DNA of 64,000 nucleotides from Lachnospiraceae bacterium (GTDB taxonomy: Bacteria; Bacillota; Clostridia; Lachnospirales; Lachnospiraceae): the NCBI GenBank assembly GCA_050309585.1, contig JBNRML010000073.1:7950-71949 (forward strand), in the 5' to 3' direction. Positions 1 to 64,000 of the stretch are shown here, in pieces (positions within the stretch are counted from its first letter, which is position 1; each line of letters opens with the position of its first letter). The notes below the pieces were generated by a model. The model was not told the origin of the DNA, made no database searches, and saw nothing but the letters and a program-made list of their open reading frames with translations. The position numbers and the translations under genes were made by a program.

Positions 1-247
1 TTGGAGTTATGGAATCCCTCATATACTTCGTTTCCATTGCTGAAGTATATCCGTATAATTCGTTAACTTCGATATCCCCGTCTTCCACGCCACTCCCCGA
101 AGCCATAAAAGTCGCCGTAGGCAGAGTTGGCTCTCCCATTATTATCATGTCTTTATTGCTTTTATCCCTGTTAATAAAAAACAATCCCAAAACAATGAGA
201 ACAAAAACTATTATCAAAATAAATAATTTACTAATTACTTTTTTCAT
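1..247 (-). CDS. 5' part of a membrane-anchored hypothetical protein (runs off the window edge)
   Basis: Manual translation MKKVISKLFILIIVFVLIVLGLFFINRDKSNKDMIIMGEPTLP...; ATG at 247 with GGAG RBS; N-terminal hydrophobic anchor; frame open to position 1. Not in the ORF track. Confidence 0.75.
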   Translation of the reverse strand, partial: MKKVISKLFILIIVFVLIVLGLFFINRDKSNKDMIIMGEPTLPTATFMASGSGVEDGDIEVNELYGYTSAMETKYMRDSITP

Positions 248-260
248 CTTAACTCCATTC

Positions 261-1433
261 CTACATTAACAAACTCACAATGGTTGGCTGAATTTCAAAC
301 TCTGAAATTAGTTTATCTATCTTTTCCTTATCTCCCTTTTCATTCTTCTTAACTGCCCTTATAAGGAGATTTTTAGGGGTATGCTCCATATCAATAAATT
401 CGAGAATCTCTGTTTTATATCCCTTTGTTTTCAACATTTCTGCCCTGATTGCATCCGTCATAATGGCAGACAGCCTGTCCTTTAGAATTCCATACTCAAG
501 AACGGGTGACATAAGCTCATTCTTAATCTGCTTATTAACCTCATGCTGACAGCATGGCACAGACAAGATAACCTTTGCATTCCAAATCACTGCTTTGTAA
601 AGCGCATAATCTGTTGCAGTATCACAGGCATGAAGTGTCACCACCATATCCACCTGATTTGCCCCCTGATATTCAGCAATATCACCCAGCTTAAATGTGA
701 GCTTGTCATAGCCATATTTATTACTCAGATTATTGCACTTTTCAATGACATCCTTTTTCAAATCCAGACCTGTTATGGACACATCAAGTCCGCATAAATC
801 GTGAAGGTAATAATATATTGCAAATGTCAGATAGCTTTTTCCACAACCAAAATCAATTATCTTTAATTCCCTGTCACCTGGAAGCTCCATAACCACATCC
901 CTGATAAACTCAAGAAATCTGTTTATCTGCTTAAACTTATCATATTTAGGTTTTAGTACTTCACCTTTATTGTTCATCACTCCTAAATCCACGAGGAAAG
1001 GAACCGGAATTCCCTCCTCAAGAATGTAATTTTTCTTCCTGTTATGATTTAAATCCATTTTTATGTTCTCAGGAATTTTTACTGAATTAACATCTGATTT
1101 CTTTCTGTTTAGTGTTATCTTTCCCTTTTTGCTCACAAGTATGGTCTCTGTCACATTTCTGGTCAGAATCTCACACTGCTTAAAGCTGTTAACAATCATT
1201 TTTTCAACATACCTGGCTATTTCGTCATCATCATAATTTTTATGAAATACCTGAGTTCCAATGTATTCTGTAGACTGGTAGCTTAATACCCCATTTAACA
1301 TTACCGGGCGTATTTTTATTTTTGTAATTCCATCCTTAATTCTTGGATTGCTAATCACAATTCGAAGAAGGCTTTCGTTTATTACGTTTTTCAACTCTGC
1401 TATTAATTCTTCTCTTTCCAAATCTTCGTACAC
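261..1433 (-). CDS. class I SAM-dependent methyltransferase
   Basis: Motifs IIDFGCGKSYLTF and VVTLHACDTATD; GTG start. Confidence 0.85.
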   Translation of the reverse strand: MYEDLEREELIAELKNVINESLLRIVISNPRIKDGITKIKIRPVMLNGVLSYQSTEYIGTQVFHKNYDDDEIARYVEKMIVNSFKQCEILTRNVTETILVSKKGKITLNRKKSDVNSVKIPENIKMDLNHNRKKNYILEEGIPVPFLVDLGVMNNKGEVLKPKYDKFKQINRFLEFIRDVVMELPGDRELKIIDFGCGKSYLTFAIYYYLHDLCGLDVSITGLDLKKDVIEKCNNLSNKYGYDKLTFKLGDIAEYQGANQVDMVVTLHACDTATDYALYKAVIWNAKVILSVPCCQHEVNKQIKNELMSPVLEYGILKDRLSAIMTDAIRAEMLKTKGYKTEILEFIDMEHTPKNLLIRAVKKNEKGDKEKIDKLISEFEIQPTIVSLLM

Positions 1434-1456
1434 TCCAATCTACATTTATTAGTACT

Positions 1457-3451
1457 TTATGCCAAAATATCCTCTGTGTATGCTCTCAATATTTCACCCA
1501 CACTCCATGCCTGCGCATAAGCCCCCCTTGAAACATTAGGCTCATTTCCATCAAAAATTTCCGCAATTGAACCCACACAGCCATCTGTGAGATGGTCTTT
1601 TAGTGGCTCAATGAGATGTAATGCATATTCCTTCGCGTCCTCGTTTTTGCCAAACACCTTCATATATGCAGTAACAAGTGCCCCCAATGGATATGCCCAG
1701 GTTGTTCCCTGGTGATAAGCAGCATCCCTGTCACGAAGCTTTCCCTTGTAATACGGCTGATATTCAGGATTCTCTTTATTCAATGTCCTCAAACCATAGG
1801 TTCCGTAAAGCTTTGTTATCACTTTCTCAACAACTGACTTTTCCTTGTCAGGACTTAACATTGTGTATGGAAGTGACACTGCATAAATCTGGTTCGGTCT
1901 GATTTTGTCATCTTTTTCATCGTTATCCACAACATCATAAAGACATTTTTCTTTTTTATTCCAGAATTCTTTATTAAAAGATTCCTTAACCTTTGCCGCA
2001 AGGTTACCATACTCTTCAGACTCCCAGCCGTATTTTGAACATTTTCCAAAACGTGCACTCAATTTTTCCATCACCCTGAGAGCGTTGTACCAAAGGGCAT
2101 TTATCTCTACTGGCTTTCCATGTCGAGGTGTAACAACCCAGGTCCCCACTCGAACATCCATCCATGTAACCTGGTCATATCCGCCGCCAGCATGGATAAG
2201 TCCGTCCTCTTCCATGTAAATCGAAAAATCTGTTCCCTTGCTGTAATAGTATATTATTTCCTCAAGCTTTTCAAAAATCTCATCCTTTATAAACTGGTAA
2301 TCCTCACCCTTACCGGTATATGAAAGGAATTTATCCACAGAATAAAAATACCAGAGTGATGCATCAACAGTATTGTATCCCGGTTTCAATCCCGCATCAG
2401 GAAATACATTTGGCACAAGTCCCTTGTCAACATACTGGGCAAAAGACTTAAGAATGCTTTTTGCATCTTCAAATCTCTTTGTGCAAAGTGTAAGTCCCTG
2501 GAGTGCAATCATTGTGTCTCTTCCCCAGTCTGTAAACCATGGATAACCGGCCATAATTGTCTTATTCTTTGTGGAATCTCTCATGACAACAAACTGGTCT
2601 GCAGCCTGCACAAGTGAATTGGCAAACTCATCTGTATAGCCTGCATTTGCCTTAATGCCTTTTATTCTCTCTGTTGCCAGCTCTATTGTCTTAAATGCAT
2701 CCTTTTCAAATTTATTTTCTATGGAACAGATAACCGAAACCCTTTTATGTTCATATGGTGCCAGCTTAACCACAACCTTATATGGTGTGAAGCTGTTGCT
2801 TATTGGCTCTCCACCGGTTGTAATCTCTGTCTGTAAAAGCATGTCGTGGTCGTATTTTTCCTCACTTTCCACAAACTTACCATTACTTGCATAAAACTTA
2901 ATGGCAACCTTTTTATTCTTCTTTGGAACCAGCTTCAATGTCTTTTTTCCCGGAAAATCCATTTCGAATTTAAGCTCTGATTTTTCCATTCTTGAGCTGT
3001 GATCACGATAAGTAAAAAACGGGGTAATCTCATAAACTGCAGCCTCAGGTCCGTTCATTATATCATAGCCAATGGCTACCGTATTCTTTTCCCACTCCAT
3101 TGCCAAAGTCTTTGTAATGAAAGTTCCCTCTGCCTGATACACAAAATGTGGAAGCTCATCATATATAAACCTCTGAAGGTAATTCTGCCCATTGTCATTC
3201 CATCCACCTGGTCTCTGATTTGTGGCAAAGGAATATTCCCTGTCTCCAATGGTAATTTTCTCATCTGTCTTATTAAGAACTGCATAACGCTCTACTGGCG
3301 GTCTGAGACTTGCCACAAGATATGCATGATGCATTCTGGCACATGCATTAATAATACTGCTTCCGCAATATCCACCGATACCATTTGTAATAACCCATTC
3401 TCTCTCTACACCTGCTTCTAATGTTTTCCAAAATCCTTTTCCAAATTCCAT
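1457..3451 (-). CDS. glycogen debranching enzyme (amylo-alpha-1,6-glucosidase, GDE_N+GDE_C)
   Basis: EWVITNGIGGY N-terminus; AGYPWFTDWGRDTMI, TWMD, RHGKPVEINALWYNAL, YHQGTTW and AQAWSVGE motifs. Confidence 0.92.
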   Translation of the reverse strand: MEFGKGFWKTLEAGVEREWVITNGIGGYCGSSIINACARMHHAYLVASLRPPVERYAVLNKTDEKITIGDREYSFATNQRPGGWNDNGQNYLQRFIYDELPHFVYQAEGTFITKTLAMEWEKNTVAIGYDIMNGPEAAVYEITPFFTYRDHSSRMEKSELKFEMDFPGKKTLKLVPKKNKKVAIKFYASNGKFVESEEKYDHDMLLQTEITTGGEPISNSFTPYKVVVKLAPYEHKRVSVICSIENKFEKDAFKTIELATERIKGIKANAGYTDEFANSLVQAADQFVVMRDSTKNKTIMAGYPWFTDWGRDTMIALQGLTLCTKRFEDAKSILKSFAQYVDKGLVPNVFPDAGLKPGYNTVDASLWYFYSVDKFLSYTGKGEDYQFIKDEIFEKLEEIIYYYSKGTDFSIYMEEDGLIHAGGGYDQVTWMDVRVGTWVVTPRHGKPVEINALWYNALRVMEKLSARFGKCSKYGWESEEYGNLAAKVKESFNKEFWNKKEKCLYDVVDNDEKDDKIRPNQIYAVSLPYTMLSPDKEKSVVEKVITKLYGTYGLRTLNKENPEYQPYYKGKLRDRDAAYHQGTTWAYPLGALVTAYMKVFGKNEDAKEYALHLIEPLKDHLTDGCVGSIAEIFDGNEPNVSRGAYAQAWSVGEILRAYTEDILA

Positions 3452-3474
3452 GTTCTGCCTCCGCTAAATTATTA

Positions 3475-3518
3475 TATACTCTCGAAATCTTTTTCGCATA
3501 TGTCTTTCCGAGAGTACA
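3475..3518. promoter_or_regulatory. 44-bp imperfect palindrome, copy 1 of a recurring upstream motif
   Basis: tatactctcgaaatctttttcgcatatgtctttccgagagtaca; closely similar to 13173-13213, with a half-site at 38531-38549. Confidence 0.6.
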
Positions 3519-3566
3519 TTTTTTTCATAAACCCATATTTCCTTCAGCTTTAAAATTCTAAATCCA

Positions 3567-4496
3567 CTAATCCTCAAACAGCGGTGTTGAGAAATATCTC
3601 TCCGCCGTATCCGGTAAAACAGTGACAACTGTCTTTCCTTTTCCAAGCTTCTTTGCAAGTTTCAAAGCAGCACACACATTTGTACCACTGGATATTCCAC
3701 ACATAAGCCCTTCTTTTGCGGCTAAATCCTTCGCTGTCTGAATCGCCTCTTCATCAGTAATCACACAGATGTCATCATATATGTTCAGATTTAAAATTTC
3801 TGGTATTACACCATCTCCTATACCCATCTGCAGATGAGTCCCAATATCACCTCCGGCCAAAATTGCTGCATTTTCAGGCTCTACTGCCCATATTTCAATA
3901 TTCGGATACTGTGCCTTCAACACTTCGCCTATTCCTGTGATTGTTCCCCCCGTTCCAATTCCTGAGCAGAAACCATCAATATGTCCTGCTACCTGCTCCA
4001 TGATTTCCAATGCAGTGTGATTTTTATGTGCCATTGGATTTGCCGGATTTTCAAACTGCTGTGGAACAAATACATTTTTATCTTCTTTTGCCATTCGAAG
4101 GGCTGTCTGAAGACATTCTTCTATACATTCTCCAATATTTCCATCATCATGAATAAGAATAACCTCTGCTCCATAATGCTTTACTAATTTTCTTCTCTCT
4201 TCACTTACTGAATCAGGCATAATAATTACAGTTTTATAGCCTCTTACCGCACCCACCAGTGCAAGACCAATTCCCTGATTTCCACTTGTCGGTTCCACAA
4301 TTATGGTGTCTTTGTTTATAAGATTTTTCCTCTCCGCTTCAATAATCATATTGTAAGCTGTTCTAGTCTTTATTGAGCCGCCTACATTTAAGCCCTCAAA
4401 CTTAACAAGAACCTCTGCACTGTTTTCGTCCACCATTTTGTTAAGTCGAATAATCGGTGTGTGACCTATGGCCTCTAAAACATTGTTATAAATCAT
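3567..4496 (-). CDS. cysK: cysteine synthase (O-acetylserine sulfhydrylase)
   Basis: IGHTPIIRL, PLP lysine in GGSIKTR, EPTSGNQGIGLA, GIGTGGTITG, PDTAERY. Start reset to ATG 4496 (GGAG RBS); the ORF-track extension overlaps the next gene. Confidence 0.93.
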   Translation of the reverse strand: MIYNNVLEAIGHTPIIRLNKMVDENSAEVLVKFEGLNVGGSIKTRTAYNMIIEAERKNLINKDTIIVEPTSGNQGIGLALVGAVRGYKTVIIMPDSVSEERRKLVKHYGAEVILIHDDGNIGECIEECLQTALRMAKEDKNVFVPQQFENPANPMAHKNHTALEIMEQVAGHIDGFCSGIGTGGTITGIGEVLKAQYPNIEIWAVEPENAAILAGGDIGTHLQMGIGDGVIPEILNLNIYDDICVITDEEAIQTAKDLAAKEGLMCGISSGTNVCAALKLAKKLGKGKTVVTVLPDTAERYFSTPLFED

Positions 4497-4563
4497 CTCA
4501 AATCTCCATTTCTTTATAAGCATAATAACACCAGAACATTTCTGTCCCGGTGTGTATACATTT

Positions 4564-6048
4564 CTACTCTTCTGAGTTATAGCTTTCCAATATTCTCTTA
4601 CAATACTCTGTAAAAGACATATTGCTGTCATCATTTGATGTATAGTCCCCTTCAAGTGAAAATCCAGGGAACTCCTCATCTACATTTGCAAAGTCAATTG
4701 TAGGCTCTGTGACCTCTTCATAATTTTCCTTAGCAGTTTCATAATACGCATTGAAATTCTCATCCTTAAGCCAATCTCCACCTGCAATTTCACTTAATAC
4801 CTTATCATAACCTTCCTTACAATATGCATCATCATTCAAAACAGCTTTCCAGATAAAAGGATTTACCTGCTCCCTGCCAAGTCCCTCTGCATCCTCTGAA
4901 TAAGGTGATACCACTGTCATACCTGTTGCATCCGGATTCCAGCCATAAGTAATTCCAAGACATCTGTCATAGTCATAAGGAATAAAATAAGCCTTTCCCG
5001 TGCTGGCAGAAAAATACACATAATGATTATTGTAATTATTTCTGTAATCATCAGGGTTTCCCACAAAATAACTTACCGCCATGAATTTCTCAAGATATTC
5101 CGTATCAATTACGCTCTCAAAATCTTCTTTTGTAGAGTTATCATCATTAATTACTTTCAGCATATTTTCTAGGTTTTCATGCTTTGATTCTGAGCGGTTT
5201 GTCTTTAAGTCGTAATTGTAAAACATTCCTTTATCCGGATCTTCAACACCGTAAGTAACACTGCTCTCAACATAGTTTGCCGGCTTATATGTCCAGGCTA
5301 CCTTATACAAATCTCCTCCCTGGTCCTCCTTAGGGAAATGTTTCTCAATAAACTCTTTATCTACCGGCTCATAGATATTCACAAGTCCAAAATTTTCACC
5401 ATTCATGCCAAAAGAGCACAAATTAACCCTCTGGGCATAAACCCCGTATTCCCTGAACATATCATATGCATAAAGCTCTCTTATGTGAGTGCCGTCCATA
5501 TTTTTATTCCACTTAACTTCCAACCCCTTGAGTGATGCAAACCTTCTGTCTTTTCTTTCCTGCTTTTCCTCTTCACTGTCCCACTCTTTTGCATCCTCAC
5601 CATAGTAATCCTCGTCATCAAAGGTCTCATTAAAGCTTAATCTGTAATGTGAAAGGTTCATCTCTCCCGTGTCTTCATCATATACAGGAACTCTCGAGGT
5701 ATTTCCTTTTAATCTTATTCCTACCTCTTCTATTTCATACACGGCATCCCCAACTGAAATAATAACTTTATCAGCCATTCTGTAAATAGGTGATTTTGAA
5801 TTTATTCCATCATAATAATCGTAGTCTTCCTGTAATTTATTTAATTCCTCATCAGATATCTGCACCTGAATCGAGACTGGATTTTCCAAATCAAAAAGCT
5901 GCTCATATACCTCATCTATTTTTACAGTCTCTTCACTAACTTCATCAACCGGAATTTTTTCCGGTTTCTTTTCCTCTGTTTTTTCACAGCCGAGCAATGT
6001 GAACGACAACATTCCGACAAGCATCATTATACCAATTTTTCTTTTCAT
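4564..6048 (-). CDS. CotH-kinase family lipoprotein
   Basis: Lipobox LLGC after a hydrophobic leader; GIRLKGNTSR, GDLYK, NPDDYRNNYNNHYVY and FIPYDYDRCLG match CotH motifs. Start set at ATG 6048 (AAGGA RBS). Confidence 0.8.
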   Translation of the reverse strand: MKRKIGIMMLVGMLSFTLLGCEKTEEKKPEKIPVDEVSEETVKIDEVYEQLFDLENPVSIQVQISDEELNKLQEDYDYYDGINSKSPIYRMADKVIISVGDAVYEIEEVGIRLKGNTSRVPVYDEDTGEMNLSHYRLSFNETFDDEDYYGEDAKEWDSEEEKQERKDRRFASLKGLEVKWNKNMDGTHIRELYAYDMFREYGVYAQRVNLCSFGMNGENFGLVNIYEPVDKEFIEKHFPKEDQGGDLYKVAWTYKPANYVESSVTYGVEDPDKGMFYNYDLKTNRSESKHENLENMLKVINDDNSTKEDFESVIDTEYLEKFMAVSYFVGNPDDYRNNYNNHYVYFSASTGKAYFIPYDYDRCLGITYGWNPDATGMTVVSPYSEDAEGLGREQVNPFIWKAVLNDDAYCKEGYDKVLSEIAGGDWLKDENFNAYYETAKENYEEVTEPTIDFANVDEEFPGFSLEGDYTSNDDSNMSFTEYCKRILESYNSEE

Positions 6049-6172
6049 CAGTGCCATCCTTTCCATTTTTACATACTTTTTAAACACATTTCACTACTAC
6101 CTTATTGCGTTATTTTATCATTTATTATAAAATAATTCAACGATAAACAATACGAATTAACGGAGTGAAAAA

Positions 6173-7021
6173 ATGGAAAATAATAATGATAAAAAAGCTT
6201 TATTCCACGAAATGCTGACCTTTTTAATTGAATCTGCAAACATTAACAATGGCACTCTCACAATGGAAGAAATTCAGAATGCCTTAAAGGACGTAATTGA
6301 TGATGATTCCATGTATCAATTAGTTTACGATTATCTTTTAGAAAACAAAATTACAATCAAGGGATATATTTCCACGGAAAAAGAAATAAAAACAGGCAGC
6401 GCTACTCATACGTATTCAAAAACTGCGGAGGATTCTCTTGAAAAAAAATTTATTGATATGTATATGGAAGAAATCTGTAATGTCTCTTCCCCCGCGGAAG
6501 AAAAAGAACTTGAACTCCTTTCGGAGCTCATTGTTGCTCCTGACAACAAAGAAACTGTAAATCAGCTTGTAGAAGGAAATTTAAACAAGGTTTTGACAAT
6601 TGTTGAAAGTTACAAAGGAAAGGGTGTCTCTTTCGGAGATCTCATTCAAGAGGGAAACTTGGGATTAATTGAGGGAATCCTCACTTATACTGACACATTA
6701 TGTAAAGAAATCCCAGTTTGTGATTTTACAGTCTCTGAAAAAGACCTTGAAAGCTTTCACAATCACTTAACCTCAACAATAGTAAAGGCATTGGAAGATG
6801 CCATTCTTGAGCAAAACACCTCTGCAAGAATTTATGCTCACACTGTGGACCGCGCAAACGAGCTTGACCGCGCCTCTATCGAATTGAGCAAAAAACTTGA
6901 CCGCACACCTACTCTTGAGGAATTGGCCAAACACGTTGCACTTCCTGAAGATGAAGTTGAAAGAATTATGAAAATGTCCCTTGATGCACTTACAATTAAC
7001 CAAAATGTGGATGAAGAATAG
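6173..7021 (+). CDS. RpoD-like sigma-70 domain protein (regions 1.1, 1.2, 2, 3; no region 4)
   Basis: LVEGNLNKVLTIVESY (r2.1), DLIQEGNLGLIEG (r2.2), LDRTPTLEELA (r3); protein ends before any region 4 HTH. Confidence 0.8.
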   Translation: MENNNDKKALFHEMLTFLIESANINNGTLTMEEIQNALKDVIDDDSMYQLVYDYLLENKITIKGYISTEKEIKTGSATHTYSKTAEDSLEKKFIDMYMEEICNVSSPAEEKELELLSELIVAPDNKETVNQLVEGNLNKVLTIVESYKGKGVSFGDLIQEGNLGLIEGILTYTDTLCKEIPVCDFTVSEKDLESFHNHLTSTIVKALEDAILEQNTSARIYAHTVDRANELDRASIELSKKLDRTPTLEELAKHVALPEDEVERIMKMSLDALTINQNVDEE

Positions 7022-7069
7022 ATGTTTTCACTGGCATCCTCCGTTATGGAACGTCGGTACTGCTGCTTG

Positions 7070-7270
7070 AGTGAACACTATGTGGTATTTACACATCCAT
7101 TTAGTGTGTGCTAAACTATTTGCCTTATTGGCCATTAAAATCACCTTTCCTTCGTTATAAATTGGCTTGAACAACCTTATTATAACGGAAAGGTGATTTT
7201 TTTTGTATAACAAACACCGCGCACCCGCATAGCGGGTGGTTTATATTTCGCACGCTTCGCGAGCTCAACA
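7070..7270 (-). mobile_element. tnpA: IS200/IS605-family remnant: left end, structured leader and first ~21 codons of tnpA
   Basis: ATG at 7135 gives MANKANSLAHTKWMCKYHIVFT (IS200 TnpA N-terminus), then similarity stops; hairpin acccgcatagcgggt (~7222-7236); long inverted repeat 7139-7199 pairing with the RBS. Confidence 0.88.
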
Positions 7271-7287
7271 GGGTCACGACCTATAAA

Positions 7288-7323
7288 AATAACGGGCAGA
7301 CATTACGTCCACCCGTCGTTATT
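7288..7323 (-). terminator. rho-independent terminator, copy A of a 36-bp direct repeat
   Basis: aataacgggcagacattacgtccacccgtcgttatt hairpin with U-tract on the minus strand, 4 nt after the stop at 7328. Confidence 0.75.
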
Positions 7324-7327
7324 ACTG

Positions 7328-8176
7328 TCAGTTTTTCTCATTAAGTAACTTTCTCAGTTCTGCAATCTCAGCATCCTTTTCTGCAGTTACCGCTTTGATT
7401 TCAGCATCCTTTTCAGCAAGTTTTGCATCCCTCTTAGCAAGTTCTGCATCCTTCTCTGCAAGTTTTTCTGCAAGTTCAGCGTCTTTTTTTGCAAGTTCAT
7501 CGGCATATATCTCTTTTGCGTATTCTTCGACTATTTCACACATAATCTCACGTCCTTCCTCAGAATCCTTGTAATATTTTATGGTTTTGCTTAATTCTGG
7601 GTACATTTTATCATCAAAGCTTTCTTTTTGCAAAAACAACTTTAATAAATGAGTGTATTTATTTTCCTCATCACTCCTGGCATTTGCAAATACGATGTCT
7701 TCCCCATCATTAATCGGCCTGTACACATCATCTGTCATCTGGCATCTTGATATGTGGGTTACGGCCTGACCATTTCCCAGTGCGTCATATTCCGTTATGT
7801 ACAGAATTTTGATGTTCGGAATGTCACTGAACTTTGTGCTTTTTGGAGTGTGGTTAACGGTAAGTATTGAGGCATGAAATCTTACTCTTTTAATGTCGTC
7901 ATTTGAATTTGATTTTTGCATCTCAATGTTACACAGGGTTCCGTCTCCAAGCTCACATAATGCATCAAGAATCACTTCCCTTTCCAGGCTTGATTCACTT
8001 TTCTGGGGCGTCACCTTTTTCACAATGAGCATCTCGTCATCAAGAAGTGTTCGCAGCATTTCCTGACAGACTAACTTATGGCTTGCTATAACCCTGAAAA
8101 ACGCATCATCAATAATTCGCAGGTTTTTAACTCTGCTGAGGGTTTCCTTGTTAATTTCCTTTTTTCCCTTTTTCAT
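7328..8176 (-). CDS. Rpn-family / PD-(D/E)XK nuclease family 'transposase' with repetitive coiled-coil C-terminus
   Basis: IDDAFFRVI, EVILDALCELGDGTLCNIEMQ, RVRFHAS motifs; C-terminal AEKDAE repeats; own RBS (GAGGAG) and sigmaA-like promoter (TTGCAT-17-TAATAT, 8248-8220). Confidence 0.85.
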   Translation of the reverse strand: MKKGKKEINKETLSRVKNLRIIDDAFFRVIASHKLVCQEMLRTLLDDEMLIVKKVTPQKSESSLEREVILDALCELGDGTLCNIEMQKSNSNDDIKRVRFHASILTVNHTPKSTKFSDIPNIKILYITEYDALGNGQAVTHISRCQMTDDVYRPINDGEDIVFANARSDEENKYTHLLKLFLQKESFDDKMYPELSKTIKYYKDSEEGREIMCEIVEEYAKEIYADELAKKDAELAEKLAEKDAELAKRDAKLAEKDAEIKAVTAEKDAEIAELRKLLNEKN

Positions 8177-8317
8177 TCGTGTCTCCTCTCTTTTTATTTT
8201 GATACAAATACATTATACCATATTACTATCCTGATTCATATAATGCAACTTATTTTTTTGAGATTTTCACATTCAACAAAAAATCCAAAACCACACATTT
8301 TCCGTCCGGTGGAAAAT

Positions 8318-8353
8318 AATAACGGGCAGACATTTCGTCCACCCGTCGCTATT
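8318..8353 (-). terminator. rho-independent terminator, copy B of the 36-bp direct repeat
   Basis: aataacgggcagacatttcgtccacccgtcgctatt; 34/36 identical to 7288-7323; 22 nt after the transketolase stop. Confidence 0.75.
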
Positions 8354-8375
8354 TCATACTCTTTTATTATTTACT

Positions 8376-9317
8376 TTATCCCAAAAAACTTTTTACACTT
8401 TCGTAAATTCCCTGTCCATCAAGACCATACTTGGCAATAAGTTCTGTAGCCGGACCTGATTCACCAAATTTATCATTAATTCCAATCTTCTTAACCAAAG
8501 TAGGACATTTTTCTGAAAGCACATCACAAACTGCACTTCCGAGTCCTCCGATTACGGAATGTTCCTCAACAGTGACAATTTTTCCTGTTTCCCTGGCTGC
8601 CGCAATAACTGCATCCTCATCAATTGGCTTAATAGTATGCATATTGATTACTTTTGCTTCAATTCCGTCCTTGCTGAGCATTTCTGCTGCTTCCAATGAT
8701 GTACTTACTGTAAGACCACTGGCAATAATTGTCACATCTTTTCCCTCTCTCACTGTAACTGCCTTGCCGATTTCAAACTTATAATCTTCCTTATCATTGA
8801 TTACAGGAACTGCAAGTCTGCCAAATCTAAGGTAACATGGTCCATCAAATTCGTATGCCGCTTTTACTGCCGCCTTAGCCTCAACATAATCTGAAGGATT
8901 TATAATAACCATTCCAGGAATTGTTCTCATAAGAGCAATATCCTCATTACACTGATGTGTTGCACCATCTTCACCCACTGAAATACCGGCATGTGTTGCA
9001 CCAATTTTTACGTTGAGATGTGGGTATCCAATTGAGTTTCTAACCTGTTCAAAGGCTCTGCCTGCTGAAAACATTGCAAATGAACTTGCAAATGGAACCT
9101 TACCTGTTGCTGCAAGGCCAGCCGCAACTCCCATCATATTACACTCTGCAATACCACAATCTATATGCCTTTCAGGAAATGCTTTTTTAAATACATTTGT
9201 TTTTGTGGCTTCTGCAAGGTCGGCATCAAGCACCACAAGATTGTCAAATTCCTTTCCTGCTTCTACCAATCCGTCTCCATACCCTTCTCTTGTTGCTTTT
9301 TTTATTACTTCTGACAT
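8376..9317 (-). CDS. transketolase, C-terminal (pyrimidine-binding) subunit
   Basis: ATREGYG, DADLAEAT, GIAECNMMG, GEDGATHQ, VEEHSVIGGLG. Confidence 0.93.
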   Translation of the reverse strand: MSEVIKKATREGYGDGLVEAGKEFDNLVVLDADLAEATKTNVFKKAFPERHIDCGIAECNMMGVAAGLAATGKVPFASSFAMFSAGRAFEQVRNSIGYPHLNVKIGATHAGISVGEDGATHQCNEDIALMRTIPGMVIINPSDYVEAKAAVKAAYEFDGPCYLRFGRLAVPVINDKEDYKFEIGKAVTVREGKDVTIIASGLTVSTSLEAAEMLSKDGIEAKVINMHTIKPIDEDAVIAAARETGKIVTVEEHSVIGGLGSAVCDVLSEKCPTLVKKIGINDKFGESGPATELIAKYGLDGQGIYESVKSFLG

Positions 9318-10141
9318 AATGCCGCACCTACCTTTTCTAATTCTGCCATTGCTGTTTCAAACTGCTCATCATTAGGAGCGCTACCATGCCATTTAGCCTG
9401 GTTTTCCATAAATGAAACATCTTTGCCTTTTATGCTTTTTGCGATAATTGCAGTTGGTTTTCCTTTAGTTGCCCTTGCTTCATCAAAGGCAGCCTTAATC
9501 TGCTCAAAATCATGAGCATCAATATTAATTACATGGAAGTTAAATGCTTTGAATTTTTCATCTATAGGATATGGTGAACAAACCTCATCAATAGAACCGT
9601 CAATCTGGAGATTATTATTATCAACAATAACTACCAGATTATCCAATTTACGAAATCCGGCAAACATTGCTGCCTCCCAAACCTGTCCTTCCTGAATCTC
9701 ACCATCACCAAGTAATGTATATACTCTGTAATCATCACCAGATAACTTAGCTGATAATGCCATACCCGTTGCTACAGATATTCCCTGTCCCAAAGAACCA
9801 CTGGACATATCAACACCAGGTGTTCCCTTCATATCCGGGTGTCCCTGAAGATACGAGCCAACCTTTCTAAGTGTTACCAAATCCTCCACCGGGAAATATC
9901 CTCTGTGTGCAAGTGTAGAATAAAGTGCTGGTGCCACATGCCCCTTTGACAACACAAATCTGTCTCTGTCTGCCTTCTTTGGATCTTTTGGATCAATATT
10001 CATTTCTTCAAAATACAGATAAGTCATAATGTCTGCTGCTGAAAGTGATCCACCCGGATGTCCGGATTTTGCACTGTGAACTGCTGTGACTATTCCTTTT
10101 CTTATCTCGTTTGCCTGTTTTTTTAATTCTAAAACTTCCAT
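9305..10141 (-). CDS. transketolase, N-terminal (ThDP-binding) subunit
   Basis: SGHPGGSLS, DRFVLSKGH, LQGHP, GDGEIQEGQVWE; overlaps the next subunit; start set at 10141 (GAGG RBS). Confidence 0.93.
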   Translation of the reverse strand: MEVLELKKQANEIRKGIVTAVHSAKSGHPGGSLSAADIMTYLYFEEMNIDPKDPKKADRDRFVLSKGHVAPALYSTLAHRGYFPVEDLVTLRKVGSYLQGHPDMKGTPGVDMSSGSLGQGISVATGMALSAKLSGDDYRVYTLLGDGEIQEGQVWEAAMFAGFRKLDNLVVIVDNNNLQIDGSIDEVCSPYPIDEKFKAFNFHVINIDAHDFEQIKAAFDEARATKGKPTAIIAKSIKGKDVSFMENQAKWHGSAPNDEQFETAMAELEKVGAALCQK

Positions 10142-10186
10142 AACTTCCTCCATATAACTGTTTACTTGTTAATATTTTAGCACCTT

Positions 10187-13162
10187 TTATAAGAAATCCT
10201 GTTCAGTCAATTGTTTATAGTGACCTTTTCCTCTCTTCATTCTGCTAAATATTTTAGAAATTCCAAATCTGTTGGCATTCTCAATGGCATCATCTATTAC
10301 TTCCTGAATATCTTCAATGGACATTGCAGGATTTCTGCCGCTGATGTCATCTAATTTTGCATATAGTGCCAATTCGCCCATTTCGTCTATCTCATACATC
10401 TGTTCAAGGGCATAGTCTTTAGCAATTTTAACCATATCGTTGATTTCCATTTCATGGATATCCAGACGATTATTGAAGAATACTTTTAATTCCGGATTAT
10501 TTACTAACATCCTGTCGATTGCAGCCTTGTCATCCTCCAGGATAATAAGCATTTCCTCCGTATAATTCTTCATTGCGCTCATAAGGTCAACAATCGTATT
10601 AGGCATAAGATTTCCGGCCTGTTCAATAATAAGGTCAGTTCCCAAAATCTTCATCATTGCCGGTGCAACGCCCTTTTTATTGAGTGCAGACGCCTTAACC
10701 TTTGCAACTCTTCTACCGCCTCTGTTTCTTCCCTGGTTTGCCGCTTTGATGAGACTTAATCCCAATGTTGTCTTTCCAACCTTAGCCGAACCGGTAATAA
10801 TGACATTATTTGTTCTGGATGTTCCATCCAGGGTATAGTTGCTGATAAGATTCTCCAATGTCTCGGCAATATCCTCTTCCATACTTCCGGTGCCCACAAA
10901 TTCATTGAAAAGTGATGCGTATTTCTCAGGAATATGTGTAGAATCAGAATCATCGTTAGCGCCAATTTCCACAATAGACGCGACTGTTTTCTTTTCTTCT
11001 TTTTTCTTAATTTTCTTCTTTTCTTCCTGTTCTGAATCCTTTTCTTCTACTTCCTCTGATTTTCCACCAGGAATATCTTCTGTGCTGTCAGTCTCTGAAT
11101 TTTCTTCAGTCTGCTCCTCATCTGATTCAGCTTTATTATCAACATCTTCTTCTATATCTTCAAAATCATCTTCTGTCTTAATGGCGGACAAATCCGCAGC
11201 CTCTTTTTCTGCCTCAATTCTCTCGTATTCAGCCAGAACTTCATCGATTGTCATCTGACCTTCTATCTGTTCGTCATCCACATTGACTTCTTCTGTCTCT
11301 TCCTTCTGCTCCTCAGCCTTTTCCGGATAAACCATTTCTCCTGCCGGGCTGATGGTAATTCCCGCATTCAAAAGTCTGTTAATTTCTGCTCTGTCGATAA
11401 TCTTTGTTGGCTCATTTTCATAATCTGATAAATAGTCATCCTCTTCATAAGGAATGTCATCTGATTCAGCTTTATCATTCATTTTTACATAGTCGTCTTC
11501 TTCTGAAGCTTTGTTAACACTTTCTGTGTTTTCATCCGGAAATGCCTCAATGGCTGAAAAGATTTTTTCAACCTCTGACATAGTATCCTCAGTTTTTTCT
11601 TCTTCGGAATCCTCTTCTGACTCTTCAACTTCTTCAGCTGCTTCCTCAGAAACCTCTTCTGGCTCTTCAACTTCTTCAGCTACTTCCTCGGAAACCTCTT
11701 CTGGCTCTTCAACTTCTTCAGCCACTTCCTCAGAAACCTCTTCTATCTCTTCGATTTCTTCGTCTTCTTCGTCCGAAACTTCTTCCTTTTCAAAAAATCC
11801 AGTGTCACCCTTACGTGAAGGTCTTATCTCATCTTCCTCATCATCGATTCTCATCTCAAATGCATTTTTCGAGCCACTGTTTTCTTCACTGAAGAGACGT
11901 TCCATACTTTGTGCCAAAGCAGCCTGTATATTGGCGGTATTATATAAATTATTGCTATCCTCCAATTTGATATTGATTTCATCAACATCTATTTCAGCGG
12001 TCTTTGTCAGTTCTTCTCCAATATTTGAAACCTTGCCTTCCTTATTTTTATCAAATTCAAATATTTCTATTACAGAATCCCTGCGTTTAAAGTCTGATTT
12101 TCCGGCCTTAGCCACCTTTTCCTTAGCCTGATTTGCACGCATTCTTGCTTCTTCCACAAGCTTTCTTGCCATATCAGCAGCTCTCTGTGCCTCCAGTGCT
12201 GCTTCCTCTGCTGCCCTAAGTGCTGCATTTGCCATCTTTTCTTCTTCAGTTTCAAATTCTTCTTCCTGTGCTGAAGCTTTATCAGCTTCCTCTGCTCTTC
12301 TGGCCATTTCTCTGGCAGCATCACTAATACTGAACCTGCTTACTTCCTCTTCTGTCATTTCATCATCAAGATATTCTTCCTGCATATTTTCATCAAGCTC
12401 TTCATACTCTTCTTCATCAGTTTCTAAAGCTTCATCCTGCCTCTGACTATCTTCCTCATCCTTTGACAAAATAGCCTCTGCCAGCTCTTCCATACTGGAT
12501 TTCTTTTCTTTTTTGACTTCCACTACAGGCTCCGCTATAACGGCGCCGCCATAGATTTTATTATATTCTTCCAGCATTCCTGTAATAAGTCTTTTTAATT
12601 CTTTAGCTTTTTCAACATATTTTCCATTATTAAACCAGAGAATCAACTCATCACACATCTTAATACATTTGTCATCCTGGTCATTTTCATGATACAGTTT
12701 TGCAAGCTCATACTGCCATCTTTCATCCATCTCAACGTCAATATATGCTTCAAGAATTTTAATTAATACTTCTATATCCTCACCCTTTGCCTTGGCGATA
12801 CGATATTTAAGCAAATATTGTGACACGTCTGAAGGTGACATTTCAACAAAATCCTGATAAAACTCATCAGCTTCTACAAAGTTTTTTGTTCTCAATGCCA
12901 GTATGGTGAGCTTGTATGCCAGCTGTCTTCCCAAAGGAGATCTCTCATAGGCAATCAACAGAACTTCCTTGGCTTTTTCATACTGTTTTGTATTTTCATA
13001 TATATCTGCAACCCTGTTAATCATATTATTGTCCTTAACACGATACCAGTCAATTTCATCTGCAATTTTTGCAGCTGCAGCAAATTCTCTCTGACTATAC
13101 AACTTCTTAATCTGATCTGATTTAACATTGTATTCGTACTTATCCAACCTTTTTTCCTCCAT
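10187..13162 (-). CDS. TPR-repeat protein with acidic low-complexity linker and C-terminal AAA+-like P-loop domain
   Basis: N-terminal helical repeats (YEKAKEVLLIAYER...), a long E/D-rich middle, Walker A ITGSAKVGKTT and a degenerate Walker B LIIEQA. Confidence 0.7.
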   Translation of the reverse strand: MEEKRLDKYEYNVKSDQIKKLYSQREFAAAAKIADEIDWYRVKDNNMINRVADIYENTKQYEKAKEVLLIAYERSPLGRQLAYKLTILALRTKNFVEADEFYQDFVEMSPSDVSQYLLKYRIAKAKGEDIEVLIKILEAYIDVEMDERWQYELAKLYHENDQDDKCIKMCDELILWFNNGKYVEKAKELKRLITGMLEEYNKIYGGAVIAEPVVEVKKEKKSSMEELAEAILSKDEEDSQRQDEALETDEEEYEELDENMQEEYLDDEMTEEEVSRFSISDAAREMARRAEEADKASAQEEEFETEEEKMANAALRAAEEAALEAQRAADMARKLVEEARMRANQAKEKVAKAGKSDFKRRDSVIEIFEFDKNKEGKVSNIGEELTKTAEIDVDEINIKLEDSNNLYNTANIQAALAQSMERLFSEENSGSKNAFEMRIDDEEDEIRPSRKGDTGFFEKEEVSDEEDEEIEEIEEVSEEVAEEVEEPEEVSEEVAEEVEEPEEVSEEAAEEVEESEEDSEEEKTEDTMSEVEKIFSAIEAFPDENTESVNKASEEDDYVKMNDKAESDDIPYEEDDYLSDYENEPTKIIDRAEINRLLNAGITISPAGEMVYPEKAEEQKEETEEVNVDDEQIEGQMTIDEVLAEYERIEAEKEAADLSAIKTEDDFEDIEEDVDNKAESDEEQTEENSETDSTEDIPGGKSEEVEEKDSEQEEKKKIKKKEEKKTVASIVEIGANDDSDSTHIPEKYASLFNEFVGTGSMEEDIAETLENLISNYTLDGTSRTNNVIITGSAKVGKTTLGLSLIKAANQGRNRGGRRVAKVKASALNKKGVAPAMMKILGTDLIIEQAGNLMPNTIVDLMSAMKNYTEEMLIILEDDKAAIDRMLVNNPELKVFFNNRLDIHEMEINDMVKIAKDYALEQMYEIDEMGELALYAKLDDISGRNPAMSIEDIQEVIDDAIENANRFGISKIFSRMKRGKGHYKQLTEQDFL
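11622..11744. repeat. 42-bp tandem repeat x~3 inside the TPR gene
   Basis: Unit tcttcaacttcttcagc(t/c)(g/a)cttcctc(a/g)gaaacctcttctggc, encoding EEVSEE(V/A)AEEVEEP-type repeats. Confidence 0.9.
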
Positions 13163-13172
13163 TCAAGTATCA

Positions 13173-13213
13173 TGTACCCTCGGAAACTTTTTCCTATATG
13201 CCTTGAGAGTACA
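13173..13213. promoter_or_regulatory. 41-bp imperfect palindrome, copy 2 of the recurring upstream motif
   Basis: tgtaccctcggaaactttttcctatatgccttgagagtaca, directly 5' of the start of the TPR gene. Confidence 0.6.
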
Positions 13214-13309
13214 ATATCTGGTCATATAGAGTAAGTGTATCACACCATACTTACATTGTCAAAAACCTATTACCTAAAATTTCAGGCTAAATTTTATGCC
13301 ACATTGGTT

Positions 13310-16300
13310 TTAGAACAGCCTGGTTTGTTCATATTCCAATGCAGTATACTCCATTTCGTCATTATTAACATTACTGAAATAGTCAACCACAACCGTCTGC
13401 TGTTTCCCATCACATATTTTCTGTCCCAAAACATAATTTACATCAAATTTTCCTGTAATTGCAGGTGTTGCCCCTCTGGCGGGCACAACAAGCTGCACAT
13501 TATTTGTTTTCAAAAGCTTAAATATAGGCTCCCAGATGTAAACATCCTTTGCCGCTCCAAAGGGGTTATCAATAAAAATAACCTTCTTAAGCCTTGATGC
13601 ATCAGCATTCTTTGAATTTATGCTGGAAATATAGTTTATTATTGATATAAGAAATTGTATGTATATACCCTGTGACTGTCCTGTGCTTCCCACTGCCTCT
13701 TCATAAGGAAGAAATCTTGACTGGTCTGCAATTCTTTCCCTCTTATATAAATTCAATTTGATTGCATTCATATCAGAGACTATAACAGAAAACATTTTTT
13801 TCCATGACAGATTATTTTTAATGTACTTAAGTCGCTCTTCCTCAGTTTCAATGTTATCCGTAGCCTTAACCAGCCTGTCAATGTACTCTGACATCCTGTC
13901 CTCATACATCTCTTCTTTTATATATGGTATTTTCAAATTGATTACGGAAATATTCTCGTTATCAATGTTGATTTTTGAAAGCTTCGACAGCCTGTCAAGC
14001 TCCGTCTTAATATTTATGCAGCTCTGAATACACTGTTTTTCAAAATTTTCCTTAATAATCTGGATATCTGAAAGACCTTTTATAACTCTCTGTTTCTCAA
14101 GTTCAATCAGCTCATTAGTTTCCTTAAGCATTTTGATTAACTCTGATGTTTCTTCCAAATCTGCAGGCATATTAATATTGAGTCTGAACTCTGAAGCAAG
14201 GTCCTGTGCACCGAGTTTCTTTAATGTCTCACATAAAAGTGATAATTCCTTAAGGAACTGCTCTCCCTTTTTGAATTTTTCTTCTATGAATTTGTCTAAC
14301 TTTTCTGAGGTTTCCTGACAAACCTTCTCAAGCTGAACTCCTGTCTCGAAAACTCCCACGCACACATCCTGTTTTATTCCGGATTTTGTCATAAGTCTGG
14401 TTACATCCCTCCTTAAAGATATAACGCTTATCTGCTTTCCTTCAATATCCTTAATGCACCTGTTTATCTCTTCTAATCTTCCATCGAGCTCATGTAGAAT
14501 TCGTCCATTCTCTTCAAGGAAAATCTTAACTTCTTCCTGCTTCACTAAATTTTCATCAAAGCTTCCATATTTGTTTTTCAGAAGTGCCACAGAATGATTT
14601 ATCTTACCCTTGAGGATATCCTTTTCTGTTCTTATTTCCTGAATTGTCTTTCTCTTCTGCTTTTCTCTGTTCCTCAAATCGCTCTGATGCTTTTTAATTT
14701 CCGAAAGCTCTTTTGATGTGCTGTGTATCAATTCATTGTTGCGATACATATTTTCAAATATAATAATATCCATTCCCATGTAATCTATATGGCTAAGACT
14801 TCTTTCCATGTTGGTCTGATAATTCTCGAGTAACTTCTCTTTATCCGCCACAGAATTGTTTTCCTTCCTGATGGCCTCAAATGCAGCCTGAATCTTTATC
14901 TCCAGCTCATCATAAGAATACATCATCTGTTTCTCCTGACTATTTTTGACCTCTGAGTAAACAGATTCGTCAAAATATCCAGCCACCACGCCGCTCCAGA
15001 ACTGTTTTTTTCCTTCAAGTTCTTCTATTAACGAAGCCATTCTGAAATTACTCTGTTCCCTTACATTTTTATGAGCCTCCAGACGTTTTAAAAGGTCATT
15101 GTTTTCCTTCTCTCCACGGGCTTTTATTTCCTTCTTATCCCTTATGAAAATCTCAGTTTCATGGAAATCGTCTACCAGTTCAACAAGTCTTTGAAGAGAA
15201 ATAATAGCCTTCCGAATATCTTCCTGTGCAATATGATTTTTAACCTGATTTTCCTTAAGATTTCTCTCAGCTTCCCTTGTCTCATCAAGCCTTCTCATCA
15301 AGTCAACCTGTTTTTTTGTATGCTCATCAATTTCATTTGACAGATTTTCTATTGCCTCATCAGGGTTTATGTCTTCACTTGCAAAATAATTATCCATTAC
15401 AGAGCGAACAAACAAGAAGTCCTCTTTTACAACCTGCTCATTCTCACACTTTCTGCGCAATACCCTCTCAAGCTCAAGCTTGTCATTATTTAATTTTTCA
15501 CGTTTCTTATTGATTCCCCCTTTACTAAAATCAACAAGAGCAACGGTGAGAAACGCAAAAGCCTCTATATCATTTTTATCAATCTTATGAATATTTTCAC
15601 CGTTAATAACAGGTAAAATCTGCCCTGTCTTTATCAAACCGGAAATCCTTGAATCCATAATTATCTGCTCATAATTTTCAAATGCAATTATGGCATAAGG
15701 CAGTAAAGGAATTCTGTTTACCAGTTCCCTTCTCTCCTCCTCATCTGTTTTTGCAAGATAATCAGCACCCGAAATTGCCTTTGTACTGTGATATCTCTGA
15801 ACATAATTCAATACATTTAAAATATCCTCTGTCTCACTAAATGCCTTTCCAAGCTCCAGATTTTTTATTTCCTGTTCATTGTCCTTACCCTGTTTTGACG
15901 CAGTCTCCACAGCCAGAATCATATTTCTATAAGTTTTTTCGATATTTTCAGCAAGCTTATTCAAATCACTTTCCTGGTATACCTGCTTAATTTTATTTAG
16001 TTTATCGTGAACAGATAAAAGTTTCGCGACATTGTTCTGAATACTTAATTTCTTTTCTTCCTTGTGCTGAATCTGGTGCTTCTCATCCTGTATCTCAATT
16101 TTTAAATTTAATATGACATCACTTAATCTTTCTAATTCAGCTTCTATTTCAGCCGCTTCTTTATTAAGCTCTTCTTCCTGAAGTTTTATTTCCCTCAGCC
16201 TGTTTTTCGCCTCAGCCGGAAGCAGAATTCCTGCATTATTTTTTTCTTCTATCATCTCGGCATTAACTTTTTCAAGATGCTTTTGTTTTTCAGCCAGCTG

Positions 16301-17743
16301 ATAATCTAAAACCGTGATAAGACTTGCCTTTTTCTTAATCTCATCCTCAAGTTCGGAAATAGCCATACTTTCCTTGTCATCCACTTCCTTTTCTGCCTGT
16401 ACCTTCTTCTGAAGCTCAGCAAGTTTTTCGCCATCAAAAATTTTCTTTATTGCAAGAAGCTCTTTAAGTTCATGAAGCAATGTATCATTTCCCTTAAGAA
16501 TATTGTCCATTACCTGCTTTAGCTTCTCATATTCCTTCTTACACTGCACATATTCAAGGTAGTAATTTCCGCCCTCCAGAAGATTTAATCTCTCATTAAA
16601 GTCTGTTATCTCTTCTTCAATTACCTCAAACTGCATATTTTCCGCCTGAAGTCTTTCCTCAAGTTCACTTAATGTTTTCATATCCACAAGAATACGGGCA
16701 GTCTCAACCTTCTGCTCTAACATATCCTTGTCCTTTTTTATCTCAGCCCTGACTTCAATATTTTTTTCCAAGTCCTTTTTATTTTTATCCTCTAAAGCCT
16801 CCAAAGTGTTCAGGGATTTTTTAAGATTTGTAAATGCATCCTCTATTCCCGAATAAAGCTGCTTTATCGTATTTACCCTCTCAGCAAATCCCTCAATAAT
16901 TTCAATCTGCCGGTCATAATTATTGATTTCGTCCTTCTTTTTTGACAATTCAATAAGTTTATCTTTTATGTTAAGCAAAGTCTCTGCAAGACTTCCATCC
17001 TTATCATTATCTGCATATCTGTTTTTAAAGGATTTCTCAATTATCTCCTCAATAAGAAGGTCCTCGACGACCTTTCTCGTTGTCTTATAATTTGTTTCAA
17101 AATAAGTTCTGACATGTCCCTCAGTCTTATTTATTCCACGTATTATTTCCCATTCGCTTTCATAAAGGCCATATTCTGCAATAAATCTCTGATAGTCACC
17201 TTTGCGCTCAAATATCTTAACCTCCAGACTCATATCCCTCTTCTGAAGCTCCCTAAGATAATTTTTCAAGCCCTGGTAGGTCACTCTCTCTCCATCCTTC
17301 GCCAAAGGAAAATTCTTTATGTCATGGTCATTAAAATTTCTATAAAAAATGCAATAATTGAAATATTCAATGGATGTGCCATTCTTCCTGTCTGACTCAT
17401 TCTCTTCTCCCGAATCCTTTGCCTTTCTCGCGCAGAATCCGGTGAGCATATACCTAAAATTGTCCTTTATATGAACATCACTGAGACTCCACTCAATCAT
17501 TGAATGAATGGTGGTGCTGCCCTCATTTGTTCTGAAAAGCTTTTCTATGGGCTGTTTGTCATCCAGGCTACAATTAGGAATGAGATTCTGAAGCAGTAAA
17601 AGCATTAACACACTTTTTCCGCCACCATTTGCCAAATCATAAATGGTATTTTTGCAGGAAAAGCGCATTAAAAAGTCATCATAAAACTGGGTTCCAAAAT
17701 TATATTTAACGTTGTTTACCCTTATTCTGTTAATATGTGGCAT
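13310..17743 (-). CDS. jetC: SMC/MukB-like ATPase, Wadjet type III JetC-like
   Basis: Walker A DLANGGGKS, ~1000-aa coiled coil, signature-like GSTGQS and Walker B-like IFIDNPFG; follows jetA/jetB-like genes. Confidence 0.8.
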   Translation of the reverse strand: MPHINRIRVNNVKYNFGTQFYDDFLMRFSCKNTIYDLANGGGKSVLMLLLLQNLIPNCSLDDKQPIEKLFRTNEGSTTIHSMIEWSLSDVHIKDNFRYMLTGFCARKAKDSGEENESDRKNGTSIEYFNYCIFYRNFNDHDIKNFPLAKDGERVTYQGLKNYLRELQKRDMSLEVKIFERKGDYQRFIAEYGLYESEWEIIRGINKTEGHVRTYFETNYKTTRKVVEDLLIEEIIEKSFKNRYADNDKDGSLAETLLNIKDKLIELSKKKDEINNYDRQIEIIEGFAERVNTIKQLYSGIEDAFTNLKKSLNTLEALEDKNKKDLEKNIEVRAEIKKDKDMLEQKVETARILVDMKTLSELEERLQAENMQFEVIEEEITDFNERLNLLEGGNYYLEYVQCKKEYEKLKQVMDNILKGNDTLLHELKELLAIKKIFDGEKLAELQKKVQAEKEVDDKESMAISELEDEIKKKASLITVLDYQLAEKQKHLEKVNAEMIEEKNNAGILLPAEAKNRLREIKLQEEELNKEAAEIEAELERLSDVILNLKIEIQDEKHQIQHKEEKKLSIQNNVAKLLSVHDKLNKIKQVYQESDLNKLAENIEKTYRNMILAVETASKQGKDNEQEIKNLELGKAFSETEDILNVLNYVQRYHSTKAISGADYLAKTDEEERRELVNRIPLLPYAIIAFENYEQIIMDSRISGLIKTGQILPVINGENIHKIDKNDIEAFAFLTVALVDFSKGGINKKREKLNNDKLELERVLRRKCENEQVVKEDFLFVRSVMDNYFASEDINPDEAIENLSNEIDEHTKKQVDLMRRLDETREAERNLKENQVKNHIAQEDIRKAIISLQRLVELVDDFHETEIFIRDKKEIKARGEKENNDLLKRLEAHKNVREQSNFRMASLIEELEGKKQFWSGVVAGYFDESVYSEVKNSQEKQMMYSYDELEIKIQAAFEAIRKENNSVADKEKLLENYQTNMERSLSHIDYMGMDIIIFENMYRNNELIHSTSKELSEIKKHQSDLRNREKQKRKTIQEIRTEKDILKGKINHSVALLKNKYGSFDENLVKQEEVKIFLEENGRILHELDGRLEEINRCIKDIEGKQISVISLRRDVTRLMTKSGIKQDVCVGVFETGVQLEKVCQETSEKLDKFIEEKFKKGEQFLKELSLLCETLKKLGAQDLASEFRLNINMPADLEETSELIKMLKETNELIELEKQRVIKGLSDIQIIKENFEKQCIQSCINIKTELDRLSKLSKINIDNENISVINLKIPYIKEEMYEDRMSEYIDRLVKATDNIETEEERLKYIKNNLSWKKMFSVIVSDMNAIKLNLYKRERIADQSRFLPYEEAVGSTGQSQGIYIQFLISIINYISSINSKNADASRLKKVIFIDNPFGAAKDVYIWEPIFKLLKTNNVQLVVPARGATPAITGKFDVNYVLGQKICDGKQQTVVVDYFSNVNNDEMEYTALEYEQTRLF

Positions 17744-18449
17744 CAGCTTCTCCTCCTTTCATAATCTCATAAAGTCGTCCCTTATATTCCTCAAAATAAT
17801 TTCTAATCAATGCCTTAAGTCTTTTCTTTGGATAATATCTTCCATTGTTTTCAATAACAAGCTCCTGTTTCACCAGAAAATTCATTGTCATTTTGACAAA
17901 TCCAACCTTTGAGCCTCTGGCAGCCTTTGCAGTAGTATCTTCATTGGCAACCATGGGAAGGTCCTCCCACACAAGCGCTATAGCCTTAAAGCTGTTCTCC
18001 TCAACCTCGTCAAGGTTTAACATTTGAAGATTATTTACAGTTCCCGACAAAGAACTGTCAACACTGTTTATCAAATCCTCCACCTTCACATACTCATTGA
18101 AGGTCACATTTTCTGTGTCATTATAGAACCAGGTTATCAGATTATAAATTATAAAATAACACAAAAAAAGCTCCCTGTTCAGCCTTACCCCTATCTCTCT
18201 TTTAAGCTCTTCATTGGAATAGCCGAACACACGATTATTCTCTCCTGCAGAAGCAAAAATTGCATTTTCGTACTCATAAATTGACAGATTCATATTCTTG
18301 CATATTGTATTTGTAATCTCATACACTTCGCTATTGTCAATATATGCCTCATAAAGGGAATATGTTTCCTTGTCGTCTCTGCTTACCTCTTCTCCTGTTA
18401 TAAGCTTTGATATAATTTCAAGTGCCTTGGTTAAATTTCTATCTTCCAC
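17730..18449 (-). CDS. jetB: Wadjet JetB-like / MksE-like KITE protein (DUF6063-like)
   Basis: 239 aa with VFGYSNEELK and LCYFIIY motifs; overlaps the jetC start; middle position of the trio. Confidence 0.7.
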   Translation of the reverse strand: MEDRNLTKALEIISKLITGEEVSRDDKETYSLYEAYIDNSEVYEITNTICKNMNLSIYEYENAIFASAGENNRVFGYSNEELKREIGVRLNRELFLCYFIIYNLITWFYNDTENVTFNEYVKVEDLINSVDSSLSGTVNNLQMLNLDEVEENSFKAIALVWEDLPMVANEDTTAKAARGSKVGFVKMTMNFLVKQELVIENNGRYYPKKRLKALIRNYFEEYKGRLYEIMKGGEADATY

Positions 18450-18452
18450 AGC

Positions 18453-19964
18453 TTACCTCTTTTCCGTGACAAATCTCACATTTAATATTTCGTTTCCATG
18501 TATATTTATAATTTCTTCCTCTTCTAAAGGTTCCACATCAAATGTGAGATATTTATACTTCTCTTCCTTAACATTTTTCATAAAGCCCTCTAAAAATGTG
18601 TCTGGCTTCTCCCTGATTTCCATCATATCATAATGTCTCTTCTGACAAATGTGCACCATAAATGAGTAATAATCTGAATTATTGAACACGTTTTCTGAAA
18701 ACCTGCCCTTAAGTTCTTCATTAAACTCATTCACATCAAAGCTTTCCTTTTCGACAAGAAGCTCAAACAATGTATCAAGCATTTTACAGAAGTTTGAATC
18801 TATCCTCTCATCCTGAAGCTCGTCCTCGTATTTAAAGTCAGAATCATAGCTAAGTTTTTTTATTTTTTCTCCATTTTCTTTTTCTTCAGCCTTCAAATTA
18901 AGCATATTATCAATCACGGTAAGAGAAAATGTCTTTTTATTATTTAGCTTTAGAAGCGGTTTAATGAGACTGGAAAGATTTGAAGAATCATCTCTTGCAA
19001 TCATTTCTGACATAATTCTTCTAAAATCAAATCTTGCCTTTATTCTGCCAATCTTTGCCTTATGGACCATTTCATCCACTGTTGACTGAAGATTTGTGCA
19101 GGCAAGCAACAGTTCTGAATGCTTGTTCATCGCCCTGTTTAGCTCCGTCTCCAATTTGTAAATATCCTCCATGGCCTGATAAAATTCCTGATTTCCCTCT
19201 GCTGTCCTAAGCGCCTTTTCGATAAGCTGTTTATTCTTCTCAAAGAGTTTCTGCTCATCATCAAACCATTTTACCGTGGTGTCTATAAATTCTTCATAGG
19301 CCTTTGTCCCCTCGAAAACATTAAAGCTCAATATCCCCAAAATCTCATCCTTTTTGGATATCAGACGGCTCACTTCATTATTTATTCTGGCAACAACTTC
19401 TGTTCCACCCTTGAAATTGTGGTTAGAAATCATTTTACTAAGCAGTACCTGTGCCACGGTTATATTTGATTCATCTTTAACCTCTTTTGTATCCAGATAA
19501 AATTCTATTGCGTCTGAAGTAATGTAATACACCACATTATCTTCTACTATTTTATTATCAATAATCCTTGTCCTAAGCACAGCCTTCTTTTTTGTTACAG
19601 GATTAAAATATTCGTATGTAAATGGTTTACCCTCATTTTTGAGCTTGTCAAAAATAAAGCTCACCAGCTCTTTTTCCTCTTCTTTATTCATTTCAAGTTC
19701 AAAATCACGCCTCAAAAGCTCCCCGCAAAAATCTGCATACTCTTTGTAGGTCACCATTTTTTCCCTGAAATTATTTTCTTCAATAAAAAAGCGTAACACC
19801 GCCATCATGATATATCCCATATCCAGTTTCTCAAAACGTCCGTCCCTGTACTGGGAAAAGGACGTTTCAGTCAACTTAAAAAACGGGTAATATTTCTTGA
19901 TGTTCAGCATACGCTCATTATGATCATAAACTATATCTCTAACTAATGTATATTCCTCGGACAT
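18453..19964 (-). CDS. jetA: Wadjet JetA-like / MksF-like kleisin
   Basis: 503 aa, winged-helix-like N-terminus (YYITSDAIEFYLDTKE) plus helical region; first gene of a translationally coupled trio with an SMC ATPase. Confidence 0.65.
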   Translation of the reverse strand: MSEEYTLVRDIVYDHNERMLNIKKYYPFFKLTETSFSQYRDGRFEKLDMGYIMMAVLRFFIEENNFREKMVTYKEYADFCGELLRRDFELEMNKEEEKELVSFIFDKLKNEGKPFTYEYFNPVTKKKAVLRTRIIDNKIVEDNVVYYITSDAIEFYLDTKEVKDESNITVAQVLLSKMISNHNFKGGTEVVARINNEVSRLISKKDEILGILSFNVFEGTKAYEEFIDTTVKWFDDEQKLFEKNKQLIEKALRTAEGNQEFYQAMEDIYKLETELNRAMNKHSELLLACTNLQSTVDEMVHKAKIGRIKARFDFRRIMSEMIARDDSSNLSSLIKPLLKLNNKKTFSLTVIDNMLNLKAEEKENGEKIKKLSYDSDFKYEDELQDERIDSNFCKMLDTLFELLVEKESFDVNEFNEELKGRFSENVFNNSDYYSFMVHICQKRHYDMMEIREKPDTFLEGFMKNVKEEKYKYLTFDVEPLEEEEIINIHGNEILNVRFVTEKR

Positions 19965-20001
19965 ATATCCTCCATTCCGAATTCCGTTCCGAAGCCTTTT
20001 A

Positions 20002-20250
20002 TTAATTCTGATTTAACGGACACTTTTTCAACTGCTTCATATTGCAGTCCTGAATCGTTCCGCTCTGACAGGTAACTAATTCTCCACGCACGAAACAAAA
20101 ACCGTTTGTTTCATCTATTTTCTTATTAATCGCCTTCTGCTCATCGAGGTAACATTTTCTTACCTGTTTCACATTGCAATCCTGTACTCTTCCTGGAATA
20201 CAGTCCACCAATTCGCCTTTAAAAAAACAAAATGCTTTCTGTTCTGCCAT
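20002..20250 (-). CDS. small Cys-rich protein made of two ~35-aa repeats
   Basis: Two copies of FCFx(K/R)GELVxCxxGxxQDCNxKQxxKCxL; ATG 20250 with GAGG RBS; lies between recR and jetA. Confidence 0.75.
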   Translation of the reverse strand: MAEQKAFCFFKGELVDCIPGRVQDCNVKQVRKCYLDEQKAINKKIDETNGFCFVRGELVTCQSGTIQDCNMKQLKKCPLNQN

Positions 20251-20292
20251 AATAATCCTCATTCCTAACTATAATATCTTTCAACAAAACAC

Positions 20293-20889
20293 CTACATAT
20301 TTACTCTTCCTTCTAAGGCCTTCAAAAGTGTAACCGAATCCACATACTCCAAATCTCCGCCTACCGGCACCCCACTGGCAATTCTTGTAACCTTAATCCC
20401 AGTCGGTTTTAGAAGCTTACTTATGTAAACTGCTGTGGTTTCTCCTTCAAGACTTGAGTTGGTGGACACAATCACCTCATCAACATCCCCCTTAAGTCTC
20501 TCCATAAGCTCTTTGAGCTTTATGTCGTTTGGCCCTATGCCTAACATTGGTGAAATTGCACCGTGTAAAACATGATACACGCCATTATATTGACCTGTTT
20601 TCTCATATGCTGCCAAATCTCTTGTATTTTCAACAACCATAATAGTCTTGTGGTCTCTTTTCTGGCTCTTGCATATAGGACATAATTCTTCGTCTGTAAG
20701 CGTGAAACATTCCTTGCAATATCTCACATTGTTCTTTGCCGAGGTAATGGCTTCTGTCAATGCCTCAACCTGTTCCTTCGGCATGCTTATTATATGAAAA
20801 GCAAGACGACCGGCAGATTTTGCACCAATCCCCGGCAACCTTGAAAACTCTTCTATCAGCTTTGATATGTGACTGCTATAGTAATCCAT
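20293..20889 (-). CDS. recR: recombination mediator RecR
   Basis: [15 protein letters not shown]4 zinc finger CKEC...[19 protein letters not shown]. Confidence 0.97.
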
Positions 20890-20923
20890 CTCTTCCTCCT
20901 AAACAATCTGTCCCAAGGACCTG

Positions 20924-21277
20924 TTAAAATGGAAAACCTCCGCCTAAGCCACCAAGACCTCCTGTGATTTTAGCCATTGACTGCTGTGAAATCTCCTCAA
21001 TTTTTCTAAGTGCTTCATTTGTGGCAGCCATTATCAAATCCTCAAGCATCTCTATATCATCCGGGTCCACAACCTCTTCTGCAAGTTTGACCTTAACAAC
21101 TTCTTTTTTTCCTGAAACAGTAACTTCAACTGCTCCACCACCAGCTGTGGCTGTAACTTCTTTTTCTTCTAATTCCTTTGTTGTCTCTTCCATCTGTCTC
21201 TGCATTTTCTGAGCCTGCTTCATCAGATTATTCATATTTCCAGGCATACCTCCCTGGAATCCTCCTCTTTTTGCCAT
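20924..21277 (-). CDS. ybaB: YbaB/EbfC nucleoid-associated protein
   Basis: [29 protein letters not shown]; canonical dnaX-ybaB-recR order. Confidence 0.96.
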
Positions 21278-21280
21278 GTC

Positions 21281-22879
21281 TTAAAAGTCCTCCTCTTCCT
21301 CGTCTTCATCTATATTTTCAATATTAAAATTAATTGACTCAATATTAAGTCCCATATATGACTCTTCATATGCCTGTTCTTTCTTCAGACACCTGAACTC
21401 CAGCGGAACCTCCTTGCCAATCACCCTGGCAATTTCAGCTTTAACCATTTCAATATTCTCTGGCTTATTGTCAATATCCCATTGAATATCATCAGTATAT
21501 ACAACGCATAATGTATGATTTTCATCTATGCTAAGCCTGTTTTTTCTCATCATTATCCCAAGCCTGCCATCAATTCCCCTGGTAATGCTCTGCCAGTTTT
21601 CCGCAACCTTTTGTATTTCCTCCGGAACAGCCATTTCAAGTTTTTTCTCAGTCACATTGTTTGTCATATCTGAAGCAGCCGCTGCCCCAGTGTTTACCAT
21701 CGCGGCACGGTTATCCACTAGTATACCATTTTCCAGTTTTTTTTCAATATTTGCAACACGATTCTTAAGAGATTCGTAGTCTTTTTCCATTGAAGGCTGC
21801 ATAATTTTAATTAATGCGATTTCTATCAATACCCTCTTTTGTGATGAATACTTGATTTGATTTGTAAGCTCTGACAGAATCCGTATATATCGCATTATGG
21901 TGTCTGTCTCAAGATGGTTTGCTTCCTCCTTTAAAGCTTCCAGTCTCTCCGACGACATATCAATAATTTCTTCCGCTTCCTCTGAATTTTTCAGAAGCAG
22001 CATATTTCTAAGATACCATGTCATGTCCACCACAAATTGCGAAAGATCTCTTCCATAACTAATCATTTCCTCTATCAGCTTCATACATTCCACTGTATTT
22101 TCACTGATAATTGCACGAAGCATGTTGCTGAATATTTCAGTATCCACAGCACCCAGGATTTCCAAAACCTTGTCATAGCTTAACTTTTCTCCTATGCTAA
22201 ACGCCTCGCACTGGTCAAGGAGACTCAAGGCATCTCGCATAGAACCGTCAGCGGTCTTCGCAATAAACCTTAATGCCTTATCCTCAACCTCAATGTCCTC
22301 CTTTTCACAAAGCTCCTGCAGTCTGTCCTTTATTACATCCACGGAAATATGCTTAAAATCATATCTCTGACATCTGGACAATATTGTAATCGGAATTTTA
22401 TGTGCTTCTGTGGTTGCAAGAATGAAAATTACATATTTAGGTGGTTCCTCCAATGTCTTTAACAATGCATTAAAAGCACTTGTTGATAACATATGAACCT
22501 CATCCACAATATATACCTTATATTTTCCCTCTGTCGGTCTGTACTGCACTTCCTCCACTATCTGTCTGATGTTCTCAACACCATTATTTGACGCGGCATC
22601 CATCTCAATCACGTTCATTGAAATACCGGCAGAAATAGCTTTACACATGGAACACTCGTTACATGGATTACCATTTACGGGATTTTCACAATTCACCGTT
22701 TTCGCAAATATCTTTGCCACTGTGGTTTTTCCGGTTCCCCTTGTTCCACAGAAAAGATAAGCATGTCCTATTCTGTCAGATATTATCTGATTTTTCAATG
22801 TAGTTGTAATGTGCTCCTGACCTTTTACGTCATCGTATATATCCGGTCTGAATTTCCTGTATAATGCTGTATATGACAT
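21281..22879 (-). CDS. dnaX: DNA polymerase III subunit gamma/tau
   Basis: ALYRKFRP, GTRGTGKTT, DAASNNGV, DEVHMLS, ILSRCQ. Confidence 0.97.
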   Translation of the reverse strand: MSYTALYRKFRPDIYDDVKGQEHITTTLKNQIISDRIGHAYLFCGTRGTGKTTVAKIFAKTVNCENPVNGNPCNECSMCKAISAGISMNVIEMDAASNNGVENIRQIVEEVQYRPTEGKYKVYIVDEVHMLSTSAFNALLKTLEEPPKYVIFILATTEAHKIPITILSRCQRYDFKHISVDVIKDRLQELCEKEDIEVEDKALRFIAKTADGSMRDALSLLDQCEAFSIGEKLSYDKVLEILGAVDTEIFSNMLRAIISENTVECMKLIEEMISYGRDLSQFVVDMTWYLRNMLLLKNSEEAEEIIDMSSERLEALKEEANHLETDTIMRYIRILSELTNQIKYSSQKRVLIEIALIKIMQPSMEKDYESLKNRVANIEKKLENGILVDNRAAMVNTGAAAASDMTNNVTEKKLEMAVPEEIQKVAENWQSITRGIDGRLGIMMRKNRLSIDENHTLCVVYTDDIQWDIDNKPENIEMVKAEIARVIGKEVPLEFRCLKKEQAYEESYMGLNIESINFNIENIDEDEEEEDF

Positions 22880-22883
22880 TTAA

Positions 22884-23954
22884 TTAATCTCCAAAACTGA
22901 TTCCTATCAATTTAGCCTCTTTGATAATAGATGACTCAGGATCAACATATTTGAGTTTTCCTGCCACCTCTTCTAAAGGCACTTTCACTATTTCATTATT
23001 TTTAATACCAACCATATATCCATATTCTTTATTTATAATGAGGTCTGCTGCGGCTGCACCGAATCTTGTGGATAAGACCCTGTCATAAGGGCATGGTGCT
23101 CCACCTCTCTGTGTGTGCCCCGGAATTGTAACCCTGATTTCCTGACCAGTCTTTTTATTAATCTGGTCACCAATTTCATAAGAAATTGAAGGATACACAG
23201 ATTTTGCTCTCTTCTCTTTTAATTTCTTTTTAGAAAGTGCCGCATCCTCTTTAGAAATTGCACCTTCTGCAACAGCAAGAATGGTAAAGTTTTTTCCCTG
23301 CTTTGTCCTCTTATTTATTGCATCGACAATTTTATCAATATCATATGGAATCTCAGGAAGAAGGATGATGTCAGCTCCACTTGCAATACCTGCATGAAGA
23401 GTCATCCATCCAACCTTATGTCCCATAACCTCTACAATAAAGCATCTTCCATGTGATGCTGCCGTAGTGTGTATACAGTCAATTGCACTTGTGGCTATAT
23501 TAACCGCACTCTGGAAACCAAAGGTCATATCAGTTCCATAAATATCATTATCTATTGTCTTTGGACAGGTGACTACATTAAGTCCCTCTTCTCTCAAAAG
23601 ATTTGCCGTCTTATGTGTTCCATTTCCACCCATAATCACAAGACATTCAAGCTTTAACTTCTTGTAAGTGTCTTTCATGAGCTTAACCTTGTCATTCCCC
23701 TTTTCATCAGGTACTCTCATAAGCTTAAAGGGTTGTCTTGATGTACCAATAATTGTACCGCCCTCGGTGAGTATTCCCGAAAAATCCTTTGGCTCAAGTT
23801 TTTTGTAATTTCCATACATAAGCCCTTTATAACCCTCTAAAAATCCATAAATTTCCACATCTTTAACATTTTCATATAAAGATTTTGCAACTCCACGCAT
23901 AGTTGCATTTAAACTCTGACAGTCACCGCCGCTAGTCAACATTCCTACTCTCAT
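22884..23954 (-). CDS. pfkA: 6-phosphofructokinase
   Basis: TSGGDCQSLN, GGTIIGTSR, PKTIDND, VEVMGH, GHTQRGG. Confidence 0.92.
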   Translation of the reverse strand: MRVGMLTSGGDCQSLNATMRGVAKSLYENVKDVEIYGFLEGYKGLMYGNYKKLEPKDFSGILTEGGTIIGTSRQPFKLMRVPDEKGNDKVKLMKDTYKKLKLECLVIMGGNGTHKTANLLREEGLNVVTCPKTIDNDIYGTDMTFGFQSAVNIATSAIDCIHTTAASHGRCFIVEVMGHKVGWMTLHAGIASGADIILLPEIPYDIDKIVDAINKRTKQGKNFTILAVAEGAISKEDAALSKKKLKEKRAKSVYPSISYEIGDQINKKTGQEIRVTIPGHTQRGGAPCPYDRVLSTRFGAAAADLIINKEYGYMVGIKNNEIVKVPLEEVAGKLKYVDPESSIIKEAKLIGISFGD

Positions 23955-24111
23955 AAAAATCCTCCTATTATTTTTTGATTTTTTATCTTATTTTACCGAA
24001 AAACATCTATTATTATTTTACTTAAATAAACCATTTTTATCAACCATTTTCGAGGATTTGCAAAACAAAAAAAATTGCATTGAATAACAACACAATTTTT
24101 ATTATTTTTAA

Positions 24112-24374
24112 TCCGTGCGCTTTGCTTTGTATACAGCCCATAAGCGTTACCTCTATAGTTAACTCAGTCCAGGCTACCTCACGGCACACAGAAGGTTTTG
24201 CTTAGTGCTGCTTCATTCCTGACCTGACACAGTTCACAAATTTCTGTTGCGCAAGACCTAAACGTCATCGCCACTTGTAGAGGGCAGCCCTACAGAATAT
24301 ATCCGAGGCAAAACATCACCCCTGCTAGAGCGGGTTGCAGGTACAGGGCACCGCTATCTCCCCGGCTGCACGGA
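24112..24374 (-). ncRNA. ffs: large bacterial signal recognition particle RNA (scRNA)
   Basis: Minus strand begins ccgtgcagccggggagatagcggtgccctgtacctgcaacccgc (Alu domain), contains gtcaggtcaggaatgaagcagc (helix 8) and ends in gcacgga pairing with the 5' end; upstream of the dnaX cluster as is typical. Confidence 0.95.
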
Positions 24375-24439
24375 AATGTTATGACATTTTAAATCTCAAC
24401 TTTATTTAATTATAATTATTATAGCTAAGTCGTTCCTAA

Positions 24440-24468
24440 AGTATACCTAAAAATAACGTCTTTGTCAA
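24440..24468 (-). promoter_or_regulatory. sigmaA promoter of SRP RNA
   Basis: TTGACA (24468-24463), 17-nt spacer, TATACT (24445-24440). Confidence 0.8.
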
Positions 24469-24485
24469 TTATGGTTTTTCCTCTG

Positions 24486-27400
24486 CTACTTCAACAGCTG
24501 CAAAACCATTTCCTGACTGGCATTTGCCTGGGCAATCACTGACTGTCCAACCTGCTGCAAAATACTCAGTTTTGAGTTTTCTACCATTTCAGAAGCCATA
24601 TCCGTATCTCTGAGACGTGACTCTGCACTCTGGGTATTTTCAGAAGTATTCTGATTTCCAAGAACTACATGCTCAAGTCTGTTTTGAACCGCTCCCATTT
24701 CACTTCTCTTTTCAGAAACCTTATCAAGTGCCTTCTGCAGTCTGGCAAGAGCCTTCTCTGCATACTTAGGTTTTGTGATAACTACGGAATTAATTCCAAG
24801 TTCAACCGTGTTAAGTATCTGTTTTTCAAAAGCCATGCTATCCTGACCTGTTCTTCCATTGCCATTTGCTGACGCAGTTCCACCCTTTCCACTCAACTGA
24901 AGATTTAATGTATGATTCTCATCCTGTGCTGACTGGGTTTCAAAAAATAATACAGACTTTGCAGAACCACTTATATTTCCTATAAAGTGCTTTCCATATT
25001 TCTCATAATACATTTTCAAATATCCGTCATCACTTTTAACCTGGACCGAAGCACCCTGGGCTGTCAATTTATCATTTATTTCCTTAATGATTTCATCACT
25101 AGTATAATCACCCTCATCCAAAACAATGCCATAAGCTGTTCCATCTATTTCAAAATTCAATTGATTATTGGTATTATCAATCTTTACACCACCACTCAAA
25201 TCCTTTGCACCTTTGACATAGGCAGTCTCCATTTTTCCTTCAGACTGATAGAATATTGTAAAGGCCGCACTGCCCCTTACACCATCAATGATGAAATCTC
25301 CCTCTGCCGGTGCATTTACATTTTTATTTTGAATAAGGCATAAAGCATTACTGTCATTTGCACCTGCAACTCCTGTATTTACTCCACCTATTTGAGCTTT
25401 AATAAAGTCTTCATTTATTCCTTTTTTTACCAGCTCTTCATTTATCTTCTCCTGAAGTTCTTTGACCAGGGCATCACCTGAATAATTTCCCGCCGCAATT
25501 GTAACACTTATCTTCTCAACTTTATTCCCATATGTCAAATCAAACTCAAGATTGTCATTAACATTTCTTTCAATTACCATCATCTCATTTTTTATATCTC
25601 TGCGGCCTACGGCAAAAGCTGGACTTAAGGACTGAGTACCTGCTTTATTGCTTACCGACACGGTTGTACTGTACTCCCTGGTATCACAGAGAACATAATA
25701 GTAAAATCCCCCCGAAAAATTTCTCATTGTATTGGTGCTTCCCGGTTTTTTACATTCTATTCTGACACCGTTTGCGTCAACCTTAGCTTCAAGCTTTCCA
25801 CTTCCAACTGCATTATCCAGCAGAGTGTTTAAAGTCGTTTTCAACTCATCAAAGGTATATGACTTTTCCGGAAGTATAATATTAACAAATTTATCTGCTC
25901 CCTGGTCCTTAAATGTAAATCTAAGCTGTTTATTATAGCTGTATATATCGACCGGTGATGTTATGTTCGCTCCGTCAATATATGCATAATCGTTTGAGGA
26001 ATATCCGGCAACAGCAGAAGGCGACACATAATTTATTGTTTCGGTATTACTTTGAAAAGCTCCTCCGTTATTTGACGAAACCTGAATGGTTTTATTGTTG
26101 TCTATCGTCGTAAGCTTTAACTTACCATCTCCCGTCATCTCTGCCGTAACACCCGGAGTCTTTTTTGTGGTAGAACCATACAATGCCTCTGCCGAACTTC
26201 CCATGGAAGTATATGACTGATAAATAGATGAATCTGCACCTTTAGTTGTAGTTGTGTATGTGATTTTTCCTCCATTCAGACTTGCAGTAACCGGCACGTT
26301 GCCATCCCTAAACTTTTGATTTAGCATACTCACAAAACCCGACTGACTATATGATCCATTGTCCAGATCAATATTATATGTGGTTCCGTTTACCTTAATG
26401 TTGTATTTATTTGTGTTATCATCAATCACAACAGGATTTTTTATTGTCAAATTTACTGTTCCCGTAGCCGGAGCCTTCGTATATACATCCCCAAACAGAG
26501 GAATCTCACTTGTCCCACCTTTACCATTCTGGTTTGAATAACTAATACTCACTCCATTACCGACCGCTCCTGATGTAAGAACAAGCTTATTTCCACTGGT
26601 TGATGCTTTGACATCTATTCCCTGTTTTGCTAATTGTGTGTTTAATTCATTTGCAAACGTCTGCGGTGTGTAAGTGTTATTGCTAAGAGTCAGATTAACA
26701 TTCCTTACCATCATTCCATCATTATAGGTAAAACTAAATGTATTGGTAGAATCATCAATCTTAATCGAAGATGCCATATCCTTACTTGAAACAGCTTTTG
26801 CCTGTGTTCTTGTAGTAAATAATTCTCTTAAAAAACTGCCATTATTGTTATTGATGCTAATATAAGTGTATCTACCGTCATACTCTTTTCCGTCTGAACC
26901 TTGTGTTCTCGCTGTAAATACAAGCTGATTGTTTTGGTCAAGAGATACCTTGGCACCTCCATAATATTTTGAAAATGCTTCATCAATTTTTTTCTGAATC
27001 TGATCCCTTAACTTCTCCGGTGTGTATTCCCCTGCATCTAACCTTATCATTTTTTCACTAGGTCCGCTATCTCCTTCAATGGAAATGGCAAATTCGTTAT
27101 TTGAGGAATCAATCACCGTTTTCGCACCCAGAGGTTTTGTAACTGTTACCATTGCCGGGATATTTACAGCCGTTGCCCCCCCTATACCCTGTATAGTATC
27201 TGAAACTCCCGTGTTAGACGCACTAAAAGGGGTTACTGACGTATTTCCGCTTCCATTTATTGTAACCGAGTTTGCCGTGGTGGTTCCATAAACATTCAAA
27301 GCCGTAAATGTATTTGGTATTTTCTCAATCTTTTCAGCAAGCTTTTCATTTATCTTTTCCACAAGTTCATCATGGGTATAGGTTCCACTGTCCAAATTAA

Positions 27401-29417
27401 CAGGTCTGTTTATGCCATCTACAGTTACAATGAATGAATTATTTGTGTTATCAAGTGTTACAGGATTATCTATTTTCGTATTCAATGTAATGCTTGCTGG
27501 TCTTGTTGCTGTACCTGTGTCCTTCACCGTCTGAACATTCTTAACTATATCTTCTCTGACAAAAATGTCATTATAGCCCGTATTTGTACCTGATTTTTCC
27601 ACCCTTACAGATGTGACACCGCTTCCTGTGATACTTGTTAACTTTATTTGATTGTTCACTACTCCCACTGACAGCTTACCTTTATATCCTGCCATTGCCG
27701 AGCTTCCGTCTAATTTATCATTAATTGCATCTCTGATACTGTTTACCGAAGAGTATGTTCCGGCATCCAGCTTAATGGTATATGTAGAAGAATTATCCAG
27801 CACAAGCTTAAACTCATCATTTATTCCAGCTGTAACAACCAATGGCAAATGGCTGGAATCAAAAACCTTTGCCCCTGTTACATATGCAGGTGAATCCGCC
27901 CTGCTTTCAGCATATGTCTGAGGATATGCATTGACAACAGCATAAGTTTGATCTGTAAACAATGTGTTATATGCACTTGAAGAAGTGTCAAACTCAATTT
28001 TACTGTCAATTCCTTCACTATTGGTTGTGATGCTCAGTCCCGAGTAATACTCATTACCATAACTGTTAACATATGCATTTACACCATTGTTCCTAAAAAG
28101 TCTCGTAAGGGTTTCTGCCATACCGCTTACGCTGTAATTCCCCTCCGGAATGGTTATTGTATTCATTATTCCACCATCAACACTAATCCCCAACTTGTTA
28201 TTTGTACTGTCAATGACAAAATGATTATTCTTTTCATCCGCCATTGAATTGGTAACAACAAGTCCGCCCTTAAATTCTGCAGGGCTCTGAATGGTGGTTC
28301 CATATTGAATATTATCATAAAAGACAGATGTGTATGACTCTCCTATAACATTTGAGTCCACTTTAAACATATTTCCTTTAAAGCCTGTTATAATGCAGGT
28401 ATCACTCTGAAGCTTAATGCTCTGTCCAGAAGCAACTGCCTGAATATCCTTTCCTGCACTTGTCAGCACGGAGTTCAGATAATCTATCATTTCCTTTCTT
28501 GTATATCCACCCTTTTTTTCTGGAATTGTAATATCCATTCCATCAGTATTGCCATTAAAGTCAAGAATGTCGAAATGCATGAAATCATTTTTTCCCGCAG
28601 CAATCTCCAACCCTTTGTTTTCATATGGAAATGTGGTTGTTCCAATCAATGCCCCCACACTTCCACCGTCATAAACGTCATTAAGTAAATAAGAAAGTTT
28701 TCCTGTAATACCCACAATTTCAGAACCACCTTCAAAATTCAGATTACAGGTTCCCTCCTTTGTATATTCCATATTAAATCCGTTATCTCTTACGCCTGCC
28801 TCTTCAAAAGCATCATCTAATTCATCAATAAGTTCCTGGGTTGTATAAATACCTGCGTCAACCTTAACCGTAAACTGTTCCTCCACGCCTCCCGGTTCCT
28901 TTATATATGACACAGTGAGAGTATTTTCACCATCATTAATAATATGCCTCTGGCTCTGACTCCACACTACATTTCCCGTGTGCTGGTAATATGTGGACTG
29001 ATGCTCTTCAAAAACATTTTTTGTGTTAAATTGTGTTGTACTGCCAATCTGGTCAATCTGAGACTGCAGCTCATCGAATTCCTGCTGAAGTGCTGCCCTG
29101 TCCGCATCCGTGTTTGAATCATTTAACGACTGGATCGTGATTTCAGACATCCTGTGCAAAATATCGTGGACCTCATTTAATGCACCATCTCCCGTCTGCA
29201 TCCAGCTTATTCCGTCCATGGCATTTCTTTCTCCTCGGTCCAGGCCACGTATCTGAGCACGCAAAGACTCAGAAATTGTCAGCCCTGCTGCATCATCTGC
29301 TGCCATGTTTATCCTGTAGCCTGAAGACAATTTTTGAGTAGACTTTGTTTTATTTTTTGTATTAATCTTATAATTTCTCTGAGCATCCATTGCTGCAAAG
29401 TTGTTTTGTATAATCAT
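24486..29417 (-). CDS. fliC: giant flagellin (~1643 aa) with multi-module hypervariable region
   Basis: N-terminal KLSSGYRINMAADDAAGLTISE and C-terminal RSEMGAVQNRLEH...AESRLRDTDMASEMV...AQAN flagellin domains flanking ~1350 aa of repeats; start reset to MIIQNN (AAGGA RBS). Confidence 0.93.
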   Translation of the reverse strand: MIIQNNFAAMDAQRNYKINTKNKTKSTQKLSSGYRINMAADDAAGLTISESLRAQIRGLDRGERNAMDGISWMQTGDGALNEVHDILHRMSEITIQSLNDSNTDADRAALQQEFDELQSQIDQIGSTTQFNTKNVFEEHQSTYYQHTGNVVWSQSQRHIINDGENTLTVSYIKEPGGVEEQFTVKVDAGIYTTQELIDELDDAFEEAGVRDNGFNMEYTKEGTCNLNFEGGSEIVGITGKLSYLLNDVYDGGSVGALIGTTTFPYENKGLEIAAGKNDFMHFDILDFNGNTDGMDITIPEKKGGYTRKEMIDYLNSVLTSAGKDIQAVASGQSIKLQSDTCIITGFKGNMFKVDSNVIGESYTSVFYDNIQYGTTIQSPAEFKGGLVVTNSMADEKNNHFVIDSTNNKLGISVDGGIMNTITIPEGNYSVSGMAETLTRLFRNNGVNAYVNSYGNEYYSGLSITTNSEGIDSKIEFDTSSSAYNTLFTDQTYAVVNAYPQTYAESRADSPAYVTGAKVFDSSHLPLVVTAGINDEFKLVLDNSSTYTIKLDAGTYSSVNSIRDAINDKLDGSSAMAGYKGKLSVGVVNNQIKLTSITGSGVTSVRVEKSGTNTGYNDIFVREDIVKNVQTVKDTGTATRPASITLNTKIDNPVTLDNTNNSFIVTVDGINRPVNLDSGTYTHDELVEKINEKLAEKIEKIPNTFTALNVYGTTTANSVTINGSGNTSVTPFSASNTGVSDTIQGIGGATAVNIPAMVTVTKPLGAKTVIDSSNNEFAISIEGDSGPSEKMIRLDAGEYTPEKLRDQIQKKIDEAFSKYYGGAKVSLDQNNQLVFTARTQGSDGKEYDGRYTYISINNNNGSFLRELFTTRTQAKAVSSKDMASSIKIDDSTNTFSFTYNDGMMVRNVNLTLSNNTYTPQTFANELNTQLAKQGIDVKASTSGNKLVLTSGAVGNGVSISYSNQNGKGGTSEIPLFGDVYTKAPATGTVNLTIKNPVVIDDNTNKYNIKVNGTTYNIDLDNGSYSQSGFVSMLNQKFRDGNVPVTASLNGGKITYTTTTKGADSSIYQSYTSMGSSAEALYGSTTKKTPGVTAEMTGDGKLKLTTIDNNKTIQVSSNNGGAFQSNTETINYVSPSAVAGYSSNDYAYIDGANITSPVDIYSYNKQLRFTFKDQGADKFVNIILPEKSYTFDELKTTLNTLLDNAVGSGKLEAKVDANGVRIECKKPGSTNTMRNFSGGFYYYVLCDTREYSTTVSVSNKAGTQSLSPAFAVGRRDIKNEMMVIERNVNDNLEFDLTYGNKVEKISVTIAAGNYSGDALVKELQEKINEELVKKGINEDFIKAQIGGVNTGVAGANDSNALCLIQNKNVNAPAEGDFIIDGVRGSAAFTIFYQSEGKMETAYVKGAKDLSGGVKIDNTNNQLNFEIDGTAYGIVLDEGDYTSDEIIKEINDKLTAQGASVQVKSDDGYLKMYYEKYGKHFIGNISGSAKSVLFFETQSAQDENHTLNLQLSGKGGTASANGNGRTGQDSMAFEKQILNTVELGINSVVITKPKYAEKALARLQKALDKVSEKRSEMGAVQNRLEHVVLGNQNTSENTQSAESRLRDTDMASEMVENSKLSILQQVGQSVIAQANASQEMVLQLLK

Positions 29418-29470
29418 AAATCCTTTTCTCCATAACCCTGTATTTATCACATACTAATACTAATACATAT

Positions 29471-29501
29471 GTATCGACATTTTTTAAAAAAAATAATATT
29501 A
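29471..29501 (-). promoter_or_regulatory. possible sigma28/sigmaD promoter for the flagellin
   Basis: -10-like GTCGATAC (consensus GCCGATAW) ~55 nt upstream of the ATG; the -35 TAAA is not at canonical spacing. Confidence 0.35.
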
Positions 29502-29508
29502 AACCAAT

Positions 29509-29553
29509 AAAAAACTGACGTTTCAGCCACATTCGCCAAAACATCAGCTTTTT
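29509..29553 (-). terminator. terminator after the MCP gene
   Basis: Inverted repeat ctgacgttt/aaacatcag flanked by A and T runs. Confidence 0.6.
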
Positions 29554-29562
29554 ATTCACACA

Positions 29563-31206
29563 TTAATTCATATATTTATCCAATGCTGAAACAGACTTCA
29601 TAAGCTCGCCCATAAGATTTCCTGCTTCTCTGGCCTTCTCATTTGTTCTGTCTCCCATCTCCACTGCCTGCTGTGTACTTACGGCAACTTCCTCACTGAC
29701 TGCTGATATCTGAGTGATACTGTCAACAATAACATTGTTTGACTGAAGAATTTCTTCAATCTTGTTGTAGATACCCTGAACATTTTCGTTGAGGATATCC
29801 ATTCTGTTTCCAATTCCCTCAAACTGCTTATCAGCCTCTGCAATAAGTTCGTATTCCGTATTTGCTGTCTCCATAACATCATCAACTGTTGTCTTTGCAG
29901 CACTTGCATTTTCCTCAAGTTGGACAACAATATTTTTAATTCCTTCAGTAAGCTCCCTTGTCTGTTCAGCCAGCTTCCTGATTTCATCAGCTACTACCGC
30001 AAAGCCTCTTCCGGCCTCACCTGCTCTGGCACTTTCAATAGACGCATTCAACGCAAGAAGGTTTGTCTGGCTTGAAATTGCAAAAATCTGTGTGGTAATT
30101 TCTTCAACCTCATTTGCATTCTTAATAAGATTTGTAACTGACTCAACAACTTTTTCATTAGCCTCTTTAGAGTGTTTAGCCTGTCTCTGAAGATTGTCAA
30201 CGGATTCTTTACCACCCTTAACTGCCTCTGCTGACTGCTTAGAAAGAGCAAGCATTTCATTTGACATCTCCTTGGTATTCAGAATCATTTCCTGAATGTT
30301 GCTTGTCATGATTGTCTGCTGTTCAATACTCTCGGCATTACTGTTATTACCCTGTGAAATATCACTGAGTGCTACCGCTGTAGTATCAATGTCCTTGCCT
30401 AATTCTGTTATGTAATTATTTGCCTTTTCTGTGTTTGTTCTGACCACATCTGCCACCTTAAGAACTGCATCCAAAAGTTCTGTGCTCTTTTCCTTCTCTT
30501 CCTTAAGGTCTTTAATCTTGAGTGCATTATTCTTATTAGAAATATATGTTGTTCCACACAATACAATCAAAAATACTATAACAGGAGCTCCCTGTAAAAT
30601 CAGTGATGTACTGTTAATCTCCGCACCACTGTGCATATGTTTCATAATAGCTGCAACATATATGATATCCGCAATGTTTGCAACTCCGAATACTGCTGAA
30701 ATAATGGCAATAACTTTGAAGTCGTAATACAGAACATAAATAACCGTTATCGGGAATACTATCAAAAATACCAAATCATTCTTTGCTCCAAATAAAGCAA
30801 TTATATACACTGCAAAATAACCAAGAATAGAAACATACCTAAATGTCTTTGAATCTCTTCTAATAAAATAAACCACATAGTCTGCAATCATTGAAACCAC
30901 GACACATCCTACTACTGCTGCCGCAAAACCAATTACAATATTACCTTTTGTGTAATCAAAAATATATCCGGCAGCCATAATCAAATCAATAAGGGTTATG
31001 ATAGCCAATGCAAATTTATTAACTGACTTTTCATATCCGTATGTTTTTTTTGTTTTTTCCTTCTTCTCCTTTGGCTTCTTTTCAGCCTTTTTCTTTTTCT
31101 CTTTCTTATTTTCTTCTGAAGGCTTAACGTCCGGGTTATCAGCCTCTTCTAATACTGTAGTCACATCCTCAGCATTTTCTTCAAACAATTCTTTGTTTTC
31201 ATCCAT
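29563..31206 (-). CDS. methyl-accepting chemotaxis protein
   Basis: Multiple N-terminal TM segments; [40 protein letters not shown] signalling hairpin. Confidence 0.95.
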
Positions 31207-31370
31207 AGCTCATTTCTCCTTCTTCACGTACTTAAAAATTTCCCGTCTCACAATTATGTCTGCAAGAATCGAAAAGACTGCTTATATTATACCCTTTTTT
31301 ATGTCATAAAGCAACAAAAAAGTGTTCATTTCACTGAATACTTTTAGTAATATTTACGCTTATTTTTTAT

Positions 31371-32714
31371 TTATTCTTTTTCTTTTATATAACATGAGGA
31401 TAAAATACCCAAAAATACAAAAGAATACACTGTTGTGATGTGCATAGTGTTGCCAAAAAAAGCCGAGACGCAATATGCAAACACCAGAATACCCGCCCCC
31501 ATTATCCACTCTGGTAAACTTTTTACTCTTTTTATACAATGAATAAATATGGTAATTAATGCTCCCAGATAAAAAATCAATGCCGGAATCCCCAAAAAGG
31601 CAGCATACTGAATATACTCATTATGTGGTCTGTCATTAAGACACCCATCCCCAAAGTATTTATTTCCAAGTCCTTCAGGTCCATAACCCAATACCGGTTT
31701 TTCTGTTATATATTTAATTCCGTATTTCCACAGCTTAATTCTTCCACTTCCTGCCTCATCATCACTTGTAATATTTCCTGCATCCTTATAGGTTACAGAC
31801 ATATTCGCCACAACTCTGCCGTTAACAAAATTCATACAGGCAGACACTAAAATAACTATTCCCATTGCGGCAAGTGCTCTGACAAAATATTTTTTGCCCC
31901 TGAATGCAAACAAAACACATCCAAAGAGCCCACCGAATAAAACAGCCAGATAACATCCAAATGTATCATTTACAATCAGTGACCATATATTAAATGCCAG
32001 TGTAATCCCTGCTACACTTCTCAGCGCTTTATTTTTTTCCACCACAACAAGAACTACGAGACACATAATTCCCATGGTCATTAAATATGCAAAGTGATTT
32101 GTATTGTTATAGATTCCCGAATACTCCATACAATATTTAAAATTTCTCTGCCTGCTCTCATAAAATGGTTTAAATACTTTAAAATACTGTATTACAGTAA
32201 TTATAGAAAGAGACGAAACAGAGTATGCCATAATCCTAAATAACAATAATCTGTATTTTTTAGAGGTCACAGCTCTTCCACACACATACATTGCCGCGTA
32301 TACAAAATATGTAAGTAATCCGTCCTTCCTGTACAACGTTCCATACATCGCCAGATATCTGTCTTCTGCTGAAAGTGAAGAAATCACTGCCCACACTAAC
32401 ATTAATAGCAAGAAAACATCCCATATATGATTCTTTATCAGTCCCTTAAAATCAAACTTTTCTCTGCCGTAAAATGCGGAAAGCACATAAAAAATCGCAA
32501 AAATTTCTCCTGCTCCCCCCACAACATAATACAAATTTATATACAGATTAAAATATGCAGAAGGGACAATTAATCTATATGCCCCTTCTACCACCAATAG
32601 AATTATCATTGTGGACAAAATGAAAAATCCACATTTCTCATAAAAACCATCAGGCACTTTCTCATATATTTCTTTAAAACCAAAATCTTCTTTTTTTTCT
32701 TTATTTTTACTCAT
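31371..32714 (-). CDS. O-antigen ligase / Wzy_C family membrane protein
   Basis: ~11-12 TM segments; GSGRIKLW, LGYGP, RPHNEYIQYAAFLGIPAL; NTNHFA. Confidence 0.88.
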   Translation of the reverse strand: MSKNKEKKEDFGFKEIYEKVPDGFYEKCGFFILSTMIILLVVEGAYRLIVPSAYFNLYINLYYVVGGAGEIFAIFYVLSAFYGREKFDFKGLIKNHIWDVFLLLMLVWAVISSLSAEDRYLAMYGTLYRKDGLLTYFVYAAMYVCGRAVTSKKYRLLLFRIMAYSVSSLSIITVIQYFKVFKPFYESRQRNFKYCMEYSGIYNNTNHFAYLMTMGIMCLVVLVVVEKNKALRSVAGITLAFNIWSLIVNDTFGCYLAVLFGGLFGCVLFAFRGKKYFVRALAAMGIVILVSACMNFVNGRVVANMSVTYKDAGNITSDDEAGSGRIKLWKYGIKYITEKPVLGYGPEGLGNKYFGDGCLNDRPHNEYIQYAAFLGIPALIFYLGALITIFIHCIKRVKSLPEWIMGAGILVFAYCVSAFFGNTMHITTVYSFVFLGILSSCYIKEKE

Positions 32715-32726
32715 ACTTTTCAGTTC

Positions 32727-34826
32727 CTATTTTGATATATAGCAGTTTTTTGTGCTTCCCGGAGCTGCTCCACCTTTTTTAACAAGTCTGATTTCTATGG
32801 CCTCTAATCGCTTTGCATAACCCGCTGTACCGGCCGGTGCACCATTTTTCGCCCAGCCAAGCCAGCCATAGGTCTGTGCGTGTACACGATAATAGACATC
32901 ATAATAATTTGCAATATCGCCTGTCAGTTTTATTTCTATTGCCTCAAGACGTTTTGCCTGACCTGTTGTTCCACTAAGGTTATTGTTACTTACAAATCCC
33001 ATCCAGCCATATGTCTGTACATGTGTCCTGTAACTGATTCCTCCACTTATGGACGCAGAATCCAATTTAATCTTTATACCCTCAAGTCTTAATGCCTTTC
33101 CTGCAGTTCCAGCCATTGCACCATCCTTAACATAGCTCTGCCAGCCTATCTTCTGAACATGAGTAGTATATGACACAGACGGATTTTTTACTGTCACCTT
33201 ACACACCGCCGTCTTTAATCCATCTCTTGTTTTCGCTGTTATGGTTGCTGAACCCTGACCGACACCGGTAACCACTCCCGTACTGCTTACAGTGGCCACT
33301 GAGGAATTTGAGGTCGACCAAATTATTGACTTATTTGTAGCATTGGCAGGGGCAATAATAGGTACCAGCTGGGTTTTTCCGCAGGTCGTAAGCACCGCTG
33401 ATGTCTTATTTAGCGACAGCCCCGTCACCGCTATATTTTGATCGCTCACGGTAATCACACATTGTGCCGTTCTGTTTCCATCCTCCGAAGTTGCAATTAT
33501 GGATGCAGAACCAAGACCTACGGCAGTGACAAGACCCGTATACTTATTAACTGTAACCACATTTTTATTTGTGGTCCTATATGTTACTGTCTTGTTATTT
33601 GCATTTGATGGTAATACAGTTGCAGTTAATTTTACCTGTTTTCCCACATCCGTGAGAGTATATGTAGAATAATTCATGCTGACTCCCGTGGCTTTTACTG
33701 TACTTCTATCACCACTTAAGGTCAGTATTTTTTCATTTCCACAGGTGCTGTATCCATAAGATACACTTCCTGTGATTCCCAATCTGTTGATTATCGTATT
33801 TATATTACTCTGTACCCATGGCCAGAAGTTGTCCGTGTTACAATAAAAGTACATATCCGCCGTTAAATCTTTATTCAAGGCCTTAACCACATTATCCACA
33901 GTAAGTGCTGAGAATAAATACAGATTCATTACCTTAAAATAATTTGCCTGCGTATAATTTGTAGTCGGAATGTAATATGGCATATCTGGTTTATGGTCTC
34001 TTGACATCTCGCTGTATGATAAATTGAAATATGCATGATATGTTTTAGTTGACTGGTCATCCCAGGTCAAATCTACATAATAATATCCATTGTCAATCTT
34101 AACCATATTCCATGCATGTCCGCCGCCTGCCTGACCCTCAATATTTGATGACAATATACCTACTTTATATAATGCATACTGAAAGGCCCTTGAATATCCC
34201 TCGCATACAGCCTTTCCGTCAACAAGTGCCCCGTAAGCACTGTGGCTTTTATCACCTGTGTCAACATATGTAATCTTATTAGCCAGCCTGTCGTGTATCA
34301 ATAATTCTCGTTCAAACTCGCTCATGGATGCATCTATTCCACTAATAATACTTGCAACAGCAGAGTTAAATGCCGACTTAGCAGATGCAAGCTGTCCCTT
34401 ACTTATGATATACGAATAAGAAAGACTTATTATCTTTGAATCACTTGAATTATATGAATACGAATACCCCGTTCCCCTCCAGAAGTGCTGCGGATAATCA
34501 TTTGCATATGCCGATGTAACTATTTTTAGCTGTTCCTTTGTTATACGCCTTGAAGCATCCGTAAATTCTATTTTTGCCTCATATTTTTCCACACCTGCTG
34601 CAATTTTATCATACGCATACAGCAGATTTGCACTGTTAGCCATAGTGGCAAGCCTTGAACGTCCATAATAATTTGCCTTATTTACCTCTGTGAGTGCAGG
34701 CAGGGCAGCATATGCCTTTACCTGATACTTCACAAATCCATTACCCGAAACATTAAAAACCATCAAAATGGTTAAAATCAGAATTGATAAAGTTTTTATC
34801 CTACTATTATTTTTTTTCATACTCAT
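32727..34826 (-). CDS. secreted transglutaminase-like protein with two Big_2 Ig domains and ClW repeats
   Basis: Signal peptide; triad AVCEGYS / GHAWNMV / YVDLTWD; WSTSNSSVATVSSTGVVTGV (Big_2); three THVQxxGW...RLEAIEI repeats. Start 34826 (GGAGGA RBS). Confidence 0.88.
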   Translation of the reverse strand: MSMKKNNSRIKTLSILILTILMVFNVSGNGFVKYQVKAYAALPALTEVNKANYYGRSRLATMANSANLLYAYDKIAAGVEKYEAKIEFTDASRRITKEQLKIVTSAYANDYPQHFWRGTGYSYSYNSSDSKIISLSYSYIISKGQLASAKSAFNSAVASIISGIDASMSEFERELLIHDRLANKITYVDTGDKSHSAYGALVDGKAVCEGYSRAFQYALYKVGILSSNIEGQAGGGHAWNMVKIDNGYYYVDLTWDDQSTKTYHAYFNLSYSEMSRDHKPDMPYYIPTTNYTQANYFKVMNLYLFSALTVDNVVKALNKDLTADMYFYCNTDNFWPWVQSNINTIINRLGITGSVSYGYSTCGNEKILTLSGDRSTVKATGVSMNYSTYTLTDVGKQVKLTATVLPSNANNKTVTYRTTNKNVVTVNKYTGLVTAVGLGSASIIATSEDGNRTAQCVITVSDQNIAVTGLSLNKTSAVLTTCGKTQLVPIIAPANATNKSIIWSTSNSSVATVSSTGVVTGVGQGSATITAKTRDGLKTAVCKVTVKNPSVSYTTHVQKIGWQSYVKDGAMAGTAGKALRLEGIKIKLDSASISGGISYRTHVQTYGWMGFVSNNNLSGTTGQAKRLEAIEIKLTGDIANYYDVYYRVHAQTYGWLGWAKNGAPAGTAGYAKRLEAIEIRLVKKGGAAPGSTKNCYISK

Positions 34827-34862
34827 CACGCATCCTCCTCCTTTTATCATACAGAAACGTTA

Positions 34863-37800
34863 TCAGTTCCCCACAACAACAGTTACTGAGTTACTTTTTA
34901 CTATTTCCCCCTTTTCATTTTTCACATACACGGTAAATATCTTTGTTCCCACACTGGTAAGAGGACCTGTGTATGACAACACATTGGAATATTTTTTTAA
35001 CACAATTGTTGCACCAGTCTTAACATTTAACATTTCATACTGGTATGTGTACGTGCCTGCCTCTCCTGTTATGCAAGGAACAAGCTTTACACTGTCTCCC
35101 ACAGTCATATTTACAGTTCCTGTTTTTTCATTAACCTTTAATTCCACTGAAAAAGATGCCTTTTTCGCTACAACAACTGTTACAGAATTACTTGTGACTA
35201 TTTTTCCAGTTCCGTCCTTAACATTTACCGTGAAAATTTTCGTTCCTGCACTGGTAAGTGGACCAGTGTATTTTGCAAGTGTTGTATATCCAGTCAACTC
35301 ATGATTTTTTCCTGTGTTTACATTTTTCATTATGTACTGATATTTGTATCCTCCATTGCCACCTGACACAACTGGAGTTAATACGACGCTATCACCTACA
35401 GTCATATTTACTGTTCCTGTTTTTCCATTGGCAGACAGCTTAACACTCATTACATTTTCCACATTTACCGTGACAGAGTTGCTGGATATTACTTTTCCAC
35501 TACTATCCTTAACATTTACAGTAAAAATCTTTGTTCCTGCACCGGTAAGAGGACCTGTATATGACAATGCACTGCTGTAATCCTTTAAAACAATGGTGAC
35601 GCCTGTCTTAACATTTTTCATTATATACTGGTATTCATAGCTTCTTGTACCACCGGATGCCGTTGGAACAATAGTCACACTTCCGCCAACCGAAAGATTT
35701 AATGTATCACTTGTGTTATTTACCTTCAAATCACATGAAAGAGGTATTATTGTTCTGCTGATTTTTAATGGTTCCTTTTGCAAGGCCGTCAACTCTTTGT
35801 AGTTGCTGGCAAAATATGTGTCTTCGCCTATCTTTGAGGCAAACGCAGTAACCTTCACATAATAATCTTTCTCACCGTTATACTTTGCCTCTGGAAAAGT
35901 CCAGCTATTTGATTTTACCTTTCCAAAATACTCATATTCCCCATCATAACTTTCTGATATGTATATGTAATAATACCCAAACGTTCCCAAAACACCTGAA
36001 TAGGCATCCCAGCTAACAACAGGTAATTCCGAGGTTATTTCATACTTCAGGTTATCAAGTTCAGGTTTTCTAACCAAAGCACTAACTGTCACCGAATTTC
36101 CTTCCACATTTTTTTCATCAACAATGCTATACGGCTTTACCCAGTATACATACTCATTTAACTCATCTGATGCCTTAAATTCCTCACTGTACACAAGCTG
36201 TTCGGTTCTGTTTACATTCTTCATTAAATCGTAAGAGCGTGTATCACTGTTATATTTGTAAACCTCATAAAAGTCTATATCATCTATGCTATTCCATGTA
36301 AATCTGACTTCATCACATACACTTCCGTCAACTGTAATTACAGGAGCTGGTGACTTTACGAGAATACTATCTGAAACCGACGTTGATGAGCTCTCAGTCA
36401 CTCCATTAATTAAATAATTCACGGCAACCTTAAAATATGTTTTTTGGTTGTATTTTATTTCCACTGCATATGATGTGTCCTTTATATCATGAATTTCATC
36501 ATAATTTACACCATCCATCGAATAGAAAAGTGTATAGGACTCTGCACCCTGAACCTCTTCCCAACTTACAACTGCCGATTTACTTTGTTCCGCAACGGAG
36601 GTTATAACCGTTCCTGGCAAATCCGTACTGATACTCTTTATTATCGAAAAATCCGTATACTGTTTTATACCAGACTCATCCGTCACACCTCTCACCTTGT
36701 AATAATATTTTTTACCAGGCTCAACCATATTATCAACATATACATTATCGTAAGTAGGTGCAATCAACGAATAATCCCCATTTACACTTTCGCACCTGTA
36801 AAGCTCATATTGCAAATCTTCCGAAGGCTTATTCCACTCAATACTCACACTGTTAAGTCCTGTCTGCACCAATTCTGTTATCTCCGGTGCCTCGCTTATT
36901 CCGTCATCAACATTTGTGAATGCCTTAATGCACACATTTATCTTGCTGCTTGACATCGGATACTTCTGGTACAAATCCACAAGATTTGTTCCGTCAACAG
37001 AATAATAGCTTTCATTGTTTGCGTTTGCATTATTATATTCAGTGTAGCTGTCAGAATGATACGAATACTCAATTGCAGTACTTTTATCAAAAGTAATTAC
37101 AACAGCAAATGTATCTCCCTCATTAAGCTTAACTGCATTCGGCAACGTCACAGTATAATATCCCGCGTAGGTTGTAGAACCGGTAACAGGCTGTTCCAAA
37201 AGAGGTTCTCCACTTTCGGGATTATCAGTTCCCGTGAAATTTCCATTTTCATCTTCCACATCAAGGGTCGGATTTTTATAAATTTGAATAGAATAGTTTC
37301 GCACTGCGTCCCTTGTTGCAAAGGATACCGCATTCAAATTCTGGTTTCCTGTACCCTCAGGTACCGTAAATACATTTGCATATTTCTTACTGCTTAAGAA
37401 AACTTCTCCACTGGCATAGATTAATCCCTCGCCAAAATATGTGTTTCCATCATATTGATAATTGTAATCAAAAAATCCTGCCGGTGCCACTTCAAAAATA
37501 GTACCATTTGCGATATTATTTCCAATGTCATAATATGAAATCCACATATATCCCTGGTCGTGCCAGCCTGTTCCCCAGCTGTTTTTTATAAGCCATGCAC
37601 CATCACCCTCAGGGACATGTGTTCCATTTTCATCTGTCAACGCAAAATTGTCCTTGCTGATACTGTCATCCCATCCCACTATTGTTATAGCGTGATTGCA
37701 GGATTTAAGCTCATAATTGTAAAAATAATTACCGTTTCTGTACTTATCATCATCGTAATAATATGTCGCCAAAGCTCCATTTTCCATAATCGCTCTTTTT

Positions 37801-38507
37801 ATCAGTTCCCGCTCAGTCATGCTAATTTCATACATACCTGTTAATATGTAGGATAATTTTGAGGCATCATACCTGTATTCCGGAAGATTTGTACTGCTTA
37901 ACGGATATTCACATTCTTCCTCATTTACAATACCAGCCCATTTACTTAGTACCTTAAAAGCGTAGGCATCGTTTCCACCCACATACTTTAAGCAATTGCT
38001 TATGTTATCCACAGAAGAATAATCTCCATCTGTTCCACCCAAAGGATCAACAAAACTTGTATCATCATATGCAAGATAAGCAAGGCTGTACTCTGACAAG
38101 TCTATGTCCGAAGGTGAGTCTACAAGCCCGTGAGACAATGCATAGGATTCCATTGCTGCAACTGTCGCAAATGCCCAGCATGTTCCAAGACTTCTCTGAT
38201 TTTTGACAGACGTCACAAAACCATAATTTCTTGAGTCATATTTTTCCGGAACATAAGCTGACAGCAGCTTGTCCTTTTTGTTGCTTTCCAGCTCTCCACC
38301 CACCAAAGGTGCTCTAAAACCATTGTCCTTATAGCCATAAAAATGCTGTGTTTCCCCCGTATCTACTTTTTCCCCTGGTGTTTCTGAAGCCTTACATACA
38401 ATTTTTTTATTTATTACAGCTCCAAAATTCACTCCCGAAAAAGATGACGTCACCATAAAGCTCGCCAAACTTATGGCTACCACTTTTTTTAGCATTGATT
38501 TTCTCAT
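34863..38507 (-). CDS. secreted C1A (papain) cysteine protease with lectin-like domain, FN3-like domains and 3 C-terminal ~96-aa repeats
   Basis: VKNQRSLGTCWAFA, NHAITIVGWD, IKNSWG; lectin-like YQYDG...KYANVF; FN3 YYYKVRG; signal peptide. Confidence 0.9.
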   Translation of the reverse strand: MRKSMLKKVVAISLASFMVTSSFSGVNFGAVINKKIVCKASETPGEKVDTGETQHFYGYKDNGFRAPLVGGELESNKKDKLLSAYVPEKYDSRNYGFVTSVKNQRSLGTCWAFATVAAMESYALSHGLVDSPSDIDLSEYSLAYLAYDDTSFVDPLGGTDGDYSSVDNISNCLKYVGGNDAYAFKVLSKWAGIVNEEECEYPLSSTNLPEYRYDASKLSYILTGMYEISMTERELIKRAIMENGALATYYYDDDKYRNGNYFYNYELKSCNHAITIVGWDDSISKDNFALTDENGTHVPEGDGAWLIKNSWGTGWHDQGYMWISYYDIGNNIANGTIFEVAPAGFFDYNYQYDGNTYFGEGLIYASGEVFLSSKKYANVFTVPEGTGNQNLNAVSFATRDAVRNYSIQIYKNPTLDVEDENGNFTGTDNPESGEPLLEQPVTGSTTYAGYYTVTLPNAVKLNEGDTFAVVITFDKSTAIEYSYHSDSYTEYNNANANNESYYSVDGTNLVDLYQKYPMSSSKINVCIKAFTNVDDGISEAPEITELVQTGLNSVSIEWNKPSEDLQYELYRCESVNGDYSLIAPTYDNVYVDNMVEPGKKYYYKVRGVTDESGIKQYTDFSIIKSISTDLPGTVITSVAEQSKSAVVSWEEVQGAESYTLFYSMDGVNYDEIHDIKDTSYAVEIKYNQKTYFKVAVNYLINGVTESSSTSVSDSILVKSPAPVITVDGSVCDEVRFTWNSIDDIDFYEVYKYNSDTRSYDLMKNVNRTEQLVYSEEFKASDELNEYVYWVKPYSIVDEKNVEGNSVTVSALVRKPELDNLKYEITSELPVVSWDAYSGVLGTFGYYYIYISESYDGEYEYFGKVKSNSWTFPEAKYNGEKDYYVKVTAFASKIGEDTYFASNYKELTALQKEPLKISRTIIPLSCDLKVNNTSDTLNLSVGGSVTIVPTASGGTRSYEYQYIMKNVKTGVTIVLKDYSSALSYTGPLTGAGTKIFTVNVKDSSGKVISSNSVTVNVENVMSVKLSANGKTGTVNMTVGDSVVLTPVVSGGNGGYKYQYIMKNVNTGKNHELTGYTTLAKYTGPLTSAGTKIFTVNVKDGTGKIVTSNSVTVVVAKKASFSVELKVNEKTGTVNMTVGDSVKLVPCITGEAGTYTYQYEMLNVKTGATIVLKKYSNVLSYTGPLTSVGTKIFTVYVKNEKGEIVKSNSVTVVVGN

Positions 38508-38530
38508 ACCTTTCCTCCTATTCTACTTTA

Positions 38531-38549
38531 TGTACTCTCGGAATCTTTC
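38531..38549. promoter_or_regulatory. half-copy of the recurring upstream palindrome
   Basis: tgtactctcggaatctttc just 5' of the RBS of the 1214-aa protease. Confidence 0.45.
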
Positions 38550-38572
38550 AGAAAAACATTAATTTTTTTTAC

Positions 38573-41500
38573 CTATTTTGCCTCAACTGTAACAGCATTA
38601 CTTTCCACTACAATTCCACTACTGTCCTTAAATTTTACGAAAAACAATTTTGTACCTGTACTTTTAATAGGAGCAGAAAATGTGCTTGAACTTGTATAAT
38701 CCTTAAGCACCACGCACTTTCCTGTTGACATATTTTTCATTACATACTGATACATATATGGAGCTGTTCCACCTCTTGCAGAAGCAGAAAATACAATATT
38801 TTTTCCAACAGAGGCACTGACATTATCAAGTCCTCCATTTATTCTAAGATTCACTGTAGGCGCTTCAACAACATTGACAACCACCTGCTCCGAGCTCTTA
38901 ACTTTGCCGTTACTATCCTTTACATTAAGCATAAATATTTTTTCGCCTGTGGTATTCAGCTTTCCTGTATAGCTTGACACCGTTGAATAATCCTTTAAGA
39001 TAACGCTCTGACCTGTTGATACATACTTCATTACAAACTGATATGTATAGCCCGGGTATCCTCCTGCAACCCCTGCAGTAAGATTTACACTGATACCCTT
39101 GAGCAATGCCATTGAACCAGTCTTTCCATTTGCCCTTAAGACTGCTGTAATCGGCTTTTTGGCCTGTACCTTTATTTTATTAGTCGTTACAATGCTTCCC
39201 GTGCTGTCTTTTACATTTACATAAAATTCTTTTATGCCTTCGCTGTTAAGAGGCGCCGTATAACTTGATGCCGAACTAAAATCTTTGAGAACAACACTTT
39301 TATTTGTGGAAGTATCTTTCATGATATAGCGATATGTATAAACACCACTTCCACCCTTTGCTGTGGTTTTAATGGTAATATTGGTTCCCGTGTAAGTTTT
39401 TAATGTTCCTCCAGCACCATTCACGGTTGCCGTTGCACTAAGTACTGCATTTACCACAACCTTCACACTATTGGACTTAACTACCTTGCCATTACTATCC
39501 TTGACACTCACATAAAACTCTTTTGCTCCTTCAGATGTCATGGTGCCAACATAGCTTGCGTCACTACTATAACCTTTTAGCACAACTGTTTTTCCTGTCG
39601 ACAGATTTTTCATACTGTATTGATATGTATATCCCGGGTATCCTCCTGCCACCCCAGGTTTAAGAGTAACTGTGCTGCCAATCTGTAAATTTACTGTATC
39701 CTTTGTACCATTAACCCTTAGCACAGCCTGTAATACAGGCTTAACTACAACCGGTACCTCATTTGCCTTGACAACTTTTCCTGTACTGTCTTTAACCTTT
39801 AATATATATGTCTTGTTTGCATTTTGTGAAATTACCGTGGTCAAAGATGTCTGTGTACTAAAATTACTTAATATTGTAACTGTTCCTGTTGCCACATCCT
39901 TAACAGAATATTGATATGTATATCCTGGAAAACCTCCTGCCACGCCCGCTGTCAATTTTATTGTGTTTCCAACATACTTTTTAAGAGTATCCTTGCTTCC
40001 ATCTACTCTGAGTACCGCCTGTAATGGCTCAGCCGTTTTTACAGAAATTGTATTTGTACTTACCATGGCGCCTGTACTGTCCTTTACACGGGCAACATAT
40101 ATTTTTGTTCCCACACTTGAAGCTGTAATGCTGTACGTATGTGTGGCACTATAGTCTTTTAATATTTTAAGTTCGCCTGTAGTTGCATTTTTCTCAAGAA
40201 ACTGATATGTGTAGCCTCCACTTCCACCACTTACTCCAATCGTTAGTGATATACTTGTTCCTTTTTCAACATTAACTGTGGTGTTGCTTCCATTTCCTCT
40301 CAGCACTGCTTCCAGATTACTGTCCACAGTCACTTTGACTTCATTACTAATAGCTACCCTTCCATTATCATCTCTTAAAATGGCATAAAATATTTTTGTT
40401 CCAGGTGTGGTCACTGTTGTATTTAATATTGAATCAGAACCAAAATCCTTCACTGTAATTTCCTGACCTGTTGTCTCATTCTTCATAAGGAATTTGTATT
40501 CAGTTTCATCAAAACGACCACCCGGTGTTACGGATAATGCAAATTTTTCTCCAACCGTAATTCTCAACGATGTTGATTGCACACCACCTTTGGAAATATG
40601 AAGACTTGCTTTAGCCGGGCTGACCTCATCTGACAATTCTGTATATTTTTTCACTCCATTGACAATCTTGTATCCTCTTATTCGATAATAATACCAGGCG
40701 TTTTCAGTAATGTTCTTGTCAGCAAACTTGTTTCCTGTGGTAGTTCCTATAGGTACATTGTCAGCATAAAAGCTATAATTTTTATATATCTCATATGTAT
40801 ATCCACTATTGGCTTTCCATTTCAGAATGATTTCTGAATCCTGATTTCTAGTCATACCGGTGATAACAGGCTTTCCTGGCAAATAATTTGTAGTAAACGC
40901 CTTTATACAGATATTCATATCATATATGCTTGTATTCGGGTCCTCGTACATATCTGTAAGCGTTGTTCCATCCTTGGAATAAAAACTCTGATTATTTAAG
41001 CTTTCATTGTGGTCATTCAGTTTCGATACATCACTTTTTGAAAATGAATATGACAATGCGGTATCTTTATCAAACGTAATCACAATTGCAAAGGTGTCAT
41101 TTTCATTCAATGTTATTTCCTGATTAAGCTTAACGGTGTAATATCCCACATATGAGGTTGTTCCCGTAACTGGGCTTTTGAGAAGTGCTTTTCCACTGGT
41201 CAAATTATCCGTGCCCACAAAACTTCCGTCCTCCTGCTCTGTGTTCAGCTGTGGATTCTTGTAAACCATAATAGAATAACTGCGGTTCGTATCTAAAACA
41301 GCAAACGAAACTGAGTCAAGCTTCTGAGTGCCTTTCCCCGCTGGTACAGTAAACACGGATGCGTATTTTTTACTGCTAATAAAATAACTGCCGTCTTTAT
41401 ATTTTAAAACCTCTGTCAGTGAAGTGTTTCCATCCCATTGATAAATATTGTCATTTACACCCGACTTATCCACTTCATATACTGCAGCGTTTATATCCAT

Positions 41501-42529
41501 ATTGGATGTATCATAGTAAGACAACCACATATACCCATTGTCAAAAGACTCAGTTCCCCAACTGTTTTTTATAAGCCAGGCACCATCATACGCCGGGGTA
41601 TGTGTCACTCCCTGAGAATCTGTTGTCGTGAAATTTTCCTTTTTCACTGTATCGTCCCATCCTACAATGGTAACTGCATGATTTGTTGAATTCCCACCAT
41701 CATAATAATAATACTTGTTATTTATAAGATAGGCTGAATCGTGATAATATGCTGTAGCAACAGCACCATTATCCATAACAGCCTTCTTAACCAGAACCCT
41801 GTCTTTCATACTAATAAACTTCATTCCCGTCAGCACATATTTCAGCTTCGAAAAGTCATGTGTGAAACTTGGAGTGAATAATTTGGAACTTGGATAAGGA
41901 GCATCCGATTCATCCACAATACCTCCCCACTTGCTTAAAATCCTAAATGCCTTGGAGTCATGTCCACCATTATTCAATCCCAAATATACATTCTCCTTGT
42001 GATAATCCCCTGTCGTTCCCCCCATCGGATCTATATAACTTGTATCATCCGCAGCCATATACGCCAAATTATACTCAGCCAGATCAAGTGTTGATGCATT
42101 AGCTGCAAGTCCATGCTTCAATGCATAGGACTCCATTGATGCAACCGCCGCAAAAGACCAGCACGTTCCCCAGCTTCCCTGATTGCGCACGGCGGTAACT
42201 AAACCATAATTTCTGGCGTCATAACTTGACGGTATAGTTGCAGAAAGCACCTGGCCTTTATTGACATACAGGGAATTCTCATCTGAAATGTCATTCCCAT
42301 CTTCGTCATATAAAAGACTAGGTGCTCTAAATCCATTATCAATAAATCCGCATCTATAATTATCACTCTTTGAATCATCCTCAAACACTGCCTGGTCATC
42401 CTGAATAACCTCCGCAGCTTCACAGTCAACCCTACTGTCAGTAGCAGTCACAAAACCACTAAACATTGATGTAATCATCAATGCTGACATTGCAAAAGCT
42501 ATGGTCTTTTTAACAACTCGTTTTCTCAT
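38573..42529 (-). CDS. secreted C1A cysteine protease paralog with lectin-like domain and 7 C-terminal ~96-aa repeats
   Basis: VRNQGSWGTCWSFA, NHAVTIVGWD, IKNSWG; seven GG..YTYQY.MK..TG...VLKDYS...VKDS.G repeats. Start set at MRKRVV. Confidence 0.9.
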   Translation of the reverse strand: MRKRVVKKTIAFAMSALMITSMFSGFVTATDSRVDCEAAEVIQDDQAVFEDDSKSDNYRCGFIDNGFRAPSLLYDEDGNDISDENSLYVNKGQVLSATIPSSYDARNYGLVTAVRNQGSWGTCWSFAAVASMESYALKHGLAANASTLDLAEYNLAYMAADDTSYIDPMGGTTGDYHKENVYLGLNNGGHDSKAFRILSKWGGIVDESDAPYPSSKLFTPSFTHDFSKLKYVLTGMKFISMKDRVLVKKAVMDNGAVATAYYHDSAYLINNKYYYYDGGNSTNHAVTIVGWDDTVKKENFTTTDSQGVTHTPAYDGAWLIKNSWGTESFDNGYMWLSYYDTSNMDINAAVYEVDKSGVNDNIYQWDGNTSLTEVLKYKDGSYFISSKKYASVFTVPAGKGTQKLDSVSFAVLDTNRSYSIMVYKNPQLNTEQEDGSFVGTDNLTSGKALLKSPVTGTTSYVGYYTVKLNQEITLNENDTFAIVITFDKDTALSYSFSKSDVSKLNDHNESLNNQSFYSKDGTTLTDMYEDPNTSIYDMNICIKAFTTNYLPGKPVITGMTRNQDSEIILKWKANSGYTYEIYKNYSFYADNVPIGTTTGNKFADKNITENAWYYYRIRGYKIVNGVKKYTELSDEVSPAKASLHISKGGVQSTSLRITVGEKFALSVTPGGRFDETEYKFLMKNETTGQEITVKDFGSDSILNTTVTTPGTKIFYAILRDDNGRVAISNEVKVTVDSNLEAVLRGNGSNTTVNVEKGTSISLTIGVSGGSGGYTYQFLEKNATTGELKILKDYSATHTYSITASSVGTKIYVARVKDSTGAMVSTNTISVKTAEPLQAVLRVDGSKDTLKKYVGNTIKLTAGVAGGFPGYTYQYSVKDVATGTVTILSNFSTQTSLTTVISQNANKTYILKVKDSTGKVVKANEVPVVVKPVLQAVLRVNGTKDTVNLQIGSTVTLKPGVAGGYPGYTYQYSMKNLSTGKTVVLKGYSSDASYVGTMTSEGAKEFYVSVKDSNGKVVKSNSVKVVVNAVLSATATVNGAGGTLKTYTGTNITIKTTAKGGSGVYTYRYIMKDTSTNKSVVLKDFSSASSYTAPLNSEGIKEFYVNVKDSTGSIVTTNKIKVQAKKPITAVLRANGKTGSMALLKGISVNLTAGVAGGYPGYTYQFVMKYVSTGQSVILKDYSTVSSYTGKLNTTGEKIFMLNVKDSNGKVKSSEQVVVNVVEAPTVNLRINGGLDNVSASVGKNIVFSASARGGTAPYMYQYVMKNMSTGKCVVLKDYTSSSTFSAPIKSTGTKLFFVKFKDSSGIVVESNAVTVEAK

Positions 42530-42583
42530 ACGCATCTCTCCCATCATAATAATTATTTTGTAGTATCTGTTCAGGCCCGTCTT

Positions 42584-44029
42584 TTATGACGAGCCCTCTT
42601 TCTTCAAAACCGCAACAACTGTCATCAATAATATTTTTATATCCTTGCCAATGCTCCAGTTCATAATATATTCAGTGTCCAGTTTTACCACCTCTTCAAA
42701 GTCAGTAATGTTACTTCGTCCACTTACCTGCCACATTCCGGTAAGACCAGGTTTAATTGACATTCTAGCTCTGTGGTGTAAATCATATTTTTTCCACTCA
42801 TCCAATGTTGGCGGTCTCGTTCCAACGAGACTCATATCCCCCTTCAACACGTTAAGGAACTGCGGAAATTCGTCAATGGATGTATTTCTGATAAAATTAC
42901 CAATTCCTTTACCATTTTCACCACCTATTATTCTCGGATCATTGTCCATCTTAAACATCATTCCGTCTTTAACCTTGTTCTGTGCCATCAGCTCAGCTTT
43001 ACGCTCCTCTGCATCAAGGTACATGCTTCTAAATTTGTATATTTGGAATTTCTTTCCATTTTTACCAACTCTCCACTGCTTAAAAAATATAGGACCCGGA
43101 GATTTAATATATATCGCTGGTGCCACAAACACAAACAATATTGCGGTAAATATCAATCCCACAATACTTCCGACGATGTCAATTGCTCTCTTCGCAATAA
43201 CCTCCTGTAATGACATGGTGTTAATTGCACTAGAAATAACTGTATAATCACCTATCTTTTCAACAATCTGAACTCTGCCCGGCTGCTTAATGGTCTTTGC
43301 AACATTATGATGAACTGTTATTCCCATCAAAAGACATGCCTCAGCGAGCTCTCTGCTCACATCTGAAACATCACCTGAGTTGCTTAAAAACACCTCATCT
43401 ACCCAGTTTCTGCAAAGATATTCTGTTATCTCTTCTCCCTTTGCAACAACAGGCACTCCCTGTATTTCTTCTTCGCTGCAATCATCTATAAGGCAAATTC
43501 CCAATATTCTGTATCTGATATTAATATTTCTGGAAAAATGTTCAACAAGCTCTTCCACTTCATCTCTGCCTGTAATGATGACCATACCTCTGTCCTTTGT
43601 GTAATCATTTGAAAAGGACTCTTTTAAAAACATCTTCCATAGGCTCCTTATAACATATGTTGTTATACCACCTATAGCCCAGGTTAGCAAAAATACCGCT
43701 CTTGAATATGTGTCCGAATTTTTTGTCATATATAAATAAAGTATTAAAAAAGCTGTAACCAGTGAAATATGCTTAAAGGTTTCTATCAACTCTTTATACA
43801 TTCCACGTGACACAATATGGTCATAACCATTGGAAAATGTGGTTACTAAAATATCATCTAATACAAGAAAAAATGCCACATGAATATACAGGCTTTTAAA
43901 CTCATCATTTCCAAAAACCCATCCATGTCGAATAATGTACGCCAACACAAATGAAATTTCCAGACATATCATATCGAAGAGTAGAAAATCTATGTGTTTT
44001 AACCATCCGGATGTCCTTTTTCTGTACAT
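42584..44029 (-). CDS. priming sugar transferase (CpsE/WcaJ-type undecaprenyl-phosphate glycosyl-1-phosphate transferase)
   Basis: KRAIDIVGS, FQIYKFRSM, DEFPQFLNVLKGDMSLVGTRP, KPGLTGMWQVSGRS. Start reset to MYRKRT (AAGGAG RBS). Confidence 0.95.
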   Translation of the reverse strand: MYRKRTSGWLKHIDFLLFDMICLEISFVLAYIIRHGWVFGNDEFKSLYIHVAFFLVLDDILVTTFSNGYDHIVSRGMYKELIETFKHISLVTAFLILYLYMTKNSDTYSRAVFLLTWAIGGITTYVIRSLWKMFLKESFSNDYTKDRGMVIITGRDEVEELVEHFSRNINIRYRILGICLIDDCSEEEIQGVPVVAKGEEITEYLCRNWVDEVFLSNSGDVSDVSRELAEACLLMGITVHHNVAKTIKQPGRVQIVEKIGDYTVISSAINTMSLQEVIAKRAIDIVGSIVGLIFTAILFVFVAPAIYIKSPGPIFFKQWRVGKNGKKFQIYKFRSMYLDAEERKAELMAQNKVKDGMMFKMDNDPRIIGGENGKGIGNFIRNTSIDEFPQFLNVLKGDMSLVGTRPPTLDEWKKYDLHHRARMSIKPGLTGMWQVSGRSNITDFEEVVKLDTEYIMNWSIGKDIKILLMTVVAVLKKEGSS

Positions 44030-44104
44030 TTTTTTCTCCTTCTGTAAATTAATGCTATAATGCCGGGGACAAGAGCCCTGCATTCACATTTAATTATAAC
44101 ATAT

Positions 44105-45565
44105 TTACTGCCTTATTGTCTCTCCATTTATTACTTTTTGTATCATTTCTTTTGCTCTGTCTATTGTGCTCTGATCTGGCTCCATTACATAAAGATTTGA
44201 TCTTGGCATTGAATAAGTGGTTGCTCTTGTTCCCTTTCCATCCACGCTAATAGATACAACGTTCCACTTAGCCATATCATTTATCTGCATTTTTACCAAA
44301 TCATTTATCATTGACTGTGGCATGCTTGTCTGGAAGCAGTCTGATAACGCATCCATAACATCTGCATAATTATACAAGAGCTTGGAACTTGACATTTCAT
44401 TAATGACAGCCCTGATTACTTCCATCTGGTTTCTTCCTCGCTGTCTGTCCCCCTCCGCAAGGGCATATCTTTCTCTGGCAAATCCCAGCGCCTGCTCACC
44501 ATTGAGTCTGTTGGCACCTACATTAATATGAGTCGTATTATTCTTTGTTGTAAACTCATATTTGGAATTTACCGTCACGCCGCCCAGCTCATCAATAATC
44601 CTTATAAATCCATCAAAATTCAATCTGAAATAATACTGCAAATCCAAATCATAAATCATTCCCAAAGTATCTTTGGAACAATTTATACCATATATACCTG
44701 CATGTGTGAGTTTATCCTTAGCTCCATTTGATATTGACAGTGGAACATAATAATCTCTAGGGGTTGAAACAAGTAAAATCTGTTTAGTCTTCGTATTGAC
44801 AACAGCAATAATATTCACATCACTTCGACTTGTCTTCGCAACACTTCCATAAGTATCAATACCACTTATATACAAGGTAAACACGTCTTCATTGAGGTTT
44901 GTCTTTCCATCTTCCTCATACCATTCAACCTCAGTTTTAACTTCAGTCATGTAAAGAGCCTTCACCCTTTCTCTCAGGTCCTCATATCCCTCAGCCTCGA
45001 CAATAATATCAATATATGCCTCATTTAACACAACCGCCTTTATTGTTCCAGCATATAACTCGTCTATCATAGTAAAGAAATCATCAAATTCCTTCGTCTG
45101 AGTTTCTCCCTCGACCATTCCATCAATTTTATCTAATACCTTGTCTGTAGCATCCCTTCCCTTGTCTGCCAAAATACCGTATACATATCCTGAAGTATCA
45201 CCAATTGTTGTTGCCGGGTCATCCTTAAGAACATAAACCGACATACTGTCTATCTGGTGCTTTGCACCAGATATTTTCTTTAATACATTTGTGGTTTTTA
45301 CAATATCTACACAGACAATACCAAGTATAATGGAAATAATTATTCCTATTACCATCATAATTATTCCGGGAACTTTCTTTATCTGGCAAATCACATTAAC
45401 TATGCATAGTCCTATAAGAACTCCTGCAATAATCAGAAAGTGTTTCATCGGAAGCATATTTAGCTCTGACAAAAAATACAGAAAAATCAAACTTATTATT
45501 CCCTGCACAGCAGCTATTCCAAAACGTACAAGTTTAAATATATCCTTCTTTGCACTAGTCTTCAT
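44105..45565 (-). CDS. LCP (LytR/CpsA/Psr) family glycopolymer transferase
   Basis: 3 TM segments; YISGID, SRSDVNI, STPRDYYV, DKLTHAG, FARERY, RGRNQ. Confidence 0.93.
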   Translation of the reverse strand: MKTSAKKDIFKLVRFGIAAVQGIISLIFLYFLSELNMLPMKHFLIIAGVLIGLCIVNVICQIKKVPGIIMMVIGIIISIILGIVCVDIVKTTNVLKKISGAKHQIDSMSVYVLKDDPATTIGDTSGYVYGILADKGRDATDKVLDKIDGMVEGETQTKEFDDFFTMIDELYAGTIKAVVLNEAYIDIIVEAEGYEDLRERVKALYMTEVKTEVEWYEEDGKTNLNEDVFTLYISGIDTYGSVAKTSRSDVNIIAVVNTKTKQILLVSTPRDYYVPLSISNGAKDKLTHAGIYGINCSKDTLGMIYDLDLQYYFRLNFDGFIRIIDELGGVTVNSKYEFTTKNNTTHINVGANRLNGEQALGFARERYALAEGDRQRGRNQMEVIRAVINEMSSSKLLYNYADVMDALSDCFQTSMPQSMINDLVKMQINDMAKWNVVSISVDGKGTRATTYSMPRSNLYVMEPDQSTIDRAKEMIQKVINGETIRQ

Positions 45566-45566
45566 A

Positions 45567-46307
45567 TTATTCAGCCTCCCCTTCTTTTACATGTATTGTA
45601 AACTCAACCGGTTCAGATATATTCCCCTCGGTATCTGAAACTGAATAGTAAACCTTATAGTCCCCTGCCTGGCTTAAATCATCTGCCCCCTGAATTCTGA
45701 TTCTTCTTGAAACATCTTCCTCATGGTCATATGTCATTTCAACATATGTCATATAGTTAAAATCCTGCCCAAGAGAAATTGTTGCTTCTGTTGCATTCAA
45801 TCTAATGAAAGGAATTCCAGTTTCGTCAGCCTTTGCAATTTGTTCTTCAAGTGAGTCTGACTCATAATTATTGTTTTCTTGATTTTCTCCTGCATTATTA
45901 TCAGGATTTTCATCCGGATTAACCTCATTATTTACATTATCTTCTTTATTTTCGTTGTTTCCTGTGTCTTCAGATTTTATATAATCCACTTTTCTTTTAA
46001 CGCATGTAATGTTTTTGCTCTTATCCATGGCAGCATATTCTACCACCATCTTAGTTCCACTACTGAGCACAACTTTATTTTTTATAACTAATGTGTTTGT
46101 AACATCTCCATCTTTTTTATCATATGCAGTAACGCCTACAAGCAACGACTGGTCTCCGTCCTTTCCTTCTACATATGTGAGATTCTCTCCATTCATAAAC
46201 CTTATCTCAGGTCCTTTACCATCAATCAAAATGACTTCGTATATGCATACGATTCCTATAACAAACAAAAAAAATACACCTAATCCTACGCCTATTTTAC
46301 CATTCAT
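45567..46307 (-). CDS. membrane-anchored protein with two Ig-like (DUF5011-like) domains
   Basis: N-terminal TM; VTAYDKKDGDVT and YKVYYSVSDTEGN Ig-type motifs separated by an N/E-rich linker. Confidence 0.7.
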   Translation of the reverse strand: MNGKIGVGLGVFFLFVIGIVCIYEVILIDGKGPEIRFMNGENLTYVEGKDGDQSLLVGVTAYDKKDGDVTNTLVIKNKVVLSSGTKMVVEYAAMDKSKNITCVKRKVDYIKSEDTGNNENKEDNVNNEVNPDENPDNNAGENQENNNYESDSLEEQIAKADETGIPFIRLNATEATISLGQDFNYMTYVEMTYDHEEDVSRRIRIQGADDLSQAGDYKVYYSVSDTEGNISEPVEFTIHVKEGEAE

Positions 46308-46359
46308 CTTAATCCTCTTTTCTGAGTAATTCGTATTTTACAATCTCCATATACAATTT

Positions 46360-46388
46360 ATGAGAAACTGCCAGAAACAGTTTCTCAT
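46360..46388. terminator. perfect 11-bp inverted repeat between cpsD and the Ig-domain gene
   Basis: atgagaaactg-ccagaaa-cagtttctcat; weak U-tract, so terminator or mRNA-stabilising hairpin. Confidence 0.55.
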
Positions 46389-46415
46389 GAATTAATACTC
46401 TATTCCAATATTAAA

Positions 46416-47153
46416 TTAATTTTTCTTATTATGCCCATAGTCTCCATAGTTTCCATAGTTTCCATATGAACCATACTTTCCATACTTGCCATATTTGCCG
46501 TAATGTCCATAATATCCGCCCTTACCCATAGGTACTTTATTTAACACTGCTCCCAAAATTCTACAATTTGCTTTATCGAGCTGCTCTTTTGTCTTCTTTA
46601 CAAATTTATAACTGATTTCACCAGATGCAACCACCAGAACAATTCCATCACATTCTTCTGCAATAATCGCAGCATCAATAACACTGCCAATCGGTGGTGT
46701 GTCAATGATGATATAATCATATGTCTGTCTGAGCTGTTTTATCAACGTCTTAAAATATTTGTTTCCCAGTAATTCAGCAGGATTTGGCGGGACAGGCCCT
46801 GAAAATACGATATGCAAATTTTCAATATTGGTAGAATAAACAACCTCATCAAATTGATTAACACCCGATAAATAATGTGTAAAGCCTTTAACTGCCTTAT
46901 TAATTTTATATCTACCAACTAATACGGACTTTCTAAGATCCGCATCAATAAAAATAACTTTCTTTCCAGTTTCAGCAATTGAAGCCGCAAGATTAAATGA
47001 TACACTTGATTTACCTTCATTTGGCACAGTACTGGTAAGTGCTACAACCTTAACATCATTTCCACAAAACTGCAGATTTGTTCTTAATCTTTTATATGCT
47101 TCACTTGTACTATGATCTACTTTTTTAAGCTTATCAATATTAATATTTAACAT
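46416..47153 (-). CDS. cpsD: BY-kinase (CpsD/CapB)
   Basis: Walker A PNEGKS, IDADLRK, IIDTPP; C-terminal Tyr cluster YGKYGKYGKYGSYGNY. Confidence 0.95.
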   Translation of the reverse strand: MLNINIDKLKKVDHSTSEAYKRLRTNLQFCGNDVKVVALTSTVPNEGKSSVSFNLAASIAETGKKVIFIDADLRKSVLVGRYKINKAVKGFTHYLSGVNQFDEVVYSTNIENLHIVFSGPVPPNPAELLGNKYFKTLIKQLRQTYDYIIIDTPPIGSVIDAAIIAEECDGIVLVVASGEISYKFVKKTKEQLDKANCRILGAVLNKVPMGKGGYYGHYGKYGKYGKYGSYGNYGNYGDYGHNKKN

Positions 47154-47168
47154 ATATTTGCAGCCTCC

Positions 47169-47915
47169 TTACTTACTTGCTTTCTTCTTTTTCTTCTTTT
47201 TCTTTTTATTCTGCGATAAATCCTCTAACTCTGGAATAAGGCCAAGTACACTCACACCAAGATATTTCTCAACATCCTCCTGGGTCTTAATTGTATCATC
47301 AAGAACATATCTGACTATAACAAACATTACTGAAAGAAATAAACCTAATATACCTCCTACTAACACATTCATTTTTGTATTTGGGGATACTGGATTTTCA
47401 GGAAGATTCGCTTTTTCAACCGTATTAACCTTTTCCACACCCATAACATCCTGAATCTGTTTCTTAGATGCTTCTCTAACGGCATCTGCTATCTTCTGTG
47501 CAAGCATTGGATCCGAATCCTTGACAGCTATTGTAAGAATACGGGTATCTGTAGGAGTTGTTACAGATATTTTCTGCGCCAGTTCAACTGGTTTCATATG
47601 GAGTTCCATATCAGCAATTACCTGCTCCAAAACCGGACGGCTCTTTATAAGTATCATATAGTCCTTTGTCAAATAGGTACTTGTACGCACATCAGTTTCG
47701 TTAATCTGTGCTTTATCACCCTCTGTAGCGCTGTTTGTAACATATATCTGTGTCAACGACTGATATTGAGGTGTAATAAGAAGCTTTGTAAAAGCAAAAG
47801 CTACCACTGTTCCTAAAATAGCAGACAAAATTATTACCGGAAGTTTGTCCAACAATAAAGCAAAAATCTCTGCGAGATTGATCTCAATCTCATCAATTTT
47901 CTTTTCCTTTTCCAT
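47169..47915 (-). CDS. cpsC: polysaccharide co-polymerase / kinase activator (CpsC/Wzz)
   Basis: Two TM segments, PQYQS, PVSPNTK, DDTIKTQEDVEKYLGVSVLGLIP. Confidence 0.93.
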   Translation of the reverse strand: MEKEKKIDEIEINLAEIFALLLDKLPVIILSAILGTVVAFAFTKLLITPQYQSLTQIYVTNSATEGDKAQINETDVRTSTYLTKDYMILIKSRPVLEQVIADMELHMKPVELAQKISVTTPTDTRILTIAVKDSDPMLAQKIADAVREASKKQIQDVMGVEKVNTVEKANLPENPVSPNTKMNVLVGGILGLFLSVMFVIVRYVLDDTIKTQEDVEKYLGVSVLGLIPELEDLSQNKKKKKKKKKASK

Positions 47916-47932
47916 TATCCTGGTTTCTCCTT

Positions 47933-48670
47933 CTAAATGTATTCATTTGCAATTAGTTTCTGAGGATTTGTAATAAGCAATCTTTTCACAGTCTCCTCAT
48001 CGGTCTTCTTCAACAGGTACTTCATACACGCCCTAATATCCGGCGACCTTCTTCCATTACTGTGTGTGTCGGTAGCTATAAAATGTACTAAATCATTCTT
48101 TATAAGCTTTAATACTTTTCTCCTTATGCCACGTCCATAATCACCCGCAATAGTTCTGGAATTAATCTGTATATATACACCGGCATCTACTAATGTCTCT
48201 ACGTTATCCAGGTCCGCCATAACTTCCTCATATCTCTCGGTATGAGCAAGCACTGGTATATATCCGTTATTAATAACTTCATACAAACTTCTCTTAATAT
48301 GTTTGTATGTATCATTTGGTGAAAACTCAATTAATACATATCTTGAATCTGCCAATGTATTAATTTTCTTTTCCTCCAAAGCTTCAACCACACCATAGCT
48401 ATAAAACACTTCATGACCCAGATAAAGTTTGAAATCCGGAAATTTTTCTTCCGTCAGTTTTTTTATCTTTTCGTAATTATCTGAAATTTCCTGCTGATTT
48501 TCATCATACTTTCCAACCTCATAATGGGGTGTGGCAATCATTCCTCTAAATCCACATTCGTATGCAATCTTTATCATATCAAGTGTCATAAGAGAATCCT
48601 GTGCACCATCGTCCACATGAGGAATAATATGGCAGTGAATATCAATAAAGCCCTTTAATTCTGTTTCCAT
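47933..48670 (-). CDS. cpsB: PHP-family tyrosine phosphatase (CpsB/CapC)
   Basis: IDIHCHIIPHVDDG, IATPH, PVLAHTERY, IATDTH. Confidence 0.95.
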   Translation of the reverse strand: METELKGFIDIHCHIIPHVDDGAQDSLMTLDMIKIAYECGFRGMIATPHYEVGKYDENQQEISDNYEKIKKLTEEKFPDFKLYLGHEVFYSYGVVEALEEKKINTLADSRYVLIEFSPNDTYKHIKRSLYEVINNGYIPVLAHTERYEEVMADLDNVETLVDAGVYIQINSRTIAGDYGRGIRRKVLKLIKNDLVHFIATDTHSNGRRSPDIRACMKYLLKKTDEETVKRLLITNPQKLIANEYI

Positions 48671-48759
48671 TTATTCCCTCCAAAAGTTCAAGTATCATAG
48701 GATAAACTACAATCCTATTTTTGTACACAATCATTCAAATTATATCATATATCACTTTT

Positions 48760-49236
48760 TTAGCAAGACGCTTTTTTACTTTGTCTCAACTTTTTAAAGA
48801 AGTTTGTTAAAAGTTTACTACATTCTTCTTCTAAGATACCTGAATTTATTTCAACTTGATGATTGAATTTCTGGATTTGCAACAGATTTAAAACAGAGCC
48901 TGCACATCCTGCTTTGGGATTCATACATCCAATATGAACTTTTTTTATTCTTGACTGAACAATTGCGCCTGCACACATCTGGCATGGTTCAAGCGTAACG
49001 TACATTTCACAATCCTCCAATCTCCAGTCACCAAGCTTTTTGCTGGCTTTTTTTATTGCATTTAATTCAGCATGAGATAACGTGTTTTTATCAATATTTC
49101 TTCTGTTGTAACCTCTGGCAATAATCTTATCCTCATATACAATTACACATCCAATAGGTACTTCGTCTATTTTTCCGGCTTTTTTCGCCTGCTTAATTGC
49201 CTCTCTCATGTATTTTTCATTTATGTCTTTTTCCAT
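48760..49236 (-). CDS. tadA: tRNA adenosine(34) deaminase
   Basis: EVPIG, HAE, LEPCQMCAGAI. Confidence 0.95.
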   Translation of the reverse strand: MEKDINEKYMREAIKQAKKAGKIDEVPIGCVIVYEDKIIARGYNRRNIDKNTLSHAELNAIKKASKKLGDWRLEDCEMYVTLEPCQMCAGAIVQSRIKKVHIGCMNPKAGCAGSVLNLLQIQKFNHQVEINSGILEEECSKLLTNFFKKLRQSKKASC

Positions 49237-49349
49237 ATTTTAACTTCTCCTGATTATTAACACAAAGTCTTTACAAACAATGTTATTTTGATATATGATT
49301 ACGTAGTAGGTCTTTATTACTAAAATAACATCTTCCCGGAGGTTCACAA

Positions 49350-49916
49350 ATGCAATTTTCTTACAACACACATCGATTACTCTTAAAAGTGGTAAATGAA
49401 AGTGCTGCTTCTCAGGTCTTAAACTTTCTGGAAAGAAATAAAGATTTTTTTGAACCCTTCGAGTCTGCGAAAGTGCCTGCATACTATACAGAAAAATATC
49501 AGCGCAACATTTTAAAGTCAGAATTCAAAGCATTTTTAAAATGCAAATACATACGCTTCTATGTCTATAAAAAAGATGATCCCGAAAGAATTATTGGAAC
49601 CATCTCATTTAGTAACTTTTTGAACTATCCTTTTTTATGTGTAAGCATAGGTTACAAATTTGATAAAACCGAATGTGGAAAAGGCTATGCCGCCGAAGCA
49701 ATCACAAATGCCATTCATGCTGTTTTTTCAGAGACAAACATTCACAGAATCACCGCCTATGTTTTGCCTGAAAACGAACCTTCAAAAAAACTTCTTGAAA
49801 AAATAGGATTTGAGTATGAAGGCATATGCAAAAAATCCATTTGTATTTGCGGCGAATTTAAAGACCATATGCAATATGCTCTTATAAATTATAACTATTC
49901 CTATACTTTTCAATAA
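49350..49916 (+). CDS. RimJ/RimL-type GNAT acetyltransferase
   Basis: IGYKFDKTECGKGYAAEA, NEPSKKLLEKIGFEYEG; GGAGG RBS; 3' end overlaps the convergent gene. Confidence 0.9.
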   Translation: MQFSYNTHRLLLKVVNESAASQVLNFLERNKDFFEPFESAKVPAYYTEKYQRNILKSEFKAFLKCKYIRFYVYKKDDPERIIGTISFSNFLNYPFLCVSIGYKFDKTECGKGYAAEAITNAIHAVFSETNIHRITAYVLPENEPSKKLLEKIGFEYEGICKKSICICGEFKDHMQYALINYNYSYTFQ

Positions 49917-50982
49917 GAATATCTTTATCTATCGGAAGTCTGTTATCCATTGTTTTTAATATATCGAACAGCCTGACTCTCATAAAGGTTAAGTCATTAC
50001 TCAAGTCATATATTTCATTATTAGAAAATCCTAATACCACCGGTCTCAGAATGTTGTCTTCATTTTCTCTTATTACCAGCCCTTTTTCCTTGTTTGATAA
50101 CTCAACACAAACACCGGGAACCAGTATATTTATACTCTTTAACAAAGCACCTACTGCTTTTTCATCAAAACTATTCTTATTGCTAAGTAAATACCTGACT
50201 GCGGTCACATCTGAAGAAGGTTCTCCACTAACATTCATACTGGTCATACTATCAAAAATGTCAGCCACACGAATCAGTTTTGTACCTTCAAGAAGCTTGG
50301 TTTCTGCATTACTTGTACCCTTGAGTTCCTTAAAATTTTGCGAAATCATTATTCTGGTCAAAGATGGAATATCAAAATTCTTTTGTACAATTTCATATCC
50401 TTCCATCTCACACTTATTAATCACATGTTGTTCTTCCTTTGTGAGATTTCCACTCTTCTTTAATATTTGTGATGGTATCATAATTCTACCAATTTCATGC
50501 AATAAAGCTGCAGTGACAATATTCATCTGCTCCATATAGGACATATTTAGCTGTGCAGTCATTACGGCACACAAAATAGCTACACTCAATGAATGTTTAT
50601 ACACATAATCCTCTGGACTTCTCAAGGTTTTCAGAAAATTTATCTTATGTCCCAAACCACCGAACTGTCTTATTATAGAATCTGAAAGCTGCTGAATTTC
50701 GTAACCGGCTTTATTTTGCACCATATTATCCAACTCTTTTTTTAGAGTAAACTGAGCCACAGTCTGAAACCTTTCGAACTCCCTGTCTTCTTTGGATATT
50801 TCCTGCATTGGCTCAGTTGGTTCAAGAATATAAATGCCTAAAAGTCCAAAGTTTTTTATGCTGTTTACACCTTGCTTATTTAATTTTGTATTCACATCAT
50901 AGAGCATTACACCATCCTTGTTGTAAACCGGTCTCGCCAGTCTCATGCCCTTTTTTAAATTTTCCATCGATACAAATTTCAT
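49882..50982 (-). CDS. HD-GYP-like domain protein (degenerate)
   Basis: LKKGMRLARPVY N-terminus, YVYKHSLSV, ALLHEIG (HD to HE), VADIFDSM; no GYP motif. Confidence 0.8.
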   Translation of the reverse strand: MKFVSMENLKKGMRLARPVYNKDGVMLYDVNTKLNKQGVNSIKNFGLLGIYILEPTEPMQEISKEDREFERFQTVAQFTLKKELDNMVQNKAGYEIQQLSDSIIRQFGGLGHKINFLKTLRSPEDYVYKHSLSVAILCAVMTAQLNMSYMEQMNIVTAALLHEIGRIMIPSQILKKSGNLTKEEQHVINKCEMEGYEIVQKNFDIPSLTRIMISQNFKELKGTSNAETKLLEGTKLIRVADIFDSMTSMNVSGEPSSDVTAVRYLLSNKNSFDEKAVGALLKSINILVPGVCVELSNKEKGLVIRENEDNILRPVVLGFSNNEIYDLSNDLTFMRVRLFDILKTMDNRLPIDKDILIEKYRNSYNL

Positions 50983-51058
50983 ATTTTTATCCTTAGCCTT
51001 CTAATGTAGCAAAAGAAAATCAGGCTTCCTTTCCTTATTTCTGATAAATTCCACTTCC

Positions 51059-52024
51059 TTATAAATACATACACCAATACCCAAAATTTTTTGACATATC
51101 ACCCTCAAACTCTGTAAACCCAAACATTCTGGCAACCTTCTGTTCTTTTTGGTGAAATATTCCCGGCACTCCCACCATATATCTATTTTCATTATTTACT
51201 TTTTTTTCGCAAAACAACAGGTATTTGTAATTGTAAAAGCCATGTAATAAAAAACTATTGTTGCTCAAATGCCAATATCTTTTAGGTAAATAATTTATGT
51301 CATGAGGTGTAATTCTTAAACATTCTCCTTCTATTTCATCCACCTTCACAGTCGGATAACATCCGCACAGCATTCTAAAATAATCTGCCGGTCCCGGACT
51401 ACATTTTGGTGGTTCCATCTCTTCTGCAATTTCAACCCTTTCAGGTTCATCTATTTCAATCACTTCAGTTGCAACATTCTGTGGTTCAACATCCTGCGGT
51501 TCAACATCCTGCACCCTCTCTATTTCTGCAATTTGAAGTTCTTCTTTCTCAACATTATAATCTAATTCAAAAATTTTTTTCAACTCATTTTTTTCGTCAA
51601 CAAATTCTGTTGTCACAATCGGGTTATCATCCCATTCAGATGCATATACAATATGCATATAATTACTACTTTGAACAAATGACTTGGAACACACAAATAT
51701 TCCTGCCACAGACTCTATCGGAACTCCGCTTCCCCCGATATTATCTGACACAAGTCTTGCCTTAAAAACACTGCAGCCATTATTAATTTTTATTCTACCA
51801 ATATGTATCTTCTGAGGCTTACCTTCTCTCCTGACAAAAAAATACACCTCCAGATAATTATCTTCCACTTCATTCATAAGCTCATCGGCTATTCTAAGTG
51901 AAATACTGACCTTACATATGTTGTTTCTGGATTCAATCTTTGCAAATCCCGCATTTTTGGCTTTAACACCCCTGTCATATGTGTAAATATATGAAATAAG
52001 CCTTATATAATCCCCCATTTTCAC
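51059..52024 (-). CDS. conserved hypothetical protein (DUF6128-like)
   Basis: YIYTYDRGVKAKNAGFAK N-terminus; NSFLLHGFYNYKYL...GVPG...MFGF C-terminus. Confidence 0.65.
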   Translation of the reverse strand: MKMGDYIRLISYIYTYDRGVKAKNAGFAKIESRNNICKVSISLRIADELMNEVEDNYLEVYFFVRREGKPQKIHIGRIKINNGCSVFKARLVSDNIGGSGVPIESVAGIFVCSKSFVQSSNYMHIVYASEWDDNPIVTTEFVDEKNELKKIFELDYNVEKEELQIAEIERVQDVEPQDVEPQNVATEVIEIDEPERVEIAEEMEPPKCSPGPADYFRMLCGCYPTVKVDEIEGECLRITPHDINYLPKRYWHLSNNSFLLHGFYNYKYLLFCEKKVNNENRYMVGVPGIFHQKEQKVARMFGFTEFEGDMSKNFGYWCMYL

Positions 52025-52096
52025 GCATATCCTTTCTATTTTTTTACTTATTACATAGAAATATATGCATGCTTTGCTAAAAAAATTACTATATTT

Positions 52097-52960
52097 TTAC
52101 ATTTCACTTAATATATCGGATATTTTAGCAAACTGGCTTAGTGTTAATGCTTCACCTCTTATATTTTCATTAAGTCCCATTGCACCCAATGCCTCCGCAA
52201 CCTGCTCCTTTGAAAAACTCAGTTCCGGCGAATTTTTTATTCCATTAGTCAGTGTCTTTCTCCTTTGATTAAAGGATGCTCTTATTATCTTAAACATAAG
52301 TTTTTCATCTTTTACTTCCACAAATGGCTGCTCATGTTTTTTTAACCTGATAACCGCAGAACTGACATTAGGTCTTGGCATAAAACAGTTTGGAGGTACA
52401 TTTGCAACAATCTCTGGTTTTGAATAATACTGTACTGCCAATGATAATGCCCCATAATCCTTCGACCCGGGTCCTGATTGCATACGGTCAGCAACTTCTT
52501 TCTGAACCATAATGGTAATACTGTCCACATTTACCTTATTTTCAAACAACCCCATAATAATCGGCGTTGTAATATAATACGGTAAATTCGCAACTACCTT
52601 TATTGGTCTGTTGCCGTTTTTTTCTTCTACTATTTTGTTAATATCTAATTTTAAAATATCTTCATTAATTACAGTAACGTTATCATATTCCTTTAATGTA
52701 TCTTCCAAAATAGGAATAAGGTTCTGGTCAATTTCAACAGCAATGACTTCTCTGGCGCTTTCACACAGGTATTGAGTCATAGTACCAATTCCCGGGCCTA
52801 TTTCCAACACCATATCATCCTGACCTATTTTAGCTTCTGATATAATACGCTCTAATACTCTCGTATCAATCAAAAAATTCTGGCCAAACTTTTTTTGAAA
52901 TGTAAAATTATATTTTTGCAAAACCTCAATGGTATTTTTTGGAATTCCCAGCGATGCCAT
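52097..52960 (-). CDS. rsmA: 16S rRNA adenine dimethyltransferase
   Basis: KKFGQNFLID, EIGPGIG, ANLPYYIT, MVQKEVA, FNQRRKT. Confidence 0.97.
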   Translation of the reverse strand: MASLGIPKNTIEVLQKYNFTFQKKFGQNFLIDTRVLERIISEAKIGQDDMVLEIGPGIGTMTQYLCESAREVIAVEIDQNLIPILEDTLKEYDNVTVINEDILKLDINKIVEEKNGNRPIKVVANLPYYITTPIIMGLFENKVNVDSITIMVQKEVADRMQSGPGSKDYGALSLAVQYYSKPEIVANVPPNCFMPRPNVSSAVIRLKKHEQPFVEVKDEKLMFKIIRASFNQRRKTLTNGIKNSPELSFSKEQVAEALGAMGLNENIRGEALTLSQFAKISDILSEM

Positions 52961-52996
52961 CCTTTTTTCCTTCCTTTTCCCTGTCTTTTATTCCTG

Positions 52997-53770
52997 TTAC
53001 AGATTATCTAATTTATACAGTTTCTTTCCATTTTCAAAAGTTATATCTTGTATTTCTTTCTCTGTCATTTCTTTAATAAGCGCAAGCTCTTTTACAACAT
53101 ATTTAAGATTTGAAGAATCGTTTCTCTTCCCGCGATTAGGCTCTGGCGATAAATATGGACAATCCGTTTCCAATACCAGCTTATCTATAGGTATGGATTT
53201 TGCCACTTCCTTAATCTTCTTCGCATTCTTAAAAGTCAAAGTGCCGCCAATTCCAATGTAGTAACCCATTTTTACATATTCTTCTGCCATCTCTTTATGA
53301 TATGAATAGCAATGAATTACACCACCTGATATTCTGCCCTCGTATTTTTTCAATATTTCCATTGTGTCTGCCGCTGCATCTCTACTGTGAATAACCACTG
53401 GCAAACCTGTCTCCACTGCCAAATCAAGCTGTCTCACAAACCACTTTTTCTGAAGCTCTTTATTTGTATCCGGATAATGATAATCCAGACCTATCTCTCC
53501 AATTGCAACGACTTTTTCATCTTTTGCATATTCAACTAACGATAAAATATCATCCTCAATCAAATCATAGGTATCACAAGGATGTATTCCCACTGCTGAA
53601 TATACAAAATCATACTTTTGTGCCAACGCATAAGCAGCTTTTGTAGAGGATACGGATGCACCTATATCCACGATGCACCCTATCCCATTTTCCTTCAATG
53701 ACAGAATTAACTCTTCTCTGTCTTCATTAAACGCCTCATCATCATAATGCGCATGAGTATCAAATATCAT
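52997..53770 (-). CDS. tatD: TatD family DNase
   Basis: DTHAH, IGEIGLDY, IHSRDA, VLETDCPYLSP. Confidence 0.95.
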   Translation of the reverse strand: MIFDTHAHYDDEAFNEDREELILSLKENGIGCIVDIGASVSSTKAAYALAQKYDFVYSAVGIHPCDTYDLIEDDILSLVEYAKDEKVVAIGEIGLDYHYPDTNKELQKKWFVRQLDLAVETGLPVVIHSRDAAADTMEILKKYEGRISGGVIHCYSYHKEMAEEYVKMGYYIGIGGTLTFKNAKKIKEVAKSIPIDKLVLETDCPYLSPEPNRGKRNDSSNLKYVVKELALIKEMTEKEIQDITFENGKKLYKLDNL

Positions 53771-53771
53771 A

Positions 53772-55715
53772 TTAGCAAATCTCCGATCCGCTTATAATGT
53801 CTCTTTCAACTGTCATTATGGAAAGATTTCCTTTATCATCTGCTGCTGATAAAATCATACCCTCAGAAACAAGTCCACACAACTTAGCCGGTTTAAGATT
53901 TGTTACAACTGCAACCTTTTTACCAACAAGATATTCTGGTTCATAGTACATTGAAATTCCTGATACAATCTGTCTTATTTCATTTCCTATTCTCACCTTA
54001 AACACAAGAAGCTTCTTTGACTTCTTAACCTTTTCACATGAAAGAACTTCCCCAACTCTCAACTGAACCTTGTCAAAATCATCAATTTCAATTTCCGGTT
54101 TTTCTTCAACCTCTGGATACTGTGGACCAGACTGTGCAGCTTCAATTTCCTCTACCTGTTTAAGTATTTCTTCCAAATCACGTCTTGCAAATAATATCTC
54201 AGGTTTATCCGTAACCTTTGTACCTGATACATATTTACCGTATTCGTTCATATCATCTAATTCTCTCTTTGTGGCATTAATCTGTGACAATATCTTTGAT
54301 GATGTCTCTGGCATAAATGATTCTAAAAGGCTTGCTCCTACTGTTATACTCTCTATAAGATTGTACAATACCGTGGATAATCTGTCCGACTTGCTTTCAT
54401 CCTTTGCTAAAGCCCAAGGCATTGTTTCATCAATATATTTATTACATCTCTTGAAAAGATTGAATATTTCTGTGATGGCGTCTGCAACCCTTAATTTATC
54501 CATTTTCTCAATAACCTTTTTAGGTGTTTCGAGAGTTACTTTCATAAGGTCTTCGTCACATTCTTCTCCGTTGACATTTTTGTTTGTTACAACTCCGCCA
54601 AAATATTTATTTGACATTGAAATAGTTCTGTTAACCAGATTTCCAAGAGTATTTGCTAAATCTGCGTTAACTCTCTCTGTAACAAGCTCCCACGTTACAT
54701 TTCCATCATTATCAAAAGGCATTTCGTGCAGCACAAAATATCTTGCAGCATCCACACCAAATACACTTGCCACATCATCTGCATATATGACATTGCCCTT
54801 TGACTTACTCATCTTATCATTATTCATGAGAAGCCATGGATGACCAAATACCTGTTTCGGAAGCGGTATATCAAGTGCCATAAGGAATATTGGCCAATAA
54901 ATTGTATGGAATCGAATAATATCCTTACCTATGAGGTGTAGGTCTGCCGGCCAGTACTTATTAAACATCTCACTGTGGTTTCCATCTGCATCATATCCAA
55001 TACCTGTTATATAGTTTGTCAATGCATCTAACCACACATAAGTAACGTGCTTTTCATCAAATGGCACTGGTATTCCCCATTTAAAAGAAGTTCTTGACAC
55101 ACATAAATCCTGAAGTCCAGGAAGTAAAAAGTTGTTCATCATCTCATTTTTTCTTGATACCGGCTGAATGAAATCAGGATTATTATTTATATGTTCAATA
55201 AGCCTGTCCGCATATTTACTCATCTTAAAGAAATATGCCTCTTCTTTTGCCGGCTTTACTTCACGACCGCAATCAGGGCATTTCCCATCTACCAACTGTG
55301 ATTCTGTCCAAAATGATTCACAAGGTGTACAATACAAACCTTCGTACTCACTCTTATATATATCGCCCTTGTCAAATAATTTTTTGAATATTTTTTTAAC
55401 CTGTTCTTCATGATCCTCATCTGTTGTTCTGATGAAGCGATCATATGAAGTATTCATCAAATCCCAGATTCTCTTTATCTCTGTAGCAACATTGTCTACA
55501 TATTCTTTAGGTGTAATTCCTGCTTCGGCAGCTTTAATCTCAATTTTCTGACCATGTTCATCTGTTCCTGTCTGAAAATGAACATCGTATCCCTGTTCTC
55601 TTTTAAATCTCGCAATACTATCTGCCAAAACCACCTCATAAGTATTTCCGATATGTGGCTTTCCTGAAGTATATGCAATCGCTGTTGTTAAATAATATGG
55701 TTTTCCTTTACACAT
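53772..55715 (-). CDS. metG: methionyl-tRNA synthetase with C-terminal tRNA-binding domain
   Basis: PHIGN, KMSKSKGN, YVWLDAL, DLHLIGKDI, NLKPAKL. Confidence 0.97.
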   Translation of the reverse strand: MCKGKPYYLTTAIAYTSGKPHIGNTYEVVLADSIARFKREQGYDVHFQTGTDEHGQKIEIKAAEAGITPKEYVDNVATEIKRIWDLMNTSYDRFIRTTDEDHEEQVKKIFKKLFDKGDIYKSEYEGLYCTPCESFWTESQLVDGKCPDCGREVKPAKEEAYFFKMSKYADRLIEHINNNPDFIQPVSRKNEMMNNFLLPGLQDLCVSRTSFKWGIPVPFDEKHVTYVWLDALTNYITGIGYDADGNHSEMFNKYWPADLHLIGKDIIRFHTIYWPIFLMALDIPLPKQVFGHPWLLMNNDKMSKSKGNVIYADDVASVFGVDAARYFVLHEMPFDNDGNVTWELVTERVNADLANTLGNLVNRTISMSNKYFGGVVTNKNVNGEECDEDLMKVTLETPKKVIEKMDKLRVADAITEIFNLFKRCNKYIDETMPWALAKDESKSDRLSTVLYNLIESITVGASLLESFMPETSSKILSQINATKRELDDMNEYGKYVSGTKVTDKPEILFARRDLEEILKQVEEIEAAQSGPQYPEVEEKPEIEIDDFDKVQLRVGEVLSCEKVKKSKKLLVFKVRIGNEIRQIVSGISMYYEPEYLVGKKVAVVTNLKPAKLCGLVSEGMILSAADDKGNLSIMTVERDIISGSEIC

Positions 55716-55780
55716 TTTCTTATCTCCTTCAAAATGGCATTATTTTTTATCATACCTTTATTTAGTAAATTTTGCAACAT

Positions 55781-57709
55781 TTAATGCGTTCCCACAACAT
55801 TATATTTACTTTCTGTCTCTGTTTCATTTTCTTCTATGGTTCCCTCAATTTCCACATTAATTCTGTCAATTGCAACATAATTTTCCGGGCTCATATTAAC
55901 TTTTTCCTCCGTATACTGTTCCCAATCTGTTACTGCCCTGTAATTGGACGCTATGGCCCTAATATCAAAAGTAACATTTTTTTCCTCATTATTTCCATTT
56001 AACATATATTCTGAATCTGTATAATAATCTATCCATTCCCCAACAGTAATCTCTTCTTTTTGCGTGCCCCTTATTCTTACAACCGGAACCTCAAATCTTA
56101 TCTGTATTTTATCAATATGTTTTTTATAATCTCTATTTCCATAACCTGTGTAATCCAAATGATTCCCTGTAGTCACTGCATAAATTTTAAACCTGTTTTC
56201 CTTTGTTTCCTCAACCCGACCTTCAACATACACCGGTGTATGAACATTAATACTCTGTATACCATATATATCGTAAGACCCCGTCGCCCCATCATAATAT
56301 CCCTTGTATATTAACTTACCCAATGTGACATAATTCTTCCCATTGCAAACCTGATGTGGTATAGAATGACCAGCCGAGTAAATATTCTTTTCCGTCCATA
56401 GCTTGCCTGTGTACGGAGTATACCCATTAACATTTTTCCACCCTCCATTAAGACAAATAACATTATTTATTTTAAGATAATCATTTCGTACCTTTATATA
56501 TTGAATTTTTGAATTTGCAATACTTTGCCTGTCTATATCAGGTATATCCGGTTTTACCCCGTTAACATCTAATTTACTTATCACCCCTCCGTCAATGTGA
56601 TATTCATCATCATATGTAGGAAACGAAACATGCTCCTGATATGTGTCATATCTTGTTTCATAAATAACAGGTCTTGCATTATCAACTGCAAACCCATAGC
56701 CGCCTTTCTTAAATACATTATTTTTCACCTGAACTTCATCGAGATAATTTACCTTTATTTTTTCTATGTTATAATATGAACATTTTTTTGTCACATAATA
56801 CCACTGAACAACATCCTTCTGTTCAGACATCTGCTGTCCTGAATAATTATTCCAGACAAGCTTATATGTAACAACAAATTTAATCGGTATATAAAATGTA
56901 ATATTTTTCTTCCTAAATGAAATTTTATATCCAATATCATCTGCCACACCATTAACATATGTTGATGTTCCTGTGGGAACAGCCTCCTGAAGATTATAAG
57001 TAGAGACATATTTCGTTCCCTCACCTATATCTAATTTTCCCGAAGGAGTATGGCTTAATTTCACTTCTTCTCCATCTGTAATTTCATACCTGAAATACTT
57101 TGGCTTTACCTGACTTGGAAAATATATCTTTTTATCAAAATGCGTTTTCAAATTCTCTTTAGCAACCCAGTTTCTTGCATTTGAAATCCCATCATAGGAA
57201 TAATAAACTTCTCCCCAGCCATTTCCTGATGGGTCAATGCCGCCCTTTACAACTCCATGGTCGACAACAGTCATTATTTCATCAATATATACAAAATCCC
57301 CATATCCAAACAGCTGAGCTTTCCACCTGGCAGAAACCTGTTCTATTGCCTCTGAAATTGTAGCCTTCTCACCATAATAAATACAATACACATACCTGTC
57401 ATCCGCGGGATCATCCCTGTATTCCACCCTGTCACTCATTGGAATAATTGCATACTGCTGCCCGGCTGCATTCATAGGCATATCATATCTTTTAATTACC
57501 CAGCCAACTGTCTTATATAAAACTGCACTGGTAGCTTTTTTGTCATGGGTCATCATCACCAGATTTCCATCCTTATCAAAATCTAATTTTTCTTCCAATA
57601 AACTGGTATCCATATACCCATACGTTCTATGCTCAGCGCCTATAACTGATATAAGAACAATCATAAATACCAATATTTTTATTATCCCTCTGCAACATTG
57701 TCCCCTCAT
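55781..57709 (-). CDS. exported Tyr-rich hypothetical protein
   Basis: 642-aa ORF with GGAGG RBS and signal-peptide-like N-terminus; no motif recognised. Confidence 0.75.
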   Translation of the reverse strand: MRGQCCRGIIKILVFMIVLISVIGAEHRTYGYMDTSLLEEKLDFDKDGNLVMMTHDKKATSAVLYKTVGWVIKRYDMPMNAAGQQYAIIPMSDRVEYRDDPADDRYVYCIYYGEKATISEAIEQVSARWKAQLFGYGDFVYIDEIMTVVDHGVVKGGIDPSGNGWGEVYYSYDGISNARNWVAKENLKTHFDKKIYFPSQVKPKYFRYEITDGEEVKLSHTPSGKLDIGEGTKYVSTYNLQEAVPTGTSTYVNGVADDIGYKISFRKKNITFYIPIKFVVTYKLVWNNYSGQQMSEQKDVVQWYYVTKKCSYYNIEKIKVNYLDEVQVKNNVFKKGGYGFAVDNARPVIYETRYDTYQEHVSFPTYDDEYHIDGGVISKLDVNGVKPDIPDIDRQSIANSKIQYIKVRNDYLKINNVICLNGGWKNVNGYTPYTGKLWTEKNIYSAGHSIPHQVCNGKNYVTLGKLIYKGYYDGATGSYDIYGIQSINVHTPVYVEGRVEETKENRFKIYAVTTGNHLDYTGYGNRDYKKHIDKIQIRFEVPVVRIRGTQKEEITVGEWIDYYTDSEYMLNGNNEEKNVTFDIRAIASNYRAVTDWEQYTEEKVNMSPENYVAIDRINVEIEGTIEENETETESKYNVVGTH

Positions 57710-57856
57710 TTTTTCCTCCTTTATTTTTTACTTGCACAACGTTTTAATTTGTGATATAAATTGTATATGCATATATCTCATTTGTCAACATTTATTTTTT
57801 TTAACCGTAAAAAATATTTGGCTCTGAACAGCAACATTTTTATAAATAATGTATAC

Positions 57857-57885
57857 TTGCCTTTATACTGTATATATTTTAAAAT
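57857..57885 (+). promoter_or_regulatory. sigmaA-like promoter for the DUF885 gene leader
   Basis: TTGCCT, 17-nt spacer, TAAAAT; a second candidate TTGCAC-17-TATAAA lies at 57732-57760. Confidence 0.55.
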
Positions 57886-58010
57886 GAGCTATAGTTATTT
57901 GTAACTGTAAAAATATATTTGGCGGATACGCCACACCGAGGAAACGTCAGTTTTTGAGGTTGCTCTGAACAGTTGCAGTTATTTTTAATCACCTGCAGAT
58001 ATGGAGGATA

Positions 58011-58119
58011 GTGTGAAAAATCACACTGAAGTGCTGATTTTTCACACAGCTATTTGCTTCTGAGCGAAGGCAAATAGCCTTAGTGGCAGAAGAGAAACTG
58101 CCTTCGCAGATTTCTCTTC
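58011..58119. repeat. three consecutive inverted repeats (REP/MITE-like or structured leader)
   Basis: gtgtgaaaaatca/tgatttttcacac; gctatttgc/gcaaatagc; gaagagaaa/tttctcttc. Confidence 0.8.
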
Positions 58120-58156
58120 GCCTCTTCGCATAAAGACGCTCAGAAATGAGGATTTT

Positions 58157-59962
58157 ATGAAAAAACATTACAAATCAATTATTTCGTTGATTCTGATAAC
58201 GACATTGTTGTTTACAGCCTGTCAGAGTCCATTTAGTAAAAAGGAAACAAAAAAACCACAAAAGCCTGCCATAAGTTCCAACCGGACTTTTACAGAGCAG
58301 GATATAAAGGAACAGAAAGCTTTTGATAAATACACTGAAACCCTGTTTGTAGACATACTTTCAGAAAGCTCTCTTTCAGTTCACTCATTTCTTTCTTTTC
58401 CTGAAAAATATGGTTTGGATGATGCCCCTAATATTCTGGGTGATCCATCCCTGGAAGCCTACGAAGAAGATTTACAGAAAAAAGACGGTTATCTGAACGA
58501 ATTAAGTGGGTTTAATTATGCCTCCCTTACTGATGAGCAGCAGCTTACTTACGACATTCTCAAAACAGAATTTGAAGATACAAAGAATGGAAAGGATTTT
58601 TACTGGTTTAGCAATTATTTTTCACCAATGTCCGGGGTTCAAACAGGCTACCCTTCCTTTTTTGGACAATTTGAGATAAACAGAGAAAAGGATGTCATTG
58701 ATTATCTTGAGCTAATAAAACAATTTCCTACTTTTTTTAATGACCTTATTTCATATCAGGAGAAAAAAACTGAAAAAGGAATGGGTATGCCTGATTATCA
58801 GATAGACAAGGTAATTGACCAATGTGAAGAATTTATCAGTGATGCTGACAATCACTTTTTAATTACAACTTTTAATGACAGAATAAATGCTCTATCAGAT
58901 ATTTCAGATGCCCAAAAACAAGAGTATTCTGAACAAAACAATCAAATTGTAAAAGAAATTATTATTCCGACATACAAAAACCTGATTGATAAATTAACAT
59001 TGCTTAAAGGAAAGGCTGTTTGCGAAGGCGGTCTCTCCAATTTTGATAATGGAAAAGAAGCCTACGAATACCTTGTCCGCTCGTACACCTGCTCAGATAA
59101 ATCAGTTGATGAAATTAAGGATTTACTTGAAGAAAATTATACATCTGACCTGGCATCAGTTCTTACAATTGCTTCAATGGACCCAGATATTTTTGATAAA
59201 TCATGTAATTATCCGATAAACACCAAAGACTGTGATGGAGTCATTGAATATCTTATTGATAAAATCAAGGATGATTTTCCTGGTGGATATAATACTGAAT
59301 ACACTGTCAATGATGTGCCAAAAAGTATTGAAAAATATGATAATCCTGCGTATTATTATGTTCCCCATATTGATAATACTTCGAGAAATAATATATACAT
59401 TAACCGCTATGAAACCTATGCAGATCTGGACTTATATCCTGTATTAGCCCATGAAGCTTTTCCCGGACATATGTACCAGACAACATATTTTCAAAACAAG
59501 TTGCCGGCAAATATCCGCCATTTATTGCGTTATGACGGATATATAGAAGGTTGGGGATTATATGCTGAGCTATATTCCTACAGTTTATCTGGTCAGCCAA
59601 AAAGTGTAGTTAATTTTAATGTTTCCTCAAACTGCCTGACTTATGATATTTATTGTCTTTGCGATATCGGTATAAATTACGAAGGCTGGACAAGAGAAGA
59701 TACCATTGATTTTGTCAAAAATATTGGCTACGAAGCCGAGTTGGGCGATGAAATATTTGAGACCATGGTGGAAAATCCAGGTATTTATTTAGCATACTAT
59801 ATTGGTTATTTAGAATATATGGAACTTCGCAATGAAGCCCAGAAAACCCTTGATAAAAACTTTTCAATGAAAGAATTCCATAGGTTCATACTGGATATTG
59901 GTCCCTGTCAATTTGAAATACTGAGAAATCGCTTTGAAATTTGGCTAAATGAACAAAAATAG
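58157..59962 (+). CDS. DUF885 family lipoprotein (metallopeptidase-like)
   Basis: Lipobox FTAC; LAHEAFPGHMYQ and YIEGWGLYAE; YLAYYIGYLE. Confidence 0.9.
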   Translation: MKKHYKSIISLILITTLLFTACQSPFSKKETKKPQKPAISSNRTFTEQDIKEQKAFDKYTETLFVDILSESSLSVHSFLSFPEKYGLDDAPNILGDPSLEAYEEDLQKKDGYLNELSGFNYASLTDEQQLTYDILKTEFEDTKNGKDFYWFSNYFSPMSGVQTGYPSFFGQFEINREKDVIDYLELIKQFPTFFNDLISYQEKKTEKGMGMPDYQIDKVIDQCEEFISDADNHFLITTFNDRINALSDISDAQKQEYSEQNNQIVKEIIIPTYKNLIDKLTLLKGKAVCEGGLSNFDNGKEAYEYLVRSYTCSDKSVDEIKDLLEENYTSDLASVLTIASMDPDIFDKSCNYPINTKDCDGVIEYLIDKIKDDFPGGYNTEYTVNDVPKSIEKYDNPAYYYVPHIDNTSRNNIYINRYETYADLDLYPVLAHEAFPGHMYQTTYFQNKLPANIRHLLRYDGYIEGWGLYAELYSYSLSGQPKSVVNFNVSSNCLTYDIYCLCDIGINYEGWTREDTIDFVKNIGYEAELGDEIFETMVENPGIYLAYYIGYLEYMELRNEAQKTLDKNFSMKEFHRFILDIGPCQFEILRNRFEIWLNEQK

Positions 59963-60036
59963 TGCCTTTTAGAACATATTATGGTAAAATAACATTTATA
60001 ATTGAGTTAATAATATATTTTTACAAGGAGGCAAAT

Positions 60037-60204
60037 ATGGATAATCTTTTTAATCCTGAAGAATTAGAAGATGCATTAAAATTATTTAATGACACAAACG
60101 AGGAACAGACTGAAAAAATCTTAAGTTCTAATATGTCTGCCGAAATGCTGGCTTCTCAAAAAAGATATGAAGACTATATAAAAAAGCATAAAGGGGACAA
60201 CTAA
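60037..60204 (+). CDS. small hypothetical protein (55 aa)
   Basis: Perfect AAGGAGG RBS before ATG 60037 (MDNLFNPEE...). Confidence 0.7.
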   Translation: MDNLFNPEELEDALKLFNDTNEEQTEKILSSNMSAEMLASQKRYEDYIKKHKGDN

Positions 60205-60285
60205 TAAATCAATTAAATATTGACTAATTAAGTAAAAACTGATGCACTAATATTAATAGTTTATTAAAACTGGATTGGAGTAACT

Positions 60286-60771
60286 ATGGGAAAAAAGGCA
60301 ACAAAAGCAGCAGATAATATGTACTGCCGCGCCAGATATGAAGCATCTGAGGCTGATGACACTTTTTCAAGCCGTGAAAAAGCCTCTGAAGTCTTAAATA
60401 TAGACAGAACAAGATTGGCTAATATTGAGTTAGGTAATATCATACCTTATCCAGAAGAAGTTCTTGCAATGTCTAAATGTTATAAAACACCCGAACTGTG
60501 TAACTCACATTGTTCGGAACAATGTCCAATTGGAATACATACTGTCCCTAAAGTTGTGATAGATGATTTTGACCGTTTATCACTTAAGGTTCTTGGTTCA
60601 ATTAAGGATATTGACCATATCAGAACATCTTTAATTGCCATTTCTGAAGATGGCCGCGTAAACCCTGATGAAAGAGAAGATTTTAAGAACATCTTAGATT
60701 CCTTGGAAAAGATTTCAACCAACGCAGCCGCTTTAAAAATCTGGGCAGAAAAAAATGTAAAATTTGATTAA
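60286..60771 (+). CDS. XRE-like helix-turn-helix protein, phage-regulator type
   Basis: SREKASEVLNIDRTRLANIELG HTH; PEEVLAM...PELCNSHCSEQCPIG. Confidence 0.8.
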   Translation: MGKKATKAADNMYCRARYEASEADDTFSSREKASEVLNIDRTRLANIELGNIIPYPEEVLAMSKCYKTPELCNSHCSEQCPIGIHTVPKVVIDDFDRLSLKVLGSIKDIDHIRTSLIAISEDGRVNPDEREDFKNILDSLEKISTNAAALKIWAEKNVKFD

Positions 60772-60774
60772 CAG

Positions 60775-60818
60775 AAAACAGCCAGGTGGATTTCCAATAA
60801 TCCATCCGGCTGTTTTTT
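60775..60818. terminator. bidirectional terminator between convergent genes
   Basis: aaaacagcc..ggatt..aatcc..ggctgtttttt. Confidence 0.8.
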
Positions 60819-60842
60819 ACATACTTTTCTTTACTTACCATT

Positions 60843-61841
60843 TTATGCCTTGACAACTTTTTCAATTATCCAATCATAAATGTCCCCAAATACTGTTTTA
60901 TTAATTGTCTCGTTTAATATCTCATGTCTGCAGCCCTCATATAATTCCATAGACATATTTTTTATTCCTGCAAGCTTATACTGTTCAAAAATCGTCTTAA
61001 CATCTTCTCCATACTTTCCTACAGGATCTTCCATACCGGAGATGAAATTTATTACTAAATCCTTTGATATTCTGTCTATATTTTCAGGTCTGTTAATATA
61101 TTTCATAACCTCCACAAGCATATTAATGCCATTCATGGTAAATGGAACACCGCATTTTTCATCATTTATATATTCTTCAACTACATTAGTATCTGAACAT
61201 ATCCAATCATACTTTGTTGATGGATTTTTAATCTTCTTATTGAAGCTTCCAAATAAAAACTCATTTGCAAACTCACTTCTATAACGGTCTCCTTTTGCTA
61301 CTGTAATGGATTTTGCCAGTCCCTCAGCAAATTTTAATGCCTTGCTTTCATAATTTCCTGTTCCAACAATAATTGCCGCATCAATCACATTTTTGTAGTC
61401 TATGATATACCTTCTCACAAAAAATGACCCCATGCTATGACCAAGAAGAATGTATGGAATACCTGGATAATGTTTCTTTACAACCATTGTGATATGATGC
61501 AAATCCTTTACTGCCATTGCACTTGAATTTACTTTTTCAAGATTTCTTTTGCTTAATCCCTTTATTGGTATTGAAAAATAACCCATATCCTCCGGCCCGT
61601 TTATTGATTTTCCGTGCCCCATATGATCATTTCCAACCACCAGTATTCCTCGTTCTGCCATATACTGTGCAAATTTCTCATATCGCCCGATATGTTCCTG
61701 CATTCCATGGGATAACTGAAGTATAGCTATAATTTCACCTGTTGGTATCCACATTTTTCCATATATCTCTGTGTAGTTATTATTTGATAAAAACTTGAAT
61801 TCTCTTGTAGTAAAACTTTTTTCTATCATCTCTTTATTCAC
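60843..61841 (-). CDS. alpha/beta hydrolase (lysophospholipase/monoacylglycerol lipase type)
   Basis: SHGMQEH, NDHMGHGKS, nucleophile GHSMG, RHEILNE; downstream of glpK. Confidence 0.9.
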   Translation of the reverse strand: MNKEMIEKSFTTREFKFLSNNNYTEIYGKMWIPTGEIIAILQLSHGMQEHIGRYEKFAQYMAERGILVVGNDHMGHGKSINGPEDMGYFSIPIKGLSKRNLEKVNSSAMAVKDLHHITMVVKKHYPGIPYILLGHSMGSFFVRRYIIDYKNVIDAAIIVGTGNYESKALKFAEGLAKSITVAKGDRYRSEFANEFLFGSFNKKIKNPSTKYDWICSDTNVVEEYINDEKCGVPFTMNGINMLVEVMKYINRPENIDRISKDLVINFISGMEDPVGKYGEDVKTIFEQYKLAGIKNMSMELYEGCRHEILNETINKTVFGDIYDWIIEKVVKA

Positions 61842-61923
61842 GACTCGCTCCCTTCCGCCGCGTTCTTCACCGCAACCAATACCTATCTTTACAGCCTTTT
61901 CAAAATAAATTTTTCGTATCTGT

Positions 61924-63447
<1,524 letters not shown>

Positions 63448-63496
63448 TCACATTGTATACTTACTCTTTGTATTCAATTCATAATTTGTTTCACTC

Positions 63497-64000
63497 TTAA
63501 CCTTGCTCCACCACAATATTTCCTTTACCATCTGACGTGCAATGCACATTTCCCTGGCAGTTAAAATAATATTTTGAACCTATTTCCTCCATCTCATAAA
63601 TAATGCTCGTTGACACTTTTTCCTCAGACTCCGGCGTAATCACAACATATTTTGGAGATACTTCATCCAATAATTCAATATTATTCATCAACAGTTCACC
63701 ATGATACGGAAATTTTAGAACATCTGCCTTCAAAAAGTCCCTGCCTAATAATTCATTTATATGTTCTTCTTCCACATCCCCTGTAAATAAAAAGCTGTCC
63801 TGACCATAAATAACCTTTGTAACCAGGGAATAATCATTTTCTTTTTCATAATGTGTTTTTTCACCCGGATATATTGTAATAGAAATGTTTTCCCCCTCAA
63901 TAATCGTCTCTTCTTTAATGTAATTGAGAAGATATCTCTTTCCATTTTTCTCAAGATACTTCATAAACTTTGCGTACTTGTTACCCTCGTCAACATAATC
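63497..64000 (-). CDS. 3' part of a ComEC/Rec2-type metallo-beta-lactamase-fold hydrolase (partial)
   Basis: SFLFTGDVEE, ADVLKFPYHG, SPKYVVIT; frame open to the window edge (DYVDEGNKYAKFMKY...). Confidence 0.75.
   Translation of the reverse strand, partial: DYVDEGNKYAKFMKYLEKNGKRYLLNYIKEETIIEGENISITIYPGEKTHYEKENDYSLVTKVIYGQDSFLFTGDVEEEHINELLGRDFLKADVLKFPYHGELLMNNIELLDEVSPKYVVITPESEEKVSTSIIYEMEEIGSKYYFNCQGNVHCTSDGKGNIVVEQG

What the first reader, a model, noticed from the sequence alone, without database searches (positions are those of the whole stretch)
6173..7021. RpoD look-alike without promoter-melting residues or region 4: possible decoy sigma factor
Seen: regions 1.1, 1.2, 2.1-2.2 (DLIQEGNLGL, core binding) and 3 are recognisable. 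The segment matching RpoD FSTYATWWIRQAI reads FHNHLTSTIVKAL, so the Tyr and Trp-Trp melting residues are lost, and the protein stops before region 4. Established: 2.1-2.2 binds core RNAP, 2.3-2.4 melts and reads -10, and region 4 reads -35. Inference: it may bind core RNAP without initiating, acting as a sigma competitor or hibernation-type regulator.
Basis: partly seen in the sequence, partly recalled or inferred. Interest (0 to 1): 0.62.

Follow-up and report, generated by a model that had tools for sequence, protein, structure and literature searches.

The report
Sigma-A paralog without DNA-reading parts
This gene is an intact member of a large, conserved and so far undescribed family of gut Lachnospiraceae proteins that keep the RNA-polymerase-docking part of the main sigma factor but have lost every part that reads or opens promoter DNA. 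It most likely acts on the polymerase itself rather than starting transcription.

Summary
Window 6173-7021 (+) is an intact 282-aa ORF collinear with Firmicute SigA from region 1.1 to the end of 3.1. It stops where the 3.2 finger begins.

The truncation is not caused by the IS200 remnant, which lies 48 nt past the stop. More than 240 homologues, and about 75 genome loci from other Lachnospiraceae, end at the same point. These include cultured Anaerostipes, Bovifimicola, Lachnotalea and Lientehia, plus Blautia MAGs. Close pairs give dN/dS of 0.04-0.09.

Across 176 non-redundant members, the core-binding motif of region 2.2 (D403, Q406, E407, N409, E. coli numbering) is the best-conserved stretch. 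No -10 recognition or melting residue is conserved. The sigma2-sigma3 segment has net charge about -12, against +6.5 in true SigA.

In at least 27 genomes the gene heads a same-strand run: pseudo-sigma, (dgt), dnaG, full-length sigA, trmK. It is therefore an extra paralog, probably from a sigA duplication. In the window's lineage it sits behind its own conserved palindromic sigma-A-type promoter.

Best reading, inferred and untested: a DNA-blind protein that docks on the beta-prime clamp helices and competes with, or holds the place of, sigma-A. I found no literature on it.

The parts
6173..7021 (+). Intact CDS of the sigma4-less SigA paralog (282 aa plus stop)
   Evidence: Homologues of 37-97% identity cover the full length and end at the same point. 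dN/dS is 0.04-0.09 in close pairs. The AF2 model has mean pLDDT 81.5 and all top Foldseek hits are sigma A/S chains.
6182..6361 (+). Region 1.1-like N-terminal domain (residues 4-63)
   Evidence: Aligns to PRK09210 from position 5 and to S. aureus SigA from residue 26. Pfam r1_1 is weak here (E 0.04) but matches 8 of 34 members at E<=0.01. F11, L15 and Y54 are invariant in A1. pLDDT is 83-89.
6362..6436 (+). Variable linker predicted to be disordered (residues 64-88)
   Evidence: pLDDT is below 50 for residues 68-85. Length and sequence vary across the family.
6440..6547 (+). Region 1.2-like segment (residues 90-125; 'FIDMYMEEI' opposite SigA 'VRMYLKEIG')
   Evidence: alignment. The Tyr is 97% conserved among 176 non-redundant members. 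The flanking Arg and Lys of SigA are replaced by Asp/Asn and Glu.
6548..6688 (+). Regions 2.1-2.2 with the core-binding motif GDLIQEGNLGL (residues 126-172)
   Evidence: D403, L404, Q406, E407, G408 and L412 are invariant in 34 of 34, and N409 and G411 in 33 of 34. D403, L404, Q406, E407, G408, N409 and L412 are 93-99% conserved in 176 non-redundant members. pLDDT exceeds 90.
6698..6739 (+). Lineage-specific 14-residue insertion (residues 176-189, LCKEIPVCDFTVSE, two Cys) in the loop that carries the -10 'A-11 pocket' residues in SigA
   Evidence: Among the 34 aligned members, present only in the window protein and P0002; also in P0001. pLDDT is lower, 66-75.
6755..6826 (+). Degenerate regions 2.3-2.4 (residues 195-218)
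   Evidence: F427 is kept. Y430 becomes H, W433 S, W434 T, Q437 K, T440 E, R441 D and R448 T. Family-wide, R441 is D in 26 of 34.
6827..6997 (+). Regions 3.0-3.1 (residues 219-275), ending in the family hallmark KMSLDALT
   Evidence: Pfam r3 matches 34 of 34 members. R451, H455 and E458(D) are kept in this subclade but not across the wider family. N461, R476, E482 and S501 are conserved.
6998..7018 (+). Short acidic C-terminal tail (INQNVDEE) in place of the region 3.2 finger
   Evidence: The tail after the KxSxDAL motif is 16 residues or fewer in 141 of 153 members that could be scored.
6105..6133 (+). Conserved sigma-A-type promoter: TTGCGT (6105-6110), 17-nt spacer, TAAAAT (6128-6133)
   Evidence: Aligned in 9 loci whose proteins are only 45-58% identical to the window's. 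TTG and TAnAAT are invariant. It is the only match in the window; 0.01 are expected by chance.
6105..6140 (.). Inverted repeat that mirrors the promoter on the minus strand: TTGAAT (6140-6135), 17-nt spacer, TAAAAT (6117-6112), facing the divergent CotH-like gene
   Evidence: Arms 6105-6121 and 6124-6140 are 82% complementary. Equivalent repeats are seen in L088 and L090. The minus-strand promoter-like site was reported independently.
6162..6165 (+). Shine-Dalgarno GGAG, 7 nt before the ATG
   Evidence: Read directly from the sequence.

Best explanation
The gene encodes an intact, selected 'pseudo-sigma': a paralog of the primary sigma factor SigA. It keeps region 1.1, region 1.2, the core-docking helix pair 2.1-2.2 and domain 3 (3.0-3.1). 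It has lost the sigma finger (3.2) and region 4, and its -10 recognition and melting surface has turned acidic.

Shown:
- Domain content and family-wide end point.
- Purifying selection.
- Conservation concentrated on the region 2.2 core-binding motif.
- Charge reversal of sigma2-sigma3.
- Coexistence with full-length sigA, frequently as the first gene of a same-strand run with (dgt), dnaG, sigA and trmK.
- Its own conserved sigma-A-type promoter in the window's lineage.
- Low-level transcripts in gut metatranscriptomes.

Inferred:
- It docks on the beta-prime clamp helices of core RNA polymerase, as sigma2 does.
- Its region 1.1-like domain and acidic body could occupy the DNA channel.
- Lacking DNA contacts, finger and region 4, it cannot form an open complex.
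- It therefore competes with sigma-A, or acts as a placeholder or storage partner for free core, tuning how much core is available for sigma-A and alternative sigmas.
For: Architecture and end point.

Not IS-caused:
- Orthologs with no IS next to the gene end identically.
- The IS200 remnant lies at 7070-7135, downstream of the stop.

Selection:
- dN/dS is 0.04-0.09 for close pairs.
- One NJ split separates 78 family members from 79 SigAs.

Core-binding motif:
- D403, L404, Q406, E407, G408 and L412 are invariant in 34 of 34; N409 and G411 in 33 of 34.
- D403, L404, Q406, E407, G408, N409 and L412 are 93-99% conserved in 176 non-redundant members. F427, Y430, W433, W434, Q437, T440, R441, R451, H455 and E458 all stay below 75%.

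Charge: the segment equivalent to E. coli 375-512 is -12.2 (range -20 to -9) in the family against +6.5 (range +4 to +8) in SigA. The reversal is concentrated in regions 2.1, 2.3-2.4 and 3.0.

Fold: AF2 pLDDT is 81.5 and all top Foldseek hits are sigma chains.

Context:
- The run pseudo-sigma, (dgt), dnaG, sigA, trmK occurs in at least 27 loci, including several cultured Anaerostipes species.
- No region-4 coding sequence lies nearby.

Expression: a conserved promoter, and metatranscriptome contigs identical to the gene at depths similar to its neighbours.

From established knowledge (my memory, not tested here): sigma70 region 2.2 residues Q406, E407 and N409 are the main determinants of binding to the beta-prime coiled-coil. 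Engineered sigma fragments lacking region 4 still bind core.
Against: No binding or activity data exist; everything about RNAP docking is inferred from conservation.

- Without the 3.2 and region 4 contacts, affinity for core should be lower than sigma-A's. Effective competition would need high abundance or a special state.
- Anti-sigma factors usually grip the same core-binding surfaces, so conservation of 2.2 equally fits a mimic that titrates a sigma-A-binding protein.
- L402, adjacent to the motif, is Gly in 27 of 34 members, and K414 is Glu in 33 of 34. The interface is therefore not identical to SigA's.
- A subclade lacks region 1.1, so channel occupation by 1.1 cannot be universal.
- The RNA evidence comes from assembled contigs of low depth and no strand information. 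DNA carry-over is not excluded.
Confidence: 0.5

Rival explanations
1. Sigma-A mimic of the PhyR kind. The protein does not act on RNAP. It presents a SigA-like surface (region 2.2, 1.1 or domain 3) to titrate a protein that normally binds sigma-A, such as an anti-sigma-A, a phage-encoded sigma inhibitor or a regulator, and so frees or protects sigma-A.
For: The conservation pattern of 2.2 and 3.1 fits a partner that recognises core-binding surfaces, as anti-sigmas typically do. There is a precedent: the degenerate sigma-like domain of PhyR is repeatedly called a 'sigma factor mimic' in papers retrieved. Co-location with sigA fits a sigma-A-centred role.
Against: No candidate partner gene is conserved next to it; neighbours vary outside the dnaG-sigA context. 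To my knowledge no cellular anti-sigma-A is known in Firmicutes (memory). Unlike PhyR, the core-binding motif itself is kept almost letter for letter.
Confidence: 0.2
2. RNAP accessory factor outside initiation. Bound to the clamp helices of core or elongating RNAP, the very acidic protein acts like the Bacillus delta subunit or region 1.1, as a nucleic-acid mimic that helps recycling and suppresses non-specific DNA binding. Alternatively it competes with NusG-family factors for the same site.
For: Whole-protein net charge is about -26 to -43, sigma2-sigma3 is acidic and the 1.1-like domain is retained. Region 2.2 is conserved. The gene sits in housekeeping operon context.
Against: There is no sequence relation to delta; Pfam finds only sigma domains. 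I did not check whether delta is absent from these genomes. The idea is untested and not distinguishable from the main explanation with sequence data.
Confidence: 0.15
3. A genuine initiation factor with unusual requirements. It directs transcription from a special promoter class, supplying core docking and perhaps extended -10 contacts, while -35 recognition or melting is provided in trans. Known parallels are SigO-RsoA and T4 gp55/gp33.
For: In the window's subclade F427, an aromatic or His residue at the Y430 position, R451, H455 and E458(D) are retained. Alternative sigmas also lack the Trp pair (memory). Region-4-less sigma70 can use extended -10 promoters (memory).
Against: The sigma2-sigma3 net charge of about -12 and the replacement of K414, K418, R436, R441 and R448 argue against DNA binding. 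R451, H455 and E458 are not conserved across the wider family. No region-4-like partner is encoded nearby in 33 loci, and no partner gene is conserved.
Confidence: 0.12
4. Decaying sigA copy truncated by the neighbouring insertion sequence (pseudogene).
For: An IS200/IS605 tnpA 5' remnant lies 48 nt downstream of the stop.
Against: The same end point occurs in more than 240 homologues and about 75 loci, most without IS elements. dN/dS is 0.04-0.09. No region 4 remnant exists in any frame. The gene has a conserved promoter.
Confidence: 0.02

Closest known systems
Primary (group 1) sigma factor SigA/RpoD of Firmicutes
   Same: Collinear homology from region 1.1 to 3.1. The region 2.2 motif DLIQEGNLGL is identical. 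The sigma2/sigma3 fold is predicted. The family probably arose by duplication, since it often lies two or three genes upstream of sigA.
   Different: No region 3.2 finger and no region 4. The Trp pair, Q437, T440, R441, K414, K418 and R448 are replaced. Sigma2-sigma3 is acidic (-12 against +6.5). It evolves about six times faster (mean distance 1.32 against 0.21). It scores 88 bits against the 572-bit RpoD cutoff.
Engineered or proteolytic sigma fragments spanning regions 1.2-3.1 (for example the Thermus aquaticus sigma-A fragment, PDB 1KU2)
   Same: Nearly the same domain span. 1ku2_A is among the sequence and fold hits. Such fragments bind core (my memory of the literature).
   Different: Those fragments keep a functional -10 recognition surface and are laboratory constructs. 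This is a natural, selected protein with that surface lost and region 1.1 retained.
PhyR sigma-like domain (alphaproteobacterial general stress response), the known 'sigma factor mimic'
   Same: A sigma-derived domain that no longer acts as a sigma and works by mimicry (papers listed).
   Different: PhyR derives from an ECF sigma (sigma2 plus sigma4), is fused to a receiver domain, binds the anti-sigma NepR and has degenerate core-binding determinants. Here the origin is group 1, there is no receiver domain, sigma4 is absent and the core-binding motif is intact.
Split or partial sigmas: B. subtilis SigO-RsoA and phage T4 gp55/gp33
   Same: Sigma functions carried by proteins that lack one of the canonical domains.
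   Different: Those partial sigmas retain promoter recognition and melting, and have a dedicated partner, usually encoded next door (memory). No such partner lies near this family, and its DNA-contact residues are lost.
Regulators of sigma competition and RNAP availability: Rsd, 6S RNA, delta subunit (RpoE), HelD
   Same: The proposed outcome is the same: changing how much core is available to sigma-A. Like delta and region 1.1, it has a strongly acidic character.
   Different: No homology to any of them. The proposed mechanism, occupying the sigma2 site with a sigma-derived protein, is not described for them.

Membership tests
Sigma70 family, group 1 primary sigma (RpoD/SigA) | Region 2.1-2.2 core-binding helix with the DLIQEGNxGL motif | tested here: met
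   D403, L404, Q406, E407, G408 and L412 are invariant in 34 of 34 members and N409 and G411 in 33 of 34. D403, L404, Q406, E407, G408, N409 and L412 are 93-99% conserved in 176 non-redundant members.
Sigma70 family, group 1 primary sigma (RpoD/SigA) | Regions 2.3-2.4 residues for -10 recognition and melting (Y430, W433, W434, Q437, T440, R441 and the basic residues K414, K418) | tested here: not met
   Here they are H, S, T, K, E, D, E and T respectively. Family-wide, none is conserved except an aromatic or His residue at position 430.
Sigma70 family, group 1 primary sigma (RpoD/SigA) | Region 3.2 finger and region 4 (-35 helix-turn-helix, beta-flap binding) | tested here: not met
   The protein ends at the 3.1/3.2 boundary. 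There is no Pfam r4. A sigma4 HMM gives only cross-hits of 10 bits or less on the 3.1 helix-turn-helix. No downstream coding remnant exists.
Sigma70 family, group 1 primary sigma (RpoD/SigA) | Score above the curated NCBIfam RpoD equivalog cutoff | tested here: not met
   PRK09210 scores 88.2 bits against a cutoff of 572. All other sigma models are also far below their cutoffs.
Sigma70 family, group 1 primary sigma (RpoD/SigA) | N-terminal region 1.1 domain | tested here: inconclusive
   Pfam r1_1 gives E 0.04 here and matches 8 of 34 members at E<=0.01. The alignments to PRK09210 and S. aureus SigA include it. A subclade lacks it.
Functional sigma70-family initiation factor of any group | Binds core RNAP and directs promoter-specific open-complex formation | not testable with these tools
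   Needs biochemistry. The sequence argues for core binding and against DNA recognition.
IS-truncated pseudogene of sigA | Orthologs elsewhere are full length, and the truncated copy evolves neutrally | tested here: not met
   All homologues share the same end. dN/dS is 0.04-0.09.
PhyR-type sigma mimic | ECF-type sigma-like domain fused to a receiver domain, with a NepR-type partner | tested here: not met
   Only group-1-type sigma regions are found and there is no receiver domain. Partner binding was not tested.
Two-subunit sigma (SigO-RsoA type) | An adjacent gene encodes the complementary sigma part | tested here: not met
   No region 3.2/4-like coding sequence lies within 5-8 kb in 33 loci, apart from true sigA genes. 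No neighbour is conserved beyond dnaG-sigA or tkt synteny. A distant or unlinked partner is not excluded.

The most novel reading that the evidence does not exclude
Lachnospiraceae, dominant gut bacteria, encode a natural sigma-A-derived 'pseudo-sigma', ancestrally the first gene of the dnaG-sigA cluster. It docks on core RNA polymerase at the sigma2 site but is blind to DNA. It would thus act as a built-in competitor or placeholder that sets the free-core pool and the balance between sigma-A and alternative sigmas. That would be a cellular way of controlling sigma competition not described so far: a protein decoy acting on core rather than on sigma.
Probability: 0.4. Interest if true: 0.8.

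Novelty: new variant of a known kind. Interest (0 to 1): 0.7.

Why it matters
Sigma competition for a limited pool of core RNA polymerase is a central, much-modelled idea in bacterial gene regulation. The known modulators act on sigma (anti-sigmas, Rsd) or on the holoenzyme (6S RNA).

A conserved, selected protein that keeps only the core-docking half of the housekeeping sigma, and is often encoded next to sigA itself, would add a new kind of player. It would also be a natural experiment in which parts of sigma suffice for which steps.

The family occurs in abundant, culturable human and animal gut butyrate producers such as Anaerostipes hadrus and Bovifimicola. That makes the hypothesis directly testable. 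Current annotation calls these proteins 'hypothetical' or generic sigma factors, and counting them as sigmas would inflate sigma counts in Lachnospiraceae genomes.

Tried and rejected
1. IS-caused truncation: rejected.
2. Hidden, frameshifted or neighbouring region 4: tblastn of full SigA against the window and of regions 3.2-4 against 33 family loci found nothing except true sigA genes.
3. First genome scan with the full-length alignment: it returned only true SigAs, because the chosen pattern was the shared 2.2 motif. Those loci served as comparators only.
4. Conserved functional partner in the neighbourhood: none. Upstream genes vary (CotH-like lipoprotein, an unknown membrane protein, a DUF1779 protein, shikimate kinase). 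The downstream transketolase is convergent, so this is probably synteny only.
5. Defence-system or phage origin: only generic sigma matches (MzaA, phrog_351), well below membership level.
6. Literature: five full-text searches found no description of this family. The only 'sigma mimic' precedent is PhyR.
7. Cluster names: none informative.
8. Consensus promoter scan: it missed the plus-strand promoter because the -35 TTGCGT scores 3 of 6. The promoter was found by cross-species alignment instead.
9. No intrinsic terminator was found between the stop and the IS remnant.
11. Co-folding with the beta-prime clamp helices: not possible with the single-chain predictor offered.

Full report
**1. The observation**

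Window 6173-7021 (+) is a 282-aa ORF with an ATG start and a GGAG 7 nt upstream. The profile and sequence searches agree on what it resembles:
- Pfam finds Sigma70_r3 (E 8e-11). It finds only the first 42 of 71 positions of Sigma70_r2, a weak r1_1, and no r4.
- The best NCBIfam model is Firmicute RpoD, positions 5-272 of 370, at 88 bits against a cutoff of 572.
- phmmer aligns residues 94-282 with C. difficile SigA 121-292. The protein ends on VDEE, opposite SigA IGEE, the first residues of the 3.2 finger.

**2. It is not a truncation accident**

A search of 5.8 billion proteins listed 120 homologues of 36-97% identity. All but one fragment are 251-318 aa with near-full coverage, and none has a region 4 domain. 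A profile search of 1.84 billion cluster representatives gave a top 150 that is almost entirely 250-330 aa proteins matched to their C-terminal end. The few long hits are ordinary or chimeric SigAs.

Of 260 fetched proteins, about 240 lack the FSTYATWW motif. In 141 of 153 that could be scored, the tail after the hallmark KxSxDAL motif is 16 residues or fewer.

In 27 genome or metagenome loci of the closer relatives the ORF ends at the same place, mostly with no IS nearby.

- Window 7070-7135 (-) encodes the first 22 codons of an IS200/IS605 TnpA.
- It is cut at 7069, 48 nt past the stop codon. RNA contigs from intact copies diverge exactly there.

No region 3.2/4 coding sequence exists in any frame of the window, or in 369 kb around 33 family loci, apart from true sigA genes.

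Selection and phylogeny point the same way:
- dN/dS for close ortholog pairs is 0.04-0.09.
- A neighbour-joining analysis puts all 78 sampled members on one side of a single split and all 79 full-length SigAs on the other.
- Within-family divergence is 1.32, against 0.21 among SigAs.

**3. What is kept and what is lost**

I mapped residues to E. coli sigma70 numbering.

Kept:
- The region 2.2 motif. D403, L404, Q406, E407, G408 and L412 are invariant in 34 of 34; N409 and G411 in 33 of 34.
- E381, L384 and V387 in region 2.1.
- F427, N461, R476, E482 and K499.

Lost or replaced:
- W433 and W434 (no conservation), Q437 (mostly N) and T440.
- R441 (D in 26 of 34), K414 (E in 33 of 34), K418 (T), K392/K393 (acidic) and R448.
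- The loop carrying F419-K426.
- The Tyr-430 position is H, Y or F, so only this copy and part of the family lack an aromatic ring there.

The window's subclade keeps R451, H455 and E458(D). The wider family does not.

Across 176 non-redundant members (70% identity or less), the best conserved positions are:
- L384 (0.98), D403 (0.99), Q406 (0.93), E407 (0.99), G408 (0.95), N409 (0.98) and L412 (0.94).
- The region 1.2 Tyr (0.97).
- N461 (0.91), E482 (0.98) and S501 (0.93).

None of the DNA-contact residues listed above reaches 0.75.

Net charge of the segment equivalent to E. coli 375-512 is -12.2 (range -20 to -9) in the family, against +6.5 (range +4 to +8) in SigA. The reversal sits in regions 2.1, 2.3-2.4 and 3.0. 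Whole proteins carry about -26 to -43.

AlphaFold2 on the family alignment gives a confident all-helical model (mean pLDDT 81.5) with a disordered linker at residues 68-85. All top Foldseek hits are sigma A or sigma S chains. The window protein also has a lineage-specific 14-residue insertion with two Cys (residues 176-189) in the former -10 pocket loop.

**4. Distribution and context**

Two pattern scans of one genome per species found 23 and 52 loci. Six assemblies occur in both lists, so these are not all distinct genomes. Every family-level title reads Lachnospiraceae or names a genus usually placed there; the exceptions are one record titled 'Eubacteriaceae bacterium' (L126) and titles at order level or less specific (Clostridiales, Eubacteriales, 'uncultured bacterium'). 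I did not check taxonomy beyond the titles.

Cultured examples:
- Bovifimicola ammoniilytica.
- Anaerostipes hadrus, A. butyraticus, A. amylophilus, A. faecalis and A. hominis.
- Lachnotalea.
- Lientehia hominis.
- Fusibacillus kribbianus.

Blautia and Lachnospira appear as MAGs. The patterns were strict, so these counts are lower bounds.

Two arrangements dominate:
- **(a) Head of the sigA cluster.** In at least 27 loci (Anaerostipes, Blautia and others) the order on one strand is pseudo-sigma, (dgt-like HD hydrolase), dnaG, full-length sigA, trmK, with mostly short gaps. This shows directly that the protein coexists with a normal SigA. It suggests origin by sigA duplication and possible co-expression with it.
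- **(b) Beside transketolase.** In the window's lineage (also Bovifimicola and Lachnospira) the gene stands alone. Upstream is a divergent gene for a secreted or membrane protein: a CotH-like lipoprotein here. Downstream are the convergent transketolase subunit genes.

Other placements also occur, for example between purF and purL in L113.

In arrangement (b) the gene has its own promoter, conserved in 9 loci: TTGCGT (6105-6110), a 17-nt spacer, TAAAAT (6128-6133). It is embedded in an inverted repeat (6105-6121 / 6124-6140) that recreates the same promoter on the other strand.

Bovine-gut metatranscriptome contigs identical to the gene cover several parts of it at depth 2-3, similar to the neighbouring genes of the same organism. 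This is weak evidence of transcription.

**5. Mechanism**

Shown:
- An intact, selected, widely distributed SigA paralog.
- It consists of a 1.1-like domain, region 1.2, regions 2.1-2.2 and regions 3.0-3.1.
- Its strongest constraint lies on the motif that, in real sigmas, grips the beta-prime clamp helices (established knowledge, from memory).
- Its DNA-facing surface has become acidic.

Inferred: it binds core RNAP at the sigma2 site and cannot recognise or open promoters. It leaves the flap and RNA exit channel unoccupied. It would therefore compete with sigma-A or hold free core in an inactive but readily exchangeable state. I give this 0.5.

Rivals:
- A PhyR-like mimic that titrates a sigma-A-binding protein (0.2).
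- A delta-like or NusG-competing accessory factor on core or elongating RNAP (0.15).
- A real initiation factor with a partner in trans (0.12).
- An IS-truncated pseudogene (0.02).

**6. Comparison with what is known**

It is a sigma70-family derivative, but it fails the defining tests for a sigma factor: no region 4, no -10 recognition surface, and scores far below the curated cutoffs. The closest functional precedent for a sigma-derived non-sigma is PhyR, which differs in origin, architecture and target. The closest structural analogue is the laboratory 1.2-3.1 sigma fragment.

Five full-text searches found no description of this family. The only source names seen are 'hypothetical protein' and one generic sigma label.

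**7. Verdict**

I rate it a new variant of a known kind, interest 0.7. The decisive experiments are straightforward in culturable hosts: core binding, competition with sigma-A, and region 2.2 point mutants.

Noticed in passing
window 6105-6140: The promoter of the pseudo-sigma gene lies in a 36-bp near-palindrome, so the same -35/17/-10 arrangement reads on both strands. TSSs would be about 37 bp apart and point outward, toward the pseudo-sigma gene and the divergent CotH-like gene. The spacer sequence is also conserved across 9 species. This suggests either mutually exclusive divergent promoters or an operator for a dimeric regulator.
   Followed up: partly
window 7069-7141 (-): A 5' remnant of an IS200/IS605 tnpA: 22 codons at 7070-7135, 95% identical to an E. 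faecium copy, cut at 7069. Metatranscriptome contigs cover this piece at up to 33x and then continue into intact tnpA sequence, so they come from other copies.
   Followed up: yes
window 7328-8176 (-): A gene for an Rpn / PD-(D/E)XK_2 'putative transposase' family protein lies between the pseudo-sigma gene and transketolase. Its C-terminus is made of AEKDAEL-type repeats. It is absent from this position in several relatives, some of which carry a different unannotated 311-aa gene there (L001, L003, L087).
   Followed up: partly
L124-L152, L107, L111 (for example L130:4500-9305, Anaerostipes hadrus): In many Lachnospiraceae the pseudo-sigma is the first gene of a same-strand run with a dgt-like HD hydrolase, dnaG, sigA and trmK. 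In L107/L111/L140/L143/L150 the member lacks region 1.1 (226-231 aa); in L107 and L111 a second full-length SigA paralog lies a few kb upstream.
   Followed up: yes
proteins P0136, P0218, P0200, P0255, P0184, P0188, P0207; L137:4509-5327: Many divergent family members end in His-rich or His/Cys-rich tails (for example HHHHHHEEGCGCGHEHE, EHHHEHHHEHHHDHN, HSCDCGHHH). This suggests metal binding in part of the family.
   Followed up: no
proteins P0125, P0126, P0129, P0157, P0123: One subclade carries a longer acidic tail that ends in a conserved short motif, (S)DPL(T/E)WR, followed by basic residues. It could be a docking motif for another partner.
   Followed up: no
L097, L103, L105, L106 (about 6381-7082 in L105); L112:2538-3476; L113:6566-12774: A small alarmone synthetase (RelA_SpoT domain) gene sits directly downstream of the pseudo-sigma gene in four loci and nearby in L112. 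In L113 the gene is inserted between purF and purL on the same strand. There may be a link to nucleotide or stringent physiology; the evidence is weak.
   Followed up: no
window 4564-6087 (-): The divergent neighbour is a CotH-kinase-family protein with a lipoprotein-type signal (…LLGC), so it is predicted to be extracytoplasmic. It is the upstream neighbour in 11 of the first 28 family loci. In 10 others that position is held by an unrelated ~384-aa membrane-anchored protein with no Pfam match.
   Followed up: partly
L099:2419-3402 and L104:5875-6225: One goat-caecum MAG (RGIG1934) carries a full-length family member and, on another contig, a 116-aa C-terminal fragment of a second copy next to the same kind of upstream gene.
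   Followed up: no
window 10187-13162 (-): A 991-aa ORF with only a sub-threshold TPR match lies next to the transketolase genes. Homologues occupy the same position in several relatives (cluster C6). Its function is unknown.
   Followed up: no

What the first reader, a model, noticed from the sequence alone, without database searches (positions are those of the whole stretch)
7288..8353. Self-contained Rpn nuclease cassette bracketed by a duplicated 36-bp terminator
Seen: 7288-7323 and 8318-8353 are 34/36 identical direct repeats 1030 bp apart. Between them lie a sigmaA-like promoter, an RBS and the whole Rpn gene. Each copy serves as a terminator (one for transketolase, one for rpn). Inference: the gene was inserted or is excisable by recombination at a terminator, which preserves host termination. 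This would be a terminator-targeting mobility route for Rpn genes.
Basis: partly seen in the sequence, partly recalled or inferred. Interest (0 to 1): 0.62.

Follow-up and report, generated by a model that had tools for sequence, protein, structure and literature searches.

The report
Rpn defence gene between duplicated terminators
A single Rpn toxin/antitoxin-type nuclease gene with its own promoter sits after the transketolase genes of an uncultured gut Lachnospiraceae bacterium, between two copies of one terminator hairpin; the same layout recurs at three other unrelated rpn loci, so it is a real signature of how these genes arrive or amplify, but targeting of terminators and excision are not shown.

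Summary
They are the only two copies in 64 kb. On the minus strand each folds as an 11-bp intrinsic terminator.

Between them lie an extended -10 promoter, an RBS and a 282-aa PDDEXK_2/Rpn-family gene. That gene has a conserved internal Shine-Dalgarno site and start codon, as in the published RpnL/RpnS toxin-antitoxin genes.

The repeat is not a genome-wide element. It is also not part of the IS200 remnant that abuts copy B.

In a survey of 25 distinct rpn loci, 4 have strong flanking direct repeats (34-112 nt). Each repeat carries a different terminator lying just after the upstream gene. None of about 131 non-rpn genes has such repeats.

Mobility through the terminator is unproven:
- No single-copy empty site and no 1030-bp deletion joint appeared in the 19 metagenome runs laid on the window.
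- The one empty allele found, at another locus, has no terminator at all.
- Head-to-tail rpn junctions exist, so tandem duplication is a serious rival.

Verdict: a real, recurrent and previously unreported feature of a known gene family. The mechanism is unresolved.

The parts
8376..9317 (-). Transketolase C-terminal subunit gene, the upstream host gene whose transcript copy A would terminate
   Evidence: Pfam Transket_pyr and Transketolase_C, E 7e-44 and 5e-35. Synteny tktN-tktC-[variable slot]-sigma-CotH in relatives.
8315..8353 (-). Repeat copy A: intrinsic terminator hairpin (stem 8321-8347) plus U-tract, 22 nt after the tkt stop
8298..8316 (-). Small second hairpin TTTTCCACCGGACGGAAAA at the start of the leader. 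It belongs to the longer (~60 nt) ancestral repeat seen in IS-free strains.
   Evidence: Read. X5/X15 loose end TTCCACCGGGCGGGAAAATATTGG after a copy-B-type hairpin.
8212..8220 (-). Extended -10 promoter element TGGTATAAT (inferred)
   Evidence: Read; conserved in L001 and L003. Not called by the -35/-10 scan.
8182..8190 (-). Ribosome-binding site GAGAGGAGA, 5 nt before the ATG at 8176
   Evidence: Read.
7328..8176 (-). rpn gene: 282-aa PD-(D/E)XK (PDDEXK_2/Rpn family) nuclease, the long toxin form
   Evidence: PF12784, 31 bits (cut-off 27.4); TIGR01784, 24 bits (below the 52.1 cut-off). 595 homologues. D71, E85, Q87, K88 and P154..D157-G158 are invariant in alignment A1.
7328..7543 (-). Internal in-frame ORF of 71 aa (RpnS-like candidate antitoxin). 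SD AGGAAGGA at 7553-7560, ATG at 7541-7543.
   Evidence: At this aligned codon, 70 of 72 distinct homologous CDS have ATG (50), GTG (19) or TTG (1), preceded by a GGAGG-like motif. This is the architecture described in PMC10400941.
7358..7504 (-). 21/33-nt (7-aa AEKDAEL-type) repeats encoding the variable C-terminal tail
   Evidence: families D1-D3. Length variants in metagenomes: joints 7376>7469, 7419>7476, 7385>7473.
7285..7323 (-). Repeat copy B: intrinsic terminator hairpin (stem 7291-7317), 4 nt after the rpn stop
7069..7286 (-). Remnant of an IS200/IS605-family element: left end, palindrome 7222-7238, RBS-occluding inverted repeat 7137-7200, and the first 22 codons of tnpA from ATG 7135. 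It is not part of the rpn unit and cuts the ancestral repeat short.
   Evidence: Depth 5-100x the flanks, with boundaries at 7069 and 7285/7286. The N-terminus is 97% identical to annotated IS200/IS605 tnpA.
6173..7021 (+). Convergent sigma-70-like gene (regions 2-3 only) bounding the variable slot
   Evidence: A 276-aa orthologue is conserved in relatives.

Best explanation
What it is. This is a chromosomal, transcriptionally self-contained rpn module in a variable slot between the tkt operon and a convergent sigma-like gene. It consists of a leader with an extended -10 promoter, an RBS, and an RpnL nuclease ORF carrying an internal RpnS-type start. The host is an uncultured animal-gut Lachnospiraceae bacterium.

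How it works. Two copies of one intrinsic terminator insulate the module. Copy A ends tkt transcription and shields the toxic nuclease gene from read-through. Copy B ends the rpn transcript before the convergent gene.

How the repeat arose (inferred). The two copies come from a local duplication tied to the arrival or amplification of the rpn module. The path I consider most likely is that the promoter-plus-rpn segment was inserted just 3' of the tkt terminator, and that the terminator-bearing target (about 40-60 bp here, 34 to over 110 bp elsewhere) was duplicated in the same event. Widely staggered breaks or a template switch at the hairpin could do this. The result resembles a long, variable target duplication.

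Afterwards the repeats permit unequal recombination, which would give tandem rpn arrays. An IS200-family element later inserted right after copy B and removed the outer part of the repeat.

Shown: the anatomy, the terminator folds, the recurrence and rpn-specificity of flanking terminator duplications, the internal start site, and the IS boundary. Inferred: promoter activity, the order of events, the duplication mechanism, and the insulation role.
For: Anatomy and folds.

Family.

Internal start with SD conserved in 70 of 72 CDS. This matches the RpnL/RpnS design in PMC10400941.

Recurrence: 4 of 25 distinct loci have Smith-Waterman scores of 54-194 between the upstream and downstream flanks. 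The null maximum is 31 over 600 mismatched pairs, and the other 21 loci sit at null level. The four loci are:
- WIN/L001/L103, after tkt
- L008/L009/L101, after prfB-hyp105
- L042, after a HAD phosphatase
- L014, after an MTES_1575 REase-like gene

In each, the repeat contains a different terminator hairpin lying about 20-50 nt after the upstream gene's stop with no other terminator there. Copy 2 begins +1 to +37 nt after the rpn stop.

Specificity: 0 of about 131 other ORFs show such repeats.

Not a dispersed repeat.

Not part of the IS: depth steps at 7285/7286, and other copies of this IS abut other terminators.

A-versus-B differences are conserved between strains, so the duplication is old and fixed.

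Tandem junctions compatible with repeat-mediated amplification: X16 and L021.
Against: - No empty site with one terminator copy was found for any of the four loci.
- The only empty allele recovered (X33, L042 locus) has the HAD stop 12 nt before the next gene, with no terminator, and also lacks the XRE gene downstream of copy 2. There, both copies lie inside the indel block unless two nested insertions occurred.
- Repeat edges are fuzzy and extend 15-35 nt into the leader. A collapsed tandem duplication would leave the same trace.
- 34 to over 110 bp is very long and variable for a staggered-cut duplication.
- Insert ends share no motifs.
- Zhong et al. 2023 (PMC10400941) report no target-site duplications and explain rpn arrays by tandem duplication.
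- 21 of 25 loci have no repeat.
Confidence: 0.42

Rival explanations
1. The duplication came after insertion, or the block was pre-formed. rpn modules are prone to tandem direct duplication. A duplication of the unit [terminator-leader-rpn] placed a second terminator behind rpn, and the redundant second leader-rpn was then deleted or replaced (here finally by the IS200 event). Alternatively, the block terminator-rpn-terminator already existed and moved between strains by homologous recombination in flanking genes. Under this reading the repeat is not a target-site duplication, and no targeting of terminators is involved.
For: - Head-to-tail junctions exist: the X16 contig (rpn 3' end - hairpin - 47 nt - leader - rpn 5' end), L021 (repeat includes the rpn 3' end, unit 1173 nt), and an X14 junction with a different hairpin.
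- The 30 nt after the hairpin in IS-free strains (X5, X15) are identical to the start of the second leader in X16.
- Repeats run 15-35 nt into the leader.
- The L042 empty allele lacks the terminator and the whole block.
- PMC10400941 reports arrays made by tandem duplication and no target-site duplications.
Against: - It needs three events (insertion, duplication, deletion), repeated in four unrelated loci.
- Each time the remnant of the second unit is only about 15-35 nt, and no trace of a second rpn follows copy 2.
- The leader start diverges much more between the two units (about 73% over 30 nt) than the promoter and rpn 5' part does (about 95%) in the X16 junction. That is odd for a simple recent tandem copy.
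Confidence: 0.3
2. The roughly 1-kb unit excises as a circle and re-integrates by recombination between terminator copies (Campbell-type or site-specific), with the hairpin acting as an attachment site.
For: - Direct repeats flank the unit exactly.
- The X16 head-to-tail junction is what a circle junction would look like.
- Attachment-site-like repeats of 34-112 nt are typical of integrative elements (own knowledge).
Against: - No recombinase gene lies in or beside the unit. The neighbours are conserved housekeeping genes.
- No 1030-bp deletion joint appeared in 19 runs.
- The junction in X16 carries a leader start that differs from the resident one, so it is not a circle of this copy.
- Identity blocks are at most 17 nt.
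- Hairpins differ completely between loci, and the L042 empty allele has no site.
Confidence: 0.1
3. IS200/IS605-type (PATE-like) element. The two directly repeated imperfect hairpins are left-end and right-end structures recognised by a Y1 transposase, with rpn as cargo. The adjacent tnpA remnant would be the mobilising enzyme.
For: - IS200/IS605 elements carry similar subterminal hairpins in direct orientation (own knowledge).
- A tnpA remnant lies 150 nt from copy B.
Against: - The IS boundary is at 7285/7286, outside the hairpin. Depth drops from 50-770x to about 1-2x there.
- The IS's own hairpins (7222-7238, 7137-7200) are unrelated to the repeat.
- Other copies of this IS abut other terminators, so its position reflects its own target preference.
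- The hairpin is not multicopy.
- Strains without the IS at this junction exist.
Confidence: 0.03
4. Coincidence or concerted evolution. Neighbouring co-oriented genes happen to have, or have converged by gene conversion on, the same terminator, with no link to rpn.
For: Terminators are short and structurally constrained (own knowledge).
Against: - 0 matches in 100 shuffles.
- 0 of about 131 non-rpn genes show this, against 4 of 25 rpn loci. My hypergeometric calculation from the counts gives p of about 5e-4.
- In L008 most of the 112 nt lies outside the terminator stem.
Confidence: 0.03

Closest known systems
Rpn (YhgA-like) recombination-promoting nucleases with intragenic RpnS antitoxins (E. 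coli RpnA-E; Kingston 2017, PMC5350276; Zhong 2023, PMC10400941)
   Same: - PD-(D/E)XK core with a D...ExQ motif and a conserved second acidic motif (PxxDGxDI here, PDDEI in E. coli).
- A variable, repeat-containing C-terminal tail.
- A conserved internal SD and start that would give a small C-terminal protein.
- Single-gene presence/absence in otherwise syntenic regions.
- Tandem arrays.
   Different: - It belongs to the PDDEXK_2 (PF12784) branch and scores below the NCBIfam Rpn cut-off.
- Tail repeats are 7 aa, not 4 aa.
- The published analysis found no target-site duplications and variable ends. Here 4 of 25 loci carry 34-112-nt direct repeats of a terminator.
Phage 'morons' (autonomous promoter-gene-terminator units inserted between genes; own knowledge)
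   Same: A self-contained expression unit inserted in an intergenic position, with its own promoter and a factor-independent terminator.
   Different: The location is chromosomal, not in a prophage (viral contig scan negative). Morons are not known to be flanked by duplicated host terminators.
Terminator-targeting mobile elements: class C (IIC) group II introns, and the IS200-family element seen here (own knowledge)
   Same: The insertion point lies immediately 3' of an intrinsic terminator hairpin, which preserves termination of the upstream gene.
   Different: Those elements have defined ends and dedicated enzymes, and they do not duplicate the terminator. The rpn unit has no conserved ends and no RT or Y1 transposase of its own.
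Repeat duplication on CRISPR spacer integration, and casposon target duplication (own knowledge; PMC5137440 listed)
   Same: Insertion of new DNA next to a structured repeat, with duplication of that whole repeat, yielding repeat-insert-repeat and arrays.
   Different: No Cas1-type integrase is present. Repeat length is variable and locus-specific. This is an analogy only.
Integron gene cassettes (attC hairpins between cassettes; own knowledge)
   Same: A single ORF bracketed by imperfect hairpin-forming sites in direct orientation; arrays are possible.
   Different: - No R''/R' (RYYYAAC / GTTRRRY) boxes across loci.
- No integrase.
- The unit has its own promoter.
- The hairpins act as terminators of ordinary host genes.

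Membership tests
Rpn / PDDEXK_2 nuclease family | Significant match to the family profile (Pfam PF12784 or PF04754; NCBIfam TIGR01784) | tested here: inconclusive
   PF12784: 31.0 bits, against a gathering score of 27.4 (E 2.7e-7), covering profile positions 18-124 of 229. TIGR01784: 24.1 bits, below its 52.1 cut-off. All 119 listed homologues but one carry PF12784, and some are named Rpn family by NCBI.
Rpn / PDDEXK_2 nuclease family | PD-(D/E)XK catalytic motif D...E-x-Q(K) and a conserved downstream acidic motif (RpnA D63, E82, Q84, PDDEI; PMC5350276) | tested here: met
   D71, E85, Q87 (and K88) and P154-x-x-D157-G158-x-x-I161 are invariant or nearly so in 19 diverse homologues. The correspondence to RpnA residues rests on motif spacing, not on a direct alignment to RpnA.
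Rpn / PDDEXK_2 nuclease family | Variable C-terminal tail with short amino-acid repeats | tested here: met
   Tails are unalignable between homologues. There are 21/33-nt repeats at 7358-7504. Length variants occur in metagenomes.
RpnL/RpnS intragenic toxin-antitoxin | Internal translation start producing a small protein identical to the tail | tested here: met
   In silico only. A start codon occurs at the aligned position in 70 of 72 distinct CDS (ATG 50, GTG 19, TTG 1). The codon at this position is GTG, never another valine codon, in all 19 CDS that lack ATG or TTG. A GGAGG-like motif lies 7-12 nt upstream. Translation has not been demonstrated.
RpnL/RpnS intragenic toxin-antitoxin | Nuclease toxicity neutralised by the small protein; antiphage activity | not testable with these tools
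   PADLOC 2023 has no model that matches. Expression assays are needed.
Insertion sequence / transposon | Defined element ends (terminal inverted repeats or conserved subterminal structures) shared by copies | tested here: not met
   The first and last 30-40 nt of the four inserts share no motif and no inverted repeats. Paralogues at about 80% nucleotide identity share only the CDS from -55 to +5.
Insertion sequence / transposon | Target-site duplication of fixed, short length, with an empty site carrying one copy | tested here: not met
   Repeats are 34, 36, 39 and 112 nt, longer where the flanks are considered. No single-copy empty site was found. The one empty allele lacks the sequence.
Integron cassette | attC site with R''/L''-L'/R' boxes, and an integron integrase or attC array nearby | tested here: not met
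   The hairpins of the four loci share no AAC...GTT box pattern. The neighbours are tkt, sigma and CotH, with no recombinase.
IS200/IS605 PATE-like element | Hairpins are the IS's own left-end and right-end structures and are multicopy in the genome | tested here: not met
   The IS boundary is at 7285/7286, outside the hairpin. Hairpin depth is about 1-2x, against 50-770x for the IS. The core pattern is found in 2 of 185,579 species genomes.
Intrinsic (Rho-independent) terminator | GC-rich stem-loop followed by a U-tract on the transcribed strand, directly after a stop codon | tested here: met
   Termination in vivo was not tested.

The most novel reading that the evidence does not exclude
Rpn-family nucleases, or the host's repair of the breaks they make, insert their own promoter-bearing gene next to hairpin-forming terminators. 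Nicking on both sides of the structured DNA would let the two long overhangs fold and separate, and fill-in would then duplicate the whole terminator. This would be a transposase-free, end-independent, structure-guided way for a toxin/antitoxin defence gene to spread. It would arrive already insulated and would seed arrays, formally analogous to repeat duplication at CRISPR leaders.
Probability: 0.12. Interest if true: 0.85.

Novelty: new variant of a known kind. Interest (0 to 1): 0.52.

Why it matters
How rpn genes move is an open question. They are very widespread, patchy, multi-copy toxin/antitoxin-type defence genes.

The two experimental papers conclude that the genes are horizontally mobile as single genes, yet have no recognisable ends or target duplications (PMC5350276, PMC10400941). 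A recurrent footprint at 16% of loci in one gut-Clostridia subfamily, specific to rpn and always involving the upstream gene's terminator, gives the first concrete handle on the insertion or amplification event.

It also suggests a functional logic. A toxic nuclease whose safety depends on the ratio of long to short product should be shielded from read-through on both sides.

If the duplication is insertion-coupled, it would be a new kind of structure-guided gene insertion. If it stems from tandem duplication, it documents how rpn arrays are born and decay.

Either way, the finding is testable with isolate genomes and long reads.

Tried and rejected
Searches that led nowhere:
- Scanning all species genomes for the hairpin core gave 2 unrelated hits (Citricoccus; Firmicutes UBA6113, a lone intergenic hairpin). 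The window's species is apparently not among the representatives.
- Exact look-up of the Rpn protein found nothing on record.
- The empty-site search through Tkt relatives at 90-92% identity found the same slot filled with other cargo (a GGDEF gene; small ORFs plus a C39/ABC transporter; others) and other terminators. These are not informative.
- The empty-site search for L008 through its upstream 105-aa gene found a third MAG with the same insertion, plus an unrelated conjugative context.
- The look-up of the sigma-like protein returned contigs that break in the multicopy IS. L109 and L107 continue into other IS copies, probably as chimeric assemblies.
- Contigs of 19 runs were laid on the window and 8 on L042. 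There was no 1030-bp or 1106-bp skip. Found instead were a 702-nt internal deletion in L042 relatives and the X33 block deletion.
- All-against-all comparison of loci to define unit ends failed. Apparent shared units were either orthologous loci with indels or paralogues sharing only the coding region.
- The viral contig scan, plasmid tblastn, PDB sequence search and PADLOC found no relatives.
- Literature searches for terminator duplication on insertion, or for later Rpn mobility work, found nothing relevant.

Ideas rejected:
- The idea that the sigma-like gene was truncated by the IS. The 276-282-aa form lacking region 4 is conserved in relatives.
- The 'CTGACAG' motif before copy 2 in both WIN and L014. 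It is part of the longer, diverged L014 repeat.
Full report
**1. Observation**

7288-7323 and 8318-8353 differ at 2 of 36 positions. Ungapped, the repeat is 39 nt (7285-7323 / 8315-8353, 36/39), 1030 bp apart.

No shuffle of the window gives a match. No other intergenic direct repeat of at least 28 nt within 4 kb exists in the 64 kb.

All genes involved are on the minus strand. On that strand each copy folds into an 11-bp stem (with two G-U pairs) and a 5-nt loop, followed by a U-tract (-22.0 and -22.7 kcal/mol, z about -3.4). On the plus strand the stem is broken. Both copies pass the terminator scan.

Copy A begins 22 nt after the stop of the transketolase C-terminal subunit. Copy B begins 4 nt after the stop of a 282-aa ORF. 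Independent assemblies carry the same structure.

**2. The gene**

The ORF matches Pfam PDDEXK_2 just above threshold (31 vs 27.4 bits). It scores below the cut-off of the NCBIfam Rpn model (24 vs 52 bits).

It has 595 homologues. After its own cluster the closest are about 60-68% identical, from Lachnospiraceae MAGs, some named 'Rpn family recombination-promoting nuclease/putative transposase'.

An alignment of 19 homologues shows an invariant D71 ... E85-x-Q87-K88 and a P-x-x-D-G-x-x-I motif. These correspond by spacing to the RpnA catalytic D63/E82/Q84 and the PDDEI motif of Kingston et al. (PMC5350276). The C-terminal tails are unalignable.

At window residue M212, 70 of 72 distinct homologous coding sequences have a start codon (ATG 50, GTG 19, TTG 1). 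The codon at this position is GTG, never another valine codon, in all 19 CDS that lack ATG or TTG. A GGAGG-like motif lies 7-12 nt upstream.

This is the design described for E. coli rpn genes: a toxic long nuclease and a small antitoxin translated from an internal start (PMC10400941). In the window the small ORF is 7328-7543 (71 aa). It consists largely of 7-aa repeats whose number varies in metagenomes.

A perfect extended -10 (TGGTATAAT, 8212-8220) and a strong RBS precede the gene. The simple -35/-10 scan did not call a promoter.

**3. Surroundings**

The source is an uncultured Lachnospiraceae bacterium of animal guts. Homologues are named so by NCBI, and the runs holding the sequence are bovine, pig and poultry metagenomes.

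In relatives with 90-92% identical Tkt the order is tktN - tktC - [variable] - sigma-like(276 aa) - CotH. The variable slot holds a GGDEF gene, or small ORFs plus a C39/ABC transporter, or other genes. The tkt terminators there are different hairpins.

The slot is therefore a cargo hotspot. These relatives are too distant to serve as an empty site.

**4. The IS next door**

7069-7286 is the left end and the first 22 codons of an IS200/IS605-family tnpA (97% identical to annotated tnpA genes once the reading frame is continued from metagenome contigs).

It is multicopy. Depth there is 5-100 times the flanks, with sharp boundaries at 7069 and 7285/7286. Depth over the hairpin itself is only 1-2 times the flanks.

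Other copies of this IS abut other terminator hairpins, at ...TTTTATTA|T(G/A)GGTCGTGACC. Its position after copy B therefore reflects its own target preference.

In strains where copy B is not followed by the IS (contigs of 2.4 and 1.1 kb in X5 and X15), the hairpin is followed by TTCCACCGGGCGGGAAAATATTGG.... The first ~21 nt of this resemble the leader start after copy A, TTCCACCGGACGGAAAATGTGTGG. The ancestral repeat was thus about 60 nt, and the IS truncated it in the window.

**5. Is the link to rpn general?**

I collected rpn loci from metagenomes and from look-ups. For each I compared the 390 nt upstream (-450 to -60) with the 156 nt around and after the stop.

Of 25 loci with distinct flanks, four score 54-194. 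The maximum over 600 mismatched pairs is 31, and the other 21 loci sit at the null mean.

| Locus | Upstream gene | Downstream | Repeat |
|---|---|---|---|
| Window (WIN/L001/L103) | tkt | IS200 remnant, sigma-like gene | 39 nt |
| L008/L009/L101 (three MAGs) | prfB and a 105-aa gene | not annotated | 112 nt, 95% identical |
| L042 | HAD phosphatase | XRE regulator | 34 nt |
| L014 | MTES_1575-type gene | M13 peptidase | 36 nt, 86% identical |

In all four the repeat contains a terminator hairpin, unrelated in sequence between loci. It lies about 20-50 nt after the upstream gene's stop. The first copy lies 140-254 nt before the rpn ATG, and the second begins +1 to +37 nt after the rpn stop.

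The same test on about 131 other ORFs of at least 200 aa in the window and loci gave no score of 40 or more; the maximum was 34. My hypergeometric calculation on 4/25 versus 0/131 gives p of about 5e-4.

Zhong et al. state that rpn genes lack identifiable target-site duplications. This subfamily qualifies that statement.

**6. What the repeats are not**

- They are not a dispersed element.
- They are not IS ends (section 4).
- They are not attC-like, since the hairpins share no boxes.
- The inserts have no common termini or inverted repeats.

**7. Evidence on mechanism**

(a) No deletion joint between the copies appeared in the 19 runs laid on the window. The A-versus-B differences are the same in different strains. 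The duplication is therefore old and fixed, and excision is not observed.

(b) Head-to-tail rpn junctions exist:
- An X16 contig reads rpn 3' end - hairpin - 47 nt - leader promoter - rpn 5' end.
- L021 has a repeat that includes the rpn 3' end, with an 1173-nt period.
- X14 shows an rpn tail - other hairpin - leader junction.

Tandem rpn units separated by terminators are thus real, as Zhong et al. reported.

(c) The only empty allele I could recover is at the L042 locus. A 928-nt X33 contig joins the HAD gene to the 468-aa gene, with the HAD stop 12 nt before the next ATG. It has no terminator, no rpn and no XRE gene. At that locus both repeat copies lie inside the indel, unless the XRE-plus-terminator and the rpn arrived in two steps.

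(d) Repeat identity is highest in the stems and fades over 15-35 nt into the leader.

**8. Interpretation**

The general statement is well supported: this is an insulated RpnL/RpnS-type module whose flanking terminators are duplicates created in connection with rpn arrival or amplification.

The specific path is not settled.
- I favour insertion just 3' of the host terminator with concomitant duplication of the terminator-bearing target (0.42). It needs one event per locus, and it explains why copy 1 is always the only terminator of the upstream gene.
- The tandem-duplication-then-decay or pre-formed-block model (0.30) is favoured by points (b) and (c).
- A PATE-like reading and coincidence are essentially excluded.

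**9. Comparison and novelty**

The gene is a member of a known family, by the PDDEXK_2 branch and by Rpn-like features. Its single-gene mobility is known.

What is new is the recurrent, rpn-specific duplication of an intrinsic terminator around the gene, together with in-silico evidence that the intragenic-antitoxin design extends to this gut-Clostridia subfamily.

It works like a 'moron'. It sits where terminator-targeting elements (IIC introns, this IS200) sit, but unlike them it duplicates the terminator.

I rate it a new variant of a known kind, with moderate interest. A specialist would want to see the empty sites before accepting any mechanism.

Noticed in passing
window 7069-7286 (minus strand): Truncated IS200/IS605-family element: left end plus 22 codons of tnpA. 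It is highly multicopy in the metagenomes. This copy and several other copies lie immediately 3' of intrinsic terminator hairpins (junction ...TTTTAT(T)A | T(A/G)GGTCGTGACC), so the IS itself appears to target terminators.
   Followed up: partly
window 7328-7543 (minus strand); all rpn loci L006-L089: Conserved internal SD plus ATG/GTG start in 70 of 72 homologous rpn genes. This predicts a 52-83-aa RpnS-like protein equal to the variable tail. The intragenic-antitoxin design seems general in this Lachnospiraceae PDDEXK_2 subfamily.
   Followed up: yes
window 7358-7504: 21/33-nt repeats encoding AEKDAEL-type heptads in the Rpn tail. Metagenome contigs show length variants (skips of 56, 87 and 92 nt with small replacements), i.e. 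a hypervariable tail like the 4-aa repeat variation reported for E. coli RpnS.
   Followed up: partly
L113 (ENA contig k141_2991007); joint 8022>8192 in window coordinates: A second, degenerate rpn copy, apparently in the same species. It has a 52-codon N-terminal deletion between TGAAAAAGG microhomologies. Its tail is replaced after ...ADELAK and runs into an unrelated gene, with no hairpin. The rpn core has about 2x depth in runs X7, X11 and X15.
   Followed up: partly
L042 2804-3507 (runs X27, X29): A variant with a 702-nt deletion that removes the leader and the nuclease domain but keeps the C-terminal part with the internal start. This is an antitoxin-only remnant, as seen for decaying toxin-antitoxin genes.
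   Followed up: no
window 6173-7021 (plus strand) and L090-L096: A sigma-70-like protein of 276-282 aa with regions 2 and 3 but no region 4. It is conserved next to a CotH kinase-like gene in several related species. Its function is unclear.
   Followed up: no
window 7022-8375 compared with L090-L097: The intergenic slot between tktC and the sigma-like gene carries different cargo in each related species (a GGDEF protein; small ORFs plus a C39 peptidase/ABC transporter; others). It is a hotspot for gene gain.
   Followed up: partly
window 10187-13162 (repeats at 11557-11808) and 34800-42300: A 991-aa highly acidic protein with 42-nt tandem repeats, and two very large ORFs with about 291-nt repeated domains (spacing 291/297 and 3983). 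These are probably surface or repeat proteins and are unrelated to the finding.
   Followed up: no
L005 6727-6870 (Firmicutes bacterium UBA6113): Two related intergenic hairpins about 130 nt apart (tacgggtggacctcgtgtctgcccgt and gtaggggcggacctcgtgtccgcccgt), with no rpn nearby. Hairpins of this GGGYRGAC...GTCYRCCC type may be a recurrent terminator or REP-like motif in Clostridia.
   Followed up: no
L042 3903-4250 and 4287-5693: An XRE-family HTH gene with its own TTGACA...TAAAAT promoter lies directly after repeat copy 2 and is absent together with rpn in the X33 allele. The following 468-aa gene has no Pfam or PADLOC match. These may be defence-related neighbours.
   Followed up: partly

What the first reader, a model, noticed from the sequence alone, without database searches (positions are those of the whole stretch)
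13310..19964. Wadjet/MksBEF-like JetABC condensin with no JetD nuclease, embedded behind dnaX-ybaB-recR
Seen: three coupled genes (503, 239, 1477 aa) with kleisin/KITE/SMC features. The 148 bp after jetC and the 329 bp before jetA (holding only an 82-aa gene) leave no room for a Toprim JetD. Established: Wadjet plasmid restriction needs JetD, whereas MksBEF without MksG acts in chromosome organisation. Inference: a nuclease-free, possibly domesticated loop-extruding complex placed in a core replication/repair cluster. Alternatively it uses a distant or non-canonical effector, such as the flanking Cys-rich or TPR-AAA proteins.
Basis: partly seen in the sequence, partly recalled or inferred. Interest (0 to 1): 0.75.

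Follow-up and report, generated by a model that had tools for sequence, protein, structure and literature searches.

The report
Nuclease-free Wadjet-III condensin fixed beside recR
A gut Lachnospiraceae bacterium carries the three DNA-motor genes of a type III Wadjet plasmid-defence system without its DNA-cutting subunit, inherited vertically beside core replication genes, which makes it look like a defence system turned into a housekeeping chromosome-folding machine.

Summary
jetA (503 aa), jetB (239 aa) and jetC (1477 aa) lie on the minus strand directly after dnaX-ybaB-recR. PADLOC assigns all three, full length, to Wadjet type III (E = 9e-208, 2e-102 and 0).

No JetD was found in the 64 kb window or in about 170 related loci. 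Canonical type III operons run jetD-jetA-jetB-jetC, so the JetD slot is upstream of jetA. Here that slot holds recR and an 86-aa Cys-repeat gene.

The JetD-less systems form one clade inside JetD-bearing type III diversity (bootstrap 296/300). On a DnaX+RecR+PfkA tree, occupancy of the recR|TPR-AAA junction needs a single change. Jet divergence tracks housekeeping divergence (r = 0.92). dN/dS is 0.02-0.14, and the ATPase heads are highly conserved.

The flanking TPR-AAA gene is not a Jet partner: it follows recR directly in Jet-free relatives.

Best reading: an independently domesticated, MksBEF-like, nuclease-free SMC complex, probably co-transcribed with the replication/repair operon.

Not tested: its function, transcription, and the absence of a jetD elsewhere in the genome.

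The parts
18453..19964 (-). jetA (503 aa), type III Wadjet kleisin (JetA3)
   Evidence: PADLOC PDLC00560, E = 8.8e-208, residues 1-501. The AF2 model's best PDB matches are MukF 9gm7_C (E = 6.8e-5), 7nz2 and 3euh, then E. coli JetA 8q72_E. dN/dS 0.02-0.125.
17730..18449 (-). jetB (239 aa), JetB3 / DUF6063, presumed KITE subunit
   Evidence: PADLOC PDLC00571, E = 1.8e-102. Pfam DUF6063, E = 4.7e-49. dN/dS 0.02-0.085. The KITE fold was not confirmed here.
13310..17743 (-). jetC (1477 aa), JetC3 SMC-like ATPase. Walker A LANGGGKS (residues 38-44), signature-like VGSTGQSQG (1351-1359), Walker B VIFIDN with Asn1393 at the catalytic-Glu position.
   Evidence: PADLOC PDLC00581, E = 0, residues 1-1476. 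211 positions are at least 98% conserved, almost all in the heads. hhalign places the motifs on the MukB signature and Walker B motifs. dN/dS 0.05-0.136.
20002..20262 (-). small86: an 82-86 aa protein with two Cys-rich repeats (FCFxKGELVxCxxGRVQDCNxKQxxKCP, twice), in the slot where type III systems carry jetD. Optional accessory or passenger.
   Evidence: Detected in 14 of 80 genome loci, plus 2 metagenome loci and the window (17 aligned sequences). Always directly upstream of jetA, including in loci without recR. No Pfam, PADLOC or NCBIfam hit.
20293..20889 (-). recR (198 aa; HhH, Zn finger, Toprim), last conserved gene of the upstream operon
   Evidence: Pfam. No JetD hit in PADLOC. The recR-to-jetA gap has a median of 34.5 bp across 62 loci.
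20924..21277 (-). ybaB/ebfC nucleoid-associated protein gene
   Evidence: Pfam YbaB_DNA_bd, E = 2.9e-35.
21281..22879 (-). dnaX (clamp-loader tau/gamma subunit)
   Evidence: Pfam DNA_pol3_delta2, DNAX_ATPase_lid and DNA_pol3_gamma3.
10187..13162 (-). Downstream boundary gene: TPR (residues 1-200), about 580 aa of acidic linker, and a C-terminal P-loop AAA+ module (SpoVK/CbbX-like). An old neighbour of recR, not a Jet component.
   Evidence: Directly follows recR in 49 Jet-free metagenome loci.
13234..13262 (-). Promoter-like site (TTGACA, 17 nt spacer, TACACT, with TG) between jetC and the TPR-AAA gene
   Evidence: Consensus scan only. It suggests the TPR gene has its own promoter.

Best explanation
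This is a JetD-less derivative of a type III Wadjet system. JetA (kleisin), JetB (DUF6063, presumed KITE) and JetC (SMC-like ATPase) probably form a MukBEF/MksBEF-like complex that binds and hydrolyses ATP and extrudes DNA loops, but has no nuclease to cut what it captures.

The lineage lost jetD once. The three-gene cassette came to lie between recR and a TPR-AAA gene in an ancestor of a large Lachnospiraceae clade. It has since been inherited vertically under purifying selection, probably as the distal part of the dnaX-ybaB-recR operon. Its most likely present role is on the host chromosome, as a second condensin beside Smc-ScpAB that helps with organisation, segregation or replication-linked repair. 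That would make it an independent domestication of Wadjet, parallel to MksBEF and MukBEF.

Shown here: family identity, absence of JetD in cis, monophyly of the JetD-less clade, the single-site presence/absence pattern, co-divergence with housekeeping genes, purifying selection, and the operon-like layout.

Inferred: complex formation, loop extrusion, co-transcription and the chromosomal role.
For: - **Identity:** full-length PADLOC JetA3, JetB3 and JetC3 hits. The JetA fold matches MukF and JetA. The JetC signature and Walker B motifs align to MukB.
- **No JetD:**, with positive controls at 3e-92 and 3e-71.
- **Canonical order:** jetD-jetA-jetB-jetC in six JetD-bearing type III systems.
- **One clade:** the JetD-less clade separates from JetD-bearing systems in 296/300 bootstraps and is nested within them.
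- **Synteny:** 62 of 80 genome loci have recR-jetABC.
- **Empty site:** recR-TPR with no jetABC in 49 metagenome loci.
- **Single gain:** occupancy needs 1 Fitch change, against 8-11 when states are shuffled.
- **Co-divergence:** Mantel r = 0.92, 0 of 2000 permutations as high. The JetC-DnaX correlation (0.915) exceeds DnaX-PfkA (0.816).
- **Selection:** dN/dS 0.02-0.14, against DnaX 0.03-0.075.
- **Integrity:** 75 intact JetC ORFs, and only 2 split ones, both in MAG or scaffold assemblies.
- **Operon layout:** recR-to-jetA gap median 34.5 bp, minimum 0; jetB and jetC overlap. No terminator-like site lies in the recR-jetA intergenic stretch.
- **Context:** the window is ordinary chromosome, not a defence island.
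- **Literature:** loss of JetD is the proposed route from Wadjet to MksBEF and MukBEF.
Against: - No functional data exist.
- Whole genomes could not be scanned, so a jetD encoded elsewhere is not excluded.
- Transcription evidence is weak. One metatranscriptome gives depth-2 contigs inside jetC at about the level of dnaX and pfkA. A second data set looked like DNA.
- JetC has Asn where SMC ATPases have the catalytic Glu. Its ATPase cycle may therefore be unusual, although JetD-bearing type III systems share this.
- The KITE fold of JetB was not confirmed.
- Loci in the occupancy test were collected by two different baits, so losses inside the clade could be under-sampled.
- Whether these organisms keep Smc-ScpAB was not tested.
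Confidence: 0.55

Rival explanations
1. It is still a defence system against plasmids or other circular elements, but works without its own nuclease. It could compact or silence small circles, as proposed for Smc5/6, or hand stalled DNA to host nucleases.
For: It descends from type III Wadjet. In type I, JetABC alone carries out sensing and total extrusion. Silencing by compaction is a proposed mode for Smc5/6.
Against: Defence genes are usually patchy and sit in islands. This cassette shows one gain, no detected loss, a core-operon position and slow, housekeeping-like evolution. Known Wadjet restriction needs JetD.
Confidence: 0.25
2. It is an ordinary Wadjet whose JetD is encoded elsewhere in the genome.
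For: Only 64 kb of the source genome and about 20 kb per relative were examined. A genome-wide search was not possible.
Against: All six JetD-bearing type III systems examined have jetD immediately upstream of jetA. The JetD-less state is shared by a whole clade in several genomic contexts. JetABC and JetD of different types are not interchangeable.
Confidence: 0.07
3. A neighbour replaces JetD as effector: the TPR-AAA protein, the Cys-repeat small86, or RecR through its Toprim domain.
For: The TPR-AAA gene follows jetC in at least 68 of 80 loci. small86 always sits in the jetD slot and travels with jetA where recR is absent. RecR carries a Toprim domain and occupies the position of JetD in 62 loci.
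Against: TPR-AAA follows recR directly in 49 Jet-free loci, so it predates Jet at this site, and it probably has its own promoter. small86 was detected in only 14 of the 80 genome loci and has no nuclease signature. RecR is the ordinary conserved ortholog, gives no JetD profile hit, and is unlinked from jetABC in 16 loci.
Confidence: 0.06
4. It is a decaying remnant of a defence system that lost JetD and is no longer functional.
For: JetD is missing. JetC is split in two of about 77 loci.
Against: dN/dS is 0.02-0.14. The ORFs have stayed intact while DnaX diverged to about 50% identity. 211 head positions are at least 98% conserved.
Confidence: 0.02

Closest known systems
Type III Wadjet (JetABCD-III), e.g. 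on Bacillus mycoides p481 and a Pontibacillus megaplasmid, plus four metagenomic sister systems
   Same: The same JetA3, JetB3 (DUF6063) and JetC3 families, the same gene order and coupling for jetA-jetB-jetC, similar protein lengths, and the same unusual DNPF Walker B.
   Different: No JetD, which in type III is encoded directly upstream of jetA. JetA identity is only 18-28%. The position is fixed in the core genome and inheritance is vertical, rather than variable defence-like or plasmid contexts.
MksBEF without MksG (e.g. Pseudomonas aeruginosa; mycobacterial MksB)
   Same: An SMC-kleisin-KITE complex of Wadjet ancestry without a nuclease, thought to act on the chromosome beside Smc-ScpAB. 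[quoted passage not shown]
   Different: MksBEF is described as MukBEF-like with distant sequence homology to MukBEF; from general knowledge it belongs to the type I Wadjet lineage. This cassette derives from type III, and JetA and JetC give no Pfam hit. It is found in Clostridia and sits behind recR.
MukBEF of gamma-proteobacteria
   Same: The JetA model matches MukF. The JetC signature and Walker B motifs align to MukB. Both are vertically inherited chromosomal complexes without a nuclease.
   Different: No detectable sequence similarity to MukE or MukF. JetC has Asn at the position of MukB Glu1407. MukBEF replaced Smc-ScpAB, and whether that happened here is unknown.

Membership tests
Wadjet type III (JetABCD-III) | JetA3 kleisin-like subunit | tested here: met
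   PADLOC PDLC00560, E = 8.8e-208, full length. The fold matches MukF and JetA.
Wadjet type III (JetABCD-III) | JetB3 (DUF6063) subunit | tested here: met
   PADLOC PDLC00571, E = 1.8e-102. Pfam DUF6063, E = 4.7e-49.
Wadjet type III (JetABCD-III) | JetC3 SMC-like ATPase | tested here: met
   PADLOC PDLC00581, E = 0, residues 1-1476. Motifs align to MukB.
Wadjet type III (JetABCD-III) | JetD3 Toprim nuclease encoded in the operon, upstream of jetA | tested here: not met
   No JetD in the window or in any locus of the clade. Positive controls scored 3e-92 and 3e-71.
Wadjet type III (JetABCD-III) | JetD anywhere else in the same genome | not testable with these tools
Wadjet type III (JetABCD-III) | Restriction of circular plasmids | not testable with these tools
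   Needs an experiment.
Defence-system genomic behaviour | Patchy distribution, defence-island or mobile context | tested here: not met
   A single gain at one junction, co-divergence with housekeeping genes at r = 0.92, and housekeeping neighbours.
MksBEF/MukBEF-type nuclease-free condensin | SMC + kleisin + KITE operon without a nuclease | tested here: inconclusive
   The SMC-like and kleisin parts are supported and no nuclease is present. The KITE fold of JetB was not confirmed: the AF2 single-sequence model had pLDDT 44, and hhalign against MukE was negative.
MksBEF/MukBEF-type nuclease-free condensin | Sequence membership in the MukBEF or MksBEF protein families | tested here: not met
   JetA and JetC have no Pfam or NCBIfam family hit, and JetB hits only DUF6063. 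hhalign against MukE and MukF was not significant.
MksBEF/MukBEF-type nuclease-free condensin | Role in chromosome organisation or segregation | not testable with these tools
   Needs Hi-C, cytology and genetics.
SMC/ABC ATPase | Walker A Lys, signature motif, and Walker B Asp followed by a catalytic Glu | tested here: inconclusive
   Walker A GGGKS, signature STGQ and Walker B Asp are conserved, but Asn1393 replaces the catalytic Glu. This holds across the type III systems examined.

The most novel reading that the evidence does not exclude
A third, independent conversion of a Wadjet defence system into a housekeeping SMC complex. This one starts from type III and occurs in Clostridia. The complex has become part of the clamp-loader/YbaB/RecR operon and works at or behind replication forks, in sister-chromosome resolution or replication-coupled repair. 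RecR, a Toprim protein encoded in the former JetD slot, could be a physical partner.
Probability: 0.25. Interest if true: 0.85.

Novelty: new variant of a known kind. Interest (0 to 1): 0.7.

Why it matters
The field has proposed, without a traceable example, that MukBEF and MksBEF arose when a Wadjet system lost its nuclease and became locked in as a chromosome-segregation module. This lineage shows that transition with its intermediates still visible:

- JetD-bearing sister systems with the order jetD-jetA-jetB-jetC.
- A well-supported JetD-less clade.
- An identifiable insertion site, with empty-site relatives for comparison.
- Long vertical retention under purifying selection.

It arises from type III, which a 2025 preprint calls largely uncharacterised, and it occurs in abundant gut commensals. 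It therefore offers matched natural pairs for asking what changes when an SMC immune sensor becomes a chromosome organiser. It would also add a second condensin to many Lachnospiraceae. Finally, it is a caution for defence-system annotation: hits to JetA, JetB and JetC alone do not indicate a plasmid-restriction system.

Tried and rejected
- **TPR-AAA as effector:** rejected, because it follows recR directly in 49 Jet-free loci.
- **JetD in gap or upstream genes of atypical loci:** those genes are a cellulase, an ABC transporter, a Mur ligase, a CAAX protease, a rhomboid protease, a PfkB kinase, an aconitase, a histidine kinase and an amylase.
- **Fused Toprim domain:** protein lengths match those of JetD-bearing relatives, so there is no room for one.
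- **Homolog search with the TPR N-terminal domain:** returned only fragments.
- **24-sequence TPR alignment:** too divergent for pattern scanning. An 8-sequence alignment worked.
- **PDB sequence searches for the JetC head and TPR-AAA:** nothing significant.
- **hhalign of JetB against MukE and JetA against MukF:** not significant.
- **Transcription:** one metatranscriptome gave only depth-2 contigs. The wastewater 'RNA-Seq' runs had flat, DNA-like coverage. Co-transcription with recR is therefore inferred from spacing only.
- **First JetA-tree split test:** failed because of L168, a 5.2 kb contig of unknown JetD status that groups with the JetD-bearing sisters. It was treated as unknown in the second test.
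- **Literature:** searches for DUF6063, for Wadjet with Lachnospiraceae, and for JetD-less JetABC found no prior description.
Full report
**What is there**

The window has low GC content and a strong strand bias, and nearly all of its genes are on the minus strand. In transcription order the locus reads:

- large SRP RNA (24113-24373)
- pfkA (22884-23954)
- dnaX, ybaB and recR
- an 82-86 aa Cys-repeat ORF, here called small86 (20002-20262)
- jetA (18453-19964), jetB (17730-18449) and jetC (13310-17743)
- a 991-aa TPR / acidic-linker / AAA+ protein (10187-13162)
- a split transketolase

jetA and jetB are 3 bp apart, and jetB and jetC overlap by 14 bp. The intergenic stretches are 147 bp after jetC and 328 bp before jetA.

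**Family assignment**

PADLOC matches all three proteins end to end to Wadjet type III models: JetA3 at 8.8e-208, JetB3 at 1.8e-102 and JetC3 at E = 0. Pfam recognises only JetB, as DUF6063.

An AlphaFold2 model of JetA (mean pLDDT 68) has MukF and E. coli JetA as its best PDB matches. A profile of the JetC C-terminal head aligns its VGSTGQ and VIFIDN motifs to the MukB signature (LSTGE) and Walker B (LLFLDE) motifs. The KITE fold of JetB could not be confirmed.

**JetD is absent, and where it should be**

On Bacillus mycoides and Pontibacillus megaplasmids, type III Wadjet is annotated in the order jetD-jetA-jetB(DUF6063)-jetC. Four metagenomic systems have the same order. The JetD slot is therefore upstream of jetA. 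In the window that slot holds small86 and recR.

The two plasmid JetD proteins hit the PADLOC JetD3 models at 3e-92 and 3e-71, which serves as a positive control. In contrast:

- small86, recR, the TPR-AAA protein, the transketolase halves and 32 other window ORFs of at least 150 aa give no JetD hit.
- tblastn with JetD3 proteins finds nothing.
- A six-sequence JetD3 HMM, run unfiltered on 26,061 stop-to-stop frames of the window and about 170 related loci, finds only its own training sequences. The next best hit has E = 0.9. No pseudogene remnant is visible.
- Jet protein lengths equal those of JetD-bearing relatives, so no fused Toprim domain is hidden in them.

**Comparative genomics**

A scan of one genome per species returned 80 loci, nearly all from Lachnospiraceae. 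Genera include Bovifimicola, Roseburia, Lachnospira, Butyrivibrio, Coprococcus, Anaerosporobacter and Catenibacillus. JetA identity to the window is 45-68%.

- Sixty-two loci have recR directly upstream of jetA, mostly within a (pfkA)-dnaX-ybaB-recR-jetA-jetB-jetC arrangement.
- At least 68 loci have the TPR-AAA gene downstream of jetC.
- In the 16 loci not next to recR, and in loci with gaps, the neighbours are ordinary metabolic or envelope genes and never JetD.

**The TPR-AAA gene is not a partner**

I scanned metagenome contigs with the TPR domain. In 49 loci the TPR gene directly follows recR with no jetABC. In 11 loci jetC is adjacent. jetABC is therefore a three-gene cassette that is present or absent at one fixed junction, and the TPR-AAA gene predates it there. 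The TPR gene also has a good promoter-like site of its own.

**One gain, vertical descent, purifying selection**

- On a neighbour-joining tree of DnaX+RecR+PfkA (53 dereplicated loci), the 41 occupied loci form one clade and the 12 empty ones lie outside it. That needs one Fitch change, against 8-11 for shuffled states.
- Pairwise Jet distances correlate with housekeeping distances at r = 0.92 (0 of 2000 permutations as high). The JetC-DnaX correlation is 0.915, tighter than DnaX-PfkA.
- dN/dS on nine close pairs is 0.02-0.14 for JetA, JetB and JetC. DnaX gives 0.03-0.075 and RecR 0.003-0.04.
- JetC is intact in 75 loci. It is split in only two, both MAG or scaffold assemblies.
- 211 JetC positions are at least 98% conserved, almost all in the two head halves.

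**Origin**

The JetA3 family is small, with 294 clusters at 50% identity out of 1.84 billion. Relatives at 31-37% identity show no JetD in varied chromosomal contexts. Two of the more distant loci examined keep the recR-jetA junction (L166 and L167). Relatives at 27-29% identity all have JetD upstream, and two have defence-like neighbours such as a WYL regulator or an anti-Pycsar-like gene.

On a JetA tree, the JetD-less systems form one clade nested within JetD-bearing diversity. The split is recovered in 296 of 300 bootstraps once a short contig of unknown status (L168) is set aside. JetD was therefore lost once.

**Operon layout and expression**

The recR-to-jetA gap has a median of 34.5 bp, is at most 40 bp in 34 of 62 loci, and goes down to 0 bp. 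The larger gaps match loci where small86 was detected (L033 is an exception). jetB and jetC overlap in nearly all loci. No terminator-like site lies in the recR-jetA intergenic stretch on the gene strand; the only nearby site falls inside recR. This points to co-transcription with dnaX-ybaB-recR, but that is inferred.

Direct RNA evidence is weak. One bovine metatranscriptome has depth-2 contigs in jetC, similar to dnaX and pfkA, against 133x for the SRP RNA. A second data set looked like DNA.

**Interpretation**

The evidence fits a domesticated, nuclease-free SMC complex of Wadjet type III origin. Its most likely role is as an MksBEF-like second condensin, or a replication- or repair-linked DNA organiser. 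This matches a hypothesis stated in the literature for MksBEF and MukBEF but not previously linked to type III, which is called largely uncharacterised. Five literature searches found no description of this clade.

The rivals are nuclease-independent plasmid silencing, a jetD encoded elsewhere, a substitute effector, and decay. They rank lower for the reasons given with each. Only the trans-encoded jetD and the functional questions remain truly open.

**Caveats**

- Trees are neighbour-joining on p-distance-derived distances.
- Loci were gathered with two different baits.
- Many of the empty-site loci are redundant before dereplication.
- NCBI labels of some records are doubtful.
- No whole genome could be searched for JetD or for Smc-ScpAB.

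Noticed in passing
window 13565-13570 (JetC D1392-N1393); also L081, L082, L164-L166, L171-L173: Type III JetC has 'DNPF' at Walker B. An Asn sits where MukB has the catalytic Glu1407 (hhalign). This is invariant across the 25-sequence alignment (A5), which includes two JetD-bearing systems, and recurs in 6 of 7 further type III JetC checked. It suggests an unusual ATPase cycle for the whole type.
   Followed up: partly
window 20002-20262 (-); L001-L005, L010, L011, L015, L035-L038, L046, L079, L083, L088: A small protein made of two repeats of FCFxKGELVxCxxGRVQDCNxKQxxKCP, with 8 conserved Cys. It is always immediately upstream of jetA, in both recR-linked and recR-unlinked loci, and matches no known family. 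It may be a metal-binding accessory of this JetABC lineage.
   Followed up: partly
window 24113-24373 (-): Large bacterial SRP RNA (Rfam RF01854, 180.7 bits) upstream of pfkA-dnaX. It accounts for a 133x contig in the metatranscriptome.
   Followed up: yes
window 24486-29450 (-): A 1654-aa 'giant' flagellin: Flagellin_N and Flagellin_C domains about 1400 residues apart, with an MCP gene next to it.
   Followed up: no
window 10187-13162 (-): A TPR domain, about 580 residues of Glu/Asp-rich low-complexity linker, and a C-terminal SpoVK/CbbX-like AAA+ module. Its length varies from 640 to 1320 aa among relatives. It is a conserved neighbour of recR across Lachnospiraceae, and its function is unknown.
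   Followed up: partly
window 34863-42547 (-): Two tandem large proteins (1214 and 1324 aa) with papain-like Peptidase_C1 and lectin-like domains, next to a ChW/Big_2/transglutaminase protein (32727-34850).
   Followed up: no
L167 9001-10818; P0332: Variant JetA architectures in relatives: a 605-aa JetA with a faint Lactamase_B hit right after recR, and a 700-aa protein carrying DUF6063, which looks like a JetA-JetB fusion.
   Followed up: no
L068, L070, L075: Records titled Thermoflexaceae, Evtepia sp. and Desulfovibrio piger carry a typical Lachnospiraceae recR-jetABC-TPR-transketolase locus. L070 and L075 match L065 and L069 nearly gene for gene. These are probably binning contamination or mislabelling.
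   Followed up: no
window 6173-7021 (+) and 7328-8176 (-): Two 282-aa ORFs in opposite orientation. The second has a weak hit to the Rpn-family recombination-promoting nuclease/transposase (E = 2.7e-5, below the curated cutoff).
   Followed up: no
L026 and L039 (jetC): JetC is split into two ORFs in these two MAG or scaffold assemblies. This could be an assembly error or rare real inactivation.
   Followed up: partly

What the first reader, a model, noticed from the sequence alone, without database searches (positions are those of the whole stretch)
24486..29417. Giant ~1640-aa flagellin with about 11 repeated surface modules
Seen: intact D0/D1 termini enclose ~1350 aa in which the motif I/VxID..N..(F/L)......I.L..G.Y(T/S)..E(L/I)...(I/L)N.KL recurs about 11 times. 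No HExxH motif was seen, so it is not a flagellinolysin. No other flagellar structural gene lies in this window, and an MCP is directly upstream. Established: typical flagellins are about 270-600 aa, and giant flagellins have been reported to make thick filaments in some marine gammaproteobacteria. Inference: a thick or decorated filament, a minor adhesive/glycan-binding flagellin, or a substrate for the neighbouring proteases and ligase.
Basis: partly seen in the sequence, partly recalled or inferred. Interest (0 to 1): 0.8.

Follow-up and report, generated by a model that had tools for sequence, protein, structure and literature searches.

The report
Giant eleven-module flagellin of gut Lachnospiraceae
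This is a real, transcribed gene for a 1,643-residue flagellin, about three times the usual size. Its surface part is a chain of 11 old copies of a domain also found in the flagellar cap protein FliD, and it belongs to a little-studied family conserved in more than 100 gut and rumen Lachnospiraceae species.

Summary
The minus-strand CDS 24486-29417 encodes a 1,643-aa, 178-kDa protein. It has complete flagellin N- and C-terminal core domains (Pfam E 4e-38 and 2.5e-19), no HExxH, and 11 tandem modules of about 90-120 aa between the two ends. The modules are old duplicates: they are 22% identical to each other, against 32-53% for the same module in other species, and there is no DNA-level repeat.

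AlphaFold models show each module as a contiguous beta/alpha/beta unit. A sequence profile and Foldseek both place it nearest the head domains of the cap protein FliD and some flagellin outer domains.

The gene is not an assembly chimera: one 12-kb contig spans it and about 20 runs carry it. It is transcribed in four bovine gut metatranscriptomes. It belongs to a collinear family of about 1,600-1,690 aa found in at least 119 Lachnospiraceae species genomes. One member (Butyrivibrio sp. CAG:318, 1,623 aa) was already listed as a giant flagellin in 2018, but it has not been characterised.

Gene neighbourhood is not conserved, so the proposed link to the nearby proteases and ligase has no support.

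Most likely function: a filament subunit that builds an unusually thick, domain-coated filament, roughly 35-44 nm by scaling. It may be one of several flagellins in the cell. This is a new variant of a known kind, of moderate interest.

The parts
24486..29417 (-). Giant flagellin CDS: 1,643 aa, 177.9 kDa, pI 4.9, stop TAG at 24486-24488
28998..29417 (-). N-terminal D0/D1 core (aa 1-140)
   Evidence: Pfam Flagellin_N aa 3-139, E 3.9e-38. Aligns 1-140 to 1-140 of the solved flagellin 9hpz_A, E 1.5e-66.
24486..24740 (-). C-terminal D1/D0 core (aa 1560-1643) plus stop codon
   Evidence: Pfam Flagellin_C aa 1560-1642, E 2.5e-19
28683..28955 (-). Module 1 (aa 155-245)
   Evidence: Profile hit aa 160-210, E 5.7e-7 as a non-seed copy. 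AF2 shows a beta4-alpha-beta3 unit.
28302..28580 (-). Module 2 (aa 280-372). Holds the most conserved outer motif, TGFKGNMF.
27942..28235 (-). Module 3 (aa 395-492)
27564..27836 (-). Module 4 (aa 528-618)
   Evidence: non-seed copy, E 6.6e-8
27198..27476 (-). Module 5 (aa 648-740). The least conserved across the family (mean 32%).
26814..27131 (-). Module 6 (aa 763-868)
26478..26780 (-). Module 7 (aa 880-980)
26163..26447 (-). Module 8 (aa 991-1085)
25698..25967 (-). Module 9 (aa 1151-1240)
   Evidence: non-seed copy, E 8.6e-7; AF2 unit at aa 1146-1243
25254..25574 (-). Module 10 (aa 1282-1388). Its divergent second half holds the conserved AAFSIFYQ motif.
24888..25202 (-). Module 11 (aa 1406-1510)
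29418..29507 (-). Own 5' region. It holds a purine-rich Shine-Dalgarno sequence GGAGAAAAGGA (29421-29431), an (ATACTA)n hexamer microsatellite (29451-29466), and a sigma-28-like -10 box GTCGATAC (29471-29478) behind a T8 tract.
   Evidence: The promoter assignment is weak.
29508..29554 (-). Intrinsic terminator of the upstream MCP gene. It implies that the flagellin gene is transcribed from its own promoter.
   Evidence: 20-pair stem followed by a T run

Best explanation
The gene encodes a true flagellin (FliC/Hag family). It would be exported through the flagellar type III system and would polymerise through its intact D0/D1 helices into the 11-protofilament core. In place of the usual one to three variable outer domains it carries about 1,420 aa (152 kDa), folded as 11 serial, contiguous beta-alpha-beta modules. 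These are related to the head domains (D2/D3 and beyond) of the cap protein FliD.

Both chain ends must re-enter the core, so the module chain has to run out and back. The core-proximal modules (1-2 and 10) are the most conserved and the middle ones (5-8) the most variable and exposed. Thousands of subunits would together build a thick protein coat around the filament. Scaling from solved or measured filaments gives about 35-44 nm, and a void-free packing gives at least 24 nm.

The coat would change filament stiffness and hydrodynamics, and it would present a large acidic surface rich in Thr, Gly, Asn and Ser to the gut or rumen environment.

Shown: identity as a flagellin, the module count, their age and fold class, family conservation, gene integrity and transcription.

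Inferred: polymerisation, the out-and-back topology, filament thickness and any surface function.
For: Flagellin identity:
- Flagellin_N and Flagellin_C both score far above the Pfam cut-offs.
- NCBIfam flagellin models score 160-191 bits, against 70 bits for FlgL.
- The best solved relatives are filament flagellins aligned from residue 1.

Modules:
- 11 modules were found.
- Paralogous modules are 22% identical on average (maximum 33%). The same module in other species is 32-53% identical.
- There is no DNA-level repeat of module size.
- AF2 models of aa 150-500 and aa 1086-1560 (mean pLDDT 79 and 77.5) each show three separate modules with the same beta-beta-alpha-beta3 order.
- A profile built from the 11 modules hits only FliD in the PDB sequences: 5fhy E 0.0013 and 5h5t E 0.0046, with the next hit at E 0.09.
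- Foldseek top hits are H. pylori FliD 6iwy (E 5.8e-7, probability 1.00) and FliD D2-D3 (5h5t, rmsd 3.9 A over 107 columns). Outer domains of Vibrio and Pseudomonas flagellins follow.

Family:
- At least 180 protein clusters are 34-53% identical over 97-100% of the outer region, and nearly all are about 1,600-1,670 aa.
- 119 species genomes carry a relative. Nearly all of the 80 kept carry Lachnospiraceae or related Clostridia names.
- 55 of the 80 complete ORFs scored (which include neighbouring flagellins) have 10-11 detectable modules.
- The alignment is collinear with few gaps. Conservation is highest next to the core and lowest in the middle.

Gene integrity and expression:
- A single 12,025-base contig spans the gene with one mismatch. 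About 20 runs from 12 studies hold at least 65% of its sampled 31-letter words.
- Contigs from four bovine gut metatranscriptomes tile the gene.

Analogy: flagellins of 1,020-1,190 aa form filaments of at least 30 nm (PMC6248924). A 793-aa flagellin forms a 24-nm filament (PMC11532411).
Against: - No protein-level or microscopy evidence exists for this protein or for any family member.
- Contig depth in the metatranscriptomes is modest (about 1-5, against 6-18 for the MCP gene). That is not the very high level expected of a major flagellin, and DNA carry-over cannot be excluded.
- No flagellar apparatus gene lies in the 64-kb window, so motility of this organism is not shown.
- Several relatives sit next to a second, shorter flagellin gene, so the giant may not be the main filament subunit.
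- All NCBIfam flagellin scores fall below those models' full-length cut-offs.
- The two most conserved inter-module segments were modelled with pLDDT below 50, so the true architecture is not settled.
- A clean sigma-28 promoter was not found here. A CGATA -10 core within 200 nt upstream was seen in only about 20 of 76 relatives, close to chance.
Confidence: 0.6

Rival explanations
1. It is a minor or conditional flagellin. It co-assembles with, or alternates with, ordinary shorter flagellins in the same cell. It would occupy only part of the filament or only some flagella. Its module coat would then serve mainly for adhesion to plant fibre or mucus, or for shielding from antibodies, phages or TLR5, rather than for propulsion.
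For: - Second flagellin genes of 541-689 aa lie directly beside the giant gene in several relatives (L048, L052, L053, L069; the P0087 locus, which also has CsrA).
- Transcript depth is modest.
- The outer region is conserved across genera instead of being hypervariable, as expected if the surface has a specific partner or packing.
- A block of eight glycosyltransferase genes lies directly upstream in one relative.
Against: - No binding domain such as a lectin or CBM was detected by Pfam in any module.
- The number of flagellin genes in this genome is unknown.
- This reading overlaps largely with the best explanation and differs only in stoichiometry and main role.
Confidence: 0.25
2. It is a flagellin-like protein exported by the flagellar type III system that does not polymerise. 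It would act as a free or cell-bound surface protein, in the way FlaC does in Campylobacter (from my own knowledge).
For: - The size is extreme. Exporting and stacking 178-kDa subunits may be costly.
- The gene is an orphan, away from other flagellar genes.
- The same module occurs in giant proteins that lack flagellin termini: P0212 (2,684 aa, 9 modules) and P0276 (5,374 aa).
Against: - Both D0 and D1 segments are full length and are the best conserved parts of the protein across the family (56-71% identity to the query). That is expected only if polymerisation contacts are kept.
- Flagellins of 1,020-1,190 aa do polymerise.
Confidence: 0.08
3. One reading: the protein is a dedicated substrate of the neighbouring papain-like proteases or of the Wzy-type ligase, which would process or glycosylate it.
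For: Only proximity in this window: Wzy_C at 31371-32714 and two Peptidase_C1 plus lectin-like giants at 34863-42547.
Against: - None of these genes is a neighbour of the flagellin in 80 related loci or in three annotated relatives.
- The Wzy gene fits the capsule/EPS cluster at 42.5-48.7 kb.
- A terminator separates the MCP gene from the flagellin gene.
Confidence: 0.03
4. It is an assembly artefact or a decaying pseudogene.
For: Some relatives in MAGs have interrupted ORFs (for example L018, L019, L046 and L066).
Against: - One contig spans the whole gene.
- Four independent assemblies agree to within a few SNPs and none of these introduces a stop. The two adjacent changes in codon 456 together give Ser.
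- The ORF is intact over 4.9 kb.
- The family is conserved and the gene is transcribed.
Confidence: 0.01

Closest known systems
Giant flagellins of Oceanospirillales (Bermanella marisrubri 1,020 aa, Oleibacter marinus 1,190 aa; Thomson et al. 2018, PMC6248924)
   Same: - Flagellins of more than 1,000 aa with a normal D0/D1 core.
- The outer region was enlarged by internal domain duplication.
- They are shown to form thick filaments of at least 30 nm.
- That paper's supplementary list already contains a member of the present family (R6QVI0, Butyrivibrio sp. CAG:318, 1,623 aa) and a shorter relative (E. plexicaudatum, 1,278 aa).
   Different: - Those proteins have two tandem 'DE' regions plus an insert. 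This one has 11 modules and is about 60% longer.
- The host is different: gut and rumen Firmicutes (Lachnospiraceae) rather than marine Gammaproteobacteria.
- All relatives retrieved here are Lachnospiraceae/Clostridia, which argues for an independent origin.
- No experimental data exist for this family.
FliD (HAP2) filament cap head domains, e.g. H. pylori FliD D2-D5 (6iwy), Salmonella FliD D2-D3 (5h5t), P. aeruginosa FliD (5fhy)
   Same: The repeated module matches these domains both by sequence profile (E 0.0013 and 0.0046) and by fold (6iwy E 5.8e-7; 5h5t rmsd 3.9 A over 107 columns). H. pylori FliD also strings several such domains together.
   Different: The termini here are Flagellin_N and Flagellin_C, not FliD_N and FliD_C. 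The protein is therefore a filament subunit that uses FliD-like modules. It is not a cap protein.
Geovibrio thiophilus flagellin (793 aa, outer domains D2-D5, PDB 9au6). It is the largest flagellin structure solved so far (Sonani et al. 2024, PMC11532411).
   Same: A multi-domain outer region on a conserved core, with a wide filament (24 nm).
   Different: It has 4 outer domains against 11 here, and half the length. The present family has no solved structure.
Pfam PF07196 Flagellin_IN ('flagellin hook IN motif') repeat proteins, e.g. the 1,562-aa Methylobacterium 'Flagellin hook IN repeat protein' listed in PMC6248924 S1
   Same: The module's helix carries the same kind of motif (E-L/I-x3-I/L-N-x-K-L). 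About a dozen family members have precomputed PF07196 hits, some of them faint. P0202 scores 22.6 bits against a cut-off of 22.7.
   Different: No module of the window protein reaches PF07196 even at E of 10 or less. The module is therefore at best a distant, unrecognised relative of that Pfam family.
Flagellinolysins (HExxH metallopeptidase flagellins of Clostridium haemolyticum and Hylemonella; PMC7643111)
   Same: Flagellins in which the outer region has been replaced by something unusual.
   Different: There is no HExxH and no peptidase domain.

Membership tests
Flagellin (FliC/Hag) | N-terminal D0/D1 helical region (PF00669) | tested here: met
   aa 3-139, 131 bits against a cut-off of 26.6
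Flagellin (FliC/Hag) | C-terminal D1/D0 helical region (PF00700) | tested here: met
   aa 1560-1642, 69.8 bits against a cut-off of 23
Flagellin (FliC/Hag) | Closer to flagellin than to the paralogous hook-filament junction protein FlgL | tested here: met
   NCBIfam flagellin models score 160-191 bits, FlgL (TIGR02550) 70.5 bits. All are below the models' full-length cut-offs because of the giant insert.
Flagellin (FliC/Hag) | Polymerises into the flagellar filament | not testable with these tools
   Needs MS or EM of filaments
Giant flagellins (over 1,000 aa, Thomson 2018) | Flagellin longer than 1,000 aa | tested here: met
   1,643 aa. A family member of 1,623 aa is in that paper's list.
Giant flagellins (over 1,000 aa, Thomson 2018) | Forms filaments thicker than 24 nm | not testable with these tools
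   Only a scaling estimate of 35-44 nm
Oceanospirillales DE-region giant flagellins | Outer region built from DE/DX regions | not tested
   The DE profile is not available here. Indirectly, all sequence relatives found are Lachnospiraceae/Clostridia.
Flagellinolysin | HExxH metallopeptidase domain in the outer region | tested here: not met
   No HExxH and no peptidase family in Pfam
FliD filament cap | FliD_N and FliD_C terminal domains | tested here: not met
   Pfam finds only Flagellin_N and Flagellin_C. Similarity to FliD is confined to the repeated modules.
Pfam Flagellin_IN (PF07196) | A match to the IN-motif model at or above the gathering score | tested here: not met
   No hit for the whole protein or for any of the 11 modules at E of 10 or less. 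Some orthologues have borderline hits.

The most novel reading that the evidence does not exclude
The 11-module chain may not be a passive thickening. It could form an ordered, sheath-like protein layer made by the flagellin itself. In that layer, conserved inter-module segments (GALIGTT, FYDNVKYG) would lock neighbouring subunits together, and the exposed middle modules would bind host or dietary polymers. The filament would then double as a long adhesive fibre, or as a shield that hides the TLR5, antibody and phage target surface of Lachnospiraceae flagella. This would be a new filament architecture, more than twice the size of any solved one.
Probability: 0.15. Interest if true: 0.8.

Novelty: new variant of a known kind. 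Interest (0 to 1): 0.5.

Why it matters
Flagellins of gut Lachnospiraceae are major immune antigens; anti-flagellin responses in Crohn's disease are one example (abstracts listed). The outer domains of a flagellin decide filament mechanics and surface chemistry.

The largest flagellin with a solved structure has 793 aa and four outer domains. Here is a family of about 1,640 aa with 11 domains. Its length and module order are fixed across at least 119 species, it is transcribed in the rumen or gut, and cultured isolates appear to carry it (isolate-style records among the loci).

It offers a tractable system for three questions. How can so much mass be exported and packed on a filament? Why is an 'outer region' conserved here rather than hypervariable? 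Do FliD-like domains on the filament surface have a binding role?

Tried and rejected
- Pfam on the whole protein and on each module at E of 10 or less found nothing beyond the two flagellin termini. The weak hits were unrelated families hit by one module each.
- A sigma-28 consensus search (TAAA-N15-GCCGATAW, up to 2 mismatches) found no site upstream of the gene. The window total of 20 matches compares with 11.4 expected. A CGATA core within 200 nt upstream occurs in about 20 of 76 relatives, near the chance rate, and only about 10 have a convincing CCGATA box. Sigma-28 control is therefore left open.
- Synteny with the MCP, Wzy, ChW, C1 peptidase, PFK and dnaX genes is not conserved.
- A 118-sequence alignment was too large for structure prediction and was cut to 47 sequences.
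- The very high read depth at 24.2-24.4 kb turned out to be the SRP RNA gene. It is not part of the flagellin transcript.
- SNPs between runs were too few to estimate selection: about 5 synonymous and 5 non-synonymous.
- Short hits in the deep profile search cannot be read as small flagellins. Many lack both termini and are probably gene fragments.
- One Pfam call failed because P0276 exceeds 5,000 aa.
Full report
**1. The observation**

The minus strand holds one long ORF, 24486-29450, starting at a GTG. The likely start is the ATG at 29417. It is preceded by the purine-rich GGAGAAAAGGA, and it is where family members begin (consensus). This gives 1,643 aa, 177.9 kDa, pI 4.9, ending LLK-TAG.

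Pfam finds Flagellin_N at aa 3-139 (E 3.9e-38) and Flagellin_C at aa 1560-1642 (E 2.5e-19), and nothing else. NCBIfam flagellin models score 160-191 bits against 70 bits for FlgL. The best solved relatives are filament flagellins aligned from residue 1 (9hpz_A, E 1.5e-66). There is no HExxH.

It converged on 11 modules starting at aa 160, 286, 400, 533, 653, 768, 885, 996, 1156, 1287 and 1411.

**2. What the modules are**

The 11 modules are only 22% identical to one another on average, with a maximum of 33%. Each module is 32-53% identical to the module at the same position in other species. Tandem Repeats Finder sees no module-sized DNA repeat. The duplications are therefore old, and each module has its own conserved identity.

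AlphaFold2 models were made for aa 150-500 (mean pLDDT 79) and aa 1086-1560 (mean pLDDT 77.5). Each shows three separate units built from contiguous sequence. The order is always the same: two to four strands, one long helix that carries the E-L-x3-I-N-x-K-L motif, then three strands. Low-confidence linkers join the units, and no different domain is hidden among them.

A profile built from the 11 window modules alone hits just two things in the PDB sequences. These are the cap protein FliD of P. aeruginosa (5fhy, E 0.0013) and of Salmonella (5h5t D2-D3, E 0.0046), each over nearly the whole module. The next hit has E 0.09 and is unrelated.

Foldseek agrees:
- H. pylori FliD 6iwy is the top hit for the C-proximal model (E 5.8e-7, probability 1.00).
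- FliD D2-D3 superposes at rmsd 3.9 A over 107 columns.
- Outer domains of Vibrio cholerae and Pseudomonas flagellins follow. Phage tail-sheath outer domains appear at weaker scores.

Most Foldseek E-values are weak (about 1e-2). The assignment rests on the agreement of the two methods.

Pfam's Flagellin_IN model (PF07196) does not detect any window module. It does give borderline hits in some orthologues.

**3. The gene is real and expressed**

About 20 public runs from 12 studies hold 65-99% of the gene's sampled 31-letter words. They are bovine gut, other gut and poultry litter metagenomes, plus runs of a coded 'organism A'. One 12,025-base contig covers the whole gene with a single mismatch. 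Three further assemblies agree apart from a few SNPs, and none of these creates a stop.

Four bovine gut metatranscriptomes hold 34-58% of the words. Their contigs tile the gene at word depth of about 1-5. The MCP gene shows 6-18 and dnaX/recR show 0-2. Contig depth is a poor measure of expression and DNA carry-over is possible. The safe statement is 'transcribed, not obviously at major-flagellin level'.

The very high depth just downstream of the gene is the SRP RNA gene at 24113-24373 (180.7 bits).

**4. A conserved family**

Searching with the outer region alone returned at least 180 protein clusters. Apart from the truncated self-match P0001, all 120 listed carry both flagellin termini, are 34-53% identical over 97-100% of the query, and nearly all are 1,600-1,670 aa. 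An alignment of 118 full-length members is collinear with few gaps. Identity to the window protein is 56-71% in D0/D1, 44-58% in the core-proximal outer parts (aa 160-400 and 1320-1440), and 30-42% in the middle.

Family-specific near-invariant motifs include TGFKGNMF, FYDNVKYG, YTTQELID, GALIGTT and AAFSIFYQ.

A scan of one genome per species found relatives in 119 species. The 80 kept are nearly all Lachnospiraceae from animal and human guts: Lachnospira, Butyrivibrio, Roseburia, Acetatifactor and Eubacterium plexicaudatum ASF492. A few MAGs carry other names that are probably wrong.

Of the 80 complete ORFs scored (a few of them neighbouring ordinary flagellins), 37 have 11 detectable modules and 18 have 10. 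A shorter class of 1,175-1,273 aa has 7-8 modules.

A profile search of 1.84 billion representatives found 1,271 proteins with the module at E of 0.001 or less. Among the top 150, 102 have both flagellin termini and 3-11 detectable modules.

**5. Context**

The upstream MCP gene ends in a strong terminator, so the flagellin gene is a separate transcription unit. Downstream lie the SRP RNA, then pfk, dnaX, ybaB and recR. The rest of the window holds housekeeping genes, a capsule/EPS cluster, two giant C1-peptidase/lectin-like proteins and a ChW protein. There is no other flagellar gene.

Across 80 related loci, only 7 have an MCP relative nearby and none has the peptidases or the ligase. Three annotated relatives have entirely different flanks:
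- a block of eight glycosyltransferase genes;
- a second 541-aa flagellin plus CsrA;
- plain housekeeping genes.

**6. How it most likely works**

Shown: this is a flagellin with complete, well-conserved polymerisation helices and 11 serial FliD-like modules.

Inferred: it polymerises. Both chain ends must enter the core, so the module chain must run out and back. The conservation gradient fits modules 1-2 and 10 lying near the core and modules 5-8 lying outermost.

If filament cross-section scales with subunit size, the estimates are:
- 44 nm from Salmonella (495 aa, 24 nm);
- 38 nm from Bermanella (1,020 aa, 30 nm);
- 35 nm from G. thiophilus (793 aa, 24 nm).

A void-free cylinder would already be 24 nm wide.

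The main rival differs in degree. The giant may be a minor or conditional flagellin beside shorter ones, as the adjacent second flagellin genes in several relatives suggest, with adhesion or shielding as its main use. A non-polymerising secreted protein is less likely, given how well D0/D1 are conserved.

**7. Comparison with what is known, and novelty**

Giant flagellins, their growth by domain duplication, and their thick filaments are known (PMC6248924). That paper's supplement already lists a 1,623-aa member of this family and the 1,278-aa E. plexicaudatum relative, without analysis. In that 2017 list only seven bacterial flagellins reach 1,600 aa or more. The largest solved flagellin has 793 aa (PMC11532411). 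No paper found here discusses this Lachnospiraceae family.

New here:
- the 11-module anatomy;
- the FliD-like nature of the module;
- the age of the duplications;
- the fixed length across at least 119 species;
- in vivo transcription.

This makes it a new variant of a known kind. Interest is moderate (0.5): the existence of giant flagellins is not a surprise, but this family is a good and accessible target for structural and host-interaction work.

**8. Open point**

The most conserved outer motifs GALIGTT (aa 254-261) and FYDNVKYG (aa 366-373) fall in the stretches that AlphaFold2 modelled with pLDDT below 50, namely aa 247-260 and 353-375. They may fold only against the returning C-proximal modules or against neighbouring subunits.

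Noticed in passing
window 24113-24373 (-): A large bacterial SRP RNA gene (Rfam RF01854, 180.7 bits) lies between the flagellin stop codon and pfk. It has a near-consensus sigma-70 promoter (TTGACA-17-TATACT) at 24468-24440. It is very highly represented in the metatranscriptomes (depth 36-722). It is also a branch point in all four metagenome assemblies.
   Followed up: yes
window 29450-29490 (5' region of the flagellin gene): There are length polymorphisms between runs. Run X3 has 12 extra bases, which are two more copies of the ATACTA hexamer (2.7 copies in the window). Runs X2, X3 and X7 have one extra base in the T8 tract just upstream of the sigma-28-like GTCGATAC box. These could alter promoter spacing or the leader.
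   Followed up: partly
proteins P0212 (2,684 aa) and P0276 (5,374 aa): The same module occurs 9 times in P0212 and about 22-25 times in P0276. Both are giant proteins with no match to the window's flagellin termini, and Pfam finds nothing in P0212 (P0276 was too long to scan). The module is therefore not confined to flagellins. Their origin is unknown.
   Followed up: partly
L077 (Eubacterium plexicaudatum ASF492), about 9551-17942: Two matches to the flagellin termini lie in tandem. The first is a 1,267-aa ORF with 7 detectable modules. The second reads as an interrupted ORF: 469 aa, although its N and C matches lie about 3.8 kb apart.
   Followed up: partly
window 34863-42547 (-): Two adjacent giant proteins of 1,214 and 1,324 aa each have a papain-like Peptidase_C1 domain followed by a Lectin_like domain. 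Next to them is a 707-aa transglutaminase-core/Big_2/ChW protein at 32727-34850.
   Followed up: no
window 13310-19964 (-): An apparent operon of a 503-aa ORF, a DUF6063 protein (239 aa) and a 1,477-aa protein with no Pfam match. A 991-aa protein with only a weak TPR hit follows at 10187-13162.
   Followed up: no
window 6173-8176: This region holds one of the few plus-strand genes in the window. It encodes 282 aa whose only match is Sigma70 region 3 at its very C-terminus, so it may be a truncated sigma factor. It is followed by an IS200-like TnpA fragment (7028-7213) and a PD-(D/E)XK transposase-family ORF (7328-8176). The local GC skew is anomalous.
   Followed up: no
L081/L082 (locus of P0006), upstream of the giant flagellin: A block of eight glycosyltransferase or methyltransferase genes ends about 185 bases upstream of the orthologous giant flagellin gene. 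A 426-aa ORF with a faint FliD_C hit lies 5.5 kb downstream. This could be a flagellin glycosylation island in that species. Nothing comparable is adjacent in the window.
   Followed up: no
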